Assembly: GCA_017499595.2 (NCBI GenBank)
Contig: CM038999.1
Location: forward strand, 558,001 to 622,000
DNA from: Psilocybe cubensis
Lineage: Eukaryota
Reading direction: 5' to 3'
DNA: 64,000 nt
Numbering within the stretch: the stretch's first letter is position 1; each line of letters starts with the position of its first letter. Positions 1 through 64,000 of the stretch are shown here, piece after piece. The notes beneath the pieces were generated by a model. The model ran no database searches, was not told the origin of the DNA, and saw nothing but the letters and a program-made list of their open reading frames with translations. The position numbers and the translations under genes are program-made.

Positions 1-918
1 GCCATAATGTGGCAAGTATGTAACGGTGTGGCATGTGAGTGTTTTCAATTTATGGTGATTACTTTGCGTCAGATATTCATGTACATTTAGTCCTACATAA
101 TACGTTGGATATAGCGCATACGGACATCAAGCCTGAGAACGTCGTTCTCGTCGATGACCAAACGACTACTGTGTCTGATATCAGTCCAGATGGCGCTTTT
201 TACAACAAAGTACGTCACAATTCTTGTCAATTAGACCATTACAATGCTTAAAGAATACGTGTTTGAAGAACGTTGTGTCTAATGTCCAAATCAAAATCAT
301 TGACCTCGAAGATTCTGTCACAAGTCCTCGTAACCTCCATTTTGTCCCCGGTACAATGGGGTATCGTGCTCCGGAAGTGTATGGTGGTGGGTATGACGTT
401 TTCCGATACTCCTTACATTTCTGATTATACGCTTCTATAGGTGTCGGTTGGGGTTTCCCTGTCAATGTCTTCGCTGTCGGATGTTTAACATTCGAGATCT
501 TTACGGGTTTGTCATTGTTTCCGAAGACAGATGATGTTCGGGAGTATTTTTTCTGTATGGAGAGGCTGCTTGGACATTTCGCTCCGGGTCAGGCTCAAGA
601 TATCAGTGAAATGCATCCAGCGATATTCCGAACTAAAACTAGGGTCCCGAAAGTCCGTGGCGCAGCAATCAATGCTAAAGTTTGCAACAAGCTTTTGCGC
701 CATGTGGCCGATGTCAAGTGGTTCAAGGTGTGTTACCTCGAGCGTTCGTGAACCGTGAAGTCTATGATTAAATGCATTGTTAGAAATCAATCAACCAGTC
801 AGACGCAGTGGAATTTATATCTATGTGTACTGCAGTCGACCCTCATCGCAGACTCACTATCGAATCCGCTCTACGCCATCGGTTTTTCACGAAATTTTCG
901 CGTGTCAAGTTAAACTAG
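1..918 (+). CDS. Divergent LAMMER/CLK (CMGC)-derived protein kinase, copy A (5' part outside window, multi-exon)
   Basis: Spliced exons give AIMWQVCNGVA / LHNTLDIAHTDIKPENVVL / IKIIDLEDS..GTMGYRAPEVY / GWGFPVNVFAVGCLTFEIFTG..EYFFCMERLLG / ..VDPHRRLTIESALRHRFF..TAG (916-918). HTDxKPEN and EYFFCMER (cf. EHLAMMER) point to the CLK family. DFG is replaced by DLE. Confidence 0.85.
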
Positions 919-919
919 A

Positions 920-1393
920 TTACTTTCCTGATGCGTATAACCTAAATGGTAGCGTTTCTGTGTCGTCTACAATATATTCCTGTCTTCTCGTTCTCGGTGT
1001 CATCCTCTTAGAGTTTTTATACTGTTTGTGTGTTGTATTAACAAATATAGAATCTTTGGTTGTCCCTCCAGCAACGACTGGGTTGTTTGTGTCATTGTGT
1101 TTTTTGCCCGGATCTAGTTGTATTCAATTCGCTATATGTTTTGACGTGTTAATTATTTATGTACCTCGCTTTTTCGAAGATGCGCCGGTATTCTGTGGCG
1201 TCCTTTCTAGTTCATTGCGGGCGCTGTTAGATGAATTTATGTACGACATATCCAAAGCGTTCGTAGTGGTCTGGATGCATTCCTTTTTTTTTATCGATCC
1301 AGGTCTCACTCGGTCGTTGTACGTCGAAACATTTTCTTTCTTCCCTGAGTATTCTGTGCACGCACAGTGAGAATGATCTTTTACGCACTCCAT
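920..1393 (-). CDS. Hypothetical basic protein convergent with kinase A (5' end unresolved, may extend upstream)
   Basis: Exon ..ERTPQNTGASSKKR|gtacat, then last exon DPGKKH..QYKNSKRMTPRTRRQEYIVDDTETLPFRLYASGK*. Frame, intron position and stop are conserved in the paralog at 63533-64000. Confidence 0.65.
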
Positions 1394-4300
1394 GAGAGAT
1401 GTGAGTTGAACTGTGTTGAATTGTACATACGAGCGTTGAACTTGTTATTGGATCGGGATGGTAAAGGTAGTATAATGATACCGTTGCTTTCTCGAGGAAA
1501 GAGTTTACACGACGGGATGCATTCGGTGAACATTCTGGTTGAAAGTCAGTGTGTCTTTACGTGTAGTAAACACTCGCTCGTGTAGTCCTGCTCCAGATGT
1601 ATCCACTGGAATTTACCGACATCCATGCCATTGGTGGCCGTGTTACCGATATGGTGTGCATTAGGTTCTGTGCAGTAGCTCCAAGGGTAGTTACTAGTGG
1701 TACACCCTGACCAAGAGTACCGTGGAAATCGGACTTTGCAATGTATCTCGGGTGTGAATATCGTATGCAATTATTTAGTAATTCTCTTTACATTGCTAGT
1801 GTATTTCGGGTGTGTGAGTGTCATGCAGTAATATGTGGTAGTTTCCTTTACGCCACTCTCGACGATATTGACAATCGAGCGCGATACCTTTTCTGTACAT
1901 GTATTTAATGTCGTGAGCTGTAATCTAGTGTAACCGTTTTTATGTCATTGTTTTGAATGGACTGGAATGACCTAGTGTATATTCCGGCGACTCGAGTGGA
2001 TACCTGACATATATAATTAATAAATACAAAGTCGTTGTTCATATATACTCCGCAAACCTTGGTCCTTCTTTCTAATTAGCGGACTATATGTCTTCTCAAC
2101 AAGTTCAGGATGAAATGTATGTTGATCTTCGTATGCTTTCTGTTTTCTCGTTGTCTGACGTATGGTTTAATGAAATCACAGTTCCTCAGCTCGATTGTTG
2201 CACGAGCAGGAGCTTCAGATGCAGTATCAAAACGACGTCGTTTTTGTCGCCCAGAGACGGGCGTTCAATGCCTTTCGGAATTGTTTCGGTAAGAAGGTGT
2301 CCAAGCGTCCTGTAGGTTTCCATTTGTCGGTCATCGTCACATTTCATTTGGTAGCTGATTGATAGTATGTACATATACACACCTAGACTCAGCCACGCTC
2401 ATCGCCTTACTCTATCGCGTTGATTAATTCTTCGGGAGACGTTGTTAATAACGCTCATAGCCAGGGGTATGATATGAATGTGCGTTATGACTATCGTCGA
2501 CATTGTTGTATATTAGTTTACTTATTGACTCCTCGTTAAGCTATCTTCTGCACAAGCCAAGCAAACGAAGCCCAATGTTTCTCTTTCGTTGGACTCGGTG
2601 TGTTTATAATATTATGTATCTACGCGGAATACTGATTATACATTACTTCAGGCGTTTTCTGATTTGCATTGTAGGACAAGTGTGGACACAGATATCGACA
2701 CTCTAACGCAGACTACCAAAACGTTCACAAAGCCTGTCTATGATACACCCCCGACAGTCCCTAGTCCATTTGTATGCCTTAGGAAGCACGCCGACTACCT
2801 CTGTACGAATCAGTCGTCCTTCGTGTCCGATATACCGTTCAGTGGACGTACCGATGCAAATGTAAACGGTTTCATGAATGTTCGACAGGGCCTTGAAACT
2901 GATACTGGCACCGGCCCGGTCGCATCGTCACAATCTTTTGTAGATTTTAATGCTAGTGGTTTCATCGTCTAATTTCAGATTCGTGATATATTGTATACAA
3001 GTTTGCTTGGTCCGTTTGTTCTGTTTTTCTGTAACTTACTGATGATGTGCAGGCATCATTGATACTATTGGTACCTCCTAGTATAGTAAGAATGCGCGGG
3101 AACAACCTCTGAGAAGCCGTAATAGACGGTACTCGTTTGTGTACGTGAGTATCACGTAAGCAGAAATCGACTCTCCTCTGCCATCCACCAAAACCCTTAC
3201 GACGCGCTTTTTGTTACATGTCCTGGCATCCCAGTGTACCGCCGCCGGTGTCTGTGATGTATACAATACACATGATACATTCTGTTGTATGTCCTCCACC
3301 GTCTGCACCTACTGTGATATACACCACACACTCTTCTTAAAAAATGATGTCCCAAATTCTCTCCGCTCACCACGACATATACGACACTGTATCATGTTAC
3401 ACCACCTACTCCTACCCTGTCGCTGTCTTCTCCTACCACAGTACACAGTGTATTAACTTATTCCACGCTGATTTCAGTGTACTGTAATATAGATGGCGTT
3501 GCATCGAGAATCTCCCATCGACGTCTCTACCATCTACAGCATTTAGAATATCTCTGCTTTCCGGTGGTTAGGGCATAACGTGCATGGGAATTTGGACACA
3601 TCACTCGCGTTTGGTCGATATATGCCAAAATTGAATGCGCACTCGACGAAGGCAATGGTATGTAGGGTGGTATTATCACTACGACAGCTACTCAAGTTGA
3701 TCTGTTTTAGGTCCAGTAACAGTTGTCAATTCTGATACGGTACTCAAAGAGGCCCAACTAAAGATGAAGGTTGGTCGCATCTGATGTAGCGTGCCGCTTG
3801 ACGTACACTTTCATTGACATGTATATCTTCCATTGTAGGAATGGGATCGTGTCTCCGCTTCCCTGAGTAAAGTTTTGAAGTTCAGAAATCCATGTTCGAT
3901 ACGATTTCTGATACGGGTTCGTGGTGTTGGGTTTGTATACACGTCTATCATGTATCGCGTGCCCTCGTCCTGAATTTTGTGATTACTTATGCTTTTCTGT
4001 TTCCTTTGCGTGCTATCTGGTTCATTTTCTCATGGGACCTACTATGGTCATTCTTTATTTGTAGGTTCGACAACGCACAATAAGTGGACCCAAGACTGAG
4101 TCCTCATAGGCGCTACAAAAGATAGAATTGATCCTGAAGATGTTCGTCGATTATGCTAAAAACAGTATACTTAGTTGAGTATCGAGAGTCCCTTTCTTCC
4201 TTTCCTTTCTTGATTTGTCTGGCTAAAATTATTTTTCTTCGTTCCTTCTACTGGGTTCTGTTATTTGGGTGCGTCATACCTGTTTCATAATCACTACTTT

Positions 4301-5348
4301 GTCACTTTACTGAATCCATCACCTTTGTTCTCCCATTCATTAATCGAATATTGTAAGAGAGATGATGCTATCGTCCGAAAATGGGTAGCTGAATACAAGG
4401 AAGAGGTCAGAAATCCAATATTTGAACTTGTTCAGGATTGGAGGAATCAATCATCTCCTCTACACCAGCCCCAGTATTCATCTCATCCTCAGCATCGACC
4501 ATCGCAACATCTTCAAAAATACCAACATCAGCCGCACTGTTCCACCAAATCCGTATACCCAGTACCAGTGTCTTCACCGACGGATCTCGAACACACGACA
4601 TTCTGGATCCAATTTACATGTTGTTCTCAATACAACCAACGCCGACATATATCGACAGTCACATCATCAGCAGTCTGTCGATTCCTTATCGTATGGCAAC
4701 GACGTCTCGAATACTGAAATCATCAAAAGGTCTTCAAGCCACTCTTCTTTGTCATACTCCTTTGGTTGTCAATCACGCGCTGGTGGCTATATGAACCGGT
4801 CCTCAACTGTATCATCACAATATTCCTCCACTGGTTTCGTTGAATCCTTTAACAACAGTACCAACACTGACAGGCAAACATGATCTTCTCCTAATAACTC
4901 TGGTCTCGTTCTTTTACAGTTGCCGGTGTCCGAACGTTCAGTTCCGAAGCAGGGTATTCTATAGAAGTATCACGGGATCTTCGTCGATTCCGTCTCCGCT
5001 ACGTTCATCCCATCCAATCCGCTGTGTCACCATCACCAATGTAACCAATACCCGTTCCGCGTTTGTCACGTCTATCCTGTCAATTCAACGACAGTGAAAA
5101 TGCTTTTCACATAGCCTCTTCGACGTCACCGCAGCTTCGACGAGTACGTCTCCGTACCCATCCCAACGACCTGATGAGTACTATATGGATTGTTTTGTCA
5201 TTCGACTGACCCCTTACACACCTTTCGAGTCGACTAGAGGAGTGGCCGTGGATGTTCATTCCATACTTCTTTAACTCCAGACATCTCCGTTTCTCTGAAT
5301 AAAGTCTCGAAGTATAGAAATCTATGTTCGAGACGAGTTCTAATACGG

Positions 5349-5537
5349 GTGCGTTGTGTTGGGTGTCTATCATGTATCGTGCTACATTGTCATCAATCTT
5401 GTGATTACTGTCTGTATGTATTTGCAATGCTTTTGACACTATGGAAATTAGTGTTTGTCCCTTTACATTTTCACGTATATCTGAAGCCTACGCGTATCGC
5501 GCTTCCGAAATCCGAAATTGGATACTCTGAAGAGTGA
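5349..5537 (+). CDS. Probable terminal exon of an unidentified gene, with a hydrophobic segment. Paralogous to 14340-14486
   Basis: LYVFAMLLTLWKLVFVPL vs LYVFAMLLTIWKLIFIPL, with synonymous or conservative differences (gca/gcg, tta/ttg, V/I). Confidence 0.4.
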   Translation: MRCVGCLSCIVLHCHQSCDYCLYVFAMLLTLWKLVFVPLHFHVYLKPTRIALPKSEIGYSEE

Positions 5538-5693
5538 CTTGATGGTATCTTTCATTCGGAACTGAGTATATACACACTTCAGGGGGTTTGTGATCTGTAT
5601 TAGTATGTATTTTTCTTTGTAGTTGAAGACCAGTTTGAAAAAGACGATAACGTCAATCTGTTGCGTGTTTCTGTTGTTTTGTTTTGTTTTATT

Positions 5694-5719
5694 GGGGAGC
5701 TTGCTCCCCTTTGTACTGG
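5694..5719 (+). mobile_element. Candidate Helitron 3' terminus (hairpin + CTRR)
   Basis: Perfect hairpin GGGGAGC-TT-GCTCCCC (5694-5709), then CTGG (5716-5719) ending 10 nt after the hairpin, followed by T. Confidence 0.35.
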
Positions 5720-6449
5720 TGGGACCCAGAATGCTTAAGCATACGTGATCCACCAGTGTTTTGATCGTCACCCCATGCGAACCTAGCAGGGAGACCTGTC
5801 GACATTTGTGATACGGCAAGGTTCTACTAGAGCATGCCAGGTACTGGCATAGCAAATTAATTGTTCTATTATTAATTATTTATTTTATTTGGTAGAGTAT
5901 TTAATTCATTCGTCGCTACGGCCTAGCCACACTAAGATCCTGCTACACTGAGGTTTTATAGGCCCAGTCCCATTTATAACCGACAATGGTAGCCAATCGG
6001 AAGTCGGAAGATATGCTTTTATACATACAATTTAAAGTGCCTTCGACCGTTTCAACAAGGCGGATGAAAATATTACATATATTTTTAGCAGGCCCGTTGC
6101 TGGTCACAGGACAGAAGCCGTGCACCACTTATAAAGCGTTGAAGCAGTTGGATGACAACACTTTGTGAGAGATCAAAGAGCGTGATTAGAACTTTATGGA
6201 ATGATGGTTTAACCAATGTTAGTCAATATGAAACCAACGTGTATACTGTAACCAAGAAAATGAGTGTCTATCTGAGTTGAACTGAGAATGAAAATTGGTG
6301 TGTTTTGGTTAGTAATTTTAATGCCGTTTGATGTCAATTAACTTGGAAAGGTCAGATAACTAATTTTAATTTTAATTTTAATTTTAATTTTGAACGTCTG
6401 AATTTAAATACGGATCACATGTATTGACAGGTTAGCTAGCATCTGGAAA

Positions 6450-7092
6450 TGGATAAGGAGTGTATAGGCAGACAAATGAATGTAACGTGTATCAAGAGTA
6501 TATATCGCCAGGCTAAAAAAAAAGTTCTACTAGAGAAAAAGTTTTTGAACTTATAATTTCAAGTAGCAAGTCTGTAAAGAGCTCGTGTATATGCTCCATT
6601 GTTTCTTCGACTATAGAGCATTAGTTTTATAAATGCTCAAGATGAATCTCTAGCATATAGTTTATTAGAATGGATTGAGTAGAAACAAGAATTTAATGAC
6701 TTACTTGTTTTTCCCGAACCAAGAAGTAGCACAGACTTATTGTTCGACATTGCCAAATAGCTCTTTTCCTCCTTCTTCCACCATGGTTCTGCAACTGATG
6801 GGGGTCGGGAGATTGGAGGACGTTTTGATGCCTTTGGTTTGCGAGGAGGTATAAGGCCTACAGATATGAAACTGTCTTGGAGTTCACGGGCATGGCGACG
6901 TTGGGTAGCACGTTTTTTAGCCTGAGCAAACTTGTCATTCTTGTTCGTCTTGTTTGTATGGTGTACCGTAGAACAAAATGATATAGCCTGAGGTTTTTTG
7001 TTGTCTAGAGTCATCTGAGGATGAGACGTTGTAAAGGGGGGCAAAGTTTTAAGCTTTTCCCAGAACGATGTAAGATATGGCATGGGTTTCAT
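6450..7092 (-). pseudogene. Unknown-function gene family member (VAEPWWK..LGSGxT|KIHLE), degraded. Paralog of 58234-58800
   Basis: VAEPWWKKEEKSYLAMSNNKSVLLLGSGKT, then a gtaagt intron, then IHLEHL followed by stops. Confidence 0.5.
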
Positions 7093-7932
7093 TTGATATC
7101 TGATAGATTGTTGTTAATTGGGATGTAGTCAATTGTAACCGTCTTAAGTAGTGTTTTGGATATGCGTTGGAATCGGAATTTTGGATCGGATAGTTCTGTG
7201 TACAGGGTCAGATATTTTAGCTTCGGTAGTAGTTCCTTGCGGTATAGTAATAATGTAACGTCATACTTATCGGTTGACACTAGTTGACACCTTCTTTCTT
7301 GTTCCTCAATTTGTTTATATAGCTATTGGAGACATTTTGGTGTGCGTTGGGGCGTTTTACGTGATGTGCGGAAATTTTTTGCTTTACTACTGGATGTAAT
7401 CAGTGGAGTGGCGTGTGAAGGAATCAGGTAGCAGCAGCGTTGTAACATGCATTGCATAATATAGCTTACTTTGTGTAATTAGGTCTGGTTTTGTACTATA
7501 TGTTTTTGTATTGCATGCAATGGGTTTTTTTACTGTTGGATGTTAGTCTGCTGGCTTTTTGTGTGTATATGTACTTAGCTGTGGGTGGCTGGGTTAGATT
7601 GTACAAGATAACATTGTGGCATCTGTGATTTGCTCTTGTTTGTTTCGGATTTCTAGTATTTGGCCGGTCTTGTGATATATCCAGAGTTATGTGCTTCTTT
7701 CACATGTTTTCTTATTATTCTGATCGTTCTTTGGATATGTACAGTTACCTAGACATTTTAGGGTGACAGGTTTAGAGGAAAAATATGGTTTTTCCCTAAA
7801 ATGTAAGGTGCACGGAACATATCGGCACATAATACAACCTTGAAGTGTTGTACGGAGAGAGAAGAGCGTGTTTGATTGGTTTTCCATGCAACCAGCAATT
7901 AGACTCGAGTAAACACATTTTAATCCTGATTA

Positions 7933-8528
7933 TGTTCCGTTCTCGTAAATGTTGTCAATGCTTTAGGCTTACAGTGTTCGAGAACCGCGAGCTCTACGAT
8001 TCTCATTCTCATTCATCAAACTCCAAGTTACATGTGACTATTACAGATCACATGTGCTTGCAGCCTTTGCACTGAGCCTGGAGCGCCACTTATTGACTCT
8101 CGTTATACTCACAAAGCGTGATAGACAAGAAAGGTGGCGATGCATCGAGTGCTTAATGTTTGCAATAAATCTGTATGGAGGGGACAACTGCTTAGAAGAG
8201 TTCAGAACTCACCTTGAGCTCACCGAGACAACAACCAAGAGTGGCTGTACGGTTGCTGGGACGGCAAACACCGCGGTTTGCTGTCCGGTACTTCGGAAAG
8301 CGCCGACCCGGGATCTCAATACCGAAGCAATTGTAGGAAAACCTAGATAAAATGTAAGTGCGTGCCGCTTGAGAAGATGGAAAGGATGAGCCGACAACGA
8401 AAGAGGAGAGCTTCCTGTGCTACAGCGTGCAGAAGCGCAGATGAACGTCGGAGCTTACTAAGAAAACAATCCCCTTATATGGCTACGTTACCGGGTCCAT
8501 ATCAACATTATTGGTAAGACCCTGAACA
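7933..8528. mobile_element. Solo LTR (596 bp)
   Basis: Termini TGTTC...GAACA flanked by a perfect 5-bp direct repeat GATTA (7928-7932 and 8529-8533). Confidence 0.75.
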
Positions 8529-9410
8529 GATTAACAATGCATCCGAGCTTAAAAGACAATTGATTATTGAGTTAATTAACCAAATGATCAAAAGGCTAGG
8601 TAAACTGTACCAATGAACTGTACCGTTGGTTACCATTTGGAGAATAGAGTTAGACGAGTTACTTCACTGATAGTATCGAACAAGGAATTAGTGATGACTG
8701 ACTCTTTCGTCAGTATATTGATGGGAGAAAATAATTTTATAAGCACAAATCATTTTACGAAGCCCGACCGGAGGGAAGGGATTCGTTCTTTTATGGTGCA
8801 CCTCCCGCCAGGCTTTTGCGATACGTTTAAGATGGTTGCACGTGATCACTCGCGGATTTCGTCCGGTACGGCAACAATTGAGTCGGTGCACAGCACGCGC
8901 AAGTTGCCATGTGACTTGTTTGCATTGTCGACCATCGTAGTAGTTATCTTTCTTTTCCACTGTAAATTCTAAGTTACTTTGTACCAACTTTCACCGAAAC
9001 TGAGGAGGGTTGGAGAGGGGACAACAACGAAGCGAGACCCATGAAATGTGAGACCCGCCAGGTATGTTATTATACCAACATTACTTTTCAATCTTACCCC
9101 ATTATTCCCCTAGCTTTACCATCAAACACTGACGAGCAGGGAGTCGACGAGATCTTGTCGACTCCGTCATTCTTCACAACGAGTACCTGGTCACCATCAG
9201 CGGTATGCCAGACACTGCGTGTCATGGTATCAGCACGGCCCTGTGTCGAGACCTCTGCCCACCCTTTCCTTCCTGTCTGTGGCCTCTGATGGTGCCTGCG
9301 TTTCGATGGTAAGTTGTTTTGGTTGTGTCTGTTGCCAATATCGATGGTGCTAACAATATGATCTAGAGTATTTGACGTGGCAAAGTGGACTACAACAATG
9401 AAACGCACAG

Positions 9411-10225
9411 GTACTGACCCCACTGGCTCAGCATAGTCGAGCACTGAAGCCACACGACACCCTTTGACGGTAAGCCGCACAGTTGTGTATTCTGTTGGCA
9501 ATAGTGCTGACCCTATGCTTGACAGTCTTGACACTAGATGATAGGTTACAACGGTGTGTTGTACCCTCTCGACGACGTGTTGGTGCTGACCTGTACTCTG
9601 TGCTTGACAGTTTTGACGGTGCAGAGTAGGTTACGGTGGTGAGCTGTACTCTTTTGACGACGCGCTGGTACTGACCCTGCTCTTGCCACTGCGCAGGTCA
9701 AGGACCTTGCTGAACAATTCAGTACTATGCATACCATCCTTACAACCCTGTCCCTCAGACGCGCTATCGCCCCTCTCATCGCCAGCCGCACCCGATAATA
9801 CTGTAGACATTGTCGGACTGGGATGGTGATTCGTATCCCATCAATGATGCGCTGGTGCTGACCCCGTTCTCTTTATACACAGGTATTGTCAGCGAACCGC
9901 AGGCACATAACATGTAGAACAATGACGATGTAACATGACATACCTGCCCACGACCCTCCTCCTCCATTGTTACTTTGCAGCTTGGCATTATCAGCCAATC
10001 TAGTGCGATGCATGCCGCTCTCACAACCCAATCCGGCTGACCGGTTCGAATCGCCCCTCGGAACCGGAGAATACTGTAGACATTATTGGACTAGGTCGGT
10101 GAGCCATAACCCATCAACAATGAACTGGTGCTGACCCCGCTCTCATTGCTACGTAATCGATGGATATTATCAGCAAGTAGAACAATGACAACGTACCTTG
10201 CCATACCCGCCCATGACCTTTACCC
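9411..10225. repeat. Degenerate tandem repeat array, ~80-90-bp period, core GT(A/G)CTGACC
   Basis: Core at 9411, 9504, 9583, 9668, 9855 and 10128. Units 9504-9582 and 9583-9667 align end to end, and 9797-9960 aligns with 10070-10225. Confidence 0.7.
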
Positions 10226-11167
10226 TGACATGCTCAAGTCGTACCTGTCCAGGTCTCCTCGGTGAGTTGTAAACCCTCGACAGCGGGCAGGTGCTACCCT
10301 CCAGTACACTATACAGTTTCTCTCCAAAAGAAACACAGGCGCCACACGACACAGAAAATGCTAGCAACGTACCTAGACCGACGGCTCTAACACCCGGGCA
10401 TACTGGAGTCACGACTGCTCTCGTCGCAGTGTCTGCCGAGTGCAACTGCGAGGAGCCTGGAGAAAGGAAGCAATTGGACGACCTTTTTTACGCGTTTATG
10501 GTTGTCCTGCTGTTCTCTGGTTGGTTATTTCCGGGTGTCCGTGTCCGATGAATATAGTTTCTTGTACTCGGAGCTGGCTTCACCCCACGCGCGCTTCCAA
10601 TGCAAGTGACGTAAACTGGTCGAATGAATCAATGACCGCTGACTGGTATATGATCCGCTAAAGCGTCTCTTTTCAGTATTTTCGGGTTTACGGTCCTGTG
10701 TCTGGCTTTAACGTAGCGCAGGTGAGGCCTACTCGGTCTAATTTACTTTTTATTTTATTTTGTCCTACTGCTTATTCTTTTTTTTTTTTTTCTCTTTTTT
10801 TTTCCTCGACAGTCACAGGTAGACGACTGTAAACAAGCGACGCATTATTGTCTTTGAAATAAATATATCGGGTAGTCGTCGGCGACTATATCGTGGGTTT
10901 TTTTATTACGCTGGGGAAATTTGGTTAATTTTTTTAAATGATCATACCTCTGTCCTGTGTCAACTTTCAGTCCTACGCCGCGCTTATGAATTTGTCCGCG
11001 TGTTGTGTCCAACCCGTGATGAGGCGCTATTGAACGCCTCATTTAGAGATTCCCAGGTCCTTGTCAGGAGCACATCCTCCTCTCAGCCTCTAGCATAAAA
11101 TGTGCCTTGCGAAACATTACTATTTTCCCTTTGAATGTGTCTCTGTGCCAGTCCCTTCACGTCGACG

Positions 11168-12510
11168 ATGGTCATGCTCCACCACTTCCTGTTGAGCATC
11201 GTGCTTCACTCGGTTTACGTCTCCGCTGCTCCCACCGCACTCGTTATTCCATTTGTAACTCTCGGAAGCGCGACGTTCGTTGGAGAGACCTCTGGGACGG
11301 TACAGCGGTTCTTGGGTATTCTGTTCGCCCAACCTCCGTAAATGTTTTTAATATTTCAATTAGACTCTTCCGTTGACTATATATATATATTTGTTTCGCA
11401 GTGTCGGAAACCTTAGGTACCACTTACCCCAGCCTATCACATACATGAATGGATCCTACGACGCAAAGAAATACGGGCCCTCTTGTGGTCAACAATCTGT
11501 CGGATTGCCTCTCCTCTCCGGCCTGACAGCGGAAGCAGTCAACTATGTGATCAATTCAATTTTTGGTCAAGTCTTCCCGACGATGAAGATTGTGAGTCAT
11601 GGTGACATGTCCTCGAATCTTTTCCTTATGCTCGACGATTCTAGGCCTCACTGTGAACGTCGTGAAACCAGCTACTGCTACTCCTGGATCCAAGCTCCCT
11701 GTCGTTGTGGTAAGTATCTTTTCGATATGTACTACAATTTATTGCTGACCCAGACATTTTAGTGGATATTTGGCGGTAAGTCAATTCATCAACACCTCTA
11801 CTATATACTTTTCAACCTCCTGTGACAGGTGGTTTCGAACTCGGAAGTACTTCTATGTATGATGGAGCATTAATCGTCAAAAAGTCCCAAGATCTTGGAC
11901 AACCTATCATCTACGTCAGCATGAATTACAAGTGCTTATACCGGTATATCTGTCATAAACACGTTCATGTTTTAATCCCTTCGATTAGGTTAACTGGGAT
12001 CGACTTCCTTGCAAGTAAAGAGGCGAAAAAAGCTGGTGTGGGCAACCTTGGTCTTCAAGATCGTACGTTTGATTATGTTGCTAACGAAGTATGTTAGCAC
12101 AATGTATACAGAACGTGAGGCTCTGCGGTGGATCCAAAAGTGCATCACTCAATTTGGTGGTGATCCCACCAAAGTTTCCATGTAGGCTTGAATTTGTTAT
12201 TCCTGTTATATTTCGCATGACTCATTTACGATATTTTTCCAGTTGGGGTGAATCCGCTGGCCCTATATCTGTTGCTCTGCAGATGGTGGCGAATGATGGC
12301 AACACTGAGGGTCTTTTCAGAGGCGGGTTCATGCAATCAGGAGCTACCATTCCAGTTGGTGATATCACAAACGGCCAGAAGTACTACGATGCCATGGTTA
12401 AAGAAACTGGTTGCACTGGCGCATCAGATACTCTCGATTGCTTGAGAACCATCCCATATACCAAATTAAAGGCTGTCATCCACAAATCTCCTGGTATTTT
12501 TGCTTACCAG
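11168..12510 (+). pseudogene. Secreted type-B carboxylesterase/lipase (COesterase), 3'-truncated and frameshifted
   Basis: Signal peptide, FLGILFAQPP, EDC-LTVNV, WIFGGGF, GNLGLQD, FGGDP, WGESAG, MQSG. There is a 1-nt loss at FP-(D)DEDC (~11580). Homology stops after IFAYQ|gtatgt, so the catalytic Glu/His half is missing. Confidence 0.85.
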
Positions 12511-14866
12511 GTATGTGTGTCAGTGAAGATCGACTCGGCAGTTGGCGGTATTGAATTACCAGCCAAAACGCGCTCATTTTCAATCTCAGTTCAACTCAGA
12601 TAGGCACCATCGTTGTAGTAAGCATGCTTCTTACGTCGGCTAACGTCGGATAACCTTATTCCATGTCGTTCTATAAATTAAAAAGAGAATTGAGCTGAGA
12701 AAGCCAGTTCATGTTTGGTTGAAGAAGTCGTTGGTATTTCCGTCCCGACCAGTGTCACCATGGTTTATGTCCGTAAGACAGCATAGATTCCACTGGTTCG
12801 GAAGCTGGTAACCGTATAATCCGATACCATGATGGTACTCAAAGCGCACCGACACTCTCCTCTACCCGCTAAAACTGATGTGCACAACTTAACCAATCCA
12901 CTCCGCTGCATGCCTGGTATCTAAACCGATCGATCACTCTTGGTCCCTTCTACCACCGCGTTCTGTTGCAAATTCAGCATACTCGCCAACACATACACGA
13001 CATTACGTGTTGTTCCACTCCGTCCTATATGTTTTCATCCGTCGCAACGCGCACATCATCAACTTAGACCATTCTGCTTTCCGTCCCTGTAATATACTCA
13101 CCGCGGTAACCAGACCCCCCTTCCCGTTCACTGTGACATGCATGGTACAGCGCTCTATGCGGCCGTTATATCTGTAGCTGTTTCTATCCAGTACGACATC
13201 GGACAACCATCTCGGTCACATTCTATCGAACGTATTGTTTTACCTCTCTCCCTCTCCCATTCACATGGTGTGATGTATTGGGTGCCCGATACCATCGGTA
13301 CTGCTCCCTCTGACCACCCTGACACACAAGACATGTCCTCTGTCGTCTCACAACATACGCATATGGTGTTGTGTGTTGTTCTTCTCGTCGCTACAATTGC
13401 ATCTCTCCATAACAATACACAAGGCATTTCGCGTCACTCTCCATACTGCTCCACTCTCTACCTACAATAGTGCACGCAGTACTGTATCTCATGTTCTTTG
13501 CCGCTCCCGCTGTACTCTCCGTCCTTTATATTGATAGGAGAGTGTTTGTGCTATGTCCTTTCCATCACCTACCCACTTGCTCATAACAACACGGAGGGAA
13601 TATTCATCACAAACCACACATACACCCCTCTCCACTCGCAACGACGCACACGGCGTTGCATGTTACTCCACCCGCCGTCGCCGCTTCTCCCATTTCCAAC
13701 ATTGGCATAGGGATATATGTGTCATGCACTCCATCGCGAACAACATGTAGAGCACTGATCTCTGATCTGTATCGCTCTCCGTCCCAACAATATGTCTAGA
13801 CGACATACACAGGGCTTTGCGTTTTCATGTTGTGTCATATGTCCCTGCCGCTCTGTACCCACCACCACTACATTCTACGTGACACGTACAGCACTCTACA
13901 GAATACGTGTTTTTCTCTCTATCCTATTGCTCGTGCCCTTTCTTGTCACAATCATCCGCTGCTATATTCTCCTCCTACAACGATAAACAGGACATCACCC
14001 CTTCTCCTCCTCTGGTACTACCCGTTGTCAGTCCACAATAACGTGAATGACGTTGTATGTTATGTTGTCTACCATCTCCTTTGCTATCTCCATCCTGGGT
14101 ATTGACGTGGAGGGTGTTTGTGTTGCACTCTTGGTATCATCTGTCCCAGCTTCTGTCGTTATCAATGTACGGTACTCGACGTGGGTCCATCTGTCGTCGC
14201 CGTTTCTTCTATGACCACACAACAGAGGGAATGTGTGCACACACACTCTTCACTTTCTCCGGTCTCAATTCACTTCACAACAGCTCGTAGGCTCTGTAGT
14301 GGATTGGCTTTGTATATCCACAAAAAGTATTGCTTGCCATCTACAGTTGTAGTTATTAGTGAAAATCGTCTGTATGTATTTGCGATGCTTTTGACAATAT
14401 GGAAATTGATATTTATTCCTTTGAACTACCGCTGTAACCTTGGTGAAAGAAATCACATTAACTTCGTTGTCTCAAAATATCTCTGATTTAAATGAAGTAT
14501 CTATCCATATAGTGGTGAGAAGACAGAACCCGTTATAGTATAAAAGCTTAACCAACATTAAAATAAAGTAGAATTTTTGTTATATTACCGGTGTAATATT
14601 TCTTTCGATCTTGACATCTGACGTTGTGATAGGTACGAATTCGTATAAATAATTCTACACGGTTCAAACCAGACTTAAAGCGTGTTATACACAATGGTGT
14701 ATAATTCTATGGTCACGTCCCATTCTCCCTTAATCCGTTCAGTCTATACCCTCTCTATCCGTGGGCCTAATCTATATACGGTGGTGGTATTTCTATCAAC
14801 AGATGACGCTCGCGTTTATAATCGAAGAGAGAAATAGATCGTGACTAAATTCGTGAGTACACGGGT

Positions 14867-15885
14867 CTATGCAAGAAATGATGGATGGAATACCATCGCG
14901 TCTGGCCGTAAGCGGATAGTCATATTCGTCGACATTGTCTGTGAGCATTTTGTTAACTTGTCTAAGTGGTTTATCTGTATAGAATACGTACCAGCACGTT
15001 CCTGTTTAGGCTGGTCGACATCGAGTTTGACTGTCTTGGTTCCAATGTTGTTCTTCGCCCCAATAACCATTGTTGGTAAACCAGGTCCGGTGACAACGCA
15101 TATGTCTCGTCCATGTTCTGATTTGTCTTTTTGTTCGGAAGTCTTTACTTGACATAGCGACGGAGATGTGCTCCTGCATGTCCTCGTGCTGAAAGCGTCG
15201 TCCGTTTCGATGCGATCGAGAAGTGATGGTGTCGTTGCAGTTTCACGTGGGATATTGCAAATCGATGCTGGGCGATGGTCGTACTTAAGGCGGTCCTCGA
15301 AGCAGGTGTCCGGGATATTTGTTCGCTCCAGAGCCATGGTGTACGTCGGTCGCGGTGTGTTGTCTTCGTTCGGTCCCTCTTCATTTGGATTGTAATCGGA
15401 ATGTAATTGTACGGATTGTTCCGCTTCTTCTAGTGGTGGGAGCGACACGATGCTTGAATGTACTGGTGATGAAGGGGGTACTTCTGGTTTGTGTGGTGAG
15501 TATGGTATCATGCTTAGATTGTTGAGTACATTACAAAACTCACTCATCGGAACAGTTGGTGTCAATGCGTATTGAGTGAACACCATGTCAGTACTTTCTC
15601 TGAGTAGTCGTGTGATGTCGACTATAACATGGGTTTATTGATAGTAGGAAAAATAATGGTTTGAACTTTACCTTGAAAAGCGCATTGGGAATGATGTTTG
15701 AAGTTTCCACAGACCAAGTGAACCCCGTCGTGTCCGTTGTAGTATGCGTTCCTCGCGACGACAATATTTGCGTCCACTCCGTGGAAACATTTAGGCATAC
15801 AGAACATATGGTTACCGGAATACACTTTTAATAATGTCGGCGGGATTACGAACCCTCGGGTGTCAAGAGGGCTAAACATGTTCAT
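14867..15885 (-). CDS. GRF-type zinc-finger-like protein with a disordered C-terminal region (2 exons)
   Basis: Exon 1 PKCFHG..V..N..HLVCGNFKHHSQCAFQ|gtaaag has C/H/C/C spacing like zf-GRF. Exon 2 is a 239-aa ORF rich in P/S/E. Confidence 0.5.
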
Positions 15886-16559
15886 CTCCTTTTGCTTCGG
15901 TGGATTAAGATTATAAGCTTGCACTTACTATGCGATCTCCACTAGCTTTGAAGGGAACGGGTATACTTCGAAACTCGTCAAGTTACCTGAGTTTCTCTGC
16001 TCTTTTGCGAGGCTGTCTTCTATCGCATTGAACATTGTGTATGGCTATTACAGTGATCGAGTAAGTGTGTTGCTCTGAAATTGATCACCGTAGAAGTTCG
16101 GTTTTTATACCTTACTTGTATTGATGGAACATTCATTATCTTTCGTGTTGATACTTTGAGTCGTATACTGTACGACTAATCTGTCCCTTCAATAGCATCC
16201 TGAATTGTACTGTGCAGACATGACGTTCGGTTTTCTCTGATCACGTAGATCGAAACGCAGTTGTGATGGGCTTCATTTGTCTTCCATCTTCTAATAATAG
16301 CTTATGACAGTAGCCAGTTTGATAGAGTAACGGGTATATGTCAGCACAAGGTTAATTGTGATCGGGTTATCGTTTTGTTGATATGATGACGTACACTGTA
16401 TTACATATAGTTATATCCAATCATGGTCGTTGTTTTATGTGTGGATGTATTAATATTTTTTTACCTTACCTTGAGATCAGACAAAAAAAAAAGTTTAGTT
16501 AATGCGTTGGATAAATACGTTTGTCTATACCACGTCGTTCTGGTCCCAAGGTTCTCCCT

Positions 16560-17881
16560 ATGACTCTATCAGGTGTGATCTTCGATTTTCGTATACCCTT
16601 GGTATAGATTTCGGCTAAATGTTATTCTTGTTACCCTTTTGGTTTTAGTCCCGTTTAGGTTCAATAAGACATCGCTCCCTTGTCTGGCGAACGAGCTTTT
16701 GGACGAGATAACACGCTATCTACCTCGGAGAGACCAGCACGCTCTTCTATGCACTGGATGGGCTTTGCACGATGTTGTTTCCAGGCAGTTATATCGCGAC
16801 GTCTCTGTGTACGACTCTAGTGCGAAACGTTTCTTCAAGACGATCATAGAGTCGACCGAAAGCTATGGAACTTACACCAAGGAGCTTCAATACACTGTAT
16901 CGACCAACAACGACGTGAGCATCACACACGCGTTACTGCGTCGAGCGGTACCATTTCTCGCGAACGTTGAATCATTGACGATGATCATGCGAACTCAACT
17001 ATCACCTTTTCTGAAATATATGCTCAGATATTCAGTACATCCCATCCAGTCTACTTACGCCGACGCTATCCGCCTGGACGATAAAAGGCTTCGCGTCGTC
17101 GATAGTCCAATAACCTTCTGTAATTTCCCGAAATTGAAGAAGTTCAACCTTCACGGAGATATCAAAGTTATCAGATTCATTAGTATAAAGAGCGTGCTCG
17201 TCAAAATATGTTTAACAGAAGCGATGGATGACGACAGCTTCACGTTCTTCCTCAATGAAATGGCACCTACCGGGACTCCTAACACTTCGTTGTCTATACT
17301 GTGTATTACACTTCAGTTTGTGGAATCGTACTCGCGTATCGGGACATCGCTTTACCGTCTGGGGAATGCCTTCCCAAACATCAAATCTCTAACTGTACGG
17401 AGTCCGAAGCTTGATGCATTGGTGAGTTGTTTTCCGATAATTAATTTTTCTTGTATGTACTGATTCTTTGTTGAAATACTTGGCGTCCGGATAGGAAGCG
17501 TCGTTGATGCTGACACTAGACCCTCCTCTATTTCGAGAGGCGCGTCTCCTGCAGTTTAACGACTGGACTATCACGACACCAGTAATTATTCCAGTTGGTT
17601 CCGGACCCGATCATCTTAAGGTTCAGGGTATACATATTACCAAAGCAGCAGAGAGCCGGAGAAACTTGGTGTCGGTCAATTTTGGGATGATAAAATGGGC
17701 CAAGTCTGTTTACTCTGGCGGATGGGAGCAGACTAACAAAATTTGCGTTGACTCTGGTGATGACGATGAGCTGTACCCCGACTTCGATAAAGACAGTTCG
17801 TTATTTTGGGATGTTTTGTACATTAACCCAGAACCTTTGTCCGTGTTACAGGCTTCTATAGCTAGATACTCGAATAGATGA
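16560..17881 (+). CDS. F-box domain protein with LRR-like C-terminus (3 exons)
   Basis: LPCLANELLDEITRYLPRRDQHALLCTGWALHDVVSRQLYRDV is an F-box-like motif. ORFs 16639-17463 and 17504-17881 are joined by a gtgagt..atag intron. Confidence 0.7.
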
Positions 17882-18540
17882 TTGGCAAAAGACTATTTAG
17901 TTACAATTGGATGTACATGGTGTTAGACATGAACCACTGACCAAATGTTTCTTTGCTACCGTTTGTGAGTCGGATGGAGTGAGTTTGAATGTGTCAGGAT
18001 GCGTTGGAATTGTTTGTTTTATGTTACAAGACGATATAATTGTTTCTATGATACAGTCTGATACTATTCCAGTGTCACCGACAAGCACGTCACTGACGTC
18101 ACGACCGGTACTGTGGATCTCTCTCGGTCTAACTGGTAAGGTGAGCCAGTGCTCACGCATGGTATGTACGAGGCTTTGTTTATATTTAGTTTATAGTCTG
18201 TATCTTGATATCTTACACGGTTTCATTAAATGACTGAATATTGACTTTTATGAATGTCTTTTTTCTACTTCAATACATATATTACACAAGAGATAAACAG
18301 TATTCTGGTACTTATAAAATTATTGCGAAGACTTAGTAAAGGAAACTTCGGTACCGGTAAGTGATATTTGCTGGTGATGGTGATGGGTCACAACAGTCAT
18401 GTCAGTAGCGTTAATTGGGGGCAACACTAGTGCAAAGACACCAGAGTAAAGAGATAGTGTAAAATGTTTTCGACAGTGAGTGGCGGAGACTATGAATAAG
18501 CATGAGCCGTATACCGTATCAGTATAGTGTAGATTTTTTT

Positions 18541-19410
18541 AGGACAAGCAGCATTGCCGTGTAAATGTGATGGAGATAGTTAGACGAGCAGAAGCCCTAA
18601 TGCTGCTCGTTGTGTGGTTGGGAGGAGGCGATAAGACAAGCTGCAATGGAATTGCTGCTCATCAAGTCAGTCGATGCACTGCGCTGGTAGTGGGATGAGT
18701 AGTAGCCTGAACGCTGTTTGTCTTGTCAGTGGGTATGAGGTGGTGGAACCGGCGCAACATGGAGCCCTCGCGCTGCTCATCTTGTCAACGGGAATGTGGA
18801 GGAGACGGTAGGACAAGCAATAGTGTTGATAGTCGTCGCGCCAAACGGAGTGGGTAGTGGAGGCGGATGGACAACGAGCAACCATAATGCTGTTCACCGC
18901 AGTGAATTGAAGAGCGCATGGGTTTTGCGGCTGCTGCCGGTCGAGTCGATAGGCGGATAAGTGTGGGTGGCAAAGGCAGTAATGCGAGCAACATTATGGC
19001 TGCTGCTCGTTGGGTCGTCATCCCTTTTCGGTTGTGGTGGGTCGCGAAGGCGGAGGGAGGATTATGTAGGGTATGCTCCATGAGAACAGGACCAATGCTT
19101 CTCGCCAAGTAGACATGGAATGGTGCAGCGGGATGAGTTACAGTCATACATCAGACAAGCAGCAATAATCACGCTGCTCGTCATGTAGTTGGGCACGTCA
19201 TAAGGAGGTTGTAGGAGGAGCCAAAGGTTCACGGCTGTAAGGGGAGGCGGTCAAAGTTGTGTGGGTGGTGTGTTTGTGACAGGTTACGGTTCGAGTAGCA
19301 GCACCAACTGTGCTCGTCGTGCCGGTGAAAACAGTGTAGAGGAAGGCGGATTAACCTCATTCTGTCGCCTTTGCGAACGGATGAGCAGCAGCCGCATCAC
19401 TGCTCCTCGT
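18541..19410. repeat. Dispersed array of short imperfect palindromes, approximate consensus GACRAGCAGC-N8-11-GCTGCTCRTC
   Basis: Copies at ~18583, 18635, 18874, 18985, 19154, 19292 and 19381. Confidence 0.55.
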
Positions 19411-20916
19411 GTCAGTTGATGTGAAATGGCCAGGTTCGCTTTTCTCGCCCTGTAGGAGAGTAGAACATGAGGGAGATGGCGTAAAGGTAGAGAGGCAGAT
19501 GCAAGTTAGGACAACGCCCTCCGTGCGCATCCTCCGCCGGTGCCAGGTCGTGTCGCCCGTGAGCAACACAAACACGAACGCACACAGCCGCGCGCGCGGC
19601 GTCAGAGATACCTTCGTGTCTACGGTGTATCTTGACAGCCGCTCGGTTGAAGGCTCTGTGTCGACGGTTGGTGTGGAGGGCGGACAGTGAGGAGAGTGAT
19701 AGTGATGAGGAGAATCACCCCAGCTCCGCTCTTGACATAACGGAGTGGATTGTGACGTGGACATCGTCAGCAAATCTGTCCTTTTCCCAGCTCGAGGCCT
19801 CAGTGGAAGTGGTGGATATATCTACTTGTTGAGTTTGCAAGTTTGAACCTATAAAATCTAAATTGGAACTATATGACGCACCATTGGGGTCTCCTACATG
19901 GGTCTCCCTTTCTTGTACTCTAACTCCTGCCTCCTTCATTATGCTTCATTTCGTTCGTCGGTCGTGGTCGAACCTGCGTGGTCTGAGCAAGGTTGTGTCA
20001 AGAGTCAACAATGGTAGGCTGTGTCATCTGATTACGTTATGTTACTGGTGCCGCAGAGTCACGTGTCATATGGGTACCCGCGCCGTACCGCTTCGTTTTG
20101 GTCAACACTTATGTCATCCCGATCATCCGTTTCGATGCTGATAGTTGCGTTCTTCGTCACGTTGTCCAATAGTCCCTGCATGAAATACAATGCGCAACCA
20201 ACTCGGTTTACATATCGATATGATATATCATCGGCACCGCGCCTCGAGTCTTCTAAATATCAACTAGTGTGTAACAACGCGTATTATGGTCCATCCTTCT
20301 TTTACGACATTCCAGTCGAACAATATTGATGACAAAATGATACTTTATCAAAGTACGTTGGTCGTTTTACATCAATATCATACCATCGTCCATTCTCATT
20401 ACCAGAAGTCTGACTGGTTACTGTGCTGGCCATTTCCGTGGTAGTAATCAATCAATGTTACGCCGTTTATATCCTTCTATCTTGTCTCCCTCCGAACCAA
20501 GCCATTACCTCTTCCGCTAACAACAGTATCCACATCAACAACTATCAGCGCAACGCAATGTTTATTTGTTATCTTTCATTGGTGCGTCAGAGACAACCAT
20601 TTCTTATGATGATCACGTTTGCCGATCACTTTAACAGCTATATGATGAGTTCCACTATGATATTACGAGGGTAACTGTAATGATCTATGTCACCTACGCA
20701 ACGGTGAGTCGGTCAGCATTTTTTGATGGTTTATTGTTATTACTAAGCACGATTATAAATAGTGCTCGCGTCATCCTGGTTAAATCTCGTTTTATTTTAT
20801 ATGTAACTAACAGTTCGTGCAAATATCTTGGTCTAGGCTCTGGTCGGTACAGTATAAGAGCAACTCTCCTTCAAGTTGTATGTTTACTTTTCATAGATTA
20901 TACATAACATTAAGCC

Positions 20917-20999
20917 ATGGCGCTCACCAAGTCTATGATCGACAGACCCACTCACTTTACATTACTGTCCTCGAGTTCCGAAAAGGTCTTACAGTCTCC

Positions 21000-21040
<41 letters not shown>

Positions 21041-22254
21041 CTTCTGTATTGCTTCTTCTCCTCTCTTTTCTCCTTTTTTATTTTTGTTTTATTTATTCAA
21101 TTCGCCATCTAAATCTCTGTTAAAATTCTAGACTTGGGATGTATATAAGCGAATGTCGAGCTCCTTCTGGACTGTAGACACCATCGACCTCGAGACTTTG
21201 ACAGAAAGTTGGGATCTTGAACTCGACCACAACCAGCGCCATATATTCGGTCTTGCATTGATGGTGTTATTACCACGTCGTTTGGGCAGGTCACCGATAG
21301 TTGATAGTATATATCAATCCCTTGACCTGTTTGAAGCGCGATGTGCTATGGACGTTCGTACTATGAAGTCTGTCTTATCCATGTACTCTGTTTTCTTATG
21401 AACTGACGATTGAACTATTCAGTGAAAATATATACCATGGTGTTATATCTGAACTCATGTCTGGTTTGATCACCGACTATGCCGAGATGGACCGTATATC
21501 CTCTGCCATACACGGGTCTACGTATTATGCTCAGATGCAAGACTGGGTAATGACATGGGCATCTAAAACGTCCGCGAATGCTAACGGTTCCCTCGTGGAT
21601 CGGGTGCTTGCTCTGGCCGTCAGCGCTGGTATCTTCAACTCTTCCGCTTACACTATACTGTCGAGCTCGGACGCATTGGTCGAGGTACCGGAACTTAGTC
21701 ATGCGATAACGATGATACAATCATCTAACCACTTATTCCTGGACTTTGTCTGTCACTTATTTTCCGGGTTTTCCAAGAAGCCGTGCCAGAGCCATGTCAT
21801 GCAGATCGTTCTTCGTGCCGTTGACATCGAGAAACAAATGGTTTTAGGTATGTGACATGTCCATGTTCACATTTTAAGTTGATGGTAACATTCCATACAT
21901 ACAGAGCTCTTCCCGTTGGATATTATAGGGCTAACCGACACTGAAATGTGGTGGTACATCGAGTTTACGGCCGATTGTCTGTTATGTCATTTGGGTTTTA
22001 CGCCTTATTTCGAGATTGATAATCCAGTAAAGTGTCTTTTTTTATTTCTATGTTTTATGTTTTATTTTTTTGGTCGAGTGTGTCATTCACTGAGTCGCTA
22101 TGCACAGTTCCTCTTTGCACCTCGTAGAGTCGGCCCACCCGAGCGCGTCGCTGGTCATAACTATGAACTTTTTAGGTTCAAGTGTATGTGCCACTCTTTT
22201 GATGCAAACGGCAACATGACGACCTTCTATGGCATGTACCCATATACCCATTGA
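20917..22254 (+). CDS. RNR2: Highly divergent ribonucleotide reductase small-subunit (R2) homolog, predicted catalytically dead, ORF intact (5 exons, ~330 aa)
   Basis: Exons 20917-20985, 21132-21367, 21423-21847, 21905-22026 and 22108-22254. WDVYKRMSSSFWTVDTIDL, FEARC, ENIY, DRVLALAVSAGIF, DFVCHLF, AVDIEKQ and IGL..M..YIEFTADCLLCHLG..NP align with the R2 motifs WxMYKKAxASFWTAEEVDL, EARC, ENIH, ERLVAFAAVEGIF and YIEFVADRLL. Confidence 0.85.
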
Positions 22255-22666
22255 GTTTGATTTTAGATATTCTGTTTGTATTATATCATTAAGAATGAAG
22301 TGAATTATTTATTCCCCTTTTCATATTTTTATGGTGTTAATTATTTAACATTGGCTTTTATATAGATATCCCAAGGATGGATAGTTAGCTGTATTTACAG
22401 TGTACACTGATTGTTGATACCATTGTTACATTAACGAGAAAACTTGTTCGTTGTCGGGTCTTGTATGTAGTAGTATTCAATTGACCATGGCATGTTTTTT
22501 TTTCGCTATACACACCCACAACCAAGATATCTGTTTCAATCGTAGATTTATAACCTTTTTCAGGACTATGGTGAATAGTTGAGTATTGAGTGGCATGGGA
22601 AGGCCAGTCATATAAAGCACTGCTAATTGTTGTCCTACCGCTGCTAAACTGTTCAATGACCGGTAG

Positions 22667-23012
22667 CACGCCGGACAAAAATGCTGACCAGTTAGCCTGG
22701 GTGTTGTCCTGACCAGTGACGTGACTAGTACCGTGACCAATTACATAGCGTCACATATATGTTGTCACGCTGATTCATTATTAGTAGACTCGACAGTAAA
22801 TGGCAAATTACTTGATTGTCTTGCGTTAGAACTCAGTTCGGAGTAGGAAGAAGTATTAAACAATCAAGTAATATGTTATTTACTGTTGAGCCTACTAATA
22901 ATGACTTAGCGTGACAACATATGTGTGACACTATGTAATTGGCCACCGTACTAGTCACGTCACTGGTCAGGACAACACCCAGGCTAACTGGTCAGCATTT
23001 TTGTCCGGCGTG
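22667..23012. mobile_element. MITE (346 bp), CAC..GTG ends, ~155-bp TIRs, 3-bp TSD (CACTA/CMC-like)
   Basis: CACGCCGGACAAAAATGCTGACCAGTTAGCC.. mirrors ..GGCTAACTGGTCAGCATTTTTGTCCGGCGTG. TAG flanks both sides (22664-22666 and 23013-23015). Confidence 0.9.
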
Positions 23013-24179
23013 TAGCACGAATCCACGATGCCAATCAGGTGACGTGTTTTAAATTGTTCTTGTTCGGACTCAACCTCACTCTGGCTGGCCATATTAGGGT
23101 CGACCACCGACGACGGAGATGACACAGAAAGTGACGGTCAGGCAATGTAAGGGGCCCATATAGAGAGGAGGCCCTCCTGGTACGTTACACGGATTCTGAC
23201 TCAAGTTTCTAAGCTATTTCTATGTATCCCAGCTTTACTATGTTGAACAGCAAGTCGTGTCGCTGTCCATCCAATTGATAACAACCAGCAGCATCGCACT
23301 GCCGGTCGTCGTCACACCCGCTACCGCTCCGTCCCTATACAACCGTCTCCTCTCCACTTCCTTCCACGACCAGCAGCACCATCCTGTTGGTCTGTATCCC
23401 CGACGCCCCTTCCTCCCTCATCAACCAACAGCTCCAGATGCTAGTTAATGTCCCCGGCGCACTTGACAATGCCTGTCTCCTCCGTCTATGTCCCGTCGCT
23501 CTAGAACTATTCCAATCGTTGTCCCAGCACTTCCGGGCTTCAACATGTATGTTATACCTGACATATCCTCTCTTTGCTTTCACTGAACGCGCTACAGCAG
23601 CATGTCTCTTGGTGTCAATGGTTCGGGGTGTCCTCCAGGAATCACCTAATACATTCTCAGCCGTTCATTCATACATTGTCTTTTTCATATGAAACTCAAA
23701 TTTGACACGCATTTACTAGTCGACCGCATTGCTATCACTGTTACCTTCAGTCAGTTCTTTTCCTAAGCCGGCCCAAGAATACCCATCAACCAAAACCGCA
23801 AGAACTATCCGTTGACTTTGGGAGTCTAGTAAGTACATTTTTTTGTATTGGTTACAACTCGACCTTTATTGTCCAGTGTCCCATCTGGCTTCACATTTGG
23901 CACTGCCACTGTCAACCATATTGTTTTCTTTCTTATTTAACTCTGGATAGTATTTCTCATCAAAACCTTATCATAGCATGGCTATTACTAACTCGAAAAA
24001 TCCGTTACTGCTGCCCAATCTATCTATTACTGTGAGTTTTCACCTTTTACGGCTCGCGGTTAATACGCAGTCATGTCCTTTAGACTCATCCAACTACCCA
24101 TATCTCTTCATATCTACAACTCCCTGCGCTATCGATGTACTCCGGTTACAGCGCGAACCAGTCTTTGACCAACATCCCT

Positions 24180-24720
24180 TTTATAGCTGATGGCGGATCC
24201 AATCACAGTGCGCGATTCCCAGACCTCTCGAGCCCTCCTGTCACAAATCAGCAGCAGCAACAGTATGGTGGCTAGGGTTCTGCAGTGATGAGCCCCGTCA
24301 CCCCGCAGCAACAGTAACAGGGCATGTACCAGCAGTACCCACAACAGCAGCAACAGCAACAGCCCCAAATGACCATGGGATACGTACCGCAGCAGTAGAT
24401 GGGCGGTTGTATCTCGATGAGAGGCAGCGGTGCCGGATATCTCTCTGGGTACAGCTCTACCCATCACATACAGGCAGCGGCGGTGGCATACCCTTTCAGT
24501 CGTTAAGTAGCTTTGGCCAACAGTTCGCAGCGCACGTCTGCGGCAGCAGCTACAGCTACCTCCAAGGCCAGTAGTAGCAGGGCAACCCGAGCGCCTACAA
24601 ACCCGTCCAGTAGCAGCTACAACAACCCGGGATACGTCATGCAGTTCGACTCGTACTCATCCATCGGGTAGCTAATCAATCGCAGCAGCAACAGTAGTTA
24701 CAGTGGTAAGCGCAACGAGG
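24180..24720 (+). pseudogene. Decayed CAG/CAA-rich (Gln-rich) coding remnant
   Basis: Many cagcagcaacag runs interrupted by tag/tga, and no long open frame. Confidence 0.35.
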
Positions 24721-25914
24721 ATGGATGGTGGGGTCAGCTTGGGTCAGAGCTACGACAGTAGCGCCGGTGGTGTTGTACCCTTCCAACGTTCGGGTACGGT
24801 GTCTCTGCGTCGGGTGAACCGCACTCGCGCAATTATATCCGTACACACAAGGTGGAGATCGGGCCTGGGACAATTTCGCGTGGAAGCAACTCCTCAGCGC
24901 GTTCGAGACGCTCATGAAGGCTTAGGAGACGCGCAAGGGCGAGCTGAGCGCGCGCGTCCATGAGATGAGCGCGCAGATGAATGTGGGGATGGTGTATGGC
25001 CCGTATTGTGTCACTCTTAACTCTAAATTCTATTCATTCCTCGATCCAAGGAGTTGTAACTCAAGGTATTTATCATACATGTCTCCGTATAGGACATTGC
25101 TCTAAACATTTTTCTAGCTACTACGCATTCTGATCTCACTGGTACCGTCCGCATTAAGTTCCGGACTCGTTTTTGTCCCGCCAAACCAATGCCAATCTTT
25201 GCATATTTTGATTCCAGGTACCAACTACACCTACCGTGATGCTTTCAGCCTCGTTTTCACAGTCATGTCTCCATATGGAGTCTTGTCTGTCCTCAACATC
25301 CAGAGTTACCTGCGCGTCAGCAACTCGAAGAACACTAAGGGAAGCGGTTACATCACCACCGACTATGTGAGTTTTTGTTTTGCACTAAAAGTTCGTAAAG
25401 CTGACCTTTTTTCAGATCGACACTGCTCTTGCTACGGTATGTTTCTGGTGTTTAATATTAATAACCCATTCTAACAATTGCAACTACAGATTTTCAACTT
25501 CCAATTGCAGAAGTGTTAAAAAGTCACTGAGTTGCGTCCGAGAACATTCTCTTCTTGCAATTTGACAATCACCACACAGACAGGACGTGACGTCTAGTGA
25601 ATGATCGGCCGATGAAGGGAGTCAGTGGATATAGCACACCGCGTTTATCGATTAAACATTAGTTTTTATTGACAAGTTCTTATGTTCATCAGAATATCTT
25701 ACGTTGTCATGGAACGTCAAAGGTGATGACCATTTTATATTTGTCATGGACATTGCTGATCGTAATCTTATTGACATATTTTGATGATCAGGCTGTTTCG
25801 GGCTGTTCAAGGCCTAGTAACTATCGACTATTTGATAATAATGTATGTGAATTAGATTTCTGTGTGTCTACGTTTCGTTGTATAAAAGACCGGAGATTGA
25901 TTTATTGTTGATTT

Positions 25915-27493
25915 ATGTCTGGAACTGATAAAGATATCCCCGTCAATACTGAAAGAAGAGTTAGCACACGGACCCTCCATGATGGTCAGATGCAACGATG
26001 TTTTTTGTCTACTACTGTGTATCGCACTGGTTGTAGAGGTACAGTTTTTGTGTCGGATGGATCCGATACGACCCAGTACTGATTTTTACCCGTGATATAG
26101 TCTCTCGTTTACCGTTTTTAAAATCGTTTGTGTCTTCAAATATTTCGGACACTTTTAACGGTGTCGATTACCGGTGCGGATCGTTTGATAGACGCTCTGT
26201 TTGCTCGTATTCAAATGGTATGTAACAGGACTTATACTGCGCTGCTTATCAATGCGTATAACTCGCATTTGTGTGTAGTCTCTAAAGCTGGTAGTGGGTC
26301 ATTGCTTGCGATAGGCACCTTCAGCGGAGCCGTCAAAATACTTGATACGCGGCGGAAGTGTTTATCGGAATGTGGTAGTTGTCGATATTCTTGATCGTTG
26401 CAATTTAACACTGATCTCGAATTTGCGCTTTTCTGTTTATTTCGTGTAGACCCTAGAGGACGGTTGGTCACGCAACATTCGTCCTACATCAGCGATCTAA
26501 AGTGGAAGGGAGATGATAAGTCGTTGTTAGTCGGAACATGTACTCATACAAAATATACGGGCGACTATCACCCCGGCGGGTTTGTTGTGACTGTCGAAGA
26601 GCGGTTTATAACGCATCGGTTACACGGACACTGCGAACCTGTCAAGTGTGTTTTGTGGCATCCCACGAACGAATCACTTGTATACACTGGAGATAGAGAA
26701 GGCACTATATCTTTGTGGGACTTGCGAGTGGAACCTTCGGTTCGTTTATCTTCGGGATTGACAGGTATCAGACCCGTCGCAACCATTTCTCATGCACACA
26801 AGGCAGTCAAAGCTTCTCTGGAGCCCACTATCACGGGACTCGTACCGCATGACAATGTTACTCATGGTGTAATAAGTAGTTGTTCTGCTAATGGGTGAGT
26901 GTTGTAACATGTGTTAGGAAGCACGACTCACTTTCGCTGTTAGTTTTCTCCGGTTGTGGGATTTCAGATCGACTAGCCAGTATCTATTACGCTCTAACTT
27001 GGACCCAGGCTTGTATAACTATCACCGGTCTAGGGGTATCGTATCGCTCGTGATGGGTATCGGTGAATCAGAAGGCATTGTATTTGGATTTGGTATCGAC
27101 GCAAAGATATACGTGTACTGTGCACGGGATTTAAATTTATGTGCGAACCCGATATCCTTTGATGGTTTGGGGGGGACCACTTCGTTTTACGCGAAAATGT
27201 CGGTCTCGCCATGCGGTCGATGGTTAGTACACGGCATGGGGTCTCGAGACGGGGATGCTTTCATTTATAGTGTCGCGCGCGACACTCGGTTAGATGTCAG
27301 TCCAGCGCATGCTGTGAGATTGAGAGGGGGGTCATCAAGCTCATACGGAGTGGATTGGTCTTACAACTCTTTGGCCGTATGTGCGGAAGCTGGAGTGGTT
27401 CGTATATGGCGAGCCAACCCTGCGAAGCGGAGAGAATGTGAGATACAGCCCGACTTCAACAGAGAAAAATGGAGTTGGGCCACATCTATATGA
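25915..27493 (+). CDS. cdt2: Divergent Cdt2/DTL (DCAF2)-like WD40 protein, CRL4 substrate-receptor family (5 exons, apparently intact)
   Basis: TATAAAA at 25881. LKSFVSSN.SD, CSYS, LLAIGT..GAVKILDT, HSSYISDLKW, LHGHCEPVKCVLWHP..TGDREGTISLWDLR, ISHAH, SSCSANG..LWDFR, RSRGIVSL, SFYAKMSVSPCGRWL and GVDWS..VRIWR match my recollection of fungal Cdt2. Confidence 0.8.
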
Positions 27494-28188
27494 CAATGAT
27501 CAGGTTGATGGTGTGTTGAATATCAAGTTGTACATGTACTTAGACAAATAGATTGACCTTTAAACGTTGTTAAATGTCGGATCCATATTTCCAACTTTGC
27601 GTATGACACGAAACTTCTAAGCAAGTGGAACCACTGTAGGTAAAATAGTTGTAACTCTAAATATCTTCTTGTATGACGTTGACAAATTTTGTTCGTATTT
27701 TTAAAAAAAACGCTTATTGCCTGGTGTTTATAGGTCCGTTTACTTACGCCATTATCTGCACAACACTTCCAAGGCCTCAATACTAGACCGCTCTAGCCTT
27801 ACCCTACAAAAAAGAAATTAAGAATAAAAAGCATGTTTTTACAAAAAAACGCAGTGCAAGGCGAATTAGTGTTGGCGAAGTTGTCGTGACAAAGGATATT
27901 TTTTATACAAAGTACACAATAAGTCGATGGAGGTGGTGGTGATACAAACCAAGCCAAAAAAAATAACTCAACATATTATTAGTGCTGAAGTCCATGTATC
28001 AACAAAACTCAGATACAATACAAATGCACTGGCATTCCAAGATGATAGTATATACAATAAATGGCTCTGAAAATTTCAAAATATCGTGTTATACGGCTGT
28101 AGTGCGCCGAAAAAAACGGAAATGTACATTCTGTTGAGTTAAGCGCGTTTGAACGAAACAATGAACGAGAAGAAACACAAACCTTTGA

Positions 28189-28676
28189 TCAAATACGTTC
28201 AATTCTATGGCGCAACGCTACAAACTCGCGCCGAGCCCATTTTGGAGATCGGTCTTGAGAAGGATAATAGAACGAAGGCTGTTTCGAGTAACCAATTGGG
28301 TATGCGTGAATACATCCGAGGTATCGTCCGTTTCCCGGGGCATCAAAAATCCGTGCAGTAAAATGCGGTGTATCATCAGTACGCGACGGGGAAGCAATAG
28401 CCCTGGACAAATGAAAAACCATCAACGCGGAAGCCATAAGTTTAGAAGTTACCTGGTCGCCAGCACGCGTAGCTTGAACTTCGTGTTATACGCGGTAAGC
28501 CCAAGCGCAACTTGAAGCTTCGACTCGACCTCCTTGTCCTTCAATGCAGCCTCTATTCCGTCTTTCAGCAATTTCTTGTCCCACCCAACGTGTTTTTGAG
28601 TGCCTCGCAAAACATAGGATAAATGAGTAGAGAAAGTCAAACTCGAAGAAAAGAATCGGACCATAGTTGAAAACAT
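28189..28676 (-). CDS. Small hypothetical protein (~145 aa, 2 exons), possible mitochondrial presequence
   Basis: MFSTMVRFFSSSLT..LRVLATR|gtaact..ccag|AIASPSRTDDTPHFTARIFDAPGNGRYLGCIHAYP..* splices in frame. Confidence 0.55.
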
Positions 28677-30887
28677 GACGAAACTGTAGAGTAAGGATAT
28701 AGGTTTAACGAAAATTACGGATTAGACGCTCACAAAGATATACCAAGTCACAGGGTTAGCTATTCACGCGCCAGACGCACGAGAATCCGAGAAAAAAAAA
28801 CCCAATAAACACAGGATAAAATGCATTTAAGGCAAGTATCTACTGTATCATGTTCAACCGCGTCCACGCGTTGAGTCTTAGTGTGACTTAGGATGTGTAG
28901 AACATTCTGTAAGCGCTCAAGAAAACTAGAACATTTGTAAATCATAAGGCAGCCCCTTATTTACCGGGCACTTATAACCACAGCAGGAAGCTACATCGAG
29001 CCACGAAGTTGCGAATTCGACTAAGTATTGATTCCATAACCCAGTCCAAGTAAAAGAGAAGTTAAATTCAATGGAATACAAGGAAATCACTTCATAACAT
29101 CTTTGATGGCCGTGATACTTTCCTAAAATGGTAACTAATCTCCACCAACTTCGCGTGTGTGCGTTTTTGTGTGTGCCCGCGTGACACTCATTTTTTTCAT
29201 CTCAAAGATACCCCGTGGTGAATTATCTTTAGCTACATATCATTTTTGACCGAGTTTGAGATAGCCAGTCTGTTTCTGATGTATTCCGAAGGTGTAGGGA
29301 TTTGTTTTGTAAGATCCCGACTACGAGACCGTTCGCATTGTAACTGGCAACGCCTTTTATTCAGTAATGTACACCACGTTACCAGTCCCGCGAACTTGAA
29401 TCAATCTTTTTTCTGTCCTTTGGACATGTATTTGGTGAGCGAGTGAAAGATGCAAACTTTCTGGGGAACATAGTAACTTACTAAACTATACACCACTTTG
29501 CTGGAGTTGCAGTCTATTTAAATGAAAAAATCTGTATAACAATTCAATGCTTACAACGGTATAGAAAGATAGGTAGCGTATTATATTCCTGGCAGTACTT
29601 AGTACACCTTATCAGTATGCTGAAATATGCACGCATATAACACGCTACCTCAATCCCGCTGCACGTATTTCAATGACATGCACACGCAAGATTTGACAAT
29701 TTGCACGCAAATTTACCGAGTACCGTTTCTATGGAAAGCCGGAAGAGCGAGGTGCCCAGACACAAACCAAACATCGTCCGGCAGGTATGCCGAGTGATCG
29801 ATAGGCAACACACAATCCCGCTATGCCTGAACGACTTCCAACACCCTGCACCGAGTCCACTATACAAATAAGTATATTCTGTTACATACTTAGGTATGTT
29901 ATTTTTTGCCCTCTATCATTTAGTTCTACCCTGTAAGAAAGGCAATAAATTCAATATTGCTGTATGACTAAGATGACCACGGTATTTAGGCCTTGGCTAG
30001 GGTTCTCCGTTCATAGGAGTGGGTGTCCCAAACGGGAAATGACCAAAAAATGGAGGAAAAAGGGAAGAGATTCTCACTTCCTTGTTTTTGTTTAATATGT
30101 GGAGAGAAAGACTATAAATTACTTGAGAATATATATACGTCATTCCAAACACAAAAGTTATGAGTTACCGTGCGAAACAATACGTAAAATTTCAAAAATT
30201 TTGCGCTAACGCGCGTCCGAAAAGTGTTTTATTCAATTTTACCCCGGACTTCGTCTGTACTCGGAATTAAGCAGATATTTTGCACATGGGTAATGCTTTC
30301 TTTATGTATCATATGGAATATTACTTAAAGGGTCTTAATAAAGAGCTGTAATAACCCACAACCCAGTCGTCGAGCATTATTGAATGGAGCCGTGCGCAGA
30401 TGTGGCTGTGCTTCGGCACATCGGCTGGCAGATAACATTAAGGGTGGCAGATAACATCTACTCAAATTCTACTTTTTCTACTCTTCTTACTCAAAATGTA
30501 AAGATACTAGTATATGTAAATACCTTATATATACCTGAATGTATTTTTTGAACCTACATACCCTATGTTTGAAAGCAAAAAACTCTCAAAAGAAAGTGCT
30601 CGGATTCTGCCGGTGGCTAGCGCATTGATGATACGAAAGAAAGTCAACTAGGACAGGTAAGCGACTTTTAAAAAGAGCCAGAGTGCTTACATACACAAAC
30701 CAGACTTTGGTATGCGCTCAGCGCAGCGGGCGGTTGGTCACGGGCAATGGATGTGATGGATATGAGAGAAGAAAAAAAGGACGTGGCTAGGGCAGGTGAG
30801 AGAGCACGGTGAGTGGTGTAAGCTCGACCTCGTTGAAACCTTGAGATGAGGATGAGAGTTTTGATGTGAGCGAAAACCAATGGTGGG

Positions 30888-31307
30888 TGTGACGATCCAG
30901 ATTGTTTCCCACACCCCTAACTATCTTCCTTTTATCTTATCTATAATTTTCTTTTCTGTGGACTTTACCTTAGCTCCGTCCACCCAATACACGCAGTCCT
31001 TTAGCTCATTTTCTTTATTCTTTATTCCTATTTCTTCATTTTATTCCCCTTAAAACTGACTTGTACTCCACCTTCATGTATTTCCCAATTAACCCTCTTG
31101 TATCTCTTTCTTTGTATACTTCCTTTGAACACCTTATTTTTACAGTATAAATGCAGCTATGTAGTAGCTAGAGAACCGGTGTCAAATACAGAGATACAGA
31201 GTAATTTAATTTGTCTATTCGACCTCTAAGCTTCATTTTGAATATTTTCCGTGTGCCGCTACGGAACCGCTGTTACTTTCGGAGTCACATTTCTCAATAA
31301 CGTCACA
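30888..31307 (+). mobile_element. Solo LTR (420 bp)
   Basis: Termini TGTGACG...CGTCACA, 5-bp TSD GTGGG/GCGGG (one transition), internal TATAAAT at ~31146. Confidence 0.75.
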
Positions 31308-31379
31308 GCGGGAGCAGGAAAAACTTGTAACTGATGCAAAACCCTTTCTTACAGGCCATAACTAAATGATAGAGGGCAA

Positions 31380-32700
31380 AAGATAACTCGAAAAGTCGGC
31401 TTCGACGCAATTACCTGCCATGCCAATAACCAGTAAAATTTTGCGTGATATTGTGTACTAATGTAATAATTATGTGTGTATCCAAATTACCTACCATGGG
31501 CGTGAATGTGTCAAATTTGATGTGTTTCTGGTATTTGACGTCTACGGATGTCGATGAAGGGAATATCGGGACGATGTCTTTTTCCAGGCCGTCTATTTGT
31601 ATGCCACTGCCTTTGACATATACATACACTGCTTTGCAGTATCGTCGCAATTTATCATCGACTTCGTATTTAATATCTTTGACTATTCCTTCTGTTCCAT
31701 TGACTATCTTATCATCAAATGCTATGTTTTCAGTTATCATTACTTTCATACCAATGAAAAGTGGCAGTTTTCCTAACGCATCGTTTGTTTTTGCTGAAGG
31801 GAGTCTCCATAATTTCTGTTGAAAATCATTTGTAACTCTTTTCTTGTAACTCTCGTCTCGTAAATAGTAGATGTGAGGTGATACGTTCAATCTTGATGAG
31901 TGATACTTGATTAACTTGACATTTAGAATGTCCCGGACTGCTTTGGTGCCTACAATGATAGGGGCATCCGAAAATAATTTTAGAGTCTTTGGATTTGAAA
32001 CTTGATTTTGAATTAGTCTTGCGTATATATACTGGTAATCTGCCGAAATAATATAAAATCAATGAAAGATAAACATTCGGCAAAGGCTCACTCGAAGTCT
32101 ACCAAGGAAATCAGCGTACTCTGCGTCTTTCGAGTGTCTCTGATTTATAACCAACTGTATTACTGTTTGTACTTGTCGCCATAAAAATGTTCCGCTGAGT
32201 TGTGAAGCACCGGCAACGTTGCGAGCTTCTGCAAAAGAAGGATTCTTGACTAGTTCATTTGCATACAATGGTTTTTGTAGCGGTGGTTTCAGTTGTGCGC
32301 AGTCCCATGAATATTATATTGATTCCTCCGAATGGCTTGTCACTATTGACATTGTCATCTCCTTTTCCTTGTCTAATTCTGATCGACATTTCGCTTAGAA
32401 ATTTTGCGCTGATCATTGAAATCTCGTTTACAATCAATGTTTTGATGTACTTCCATATTTGAATCAGTTTTACTTTGTTGGGTTTCGATTGTCCGTGGTT
32501 TGCTGCCGATGCTATCAGTGAATGTAGCGTTTGCCCTCCGATTAGTACAGCTGCTATTCCGGTTGGTGCTCCTAATAATAGTTCATGTCGCCGCTTTAAA
32601 CGGTCAAATAACAGAACCAGACATTTTATTAAGTGACATTTACCCGTTCCCCTACCCCTGCAATATGTATCAACAATTGATCTATTAAGGGATAGATTAC
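31380..32700 (-). pseudogene. PIF1: Pif1-family helicase (Helitron-type) pseudogene
   Basis: Frameshifted Walker A (AGVG-GTGK), GAPTGIAAVLIGGQTLH, IVNEISMIS, PFGGINIIFMG, LVINQRHSKD..YADFLGRLR and LPLFIGMKVMITENI..IVNGTEG. Multiple frameshifts, truncated, and no Rep/HUH domain seen. Confidence 0.85.
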
Positions 32701-33452
32701 GAACATTCTATCAGTGTTTCTGGATCTGTATCCTCCAGGTTAAAAGGTCCATTATCAGGATCGCCAATTCTTATTTTGCTGTTCTCCGCCACAATGTTGG
32801 GCCCCAGCCTAGAAACCCCGAAAGACTTCTCCGTATTTGCGGCGAGTAGTGGCATGGAAAACGGGCATGTTCTGGCGAGTGAGCCTTTCACATACACTAT
32901 ATGACAAAACAAACTGAAATTGCGAAATGACATGTACCACACGAATCAGGTAAAAAGCAAACAGACCCAGCGATACTTTATAATTGTCCGCCATGTAAAC
33001 GTTTCTATCTAAGTTCTGTCTCGTGATTTATCACGGGAAGTTTCGAAAATACCTCCCTTATGTCAGCAAACATATGATAGGCCCCTAGGGTTTCTCACGA
33101 ATTTGACCGTACCGCAGGCCAAACTTTGTCCTGATCTCGCGGATTTGAGGCCAGAATTGCAGAGTATTTGTCCAGGAAACTCTTTACTATCGTATGTACG
33201 TCTAAAGGTTGTTTATCCATCCTGTTTGGTATGTTACAACTTGGCACTACCAAATAAAGAACTGGGAGTCGATTCTAAACGTTGAAAGTCGGGTTGCTTT
33301 CAATTCGTATTCAACTTGTACTTCGATTCGGTTCCTCCACCCTTAGTTCTGACTCCACCATGCGTAACCGTGATAATAACAATACCATTGTTGTAGTATT
33401 ATGTTTCACGACACAATAACCAACTAAAACGAATCGACTCTGGTTAAAATGG

Positions 33453-34730
33453 TCAGATCGTATACGAAATACAATTAGTTTCAAAACAAGACATTTTCAA
33501 GAAAGATCTAAGGTCTGAGTGCCAAATTGGCCGTCCAAAATAGTCTCTTCTACAGTCGGGGGTGTATGCCAACGCCATCTCTTCAACAAAAAAGCCGGCC
33601 TTTAGTTCACCAAGTACGATAGGGTTAAGATCATCATCGACCTGGGGAACACGTTAACAAAAATCTTCGAATCTCATGGAAGAATAAATACTTTGTTACT
33701 CGTACCGTACATTGGCTTGTATCCTAAGGATACAATAAGGGCATCTGTTTTGTATTCTATATACCGGTTCATATCGCTTTCTAGAATGTCTACATTGAGC
33801 ATATTGAGTAAAGCTAAAGCATTCAACATTATACTCAGACACTGATGACAGCACACAACACATACCATTACCGAAACCCTTTTCAATGTTTACAATAACC
33901 CCAACAAATTCGTAAACAAAACCGGCCAATGGACGTCTCTTTAGGTGGTAAAAAAGTAGCGACACAAAATCTATGTGACATTCCCGATCGTTTAAAATTC
34001 GAGTGTAAGTAGACATCATAGCCGGCAGATAATCCTTGGAAGAAAACCATTGTAGAATTCGAGACAGAGAAATACCAAAGACTCCTTGAATAAAGATGAC
34101 GATGAGCAACCGCTCCGAAAAAGGATATACCAAAGGCATCAACCACATGTCCACAAATTTCTTCTTGTGATGCAATAGTCCCCAATCATCAGTACAACCT
34201 TCCATTCGGAGCCTGGTAAGGCCATGCGTAATTTTGGCCATCGCCTCTTTATGAACGTTCTCGCTATTAAAACATAATGAACGACTGAGGAAAAAGAACA
34301 CAAATCATAATGAGAGCCACTCACTTAACCGACTAGAAACCGAAAAAAAACAATGCGCTTCGGGTACTGTGATTTCCTTGGAAAGTATATCCAATATTCT
34401 CGTGTGCATTCCATGGGAAGCTATAGAGTTCTTGAAGAAAACAACCCCAACATATCGCTGTGCGGGTGACAAGCACTGCTTCCACTCTTTGTAATCTGAT
34501 GATAAACCAGTGTATTGAGCTTCCCATAGTGTCGTAATGGCATGTTTATAAGCTCTCCAAATCTGCAAAGGCAAGAAAAGGAATATCACTCAATCATGAA
34601 GGGAAATAAATAAATTATAGCACATACGTACCGTTGTATAGCGGATGGGAAATATAACAAACCGCCGGGGGTCCTTGACGAGTAACCACTCCTATGCATC
34701 AAGAACGAGGATTTTTGCAGAAGAGTACAT
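33453..34730 (-). pseudogene. RNR2: Second divergent R2 (RNR small subunit) homolog, with premature stops and a frameshift
   Basis: MYSS..DA*EWLLVKDPRRFVIFPIRY|IWRAYKHAITTLW..EAHCFFGF*..|ENVHKEAM..FSERL..IQGVF..NDRECHIDF..HLKRRP..YIEYKTDALIVSLG..KAGFF. TAG at 34692 and 34333, and an extra T in the T-run near 34345. Confidence 0.85.
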
Positions 34731-35199
34731 ATCAGTGTCTGGGGGAATATCGGCAAGGAAATAAACAAGAAACAACCAATGTACCAACCAATATTCACTG
34801 TAACGGTAGGCATGTAACGTCGTGTATACCTTTACTTGCCTACGTTTATACTTAAATCTACAATTCGCGCGATAATGTATCAAATACACAACATACAAAC
34901 AAGATTAGTCAGCGCCGTTAAACCACACTGCCCGCCGCTGCGCCGCCCAGACATATATCACGCAATCGATATTACTACTTAGTAAAGATGTATCGGTAAG
35001 CACGTACAAATTTGGCATCAACAACGCGATTACGCGGATACCATGACGATATATCCAAAATAACGACGTCTTACCGAATAAAACATAAACACTTCAGTGA
35101 TTGATAACCACATTAACATTACTGCATAGATCTATTCAACAGCCACTTAGAAAAATCTTACCATCAAAGTCGAGCGTAATGAATCCATAATGAAAGCGA

Positions 35200-35405
35200 T
35201 GTTTCTTGGGTACAAAATGGACTGGACGATGAGATATATATTTCCTACGAAAGTAGAAATAGTGGATGAACAGTGCAGTAGCGGCAATGGCTGGTGATGC
35301 CTCTGTTAATGACGTGGTACAAAAGGGGCGAGCAGCCTATGCCAATCGCCAAGCAGCCATGTGGGGTGACTTGGCGAGGCGAACAGATTACCTATTTCGT
35401 ATAAC
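35200..35405 (+). mobile_element. Remnant of the C-terminus of a KDZ-type (Kyakuja/CxC2-associated) transposase
   Basis: Degraded translation MDWTMRY..W..KGRAAYANRQAAMWGDLARR resembles the EMxWT..F..W..GxxAYAxRQAxxWxxLA tail of these proteins (recalled, not searched). Confidence 0.45.
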
Positions 35406-35439
35406 TGGTTAGTATCATTTAATGCGGAGATACTGGGAA

Positions 35440-38400
35440 TACAGTCTCCTAATGTGCTTGCCACATTATACGACGTAGATCGCCAATCCTCGCCGGAAAT
35501 CTACGCACTTCGCCTGAACCCTTCGGCAGATGATTTAGGAGAACTTTTCAAGGACATTCTACCACCCTCAGGCCTCTCCCCAATCCTGATATTACTACAA
35601 CGCAGCCTTCTAATGTACGTTAAACGCGGGACGATGATGTAACGCTCCAAATTAACGTGGATCGCCAATCCTCGCCGGAAATCTACGCACTTCGCCTTAA
35701 TCCTTCGCGCCCCCCCCCCCCCCCCCGGGCCCTCGTGCCCCCACTAGTCCCTACCACTTTTTATGATAAAACAATAGCAAGTGTTAGCACACTCTTTTTA
35801 TAACTGTTGATGGTTTTATCACAAAGCAAAATAATGAGAAGACTGGTCTATTTCTCATAAGTTTACTTCGCTTTTTCAAAGCCTTTTTCATTAGATAATA
35901 CCCTTCTTTCTCATTATCTTTAGGGCGCTTTTTCATTACCTTTTGATTAGATACTAGCCTGGTTATTTGATAAGATTGTTCTACATCAATATATCTTATC
36001 TTTGCTTGGTCATTTCTGATGCCATTCCATCAAATCAGGAACACTGTGGGTACTTCTAGGCCATGTCTATCAATCCATCAAAGCTATTATTAAATAAACT
36101 TTTCTCTCCTCGGCCCCTTGGTCTATAAATAGTGCTCATCCTATGCTACTTTTGTGCATTGCTGGCAATGGATTGGGCGCTTTTGGGGGCATTTCTGGAC
36201 CGTTTCCCTTGGTGTTTTTTGGTAGACCTATAGTTTTAAAGTGTCCCAATCCGAATATAAAATGAGAATTGCAATATCTTTACTCATTATTGTGCAATTA
36301 AGCGTACGATGTTTTGATCAAAAAGCGCACCTTGAATAGCACCCTCCAGGGGCTGGTATGCACCATTTTGACTATGCAATTATTTTTCATTTATAAAAGA
36401 CGGAGTACATGCCAAGTTTCAGATCAATTGGAGCAGTGGAACCTATTGAACTAGGATGTGCACCCTACCCCTCCTCTTACCCCTTGTATGAATACCTTCC
36501 TGATTAGATAAATTCAAGCCCAATTGGGATAAAGTAGGCGCTTATTATACCAATTTTTAAAGCCTAAAATATTGGTGAAATTTCAAGATTTAAGGGTACT
36601 ACCCCCTACTCCCTCCAGAACTTGTGTATTTTATTATGGGATAGGATGGGCTCTCAGACCATTGAAAGACATGTAGATCCACTACTAACAGTACATAGAG
36701 TTCAAAATTTACCCTTAAAAGCCCTCTTCAACAAGGGAACACACTGATTTAAGGGGGGGTATGAGGATAGGTATGGTAGGTTATTGATCAGGCCATATCT
36801 CTACAAATACATTGTCATAAATCATATTCTTGACGTCTACAGATACCTATAGTTGCCCCCTAAATATCTTTCCCAGGCTGCAAAAAGATCCGTCCATTAG
36901 CTGAGATGCTGCAGAGGGAATACCATTCTTCATCAAAATGCATAGTATTTTCGCATTTACCATATATAAATGATTATGATCAGGAAATATAAAGGCAGGA
37001 TAGTATAGCCTCAAAATGCAGCTTTCCAGAACATCAAGGATGTTGTGCATCGGACCAGTGGTTGCTGAGATATGGAAAGAAAGGTGTTGAAGAACCCATC
37101 AGAGACCCGGATGGATATTGGCCTTTATTTATGCTTTGTTTGTGGTCACCTCTTTGGCCTTTCTCCGAGATACATTTTGACATATCTCAGCTCATACTCA
37201 TCGGATTTCCATGAGTCCATATACCACAGATAGGTGTCATTTAGGGCTACACAGCCGTATAGTTTATGTATTTTATAAGTGTTATCTTTTACATCATATT
37301 TCGCTTTTCCTCCATTTTTGAACAACAATGCTTCTTCTTCTTGTACCATCTTGTTAAGCGTTCTGGTCATTTGGCAGTATGAATATAATATGTAGAGGAC
37401 CTTAGTAGCTATCTGTGAATGTAAGATATGTGCATTTTGGTGAAGTATCAGCGGTGATATGGTCATATTATGTTGTACATCCAATACCTTTTTATTAGCC
37501 TCATAACCAAGGTGTTCTCCTTCACTCTGAATGCTTCAAAGATATGTATTGCGTCTGTGGTACTATATAGAGCAGATTTACATACCTATATGTGCTGGGA
37601 ATGGCCATTCTACCCCATAATAAAATATACAAATTCTGGAGAGGATGGGGGGTAGTACCCTTAAATCTTAGAATTGCACCAATATTTTGGGCTCTAAAAA
37701 TTGGTATAATGGACGCCTACCCAGCCCTGGTTGGGCATAAATTTATCTGATCAGGAAGGCATTTGTACAAGGGGTAGGAGGAGGGGTAGGGTGCACATCC
37801 TAGTTCAATAGGTTCCACTGCTCCAATTGATCTGAAACTTGGCATGTACTCCGTCTATTATAAATGAAAAATAATTGCATAGTCAAAATGGTGCATACCA
37901 GCCCCTGGATGGTGCTATTCAAGGTGCGCTTTTTGATCAAAACATCGTACGCTTAATTGCACAATAATGAGTAAAGATATTGCAATTCTCATTTTATATT
38001 CGGATTGGGACACTTTAAAACTATAGGTCTACCAAAAAACACCAAGGGAAACGGTCCAGAAATGCCCCCAAAAGCGCCCAATCCATTGCCAGCAATGCAC
38101 AAAAGTAGCATAGGATGAGCACTATTTATAGACCAAGGGGCCGAGGAGAGAAAAGTTTATTTAATAATAGCTTTGATGGATTGATAGACATGGCCTAGAA
38201 GTACCCACAGTGTTCCTGATTTGATGGAATGGCATCAGAAATGACCAAGCAAAGATAAGATATATTGATGTAGAACAATCTTATCAAATAACCAGGCTAG
38301 TATCTAATCAAAAGGTAATGAAAAAGCGCCCTAAAGATAATGAGAAAGAAGGGTATTATCTAATGAAAAAGGCTTTGAAAAAGCGAAGTAAACTTATGAG

Positions 38401-38770
38401 AAATAGACCAGTCTTCTCATTATTTTGCTTTGTGATAAAACCATCAACAGTTATAAAAAGAGTGTGCTAACACTTGCTATTGTTTTATCAAAAAGATGGT
38501 AGGTACCACTCGTGCCCCAATCCTGATATTACTGGAACACGGCCTTCTAATGTGCCTGCAACATTGTACGAGGAAATCACACCCTAAGTCGACGTAATTC
38601 GCCAATCCTCGCCGGAAATCTACGCGCCTCGCCTTAATCCTTCACCAGATGAGTTAGGAGATCTTTTCAGGAACATTTCTCCACTTTCAGGTCCACTTCC
38701 AAATGTCGAGTATACTGGAACTCATTCTTTGCAAGAGTGTACAATACTGTTCGAGGAGACGACGCCTAAA
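35440..38770 (+). repeat. ~180-bp tandem repeat (about 60 codons per unit) split by the foldback element
   Basis: CGCCAATCCTCGCCGGAAATCTACGC at ~35481, 35663 and 38600, and CCCCAATCCTGATATTACT at ~35578 and 38515. Translates as RQSSPEIYAxRLNPS..DxLGxLF. Confidence 0.7.
35742..38514. mobile_element. Non-autonomous foldback/TIR DNA transposon (~2.77 kb, ~0.9-kb TIRs)
   Basis: 35750-36650 is the reverse complement of 37605-38503. The outer ~700 bp are nearly identical and the inner part is more diverged. Ends read CACTAGT.. / ..ACTCGTG flanked by CCC. Alternatively CTCGTGCCCC (35732-35741 and 38509-38518) is a 10-bp TSD. Confidence 0.9.
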
Positions 38771-39153
38771 TGCTACCGATGAAAACTCAATGTTTCCCTT
38801 GATGTCGTTGCGTATCCTTGCTAGGGGGGGGGGGGGGTGCTTTGATATATCTGAGAAAAATTAACCAGTATAACTACCGCACAAGTCCAACTTGTGAAAT
38901 GGGCGGACCGACCAGATATGTTTTTTGACACAGGCTCTTTTCTCTCCAATTTGAACCCTTATCGGGGAGTTCTAGGGCTCAACTGTCCTGGTCGCAGAGC
39001 TACCCCCTTGTCAAACGTTATCTCACATACCCTGGACGCTTTTCTGGTTTCGCCTGAAAAAAATATACCATTCGATGTACATATGCTTCTATACACAACT
39101 ACGATACCATTCAGCGTTATATTCGTCGTTTAAAGGCAGTTCTATTGTTTGAT

Positions 39154-40775
39154 TCAAGTTTTACTTTCCTTTCGAATATCCATCGTCATCCCCTTTTCTT
39201 TTAATTGTTGAATATGTGTTCTGATATTGTATCTGCTCCTGTATTTGTTGAAATCGTTGTTGGTACCGCAGTCCCTGTTGATGAATGTAGTAATAAATTT
39301 GGTTATCGGCTGTATATCTGTTATCGGGATTGGACTAGCGATGTCAGGGAATTGTAGATGGTTTTTGGTTGTTTTCCAGTCGTGACGACGATACATCATG
39401 TCTACCACGTCTGTTGGATTGAACGCGATCAGAGCATCAGTACATGTAAAATTTTGAAGGTTTTGTAACAGGTATGTCGTAAATGAACATCCCAGCGGAG
39501 CGAGCGCTTTTATGAGTAGATCACTGACAATGAAATCAGGACGTTGTAGATTGAATGTGATCAGGGATGTCAACGGCATTAGAATGACAATCAACTCGAA
39601 CTCTGTGATGTTGGCGTTGCTGAGCGTGAACTCCCGGAGCGTTTTGATACCTTTGGCACGGTTTTCCAAATTTACCAGGGCTATGCACCAAGTAGAATCT
39701 CCAGGTGAGTCCAGTTCTATAGCAAGGCTAATCAATGCCGGGGTTGTGATAGACGCCAGAATTATTGCTAGACTTGATGAATCGCCAGTTATTTGAAGGC
39801 ACGTCAACCATTGTAAATCGATATCCGGTTTTTTCGCGTGTACATCAGTAGACCTGAAAATTCCTTTCGATATAAGTCGAATACGAAGGGTTCTGAGATG
39901 CGTTAGGAGATGGATGTCCTCCATCACTTCATTGACGGTAAACACTCCCCATTCAAACTCGTGGATGTTTGCCCAGTAAATTCCTAATAAATCTATGCTC
40001 GTGCCCGGCGATAACGATAGTTTTTGTAACGATTTTGCATGGGAAAAATATAGTTGGCTGGATACGTGGATATTGCTGGGCCATAATTGTATAAACTCGT
40101 CACAATAGAATGATGCTAGGCGATCGCTTGATTGTAGAAGAAGGTCGTAAAATGTAATGGGGAGTTTTAATTGCACGCGGTCTTTCGAGTAAATGTGGAT
40201 ATCCAGAGGCAGTATCGTGCCAGACCGGAGCAACCAGTCACGTAATAGACACTCCATCGTATTGAATGTTTTGGGCGATAAAGGTACCGACACCTTCGTC
40301 CAAAATAAAGGGATACCGTGGATTGTTCTGCGCCATTTTGCACAAATAGACGACAGATAGATATTACCCGGTTTTCGATATCCAGGTGGTAAATGCGAAT
40401 AATCGTCCATTGCAATCTCCATGATTAAGTTCGTCACATCATCATTGAGTGTGTATAAGGGTTTGCCGGTATTACGACTGTAATACGGTACATCCTCGGA
40501 CTGTTATGAGAAACACGATAATCAGCTCTTGTGTATGTCGATATTCTTCAAATTTTAATGGACAATACATATTCCAATAGTAAACTAACTCAAATGCAAA
40601 TTAAAAGAATACATACCTCGTACGTTAGCGATGTGGTTTTGCTTGCTACGGTTATATACTTGGATATGTATGCTGATGGCCGTTGGTGTTCTTGTTCCTG
40701 GTTAAATTGACCATATTCATCTTTGATGTGATATGACGAGAATTTTGAAATGGGTTTGCTAGCAGGGTTATCCAT
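39154..40775 (-). CDS. F-box/LRR-like protein (2 exons), paralog of 46939-48483
   Basis: Exon 1 MDNPASK..TYE|gtatgt. Exon 2 LYTLNDDVTNLIMEIA..LSSICAKWRRTIHGIPLFWTKV is a typical agaric F-box motif within a 427-aa open frame. Confidence 0.8.
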
Positions 40776-43700
40776 TGCAGGAATCTGGCAGGAATATACT
40801 AAAGTATAGGGAGACAAGGAATGTGTAGATCGAGCGTAACTCCTGTACTGACAAATAGTACAACTTGGTATTTCCGATGGAGGGTGGGTATGCGCCTCGC
40901 CTACTGATTTTTCTCTCCCTCGTTTGAATGACTTACGTCGCCAAACTCTTTTTTGGATCAATAGGCCTAAAGCCTAACGCCAGTTTCTTTTTTGTCATTA
41001 TTCGGTTGCGATCAAACGATATGGAGCTACTTCCTGTGAGTGTGTTTGCTTATAGATACGGTATAATGTTAATTGGAATGCAAGTTTCTTATTGTATAGT
41101 ATTCTTTTCTAGAACGAAATATAGAAGGAGACGAGCAGTAGGGCTACCGGAGCTTACATAATGCACTTGATATTTTACTATACATTAGTCTATATATATA
41201 TTCTTCTGCATTTGGAAAGTATATTTCCCTTTTGGAAAATGTAGAACAAAATATACATTGTATTACCTCTGAATGTGCTATACTAGTTTTAAATCATAGT
41301 AAATACTTCAAACTGCTAAAAACAATTGATAGAACTTTTATTACTATTTTTTTCTATTATTAAATTATTAAATAGAAATAATATTAATTAGTTTATTTGT
41401 TAAAATTCAAAGTAACAAGCTGAGTGATGATTATAATGTAAGCCGAATAGAATGTGATACTCTTATACATTTTTTAGCATTACATTTTTTAGTATACTTT
41501 TCTGTCAAGTTTAATATAAAATCCGATGCTTCGCGGAGCAAACATAATCACAATTATATCATAAAACACGTGTTTTACTTAAATTAAGATTTTAACAATA
41601 TTCAGCAAACCAGATTATGGGAAAAAATGTTGTTGCTGCTTTGTGTAAGCCTCGTTCTGGGGTGCATCACATTTTAGCTATATACTATTGCATATTGAGC
41701 AATCACGTTAGTTTTTACTACTCGCTTCGATGTATTTATTCTTATTCTGTTAATTGACTTTTTTGCATTCTATAATTCAAAACAGAAATAGAAAAGATGT
41801 ACTTCTCTTAGGGTTTGAAGTTTGTTTAAATAAAAATGTCACAATGAAAGCATCAAGTCTTCCTAGTATATGATAAAAATAGATATGGATATAATGTCAT
41901 ATAATATTTGATTAATAATAGTATTGAACTGAAAATAACATATTCTTTGGCTAAATTCAATAAGCCTTTATTGGCAGGCATAAGACCTATTATATATATA
42001 TCAAAATATCCTTATATATAGCAACTCTGATCCGTTTGAAAGAAAGTAAGACGGTTTCGCTCTCCGATCATATATTTAAATTCCGACAGAGTTTACAATC
42101 TCCGATTGTATTTATTGTCTCCGACACAAACTGTCGTCTTTTAAACAAACTTCAAATCTCCGATATAATATTGTATCTCCGAATGAATATACTACTGGGC
42201 TTCAGTATCCGCTGGCAGTGCGTTATTGATATGTTTTTTCACACAATTACCGACATATATAGTGCCCGTTACACAAGATATTTATCGTATGTTAATTTCT
42301 CATGTTATATTATTGTAATAAAGATTTTACCATGAATCATTCAAAGAGATAGATACTGATTCCTTGAGTCGTGAAAGTTCTAAATTACTGAAGGCGCAGG
42401 AGAAGTCACTCCAATGGCTATGGTAACACTATGTATGGTTATATAGCTTGCTCTGTATACAGTATAGAAAAGTGTGGATGAAATCAGTAATGATCTACAG
42501 GTACTGTGTATCATGACAGTCTCGTTGCATGGAGATACACAGATCGTTCACTATTACCGGTATTCGGATCCCGTATCAGCTCTCGCAACACCGAGACATT
42601 GAGAGTCTTGATTTGTATTGTATGTATTATGTTCACTTCCAGCCTATGAAGCAAGTCGATCAAAGTCGAATAGAGACAGAAGATTCAGACAGATGGGCTA
42701 CAATATAATTTTAGTCCATGATGTACGATTCGTTGAGACGGTTAAACGCGAACGAGAGTAATGAGGTTTTAGCAAAAGCTTCTCCCGCGAAGGCATGTGA
42801 GATATTACAATGGTGCGACAGCTTTTAAATGAATTCTATGTAATGACTCATACTCACTAGCAGCTCTATGTATCAGCGTCTAATACCACAAGCTCAATGA
42901 TACCTGGTGCAAGAAGAGTTGCAACAGATTTGTGTCTGTGGTGTCATTGATTGGTAGCGATGCTACGTACAGGGTAGGTTCCTGTATACTATACAATATT
43001 ATACATTATACATACAACTGTAAGTGACCATGTGAAGGCAATACGTGAGCGTAAGGTCCAAAAAAACGCGGATAGAGTGCACGGTCGGTGCAGGATTAAG
43101 AATGGTTACTGTGCCTCGGAGATGACGTGCTGGAGTTGAGAATTACCAAGCTTAAAACAAAGAAGTACCTTTAATCTTCAATAGATTTGTGCATCGAGAC
43201 AAAAGTATAGGAATACACTCACGATTCGGACAAATCAAGTATAAAACCGGTTAGAACCGGTTATCTTGGACGTCCGTGTGCAGTACTCTTTCCCTGTTGA
43301 ATAAAAATTCTATAATCTGATCAAACAAGCCACGTTCAAGCACCAGGACCCTCCGAGTACTGTCCACCTTTTTGTTTGATTTTGATTCTCAAATCCTGAA
43401 AAATCGACAATGCATGACAAGGCTGTCCAATCAAAAATGTTACCGACAAAGAGATCACTGCGCACGATAACATTGAAACCTTTTCATATCGTCTATGATT
43501 ATAATACAATAATTTTATCTATGTTGTAGTATTACTCTATTTATGCACGTCTCACAGCCAGCTTCTGTTATACCGAATTTTCTTTCGTCAATCGATAAAC
43601 CTGTGCGTCAATGTACCTACAATATTATATAAGTATCAGTCTATTAGAAAGATAGAGTGCTTACCGTTCATCATCCACAATGTTCCCTAACGTAGGACAT

Positions 43701-44127
43701 TCGTCATAGATCTTATTCAAAAACACTGTTGTCCCAATCGAATAATTATACTTTAAAGCGGTTTGAGATATGGAGAGATTGACGGTCGACGGAGACCGTT
43801 TCGTCTCCAGGGCGTAGATATCCACCAGAAATGCACCGCATGACCCCCCCTCCCCTGCCGCCCTTCTAAGGGTGTCGACTCTACCTACACTGTGTTACTA
43901 CTAATTATTGTCAGTAATACTTCGGGAATAAAGGTTAGATATGATGAAATAGCCTTGAATTGTGATATTACTGCGAGTTTGATCTGATCTTTTTCAGACA
44001 AGAACTCCCAATTACTGTTTAACAGGCGAGGGTGAGTGGGTTTTTATTGTGGGTATAGAGAGGATGTTTGAAATGTAAATTGGGTGAGATGCGGTTTCAC
44101 GCGAGAAGTTAGGATGGTAGTCTTCCA

Positions 44128-44777
44128 GTGCTCTCAAATCTGAGAAAAAATAGACATACCCCTAAAGGAGCTTCCCATGGCCCGTATTTGAGGCTCAACA
44201 GGTACCTAACCCGGACAGACCAAAATACCTGGAGTTTATTGAGAATCGTATGCGTGGTCTTGCCGACTCTAACGAACCTACATTCAATCGGGGGGACATC
44301 ATATGGATGACATTTAAATTGGCTTTCATCGTGAACGGTGAACATTGGTGGTCGGAAATCATTCCCATAGAGTTTGTCAGGGTAGGGAAAATACCAGAGC
44401 AGGTGCAAACTAAGGCCGATCATTCGCTTTTTCCTTCCCTTGGCGAGTCATTTCCTTTACTCTCCGCTGGAGACATCGTCGAATTCCAAGACGGTTAGCA
44501 AACGACTTCTCTTACGCCCTGTATACTACTGACGCTTGTGATATTATATTAACTAGATATTTCTCCGAGACCCCTTAAACGGGTCAAGTCACACGATTCA
44601 GTAAACGACAGGATGAGTTATCGGACGAAGAAGGTTCATAATGAAAAGGAAGGAGATATTCATATGGAAGACGAGTCCGTGGTGGACGACGACTATGTAC
44701 ATATTGAAGCTCCTGAACTGACTTCTAAAAATCGGCTCCGGTCAGGTAAAGGAGCGAAGAATGTTAATCGTTTGTGA
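44128..44777 (+). pseudogene. Fragment of an uncharacterised basidiomycete protein (GDIIWMTFKL..WWSEIIPIEFVRVG)
   Basis: Two overlapping ORFs (probable frameshift) with a beta-rich, conserved-looking motif, then a putative intron and an acidic tail. Confidence 0.35.
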
Positions 44778-45129
44778 AAAGTTCGCTATCATTAGCTATA
44801 CGATAAAATTATGGGATACTTCATTGTTTGTTTAAACACGTGTAATCCGATATGTACTCAGATATATAACTAGATGAGTACCTAGATGTGTATTACATGT
44901 ACAGTCTCCGTCCGAATTTATTTATTCGTACCAGTCTTAATCGATTGCGTTTTTTTGTAACTGTTCCTTTTGTATGATGAGTCGTTTTATATCAGTGACA
45001 TCCAGCTGCGATTTTGAACGTTTAATAAGCCAGAAATTATTCGGTACGGTTGCACGTTAAATATAGCTCCTTGACATCTACACTAAAACTGTACTTTCAG
45101 AAGAATGTCGGAGGTGACGGATGGAGGTG

Positions 45130-45890
45130 ACAAACTTACGGTGAAAGAGTTCCACCAGGTAAGTTTTGATACGCTATTCAAAGCGTTAACATGCGTTGGA
45201 GAGGATGGATCAGATCGTATACGAAGTGAGGAATGGTAGTGGAAGTTTTGTGCTAAGAAACACCGAATGACCGAGTTACAGCATATGCTCTCGGTACTTG
45301 CTGCCCTTGTTGTATGGACAAAGTTCAGACGCTACTTAGTATTTTGCAACATTGTAACTTTATTTTCTTCAAACCGTCGAGATCCTGGTGTAATATTTGG
45401 GGATACCCATCGGATTCGAGTATGTACACAGGCTGATATATGTAATGTCCGCGCAGAATGATAGGTTACGTATAGGGAAAGAGTATTCCGGGTTGGTTCG
45501 AGGGGTAGATCGTGTTTGCGGATGAAAGTGAGATAAGAATTCAGAGCGGAACCATATACTTTTTCAATTGACAACTCGACGGCTTCGCACAGGGCCAACG
45601 CTCTTTCGTGATACAACTTTTCCTTGAACCCAGTAGGGCGTTGTGGCTGGTATGGGCGGCGGGAAGAGGCAATTACTGGGTGGATGCTAATGCGCCCATG
45701 CCGGTGGTCGAAAGGGAGTGATTGTGAGGCAGGGGTTGAGTGACAGTGCTTTCTCCGGTATGTGGAGTACCCGGAGTTGGATATCCTTGTCAAGAACTAA
45801 GTCAACAGAGACTTTCAAGATTTCGTTGAAGGTGGTGTGCAGGCGAGAGAGTTAAAGAAGGCAAGAACTGTTTATTATGGAGACTGAAGT
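45130..45890 (-). mobile_element. DIRS/Ngaro-type tyrosine-recombinase retrotransposon remnant (RNase H end overlapping YR N-terminus)
   Basis: FNEILKVSVDLVLDKDIQLRVLHIP..LTITPFRPP (RNase H C-terminus) is followed by RRPYQPQR..LYHERALAL..YGSALNSYLTFIRKHDLPLEPTRNTLSLYVTY (YR N-terminus). Truncated, with no catalytic tetrad. Confidence 0.75.
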
Positions 45891-46938
45891 ATGGTTAGAC
45901 ACGGAACACGGTGAGACCTGACGACATCAGTCTTACCTCAGGATGCGCGATGTCGATGAGCCGCGGCGAGCAATTGAGGATCCCGATTCTGACACGACTG
46001 AGAGCCCAAGGCGGTTAGACGCTTCTAAAAATAACGTGGGTGTTATAGATAGATAATTGTCAAGATGAGCAATGCGAGACACGCTCGTCCAAGCAAGAAC
46101 CACGCGTTGTAAAAGTCTTTCGTTCTGGAATGCAAAGAAAAGGCCTAAAAGGAGACATTATGGTCTACACAAATGTGCGACGTGATGAGGAGGACTGACT
46201 GAATAGGGTACATTAGAATTTCAGGTATAAATAGAGGAGTAGGTGGATACGAAAAGGACACTGAATAATAGTCATTCACTCTCTATCTCATATCCCGAGA
46301 AAGAATTGTTCATTTTCCGAGCTTGGAACCTAGTCATTTTTCTCCGAACCTAAAGTATGTCTTTGTATAATCAGAAATACTCCACCGTTTCATCGTCTCA
46401 TCGCACAGTTCGTATACAATCTCGTCGTTTACATTTGTTATCATTTATCAACCCTTGTCTTTATTATCTATGTTCGTCTTTTCAGACTACGATGCCTACG
46501 CTAGTAATACAGGCTTCACGTTGAAACTTTGTCTATTTCTAAATCTCTGTCAACACTTTTCCTCTCTTGCTTATCTGTCTGGCGGATGCCTACAGCTTAC
46601 TCCCATATTTACACCCACACCGTAAACACATACTAACTTACACTATTTAAACAACAGAGACACGGATGATCTTTTTTAACGAAGAGTCTCATCCCGAAGT
46701 ATGATATAGAAGTGAAATGTTTCTATTAACACATAGAGGTATTTGACCGTCAACGCACTAATTACCAAGAAAGACTATGAATAGGTAAGTGAATACTTCA
46801 TCACGGATGCACGGTCAAGTTATTACACCGGTGATTCCGAGATTCACCGATAAATGTAAATGATCGTGCGTGTGTAAACTCTGATGTTTTGTGATCAGCA
46901 ATATTGAATTATATACAACATAACAAAAAACACTCACG

Positions 46939-48483
46939 TTAAAACCCGTTGTCTTCTGGAAGGTCGATAAAAATCATATCAATTGTTATGCCCATATTCT
47001 TCAATGACTGCGCTTTCTTATCCCACTCCTTTGTGTGGCTCGGGGACAGATAACCGTTAAGGGGGGACCATTCTTTACAGTCGTGACTAACCCTGAACAA
47101 GGTGATAGGACGGACATCCGTGATCTTGTACTCTTGAGCGTTGGGAGCGAAAGCCCTGTTCTCCCAAAGTGCGAGTCGATGAACCAAAGTCGCGAACAAA
47201 GCGTTTGGTGTGAAGGATATTATAGCCCTGTAACATTCAAAGTCTTCGAGGCACGGGAGCAGACATCTCCCTCCGAATGCGAATGAAGGATCCAGAGAGG
47301 ACACAAAGTAATCACTGAGGAGAAACTGTGGGCGATAAAATTTAAGGACTCGCATTGAGCATAGCCCTCTGAGGATCTCAACGACGTCATGTTCGCTGGT
47401 ATCGATATCCGAAAACGTGCAGTGGGTCAGAGACTGGAACCAAGACGATCTTATCTTCATGTCTAATAAGGAATTAACCCAACATGAATCTCCGTCTGGA
47501 ACTAGAGTAATGCATAGGATCGTTATGTTAGGCGCAGTAATCACATTGAGGACAGTCTGTAGATTCGTGGAATCGCCTTCGACAGCGAAGATTCCGAGAT
47601 GGTTTAATATACAAGATTTTGCTTTGCCGAATTTTCGTTGTTCGTTATCGTCGAAGACCAGTTCCATGTCGTAGATATCCCGGAGCTCCCCGAGGAACAC
47701 TTCGACATCCTTTACTGTGGTTTGGTACCAAGCAAGATCGCGCAGATGTTTCCAGTTGAACGTGGGGGTAGTAATGGAAGAATTTGAAATGTATACATAA
47801 CGGAGATTTTTGGCCGGTCTGAAGTCGATATGATCGTGCAGATACAGGTCGAATGAGACGGTATGGAGAAGCGGGAATGGATCCGAGGATTGTGCTGTGG
47901 AAAAGAAAGACGACCAGATAGAACCAACGTCGTCACAAGAAAACTTTTCCCATTGCCTATGGGTACCAAGAATAAGTGATTTGAAAGTGGAAGGTAAATC
48001 AACGGCGACATCTGTGGTAGAGATACTGATGTCCAGAGAAATGTTCGTTGAAGCGCATTGAATCCAGTCCGCGAATAGCTCTTCCATTATCCTTAAGTTT
48101 TTTACCGATAACCTGAGTGTGATAAATCCCCAGTACATTGGACGTGCTCGTACGAAGTTTCTCCACTGGCTGCATACAGCGCCAATGGTAATCGGAGGAG
48201 GGGTATTAATCCCATCGGTACCCGCCCCACTGTCTGCATAAAACATACGGAGGATAATGTCCACTACATCAGTATCCAGGTCATTGAAGGTGATTTGCAT
48301 GCGGTTGTTTTGTTCTGAATGGTGGCGAAGACGACGGAAGAGATTTCGAGAGTGGTATCGTTTTTTTGTTGACAAACGAAATACAGCATGGTCCACGATG
48401 GAATAGAAAAATCTTCGGCCTGGAACCATAGAACGAAAATGACGCCCTGATCGATGAAGACGAAGCGAGTTAACGGCAGGCAT
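46939..48483 (-). CDS. F-box/LRR-like protein (514-aa ORF, start may be M at 48300)
   Basis: FNDLDTDVVDIIL..PPITIGAVCSQWRNFVRARPMYWGFI. It shares GDS..L..IT.P..GDS.W and RP.F..SD with 39154-40437. Confidence 0.8.
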   Translation of the reverse strand: MPAVNSLRLHRSGRHFRSMVPGRRFFYSIVDHAVFRLSTKKRYHSRNLFRRLRHHSEQNNRMQITFNDLDTDVVDIILRMFYADSGAGTDGINTPPPITIGAVCSQWRNFVRARPMYWGFITLRLSVKNLRIMEELFADWIQCASTNISLDISISTTDVAVDLPSTFKSLILGTHRQWEKFSCDDVGSIWSSFFSTAQSSDPFPLLHTVSFDLYLHDHIDFRPAKNLRYVYISNSSITTPTFNWKHLRDLAWYQTTVKDVEVFLGELRDIYDMELVFDDNEQRKFGKAKSCILNHLGIFAVEGDSTNLQTVLNVITAPNITILCITLVPDGDSCWVNSLLDMKIRSSWFQSLTHCTFSDIDTSEHDVVEILRGLCSMRVLKFYRPQFLLSDYFVSSLDPSFAFGGRCLLPCLEDFECYRAIISFTPNALFATLVHRLALWENRAFAPNAQEYKITDVRPITLFRVSHDCKEWSPLNGYLSPSHTKEWDKKAQSLKNMGITIDMIFIDLPEDNGF

Positions 48484-49159
48484 CTTAAAGACGGTTAAAA
48501 ATTATATGACAGGGAAAAGTCAGTGATACAAGAATTTTCAAGAAAAGCAAAAGTAGTTACGGTGCTATACTGTCCTGAAAAAGTGGAAAGGAGACAGATG
48601 GACAGAGTCGACCGTCGATTGCCATGTTTGATTACTTATGTGTAGTAGACAGACGCACACGACGTTGATCTAAACGGGTACACTTCATAATCTTCGATTG
48701 AAATTTGGTCCAAAGCCGATTGAACCCTCAATCAACTTTTAGATTCGGACACTCGCTTGGGACTTTATGTTTGTTCGCGTTACGACTGGTAGTGTGGGAC
48801 CGAACATACAAATAACCCTATATAAAGGGTACATACGTCTTTCGTTTTGAATAAAGAAGCGAGGAGACAGTAGTCAAAATTGGGTTGAATTGAACACATG
48901 TCGCGATGCTTATTGATTCATGGTCATAAGGAATCTCCGATTCTGTATACATTGATAAGTATTTAGAATTGATTCGGAGTCTAAATGTTATCTGGCAACA
49001 ACTGTTATACAAGTATAACTCTATCGGCCCGAATATCCTAACGGATCAGCGATGCCGATTTTCTCTCAGCTCCAGATGTTTGGGAGAGTTCCGGCGGAGA
49101 ATGGAAGCGGGGTCAAAAATTCTAACGAAAACCGCTGCATGATCGCTTTCCTATGTGAG

Positions 49160-51060
49160 GGGAAGTGGCCGATGTGATAAAAATGGGATATTTGGGGCCA
49201 CAAAGGCGCGAAGCGTTCCCAGCTGATCATAGATTGGTCAGAATTTATCTCCCACTGGGATATGCAATGTGCTTCATCGACGACGATTGCATAAATCTTC
49301 TCGGTAAAATTTGCAGAACTAAGAAGCTGCCTAAATAGATTATGCCCGGGCACAGGAAATTTACCTTGCAGGGGAAGCGAGGGAAGTGCAAGGGAAGTGC
49401 AGTGCGGGAAGTGCGACGTGCGCGAGTGGCTGAGGGACGTGCGGAAGTGGCTGAGGGACGTGCATGTGCGTGCGTGGGTTCGAACCAAGTTCGAACCATG
49501 GTTGAGGCAGGTCGGGGTGATGTAGCGTGGGATAAATTGACTTCAAATAAACTCGTGTCGTCTTTCTTGGTTGTTACTATTCCTCTTTATTGAACGAGGC
49601 TTATACCACGAAATAAAGTCATATTGTGATAGATAGTAGTGTAAATAATTGAATAGAAGTAAATTTATAAGTTATTTAATGCATGATTGTGTGTTAAGCC
49701 AACAATTGAAGCCCGGGCTAGTTTGCAATTGGTGTGCAGCTATCCTTGTATGAATAAAATATTAAACCACATACCACGATTTCACTGTCATCCCCTTCTA
49801 GATCACCAAAATTGAAGTATTCTGGAAATCCGCCGTATGGATTTCACCCATCTTGATGTGGTCCCACATTGAGTCCCCACTGGTAGTGTCCTGCGATCAC
49901 GGCACGCCCCAAAACTTCAAAAACTTCTTCAAAAAGCTGTAGGCAGTCTCTATCAACATTGATTTTGTTCTTGGAGGTGGGTTGTTCCTAAAATTGAGCT
50001 TATTGTGCTTCTTTGATAAGACGGTCATCAGAAAGGTCTGTAAACCTTGGATTTTGCTTGAGGCGATGAGCAATATAAAAAGTGAACACATGGGCGAGAG
50101 GTGGAAAGGATACCCATTTAATTTGCTTTTTAATGTCGTTGTTGGCAATTTTGCATTCAAACTAGTTCGAAATCTGGGTGCGTTCAACAATTTTCAGTTG
50201 ACCAGTAAATGGACAAAACGGAAGCATGTGGTTTACGAACGTGGATTTGCGGAGGCATATAAGGCATAACTGATCGCAAACACTAAAAATAACTATGAGT
50301 TGCGTCTAACAGGAATAATATGCCTTTACACTGGAATTTGAGTCGGAAGTGCAGGGAAGTGCAGGGAAGTGCAGGGAAGTGCATGGGAAGTGCGCTGGAC
50401 GTGTATAGGTATAATTTTCCATTGGGAAGTGCAAGGGAAGTGCAGGGAAGTGCAGGGAAGTGCAGGGGAAGTGCAGGGGAAGTGCAAGTGTCACGCTGAA
50501 GTTAATGACCATTTATGAATGGATAGACCCTTAGAAAAGTTGAGATTGAACAAACTTACGATAAGCGCCCATGGTATGTGGCACATGGTATACCCGTTGG
50601 GTCAGCCTTAAGCCTTTATTACCACATCAAAAGTTGCATATCTTGAGTGGTTCTATGTGCTTTCACATGAAAATGGTACATGGTACCCATTATAGATTAA
50701 CCCAGTTATACTTTAGAAGGACTATAGTATTAGATATATTGACCGACCGAGTGACAAAATTGGGCTTTTGACGTTGGCGTATAGTCAAAGGTGTATGTCA
50801 CATGTGACACTCTACTATCGAAATAAAAATTGTGTTAATTTTTGTTCATACAACACGTCGCACAGTATTTCAGAGGAAAAAACATACGGTACGACTTTTA
50901 GATACATCAAACACTCCAAAAAACTGATGTTTTTGACAATATTTAATAAGTACTACCGCGCACTTCCCCTGCACGTCCCCCGCACTTCCCTCGCTTCCCT
51001 CGCTTACCCTGCAAGGTAAATTCTGTATGCCCGATTATGCTCTAAACACATTTCTGGGTT
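49160..51060 (-). pseudogene. RecQ-like DEAH helicase fragment interrupted by a transposon
   Basis: Removing the insertion and one TSD restores PEMCLEHNLFRQLLSSANFTEKIYAIVVDEAHCISQW-GDKF*PIYDQLGTLRAF..TSAT. Confidence 0.8.
49346..51032. mobile_element. Non-autonomous TIR DNA transposon (1687 bp), 8-bp TSD, 10-bp subterminal repeats, possibly Zisupton/KDZ-like
   Basis: TSD GATTATGC at 49338-49345 and 51033-51040. TIR GGGCA..AATTTACCTTGCAGGG.AAGCGAGGGAAG. GGGAAGTGCA arrays at 49371-49460, 50345-50490 and inverted at 50960-51010. Internal degraded ORF ..LFEEVFE..IAGHYQWGLNVGPHQDG*NPY. Confidence 0.9.
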
Positions 51061-51209
51061 TTATTTTTATTTTTTTTTTATTTTATTTTACTTTTTTTTT
51101 TTTTGAGTCTTGATTAGACGAAACATGTTTGGCTAACAGGTTTCCGACAGATGGTACATCAACCGATGGAAATGATCATATATATGGAAATTACAATGTT
51201 ATGATATAT

Positions 51210-54200
51210 ACACAATACGAACTAGTAACGAGGCTTTTTGGAAGGATGGGATCGTTCGAATTCTAACGAGAGTGAGCGTCACAACGTAAACAAGGCTTTA
51301 CGGACCACTTACTTGTGTTTTCAACCCTCTCCAACTTGACTTTGAGACCATTGGTGTATATCATATCTCTCATACTTGCACCGAGACGCATGAGCTCCTT
51401 TGGTGTCCCTAGATTATAGCATAGTCAGTGCCTGGTAGACATTGGGCGATGGTTCACTCACTTAATTGATCCGAGTATTCGTTGGTATTGTTACACTCAA
51501 CAAGGCAAATCACAGCTAGTTTAAGCATTGGCCGGGCTGGTATAGATGGTACACTTTGTCCGATTTCGTCGTTAATGAGTTTGTTGAGTTCACCATTACA
51601 AGCGCCCAGTACCTGGACTTTGAGGAGAGCTTCGGTACAAAAAGGGGCACCGTGTACTCCGTTGCTAGTCGCCTCCTGGGTGTATGACATGATTGTACGG
51701 GCATAATGGCGAATCATCATGTTATGAAATTGTTTTGCTGATGCTTTGGACCGCCTTTCCTGATTATCGCCATACGAATTGAGGTAATGAATCAATTTTG
51801 TGCGTTTGCACAGCCAATCTAGGATAACTATGGCTTGACCGCAAGCGAACATGCAAGCCTTACGCTGTTCGTCGTTCAGAGCATTAACATCCCACATGAT
51901 CCATTGAGTAAGTTGCTGCGGAGTTTTGGGACTCTGTATTTGGTCGGGGTTGCGATAAGTATCGTAATCGAGAACGTTCGCGAATAGCATGTAAATGCAT
52001 AAAGCCAGCATGTTCGTATATCCAGTCTGTGTATCACATAGTGGGATATGACCTTCATGTACATCTGTAGGCAGATTAAAGACAAAAAGGATATATATTG
52101 TAAGATATGAAAAAAGAACCATACCAGTCGGGTCCCTGTCACCTTCAATTAACGTCTTATAGAACCAATTCATGATCTGCTGCAAGAAGAACCGGGCCGT
52201 CGGTCGATTAGTGTTTGCTGCTTTATCTCCGGCAACGAAATTGTGAATGATTCCTGTCAGTGTGTTTTCTAGACAAGCAGAAGAGTAGAAGTGACCCCCT
52301 AGACAGATACTAGGGGAGATGGAATATATTATATACAGAGTGTTTGCTCTCATGAATCTGTTTCGGGTGCGTAGCGTTAATAATCAAACCCTCGAGGCTA
52401 TAACCAATAGATAATGTGTTCAATAATACTCACAGCTCTGATTGGGGATCAAGTACTATAGCTTCATATATCCAGTCGGTATGATGTTCTGGTGCGTCAT
52501 AATCTAGAAAGTCTCCCAAAAACAATCGTTGGTTGGAAGGAAGATCACGGTCGGGGTGCCTGGGTCGCATTGTAATGCACAGATTGAGTCCATGTGTAGG
52601 CTTAATGACAGTGCAGAACCCATTAGGACTGATACGTGCTTCTGAAAACGCGCCTTCTGTGGATACTAAACCCCATGATATATCACCAAAAGGCGGTGGA
52701 GTTTTGTACTTCCAGCTACCTGCTGTAGCACGCAGAGCATGTCCATCAGTGCTCAAATCGAAGGAATTAGCACCTGAAAATGGTAACGGGATGTTATGAG
52801 TATTCAGAATTTTGCCATGGTGATCCGGTGTTCGCGCTGCCTGAACAACCTGAAGGAGTGTTCCGCGTTTGATCCTGTCAGTACGGTGAGACGAATCCAC
52901 GGACAGATCTACAGACGATTAACGGAAAAGAAATCAGACACATGACAGCTCGACTTACCCTCGATCGATCGAGCAGACGTGATATCCCCTATATCGTGTC
53001 TTACGCTACGGTAAAAGAGGTTCGGGTCAGGATCCACGAAAGACGTATTGCGAAATATAACAATGTTTCGTTCAGCGAAGTCATCTAGGCTCGGTTGGGG
53101 ATGCCGATGATCACGATAATTGATTACCATAAAACACGATTCATCTGGGCGTGCTATATGCATTGGAAGTCCGTCAATGTAGTCAGCTTCGACCATAGCC
53201 AAGAATCTATGAATATTATCCAATTCGTCTTGACTCTGGAGTGGTATAAATTAAATATGAAATGAGAAAAATGTATGATGTCAACAACTTACATGAGCGA
53301 CTGGTCGAAAAGTTTTTTGGGTACCGATTGCATTGAAACAAACCCACTCCACTGTGCTCCAGAACTTCTTTGGTGTGCTGACAACATCAAGGTCGATTTT
53401 GGAATCAAATAAATCAACGTCGATGTAGTCGTTTTCGTCATTATCAGATGGACCACCTGATGAGTCCACTTCAGACGGCGAGATATTGACAGGTTTCCTG
53501 TTGCGTTTCTTTTTATTCTTTCTTTGATTAGCCTTTGGTGTCGTGGCTTTACCCGATGTTTGAGTATGTGATGATACGGGTATGTCCTTCGACGCGATGA
53601 CTTCGTTTGGCGAATGGTCTTTTTGTCCCTCGTTTTGCTCTTGATCTTGAACCACCTCTGACCCCCGGTCTTCCGATATACCCGATGGTTTGTCATGATC
53701 GAGACATCCTCCAACTCCGTGCTTAACTACGTTGGCCATTGAAGTTTCTGTCACATCGGCTTTTGAACCCGAACCATCCTCCATGTCGACGTCATTGTCG
53801 TTTCGATTCAGTTCGTCTGTCGAGATCCCATGAGTCTGTTTGTCGACGCTGTCGTTATCGCCATTATCCAGGGGCAGCTGTAAGGGCCGTGAAGTACATG
53901 ATGTATCTGTCAGACTCGGCTTGTCGATGACCATGGACATGTCGACTGGTTGTTGATCAGCCAGTGTATCGTCTTTCTCCACCTCAGGCTGTGTAATTCT
54001 TTCTATTGTCCTTGAATCCATGTCGCGATCGATGTATAGTTCGTCTGTCGGGAAGGGTTTCTCAGCAGTCACGGTTGGACGTTGACCCCCTGTCGCATCG
54101 TCCCTCTCCTCTTCATGCTGTGTATTCCTTTCACTTGTTTCCGAATCCAGTCTAGGATCGATGTGTAGGCCGTTTGCCAGCGAAGTCTTGTTGACGGATA

Positions 54201-56100
54201 CGGACATATTGTTTAGATATTGAGCTGCGGATGCGTTGTCGCTCTTCTTCTCATACTGAATTATACTGTATGTTTTTTCCGTTATTTCAGAGTTTGTTGC
54301 ATGATCGAAGGGTTTGTGGGTGGCCGTCAACGCGTGGTCTGGAGGTTGAGTGGTCGTCGTTTCATTGTACTCTTTAACTGGAACAAGTACCTTACCTAAT
54401 TTCCCCGGGTTTACTTCATGGTCGTCATCGCCTTCCGCATCTATATCCGAGTTATGACCAGCACTAGTAAGGTCGCGGGGGTGTATAGGTTGATGCTGGT
54501 TTACTTTGAAACGTATAAAACTCGTACACTTTACGTAGACCAGATTCTTTACGTACTAATTGATTCATTGCTCTCTGAATGATGCTCAGTATCATTGGTA
54601 TTGTTCTGTACCGTAGTATTGGCTGATGCATGTTCAATTTTGAGTCCAACTTGCTCGAGGGAGATTTAACATATATGTGACTTACGTCTGAAAAAGTTAT
54701 ACGCATGATCTTCTGGATTTATTTGCTCGCATTTCACCCAACATTTCGATGAAACAAGTTGTCGCAATTCTGAATATATATCACAATTTTGATTTGCGAT
54801 AATCCTCCAAATTTCCATTTCTAGTTCCAATAGAGCAGGAGGACGATGATTCCCGAGCGCTTTCGACGCCTACAACAACATCGTTAATCGAATATATATT
54901 ATGAGATCGCAGATTACACTGACTTTAAGCAATTGTTCCCGATCACATTTCCGGGAATACCACGATGTGTTTGAGAAAAGAAGAATGGGAGATATGAATA
55001 GAGCGATATGAAGTGGAATCTTTAAATGTGAGGGTGTAATCTCTGAGAGAAACGATGCGGCATCGGGATGACCGCTTGCACTAGAGTCTGTTTAGTAGCC
55101 TGGTTCAGTGAATGGTTTTAGTACTTACTAAAGATTGACAAAAGTACTCGTGTCAGTTGGGATGTCTGGCAGTACTACTTCGTCATCCTTAACACCGCGC
55201 ATTGCCAACAGGACTTGGTAATGCAATGAGGCACAGTACACATTTCCAACGATTTTCCCTAAAACGCTCTTAAAATGGTTGCGCGCTAGACATAATAAAA
55301 GTGTCGCTTCTGGGGATCCATCCTGGGCAAGCTGTGTAGAAGAAGCGTTGCTAATACTAGCCGTTGTCAGTCTCTTGTGGGCTTTAGGTTCTTCTCTGAT
55401 AATGCGCTTCTTGGCAGCGCGAAGTAGGCTAGGCCAATCCTTCAAATCGTCGATAATCTATCATTACTTTGGTAATTAATAACCCAAACATGTTTGATTT
55501 CATTGCGATGTACCTTGAGCCTGGAAAATGTTTCTGTTGTCACACTGCTAACCTGTGGCTCATTCCGAGGTACGGTGATAGATATCGACGGTCCGAAATA
55601 CTCTGGCTTCAGAGTTATGATATCGAGTAACCGGTATATCGCAAACAAGCTTCCCGTCTGCTCCCATACGGACGAGGTTACGCAGGGCGTCTCTGAGATG
55701 ATATCACGAAGGCCGGTCGAAGGTAGCCTGTACTGGATAGCTGCTCGCATACCCGATGAAGGAGCATCATATTTGCAAAATATCCAATCCTCGTATCGTC
55801 GGAGGAAGTGTATCATCCTCTATGTATGTATGAAAAGTTTTAGTCAGTGATATAAGTAACGAGAAGTGCATATGAGTTCTAAACGAACGTACACATAGTG
55901 GATGCGATCCCGTAAACAGTGCTTCCAACTTCTCCCAAAGGATTCGTGTTTCAAATGGGAAATTGGTAACCTCATCAGCATGAGTACGGGCATTCGGTGG
56001 CAGGGTCAAATGTTGCACTGGAAAACATGAATTTTTGAGACTTTGTGATTATTGGACACTTACTTTGTTGAGATGTTTCAAATCGACGAGGATTCTCAGA
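51210..56100 (-). CDS. Large multi-exon protein with acidic low-complexity linker and C-terminal JmjC-like domain lacking Fe ligands (integrity uncertain)
   Basis: WGLVSTEGAFSEARISPNGFCTVI..YEAIVLDPQSEL|FMRANTLYIIYSISPSICLGGHFY vs the family pattern WGLxxTxGAxxxxHxDxxG..EAVxL..MRPxxxHxVxT..CxGGHFY. Ends are approximate. Confidence 0.65.
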
Positions 56101-58233
56101 AAATTTGTAATGTTTCACGTCAAATGTGTTGACTAGAACGTGTATACACAACAACGAGTTGTACTACTTTTCCGATGTTACTGTGTTTGGCGTAGAAAAT
56201 CTCATTAGGATAACACACACGCGACAAAGAGTGAAGAAATCAAAATGTCTTTTTTCTTGTTTTAGATTACTATAGGGCAGGTTCCTTGTCAACAGTCACG
56301 GGACGTTCAAAGTACAATGTGACGTCATCGGCTATATCAATTCTTATTCTTATTGCGACTGGTGATAGCAACGCTGGCCGAGCGCAAGGAAAAGTACGTG
56401 TCTGAAAAAGACGGAATTGACGATAATTATAAGTATACAATATACTCTTTTTCGATGGCTTTGATGGCCCAAGATTTTCTACTAATACTTTATTTATACT
56501 TACTTCAAGTTGTCTTATACGGAGTTTGACGTCTCGTTGTAACTTCGTCCAGTGCATAGAAATACCATTAACAATTGGATAAAGTCGCAGAGTGGATAGA
56601 TATTGCATGAGTGTTGAATATTAATCTAACATAACACCAATCAAAGAGTTCTCCGAGACTGTTCAGTGTACTAATCCGTGTATACATAATATATGTTCGT
56701 GAATGAAGCTATCTATGTCCGGCTATAAGTTTTGATAAATGGGTCAAATGGTATATCAAAGTCCCTCGTTCCATAGCACTGGTTTACCGATTTACATTTT
56801 ATAGTCGTAGGATGGCCTGACTACAGAAAAATAGCATAGACATTCCGTGAATTACTCAAGTCACGAGGAGCCTCGAAAATCACCCACTTACATCAGCAGA
56901 CATGTTTGGTTTGATGCGTTCCCAGGACCTATGGCCTTGCTGTAAAGGCTACCCACTGTCTTAATTAAGGATGTTATGACTAGAACTTTGAAATAATTCA
57001 ATTTGAGTTAAACGCTTTATCTTTCGGTCAGTTTTGTACAGTATCACGGATTATGTAGTGACAATCCAACAAAACATATATTTTTTTATTAGCAGAGAAT
57101 TTTACTAGGTTTGAACCTGGCGTCATAAAATGATAACAGGTGGGTCCGTGGTGATACTCGGTGTAATCTGCTTCCTTTTCAGTATCCGAGTCGCATCTAA
57201 AACAGTTCAATTCACACGGAAGCTACATCGCCTATGGCGTAATATACAACCTACCAAGAATTGTCCTTTAAACGCAACGCGGAAAAACCGTTTTGCAGTT
57301 ATAAACAACATACTCAGAACTAGAGTGTTTATTAAACTGACATGCCTCGTTGTCTAATTCCATTCTACCTAAAGACAAATATGAACAATTATGGCTCTAG
57401 CACCACACCACGATACGTGGTTCTCATTGCACAACGGAATACCTCTGCTTAGAAAAAGAAGTGTGATGCTAATAAGGACTAAGGTGTACTGCATTATTTA
57501 AGTTTTTTTTTTTACCCTCGATTGTGATGAGGTACAACCCCGTAAATGGAGATAATAATGTATGGTGACTCGTGAGAGAAAATGATTCATTAGAAGACGC
57601 ATACAAGTGTGTTTTACCGTGAGGTCGTCGACACCTACAATAAATATTAATCAACAACAAACGTTGTATCCGATTACTTCCAACTCAATCACTCGTGGAT
57701 CAATTGTGGATACGCGCACACCTCCCTGTCTACACATTTGTTTGTGTTGCTATACCTCACTTTAACACAGTTACAAAAGTCTATTGTTTGGCATATATAT
57801 GCATACTATAGCCTCTTACTCAGAAAATCTGTGACCTGTAAAAACTGGACATAACCATCGGTTAGTATTATATTAATTCTCAATTTTGCTGTCAGAAAGA
57901 TATGCAGATTCGTAAACATTATAGCATCTAACAATAATGTGACTATTGCTAATATAATTCTATCTTATAGAAACATGCATTCATGTAATGCGACCCAACG
58001 CACAATAGAAACAATTTTCATCAATCAGCTTAGGAGAATTTGACCTATTATCCATGGAGATATTATGCCTGGATTACTATCGGAGACATTGTTGACAACT
58101 ACTACCTATGTCATTTTCTGCACTAAGCCATTTAGTTACATGTGTCATGTAAACCAAATAATACCGGTAAACATCCGTTATAATCGTAAATCTAGAAGTA
58201 TTTAAACAAATCTGTGAAGAACGTCCAATAATA

Positions 58234-58800
58234 TTGGGAAAACCAGCTATAAGCTCCTCTTCAGCGCATCTAAAATCTCTTCTAATGAAGTTACAATCTT
58301 GCTTCTTTCTTTCTGCAGAAGACACAGACACCTCCCATGCTTTTACCCAAACAAACCAATCATCATTTACTCTCAATGCCCCGAAAAACGTCTTCAAAAA
58401 TTTGTTAAACTTATTGAAAGTGGCTAGCAAGTTATCCAAGCAAAAGACGTCTGCCACTGGCATCTGTAACTTGGTCTCAATTCAACAACTGCAAAGTGCT
58501 CAAAACTCACTTGAAATTCACAACTTTGTATCACCGTCTACTGCTGGACACACGCACCTTTTTGATCGACATCCTTTCGTTGCTGAGCCGTGGTGGAAAA
58601 TACAAGAGAACGACTATCTTCATCTAGCAGACGACTCTCTTGTTGTGGAGTTAGGGTCGGGTACAACTAGTAAGTCTGTCTTGTTTTATTGTGGCCCGTT
58701 TAAGCGTACTGACAACCTGTTTATCCGATTTTTCTAGAGATTCATCTCGAGTATCTTCGAAATTGATCAATTTTAATCAACAACCACGCATACTTGGCTT
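58234..58800 (+). pseudogene. Unknown-function gene family member (VAEPWWK..LGSGTT|KIHLE), degraded. Paralog of 6450-7092
   Basis: VAEPWWKIQENDYLHLADDSLVVELGSGTT|gtaagt..ag|IHLEYLRN*, with the same intron position as the paralog. Confidence 0.5.
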
Positions 58801-59859
58801 TTTGATATTAACTTTACTTGTTATCTTACTTACTTTTCGACATTCCTTTTATGTATGGTAGCACTACAAAACTGTGTACCCTCCACTGTCCTTAAATATC
58901 ATAAATGTTTAACCACGTCTATTCAACAAAAACAACGGTCTGTAGACTATGAGACCAGGGGAAGCTCTCCACTTGCGGGGCACTGTGGATTCAAGGAGAA
59001 AATTTGCATCAAATAAGTCGCGCTTCCAAATTTGGACCAAAGTTTATTCCCGGGAAGGGCATAAGAGCGTTTTGAGTGCCAAAAACAGATACACTAGTAT
59101 AAAAAAGACTATAAGAAACAGGCTTAGAAAGCTGTAGAATTTTTTTGTGTCTTTTTTTCTCCTTTTGGTTCTGTGGGTGAGAAAGTGACCTACATGGGAA
59201 GGTCAGCACGGGGCAGGTTGCGCCGGGAGCTCCCTGACTGTCCGGTTTCACGGATTTGAGACAAAAATTTTGGGTCCGGCGGGTGATGCTTCTAGGGTGG
59301 CTTCCCAGGGCCTTAACTATTGAGGGATGACTTGTCAAACTAGTCACTGTCCATGTCATCTTATGAGTCTATACAACATGACCAGAGGGAATGGTTGGGA
59401 AGTGTTTCGCACAAGAGCTTCGTGAGAATCACTGGTGCGTATCATGTCCGGAACTGTATGTAGTAACAAACTGTTCATAGTGCCATCACATTCTTGTGTC
59501 TTCTCCTATCTGGATTCTGTTACTCTTAGTTACTCTATGTCAAACCCGTTCTTGTTTCTTTTTCGTGTCTTATTACTCTTTTTCACATTGATATGTTGTA
59601 ACGTCGTGTCTTGTTGTTGTGATTACTTCATCATCCTCTTTTACATTACTACGTTGCTATAACGCCTTGCAATACCATGGTATTGGTTATTCCACAGGTA
59701 AAGCACTGGCATAATCGAGGAGAATTAAACTGATTTGATTCAAGTTTTATAGCCTAGTATTCTTCTCAATTTTCCTGTTTGTGGGTCCTGATCCGCGTTT
59801 CTGAAATTTAATCATTGGATTGAGATTATATCGTCCACCTCAAATGATATACTAAACAT

Positions 59860-60042
59860 TCAATTTGTGTCTCCTTTGTGTTTATTGACGTCTGGTACAG
59901 TAAAGTATTGAAGTCTGAGAATATCTGCTGATCCTAGTCTGTCGCGTGGATCGAGACGGGTCATATTCTCAATTACATCGTGTAGTTTGTCGTCTTCGAT
60001 TAATCCCTGATGTTCGAAAACGTATTCAGATGTACCCCGTTT

Positions 60043-60073
<31 letters not shown>

Positions 60074-61344
60074 GATAAATATACCTTACCCTTAATGAAT
60101 TGGAATCGTCTCCAATGTCTCTAATCGATTCTGAGATACAAGGGGATGTATCGTGAGGTGCTGGATCAGAGTATCTGAATATGTTACTGTATGATATCCT
60201 TATCTGTGTCATGAGACCGCTTGGGAAGGGTCCTAGGATAGCGTCGTATAGAAGGGTCTTGTTGTGCTTATAATGCGATGACCTGGCACAAGGAGGGAAA
60301 AGGGATGTGCGGGTGAATATCTCAGTTATTACGCAACCCAACGAGAAGATGTCACTAGGTTTGCCTATCGTCATATCTAGTAAATTTCACGAAATCAGTG
60401 AATAATCACGCCTCATAATTATGTATAATTAGCACTATAGACCATTTCCGGTGGTGCGTATTGTTCTGTGAGGTTTGATAGATGTGTCTCCGGAGTAGTG
60501 TATCCATAAAACGAAAGTCGTATTTTAGTTGTCACCAGTACTCTCTAGTCGTCGACAATCGACAATGAATTGTAGGTTTGCTTTTGTAGGATACGACTTA
60601 CTCGTGTATTGAATTGACCGACAAAATCATACCATGCTTCCTCGGTTACATTGCTATTGACGAATTCGATGTTTTCGGGTGTTATGTCTCTGTGTGCGAT
60701 GCTGTGCGTATGGATGCCTAATGAATCTTTAGTTTGTGAATGGTACATCATTGAGTTCTTAACAACTTTCGATTGCCTGTAACAGTTGGAAGGTGATCTC
60801 CTTTTTGTGTCGTTTGGATAAGTAAATCTCCGAGTCTGACAAGATATCCCGCAGTGTTCTTGTCGGTGCCTCGAATACCAGATAATAGTAAATTTTATCA
60901 CGATAGTCTTCGATTAAACTAGATAATCTAAGAGATATTCAATTTGTGTGAGATACAGAATATTGTCATGTTCACTTACTTTCCGTTGCTTTCTCATACG
61001 CTTTGGAACCAATGGCATTCGGTGGCCATTCCTATGTCCGAGACTCTGGACCGGCACACTGTTTTAATTATTTTGATCGTTCTGTCCGCATTCTCCTTTG
61101 CCTGTACCAGTTGGAATGGTCTGCCTTCCCTTAGTATCTGTTTTACTGTATTTGAATAACACAGTATCAGATTCGATAATACATGTTACATTTCCAGTTG
61201 AAATTCGTGGTACTTACACCGACCACATAGAACTTTATTCTGTGTGAACCTGTATTTATCGGTTTTAAGTAGTACATCTCAACGATTCTCTGGTTGCGAT
61301 ACATACCTTGGAGGAGCGTTGACAGTCCATAGTATTTCTGGCAT
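59860..61344 (-). CDS. LAMMER/CLK-derived pseudokinase (multi-exon, start approximate)
   Basis: IAHRDITPENIEFV, TKIRLSFYG (DFG Asp lost), YAPPEM, KPSDIFSLGCVITEIFT..LFP, ILGPFP and MTRLDPRDRL..LRLQYF..TGA (59860-59862). Confidence 0.75.
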
Positions 61345-62071
61345 AGATACTCTTTTGTGTAATATGCAAGTCACGATGGGTACATCCTGATGTTATATAC
61401 TTTCAAAATTGTTTATCGAGCTCAGATGAACACTGATAGGTAATTAATATCGTCCTGATATGATGCTTCAGAGTTCGTAATGCATACGCGACTTTCTTGG
61501 CTTTATGCTCGTATGTCACGAAACACTGTAGTAAGTTAGGATGGGATATAGTTCATTTGAACGTATTACATGATAGAGATTAGTTGATATGGAGCTGACA
61601 TTTAAAAGTGACGTACACTAGAAGTAAACGATATCACAACAGATGTGATATCAGCGTGACAATCCGGTTGGTGACTGAGTCGCAAAAATACACCGAATAT
61701 CGATGATTGAAAGTACATGTACGATAGTGTATGACCTTACAAAATCTTCGTATAGTGATCTATATAAACACAAATACAGTTATGTAGTACGGTGGTAATT
61801 TTGCTTGTGATTTGCCATGCTCTTCTGTTCTGGTAAGGCAGGATTGACTTCACGCTCTAGTGATCGTCCCTTGACTAAATCAAATTTACAAATCTGATGT
61901 GCGACTCGTAACATCGGTCACGGGTTGATTTGACATATAGTCATCAAGGTGACGTGTTTAACTGTTGGTGTGACCGATGAAGTAAAAATGTCCTGTGGTT
62001 ATAATGACAGAAGTTTTCTGGGAAGAAGTATAAATTAACAGTTTTCTGATTATCCTACATTTTCGCGTGGT

Positions 62072-63531
62072 ATGGGCGATACACAATCATCCGGTGGTTC
62101 TGAAAGATTCGTGTATGTATTTCAATGTTTATCGTTTATGTATCTGATCTAGTTTTAGATCGGCGAATGTCCAACTGAACGATGTGATAGCAGACAACTG
62201 TAAGTTACTGCTTTTTCTGTATAGTGTCGTCGTCACCTGAATTTTTTTACGAGATGTTGCTATTAAGTTAATAAATTCCGGGTCCTCTGGAGAGGTATGG
62301 CAATGTGAAAGTAGAAGCTGTGACCGTGTCGTTGCGATCAAAGTTATGTACACTGTTGGTGAGAGTGTACGTGCTGTACGCGCTGCGCACGTCTCTGCGT
62401 TGGTAAAAGATTCTTCGTCTCTCGATGCCGGGTAATTTTTACTTTGTCTTTGAGTTGATTGGGTTACTTACTACAAGTCAGTTTTATTTGTGGCTTAACG
62501 GATACTATCATTCACCTTCGTCATCCGTGTCTCGTATTCAATCTGTATGGTATGAACATCAAGGAAACGATAACACGGGAAAGTGTACTTCCCCTCCCCC
62601 TGTTCCAAATCAAAGCTATAATGTGGCAGGTCTGTAATGGCATTGCATGTGGGTATTTTCGGTTTTGTGATGAGACTGTTACTCAAGATGTTGATGTTCG
62701 TGTATATACAGTTCTACATAATACGTTGGATATAGCGCATACGGATATTAAGCCCGAAAATATAGTTCTTGTTGACGATCAAATGACAGTTGTTACCGAT
62801 ATTAGTCCAGACGGTGCTTTTTATAATAAAGTGCGTTTCCCTTTTTGTTGGTTAGGTCGGCTACCGTGCTTAGATGTGAAGAGCGTCTTGTCTAACATAC
62901 AGATCAAGATAATCGATCTTGAGGATTCTGTCACAGGCCCTCGTAACATTCATTTTGTTCCTGGTACAATTGGTTATCGTGCACCAGAAGTATATGGTGG
63001 TGAGTGCAGTTTTCATGTATAATCCTTACATTCTCAATATTTATATTGCTACAGGTGTTGGCTGGAGCTTCCCTGTGGACGTCTTTGCAATTGGCTGCTT
63101 AACATTTGAAATTTTCACTGGTTTGTCATTGTTTCCGAAGACCGATGATATTCGGGAGTATTTTTTCTGTCTGGAGAGGCTTGCGGGGCAATTTACCCCG
63201 AGTCAAGCTCAGGATGTTAGCGATATGCACCCTGCAGTATTCCGTACTAAAACCAAGGTTCCGAAGGTCCGTGGTGCTGCGATCAATACCAAAGTTCGCA
63301 ACAAGTTGTTGCGGCATGTGGCAGACGTCAAATGGTTCAAAGTGTGTTACCTCAAGTGTTAGTATATTGTTATTCGCATTTAATTGTATGTGTCAGAAAT
63401 CAATCAACCAATCAGACGCGATAGAGTTCATTTCTATGTGTACCGCAGTTGACCCTCACCGCAGACTCACTATCGAGTCAGCTCTCCGTCATCGGTTCTT
63501 CGTAAAATTTTATCGCGTTAAGTTGACCTAG
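62072..63531 (+). CDS. Divergent LAMMER/CLK-derived protein kinase, copy B (complete, multi-exon)
   Basis: TATAAA at ~62029. INSGSSGEVW..VVAIKVM, HPCLVFNLYGMN, HTDIKPEN, IIDLEDS, GTIGYRAPEV, GWSFPVDVFAIGC, EYFFCLERL and VDPHRRLTIESALRHRFF. Confidence 0.85.
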
Positions 63532-63532
63532 A

Positions 63533-64000
63533 CTACTTCCCTGATGTATATAACCTAAATGGTAACATTTCGTTGTCTTCTACAGTATACTCCTGTCTTC
63601 TTTTTCTCGTTGTCATTTTTCTGGATTTTTGATACTGTTTGCGTGTCGTGTTAATGAATTCTATGACTTTGGTTGGCTCTCCAGAATTAGTCGATTTATT
63701 GGTCTCTACTTGGTTTTTGTCTGGTTCTATTTGCGTTCAATTCTGCGTATGGTTTGGTGTATTACTGTTTTACGTACCTCGCTTTTCTGAATCTGAAACG
63801 GTGCTCTGTGGAATCCTTTCTGGTTTATCAAAGACACTACTCGATGACTCGGGATTTATGTACGGTACACGTAAAACGTTTGCGGTAGATTGGATGTATT
63901 CCGATCTTCTGGTCGACTTGGTATCAATTCGGTCCTGCACTGTCTTTGTGTTTTCTCCGCCCTCTGGATATTTCTCACATGAGCAGCATGAACGACCTTA
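63533..64000 (-). CDS. Hypothetical basic protein convergent with kinase B (5' part outside window)
   Basis: ..PERIPQSTVSDSEKR|gtacgt..ag|EPDKNQ..QYQKSRKMTTRKRRQEYTVEDNEMLPFRLYTSGK*, homologous to 920-1393. Confidence 0.65.

What the first reader, a model, noticed from the sequence alone, without database searches (positions are those of the whole stretch)
20917..22254. Intact R2 pseudoenzyme with nearly all di-iron ligands and the radical tyrosine lost
Against canonical R2: the FFAASD Asp is absent, ENIHSETY becomes ENIYHGVI (His and radical Tyr lost), VEGIFF becomes SAGIFN, and RDEGxH becomes SSNHLF. The ORF and five-exon structure still appear intact, and the C-terminal tail is novel. Established: yeast Rnr4 is an iron-ligand-deficient R2 partner. 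Inference: an independently evolved Rnr4-like chaperone, or a dominant-negative dNTP regulator.
Basis: partly seen in the sequence, partly recalled or inferred. Interest (0 to 1): 0.8.

Follow-up and report, generated by a model that had tools for sequence, protein, structure and literature searches.

The report
Dead ribonucleotide-reductase R2 paralogue in Psilocybe
This mushroom gene encodes an intact protein with the fold of the ribonucleotide reductase small subunit, but it has lost the iron site, the radical tyrosine and the tail that docks to the large subunit, so it is a non-catalytic relative of a kind already known from yeast, with no known role.

Summary
A GT-AG spliced gene at 20917-22388 (+) encodes an R2 homologue (PF00268, 126.9 bits against 402.5 for a canonical R2). 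It keeps 1 of 6 metal ligands (E108). It has lost the radical Tyr (I115), the Asp next to the fifth ligand, and the C-terminal segment and end motif that most family members carry.

A public protein named 'Ribonucleoside-diphosphate reductase subunit M2 [Psilocybe cubensis]' (321 aa) is reproduced exactly by a six-exon model.

The predicted fold is R2-like (pLDDT 85, TM 0.83-0.88 to human RRM2 and p53R2). A homodimer model passes its controls, but that pass may come from memory of solved R2 dimers.

The gene is not a yeast Rnr4 orthologue and is more degenerate than Rnr4. It belongs to a very fast-evolving group. A second copy in the window (33497-34730, -) is a pseudogene that shares all four intron positions. 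A third, intact copy lies on another contig. No orthologue above about 30% identity was found.

Expression and function are untested. Dead R2 paralogues recur widely: 22 of 118 aligned relatives lack the canonical seven-residue pattern. Interest is moderate.

The parts
20917..21000 (+). Gene A exon 1 (public six-exon model).
   Evidence: The six-exon join translates exactly to P0001. The ATG sits in the context gccATGg.
21002..21040 (+). Run of 39 T at the start of intron 1.
   Evidence: Read. DNA contigs of runs X1 and X2 break at about 20994-21052.
21132..21367 (+). Gene A exon 2. It holds the W41 region and the lost Asp ligand (R78). Donor GTCTGT.
   Evidence: PF00268 profile 13-84, E 1.7e-5. 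Boundaries. One strain difference at 21231, A>G, gives N62D.
21423..21847 (+). Gene A exon 3. It holds ENIYHGVI, SAGIFN and QSSNHLF, the former metal-site helices.
   Evidence: PF00268 profile 92-236, E 3.1e-13. PDB phmmer gives human RRM2B at 3e-9.
21905..22026 (+). Gene A exon 4 (122 nt, the same length as exon 4 of copy B).
   Evidence: PF00268 profile 241-281, E 2.5e-5. Exon lengths.
22108..22183 (+). Gene A exon 5 in the public model.
   Evidence: No Pfam hit. pLDDT below 50.
22366..22388 (+). Gene A exon 6 of the public model (..YIPRMDS, then stop).
   Evidence: YIP aligns with YIP of paralogue C.
33497..34730 (-). Copy B, a second degenerate R2-like gene that is now a pseudogene. Exons: 34730-34632, 34562-34330, 34263-33866, 33813-33692, 33641-33497.
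   Evidence: PF00268 E 1.3e-11 on its main exon. That exon is 75% identical to P0152. It has an in-frame TAG at codon 13 where P0152 has Gln, and its joined length is 997 nt (not a multiple of 3), with the frame changing in exon 5. Intron phases 0, 2, 1, 0 are the same as in gene A.

Best explanation
**What it is.** Gene A is a real, intact, intron-bearing fungal gene. The matching public protein is named as from Psilocybe cubensis. It encodes a catalytically dead protein with the fold of the class Ia ribonucleotide reductase small subunit (R2, beta).
- It cannot build the di-iron/tyrosyl cofactor. Five of six ligands, the radical Tyr and the Asp beside the fifth ligand are gone.
- It lacks the ..GKTNFFEK.. 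segment and the C-terminal acidic-Phe end. From textbook knowledge, that end is how R2 docks on R1.

**Its family.** It is one member of a small group of degenerate R2 paralogues that evolves about 3-4 times faster than canonical R2.
- A is intact.
- B, 11 kb away, is pseudogenised.
- C lies on another contig and is intact.
- All descend from one intron-containing ancestor.

**How it most likely works (inferred, not shown).** It folds without metal into an R2-type helical bundle and still pairs through the R2 dimer interface, with itself or with another R2-type chain. It has neither a radical nor a docking tail. Any effect on dNTP synthesis would therefore have to come from binding, titrating or stabilising the canonical beta chain, not from acting on R1.

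**Confidence by step.** I put the identity claims at about 0.9, 'maintained by selection as a folded protein' at about 0.65, and the beta-binding step at about 0.3.
For: **Homology and fold.**
- PF00268 scores 126.9 bits against a cut-off of 33.6.
- The AF2 model has pLDDT 85.2 and pTM 0.85.
- The Foldseek top hits are all R2: human RRM2 3vpn_A (E 1.6e-13, TMt 0.83), p53R2 (TMt 0.85-0.88) and yeast Rnr2 and Rnr4.
- ESMFold2 without an alignment still gives chain pLDDT 75-76.

**Loss of catalytic residues.**
- Of 54 columns that are at least 85% conserved among 118 relatives, A keeps 27 and differs at 27. The 27 that differ include D78R, H111Y, Y115I, E175A, D208S, E209N and H212F.
- 96 of the 118 relatives have the canonical pattern DEHYEEH.

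**Tail.**
- 73 of 118 relatives end in F, and 61 of 118 end in [DEN]F. A ends ..YIPRMDS.

**Coding capacity kept.**
- 321 codons over six exons are open, with P about 1e-7 by the window's stop frequency.
- This is despite only 28-30% identity to canonical R2.
- DNA contigs of two other runs (one study) cover 21053-22662 with one difference (N62D) and no gap.

**Family.**
- A and C are 23% identical, E 8e-17.
- They pair in the tree with SH-aLRT 95 and end branches of 3.41 and 3.59 against a median of 0.93.
- A and B share four of four intron positions and phases, and both have a 122-nt exon 4.

**Dimer.**
- The homodimer model scores ipSAE 0.61 against a best of 3 controls of 0.00.
- The three runs agree in at least 66% of contacts, and the partner pLDDT is at least 74.
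- The mark was reached by 21 of 30 microbial proteins solved as pairs of one chain, and by 0 of 23 solved as single chains.
- On eukaryotes it was reached by 17 of 29 such pairs, but by only 1 of the 7 with no older solved relative.
- The interface falls on residues 21-44 and 99-120.
Against: - No orthologue is visible.
  - The word-index searches returned only the protein itself: 1 of 433 and 1 of 3181 candidates.
  - The exhaustive HMMER search found nothing better than 29% identity, E 7.1e-30.
  - The metagenome scan found none: 395 pattern matches, 0 confirmed.
  - Purifying selection therefore cannot be measured.
- Its sister copy B has decayed, and the surroundings are rich in repeats and poor in recognisable genes. 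That fits birth-and-death turnover of dispensable duplicates.
- The predicted interface is no better conserved than the rest of the core: 8 of 23 against 72 of 243.
- R2 dimers are solved structures, so the dimer pass may come from memory and shows likeness only.
- The pairing of A with C in the tree joins the two longest branches and may be long-branch attraction.
- The one strain difference seen in the gene changes the amino acid.
Confidence: 0.5

Rival explanations
1. Rnr4-type obligate partner. A forms a heterodimer with the canonical beta chain and is needed to fold it or to load its iron cofactor, as yeast beta' does.
For: - It has the same kind of loss, and the same His-to-Tyr change in the ENIH motif. 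A reads ENIY and yeast Rnr4 reads ENIY.
- The R2 fold and an R2-type dimer are predicted.
- Passages read in PMC3824934 and PMC9431586 state that Rnr4 lacks iron-binding residues and may act as a chaperone.
Against: - It is not an Rnr4 orthologue.
- Rnr4 keeps 3 of 6 ligands, the Tyr and the C-terminal ..FDDDF end (my reading). A keeps 1 of 6 ligands and none of the rest.
- An essential partner would be expected to be conserved in related fungi, yet no orthologue was found.
- Its branch is about four times the median length.
- The interface is not preferentially conserved.
Confidence: 0.12
2. Drifting relic. A is a dispensable duplicate that no longer has a function and simply has not yet acquired a disabling mutation. 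The public gene model is only a prediction.
For: - Copy B of the same group is already broken by a TAG and a frameshift.
- The neighbourhood is repeat-rich. There is a polymorphic 349-bp foldback insertion about 275 bp beyond the stop of the public model, a PIF1-helicase fragment, and multi-copy stretches at 29.4-31.8 kb.
- No orthologue was detected.
- Half of the family's conserved columns are changed.
Against: - Divergence down to 28-30% identity without one stop or frameshift in 321 codons, and with five GT..AG introns kept, is very unlikely without selection on the frame for most of that time (P about 1e-7).
- The structural core still folds confidently, even without an alignment.
- A recent loss of function cannot be excluded.
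Confidence: 0.25
3. New job outside RNR. The metal-free R2 bundle has been recruited as a scaffold or binding protein unrelated to dNTP synthesis, for example in a fast-evolving conflict or recognition system.
For: - Every RNR-specific feature is lost, including the docking tail.
- Evolution is very fast and there are several divergent copies in one genome.
- The C-terminus is new and predicted disordered.
Against: No positive evidence for any other partner or pathway. The neighbouring ORFs give no functional link: 5 of the 125 ORFs scanned have a Pfam hit, and none of those hits is related.
Confidence: 0.12
4. Metal-free but still radical-bearing R2, in the manner of bacterial class Ie, using another tyrosine such as Y111.
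For: - Class Ie beta structures are among the fold matches (7mms, 7mmq).
- From memory, class Ie has lost metal ligands yet is active.
- A has a Tyr at the first His position.
Against: - The radical-position Tyr is Ile and the neighbouring Asp is lost.
- There is no docking tail, so a radical could not reach R1.
- From memory, class Ie needs NrdI, a prokaryotic partner.
Confidence: 0.01

Closest known systems
Saccharomyces cerevisiae Rnr4 (beta', PDB 1jk0_B and 1sms)
   Same: It is a eukaryotic R2 paralogue with the R2 fold and an incomplete metal site, and it cannot make the radical itself. It has the same His-to-Tyr change in the ENIH motif.
   Different: - It is not orthologous: A against the Rnr4 orthologue P0095 is 23% identical, and they fall in separate places in the tree.
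- Rnr4 keeps 3 of 6 ligands, the Tyr, the FFEKKVSDYQ segment and the FDDDF end (my reading). A keeps 1 of 6 ligands and lacks the rest.
- Rnr4 is 46% identical to a canonical R2, while A is 28% identical.
Canonical eukaryotic class Ia R2 (human RRM2 and p53R2, mouse R2, yeast Rnr2)
   Same: These are the best sequence and fold matches. The match to PF00268 covers the whole domain, profile positions 12-281.
   Different: - 28-30% identity, and 126.9 against 402.5 Pfam bits.
- The ligands, the radical Tyr and the C-terminal end are lost.
- There is no long N-terminal extension.
P0152, a second public P. cubensis protein ('Ribonucleoside-diphosphate reductase small chain', 340 aa), and its pseudogene relative B in this window
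   Same: - Same genome by the sources' names.
- Also degenerate, with the pattern SEHMQRH at the seven sites, and also without an F end.
- Pairs with A in the tree.
- B shares all four of A's intron positions.
   Different: Only 23% identical to A. It keeps 3 of 6 ligands and the N-terminal RRFVLFPIRY motif.
Other degenerate R2 paralogues (apicomplexan non-canonical R2_e2, PMC3824934; unnamed hits P0003, P0025, P0036, P0037, P0045, P0058, P0067, P0089, P0102, P0103, P0117)
   Same: - They show that loss of R2 ligands recurs. 22 of 118 aligned relatives lack the canonical pattern.
- P0067 has Asn and Phe at the fifth and sixth ligand positions, as A has, and groups with A and C at SH-aLRT 94.
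   Different: - Each is closer to canonical R2 (31-46%) than to A (23-29%).
- By my reading of the sequences printed, most keep the ..D[AE]DF end.
- Their sources are unnamed.

Membership tests
Ribonucleotide reductase small chain (PF00268, ferritin-like R2), homology | Significant full-length match to the family profile | tested here: met
   P0001 scores 126.9 bits, E 1.3e-36, cut-off 33.6, profile positions 12-281 of 281. The exon-wise hits are colinear.
Ribonucleotide reductase small chain (PF00268, ferritin-like R2), homology | R2 helical-bundle fold | tested here: met
   AF2 model pLDDT 85.2. The Foldseek top hits are all R2, with TMt 0.83-0.88 to human RRM2 and p53R2. This is a prediction, not a solved structure.
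Functional class Ia RNR beta subunit | Six carboxylate and histidine metal ligands (D, E, H, E, E, H) | tested here: not met
   A reads R78, E108, Y111, A175, N209 and F212, so 1 of 6 is kept. 96 of 118 relatives have the full pattern.
Functional class Ia RNR beta subunit | Radical-bearing tyrosine | tested here: not met
   I115 stands where 109 of 117 relatives have Tyr.
Functional class Ia RNR beta subunit | C-terminal end that docks on R1 (acidic residue then Phe; its role is from textbook knowledge) | tested here: not met
73 of 118 relatives end in F.
Functional class Ia RNR beta subunit | Dimer through the R2 interface | tested here: inconclusive
   The homodimer model scores 0.61 against a best control of 0.00 and passes the mark. 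Like complexes are solved, so the pass may be from memory.
Yeast Rnr4-type beta' partner | Orthology with Saccharomycete Rnr4 | tested here: not met
   phmmer gives Rnr4 1.8e-21 against canonical R2 at 3.3e-34. A is 23% identical to the Rnr4 orthologue P0095 and is not grouped with it.
Yeast Rnr4-type beta' partner | Heterodimer with the canonical beta chain of the same organism | not testable with these tools
   No whole genome is held for the window, so the canonical R2 of this organism was not available.
Yeast Rnr4-type beta' partner | Retained C-terminal docking end and the preceding FFEK..Y segment | tested here: not met
   Both are present in Rnr4 (alignment) and absent in A.

The most novel reading that the evidence does not exclude
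A, C and the unnamed relative P0067 mark an undescribed, deeply diverged and very fast-evolving clade of metal-free R2-fold proteins in mushroom-forming fungi. A and C also lack the C-terminal Phe end, while P0067 ends in NF. The clade is kept under selection for a role that no longer involves docking to R1. That role could be titration of the canonical beta chain (a built-in brake on dNTP supply) or something outside nucleotide metabolism altogether.
Probability: 0.3. Interest if true: 0.6.

Novelty: new variant of a known kind. Interest (0 to 1): 0.4.

Why it matters
Non-catalytic R2 paralogues are known, and yeast Rnr4 is the model case. They show how a radical enzyme can depend on, or be controlled by, a dead copy of itself.

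This one goes further than Rnr4. The metal site, the radical residue and the R1-docking end are all gone, yet the fold and reading frame are kept, and the copy belongs to a multi-copy, fast-evolving group.

If it is expressed and binds the canonical subunit, it would be a natural dominant-negative or buffering subunit of RNR in a basidiomycete. If it is not, it is a clean example of how far an enzyme fold can drift.

There is also a practical point. The public name 'Ribonucleoside-diphosphate reductase subunit M2' overstates what this protein can do.

Tried and rejected
- **RNA evidence.** No RNA holder is listed for the stretch. The two runs guessed to be RNA (X4, X5) gave contigs only at about 22.7-25.5 kb and about 30.0 kb, most at 90-95% likeness, and none over gene A or copy B. 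This says nothing about expression.
- **Whole genome.** None is held for this window. I could not look for the canonical R2, count further copies or compare intron positions with the canonical gene.
- **Metagenome scan.** The scan with exon 3 gave 395 pattern matches and 0 confirmed relatives.
- **ESM Atlas.** For P0001 and P0152 it returned only generic PF00268 clusters (scores 0.94 and 0.96), with no closer kin.
- **Earlier findings of this scan.** There was nothing for this genome or this sequence. Two bacterial cases of ligand-poor R2-like paralogues turned up by words.
- **Literature.**
  - 0 papers hold 'Psilocybe cubensis' with 'ribonucleotide reductase'.
  - 0 papers hold 'ribonucleotide reductase', 'Agaricomycetes' and 'paralog'.
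  - The listings showed nothing on such fungal paralogues.
  - The papers on the Rnr2-Rnr4 structure and on the discovery of RNR4 are not held.
- **dN/dS among copies.** Rejected, because A and C are 23% identical and therefore saturated, and no DNA of C was available.
- **Viral or horizontal origin.** Rejected. A shares four intron positions with B, and its best matches are eukaryotic R2.
- **Interface conservation.** As a sign of a kept partnership with canonical beta, it showed no excess: 8 of 23 against 72 of 243.
Full report
**What is there**

The stretch 20917-22254 reads as a eukaryotic gene with short introns.

Translated exon by exon, exons 2, 3 and 4 match Pfam PF00268 (ribonucleotide reductase small chain) colinearly. 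The profile positions are 13-84, 92-236 and 241-281, with E 1.7e-5, 3.1e-13 and 2.5e-5. Exons 1 and 5 match nothing. Exon 3 alone finds human RRM2B at 3e-9 among PDB sequences.

A search of the large protein collection with exon 3 returned one protein, P0001. It is 100% identical to the exon, 321 aa long, and named by NCBI/UniRef 'Ribonucleoside-diphosphate reductase subunit M2 [Psilocybe cubensis]' (1 hit among 433 candidates).

A six-exon join of the window reproduces P0001 exactly. The exons are 20917-21000, 21132-21367, 21423-21847, 21905-22026, 22108-22183 and 22366-22388.

- Its exon 1 donor lies 15 nt further on (GTTTTT at 21001).
- It has a fifth intron (22184-22365, GTATGT..ATATAG) before a last exon of 7 codons and the stop.

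Both differences find some support in the paralogue P0152. VLQSP aligns with FVLFP, and ..KYIP aligns with ..AYIP. Only cDNA can decide between the models.

**The catalytic residues**

I aligned P0001 with 118 relatives from the exhaustive HMMER search plus P0152 (alignment A2). I dropped 30 of the 149 non-self hits: 10 fused, intein-bearing or otherwise odd entries within the range used, and all hits after P0128.

54 columns are at least 85% conserved in the family. A keeps 27 of them and differs at 27.
- The differing columns include five of the six metal ligands (D to R78, H to Y111, E to A175, E to N209, H to F212), the radical tyrosine (Y to I115) and the Asp beside the fifth ligand (D to S208).
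- E108 and W41 are kept.
- 96 of the 118 relatives carry the full pattern DEHYEEH.
- The family's ..GKTNFFEK.. segment is missing.
- The protein ends ..YIPRMDS, whereas 73 of 118 relatives end in Phe.

The ligand identities follow the yeast numbering quoted in PMC3824934 (passages read).

**Fold and pairing**

With alignment A2, AlphaFold2 gives mean pLDDT 85.2 and pTM 0.85. Confidence is low only at residues 1-11 and 298-321.

Foldseek against the PDB lists R2 proteins at the top:
- human RRM2 3vpn_A, E 1.6e-13, TMt 0.83
- p53R2, TMt 0.85-0.88
- yeast Rnr2, 1jk0_A and 1smq_C
- yeast Rnr4, 1sms_A, E 2.1e-10

A two-copy complex prediction gave ipSAE 0.61 (three runs: 0.63, 0.61, 0.61) against a best of three controls of 0.00. 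The runs agree in at least 66% of contacts and the partner pLDDT is at least 74.

The mark was reached by 21 of 30 microbial proteins solved as pairs of one chain and by 0 of 23 solved as single chains. On eukaryotes it was reached by 17 of 29 such pairs, but by only 1 of the 7 with no older solved relative. Since R2 dimers are solved, the pass may be from memory. It shows likeness and does not show that this copy binds.

The interface falls on residues 21-44 and 99-120. These residues match the family majority at 8 of 23 positions, against 72 of 243 for the rest of the core. There is thus no sign of a specially preserved interface.

**Relatives and copies**

- The word-index searches found only the protein itself (1 of 3181 candidates in the latter).
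- The exhaustive HMMER search of 1.84 billion representatives gave 1301 hits at E up to 1e-3, but only the query itself at E up to 1e-30. The best other hit is a canonical R2 at 29% identity, E 7.1e-30.
- A metagenome scan found no relative.
- Against PDB sequences, A is nearer to canonical R2 (mouse 3.3e-34, yeast Rnr2 2.4e-30) than to yeast Rnr4 (1.8e-21).
- P0095 is an Rnr4 orthologue (7e-132 to 1jk0_B). It is 23% identical to A and groups elsewhere in the tree.
- By my reading of the alignment, Rnr4 keeps Asp, Glu and Glu of the ligands, has Tyr, Arg and Tyr at the other three positions, keeps the Tyr at the radical position, and ends ..FDDDF. A is considerably more degenerate. The ENIY motif is shared.

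The window holds a second R2-like locus on the minus strand (PF00268 E 1.3e-11).
- Its main exon is 75% identical to another public P. cubensis protein, P0152 (340 aa, 'small chain', longest contig of a different length).
- Guided by P0152, the window copy (B) has five exons: 34730-34632, 34562-34330, 34263-33866, 33813-33692 and 33641-33497.
- It has an in-frame TAG at codon 13 where P0152 has Gln. Its joined length is 997 nt, and the frame changes in exon 5.
- B is therefore a pseudogene in this strain.

P0152 (C) is itself degenerate, with SEHMQRH at the seven sites, and lacks the Phe end. A and C are 23% identical.

They pair in a tree of 83 sequences with SH-aLRT 95. Their end branches are 3.41 and 3.59 changes per column against a median of 0.93, and the program flags the pairing as a meeting of long branches.

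Independent of the tree, A and B have their four shared introns at the same places and phases (0, 2, 1, 0), and exon 4 is exactly 122 nt in both. That argues for one intron-bearing ancestor and against a viral or retroposed origin.

An unnamed hit, P0067 (279 aa, apparently lacking one exon), has Asn and Phe at the last two ligand positions, as A has. It joins A and C at SH-aLRT 94. It is a lead for relatives in other organisms, nothing more.

**Is it maintained?**

Arguments for:
- With the window's six-frame stop frequency (0.0486 per codon), 321 open codons have P about 1e-7. A sequence that drifted to 28-30% identity without constraint would not stay open or keep five GT..AG introns.
- The fold is still confidently predicted, also by a single-sequence model (chain pLDDT 75-76).
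- DNA contigs of two other runs from one study cover 21053-22662 with a single difference (21231 A>G, N62D) and no gap.

Arguments against:
- There are no orthologues with which to measure selection.
- A sister copy has decayed.
- The setting is repeat-rich and gene-poor. Only 5 of the 125 ORFs of 85 aa or more that I scanned have a Pfam hit. I left out 8 of 133 ORFs, those overlapping A and B.
- Multi-copy depth was seen at 22.8-23.4, 29.4-31.8 and 35.4-36.0 kb.

**How it most likely works**

Shown:
- It is an R2 homologue.
- It lacks the residues for metal binding and the radical, and lacks the family's C-terminal end.
- Its reading frame is intact.
- It belongs to a divergent multi-copy group.

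Inferred:
- It folds metal-free and still pairs like an R2.
- Having no docking end, it cannot act on R1 directly, so any role in dNTP supply must go through binding the canonical beta chain. That could be titration or buffering, or less likely Rnr4-like assistance.

I put about 0.3 on that step. The rivals are a drifting relic (0.25), an Rnr4-type obligate partner (0.12), a role outside RNR (0.12) and a class Ie-like radical protein (0.01).

**Comparison and novelty**

Dead R2 paralogues are an established kind.
- Yeast Rnr4 and the apicomplexan non-canonical R2 are examples (passages read in PMC3824934, and in PMC9431586).
- In my own alignment, 22 of 118 relatives lack the canonical pattern. 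Each degenerate hit I compared is closer to a canonical R2 (31-46%) than to A, which points to many independent losses.
- This case is at the extreme end. It keeps 1 of 6 ligands. Among the 112 hits with all seven sites filled, only P0103 also keeps just 1 of 6.
- A and C are the two most diverged from canonical R2 of those compared, at 28%.

I found no paper on it. 0 papers hold 'Psilocybe cubensis' with 'ribonucleotide reductase'. 0 papers hold 'ribonucleotide reductase', 'Agaricomycetes' and 'paralog'.

I rate it a new variant of a known kind, of moderate interest. The public name 'subunit M2' is misleading.

Noticed in passing
window 22663-23019: A 349-bp insertion is present in the window but skipped by the DNA contigs of runs X1 and X2 (joint from 22662 to 23012). 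It is flanked by an 8-bp direct repeat (GTAGCACG) and is built of two 153-nt arms that are 93% complementary, with 40 nt between them. It looks like a polymorphic foldback MITE, about 275 bp beyond the stop of gene A in the public model. Depth there is several times that of the flanks, so it is multi-copy.
   Followed up: partly
window 32258-32707 (-), and 29419-31822: An ORF fragment with a PIF1-like helicase domain (PF05970, E 1e-13) lies about 800 bp downstream of pseudogene B. Next to it is a stretch with 3- to 9-fold contig depth and several rearranged joints in other strains. This may be a Helitron-type remnant. I did not test whether it has anything to do with the spread of the R2-like copies.
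   Followed up: no
window 21002-21040: A run of 39 T lies at the 5' end of intron 1 of gene A. Short-read contigs of two other runs break there.
   Followed up: no
window 39157-40503, 46942-48501, 51457-52383, 53284-54555 (all -): Four long open frames (449, 520, 309 and 424 aa) have no Pfam match at E up to 1e-3. They may be lineage-specific genes or transposon proteins.
   Followed up: no
window 23504-25545: Contigs of the two runs guessed to be RNA lie here only in pieces, at about 90-95% likeness, with joints that skip 61, 61, 150 and 151 nt. They look like a spliced transcript of a related gene or strain. An ORF at 25118-25471 has a weak DUF4360 hit (E 1.8e-5, below Pfam's cut-off).
   Followed up: no
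protein P0067 (unnamed source): This is a 279-aa degenerate R2 that has the same Asn and Phe at the last two ligand positions as gene A. It groups with A and C in the tree (SH-aLRT 94, long branches). It may be a relative in another organism.
   Followed up: partly
window 12085-12600 (+), 26395-27490 (+), 62459-63019 (+): These are the only other recognisable domains in the window: a carboxylesterase fragment, WD40 repeats and a weak protein-kinase fragment.
   Followed up: no
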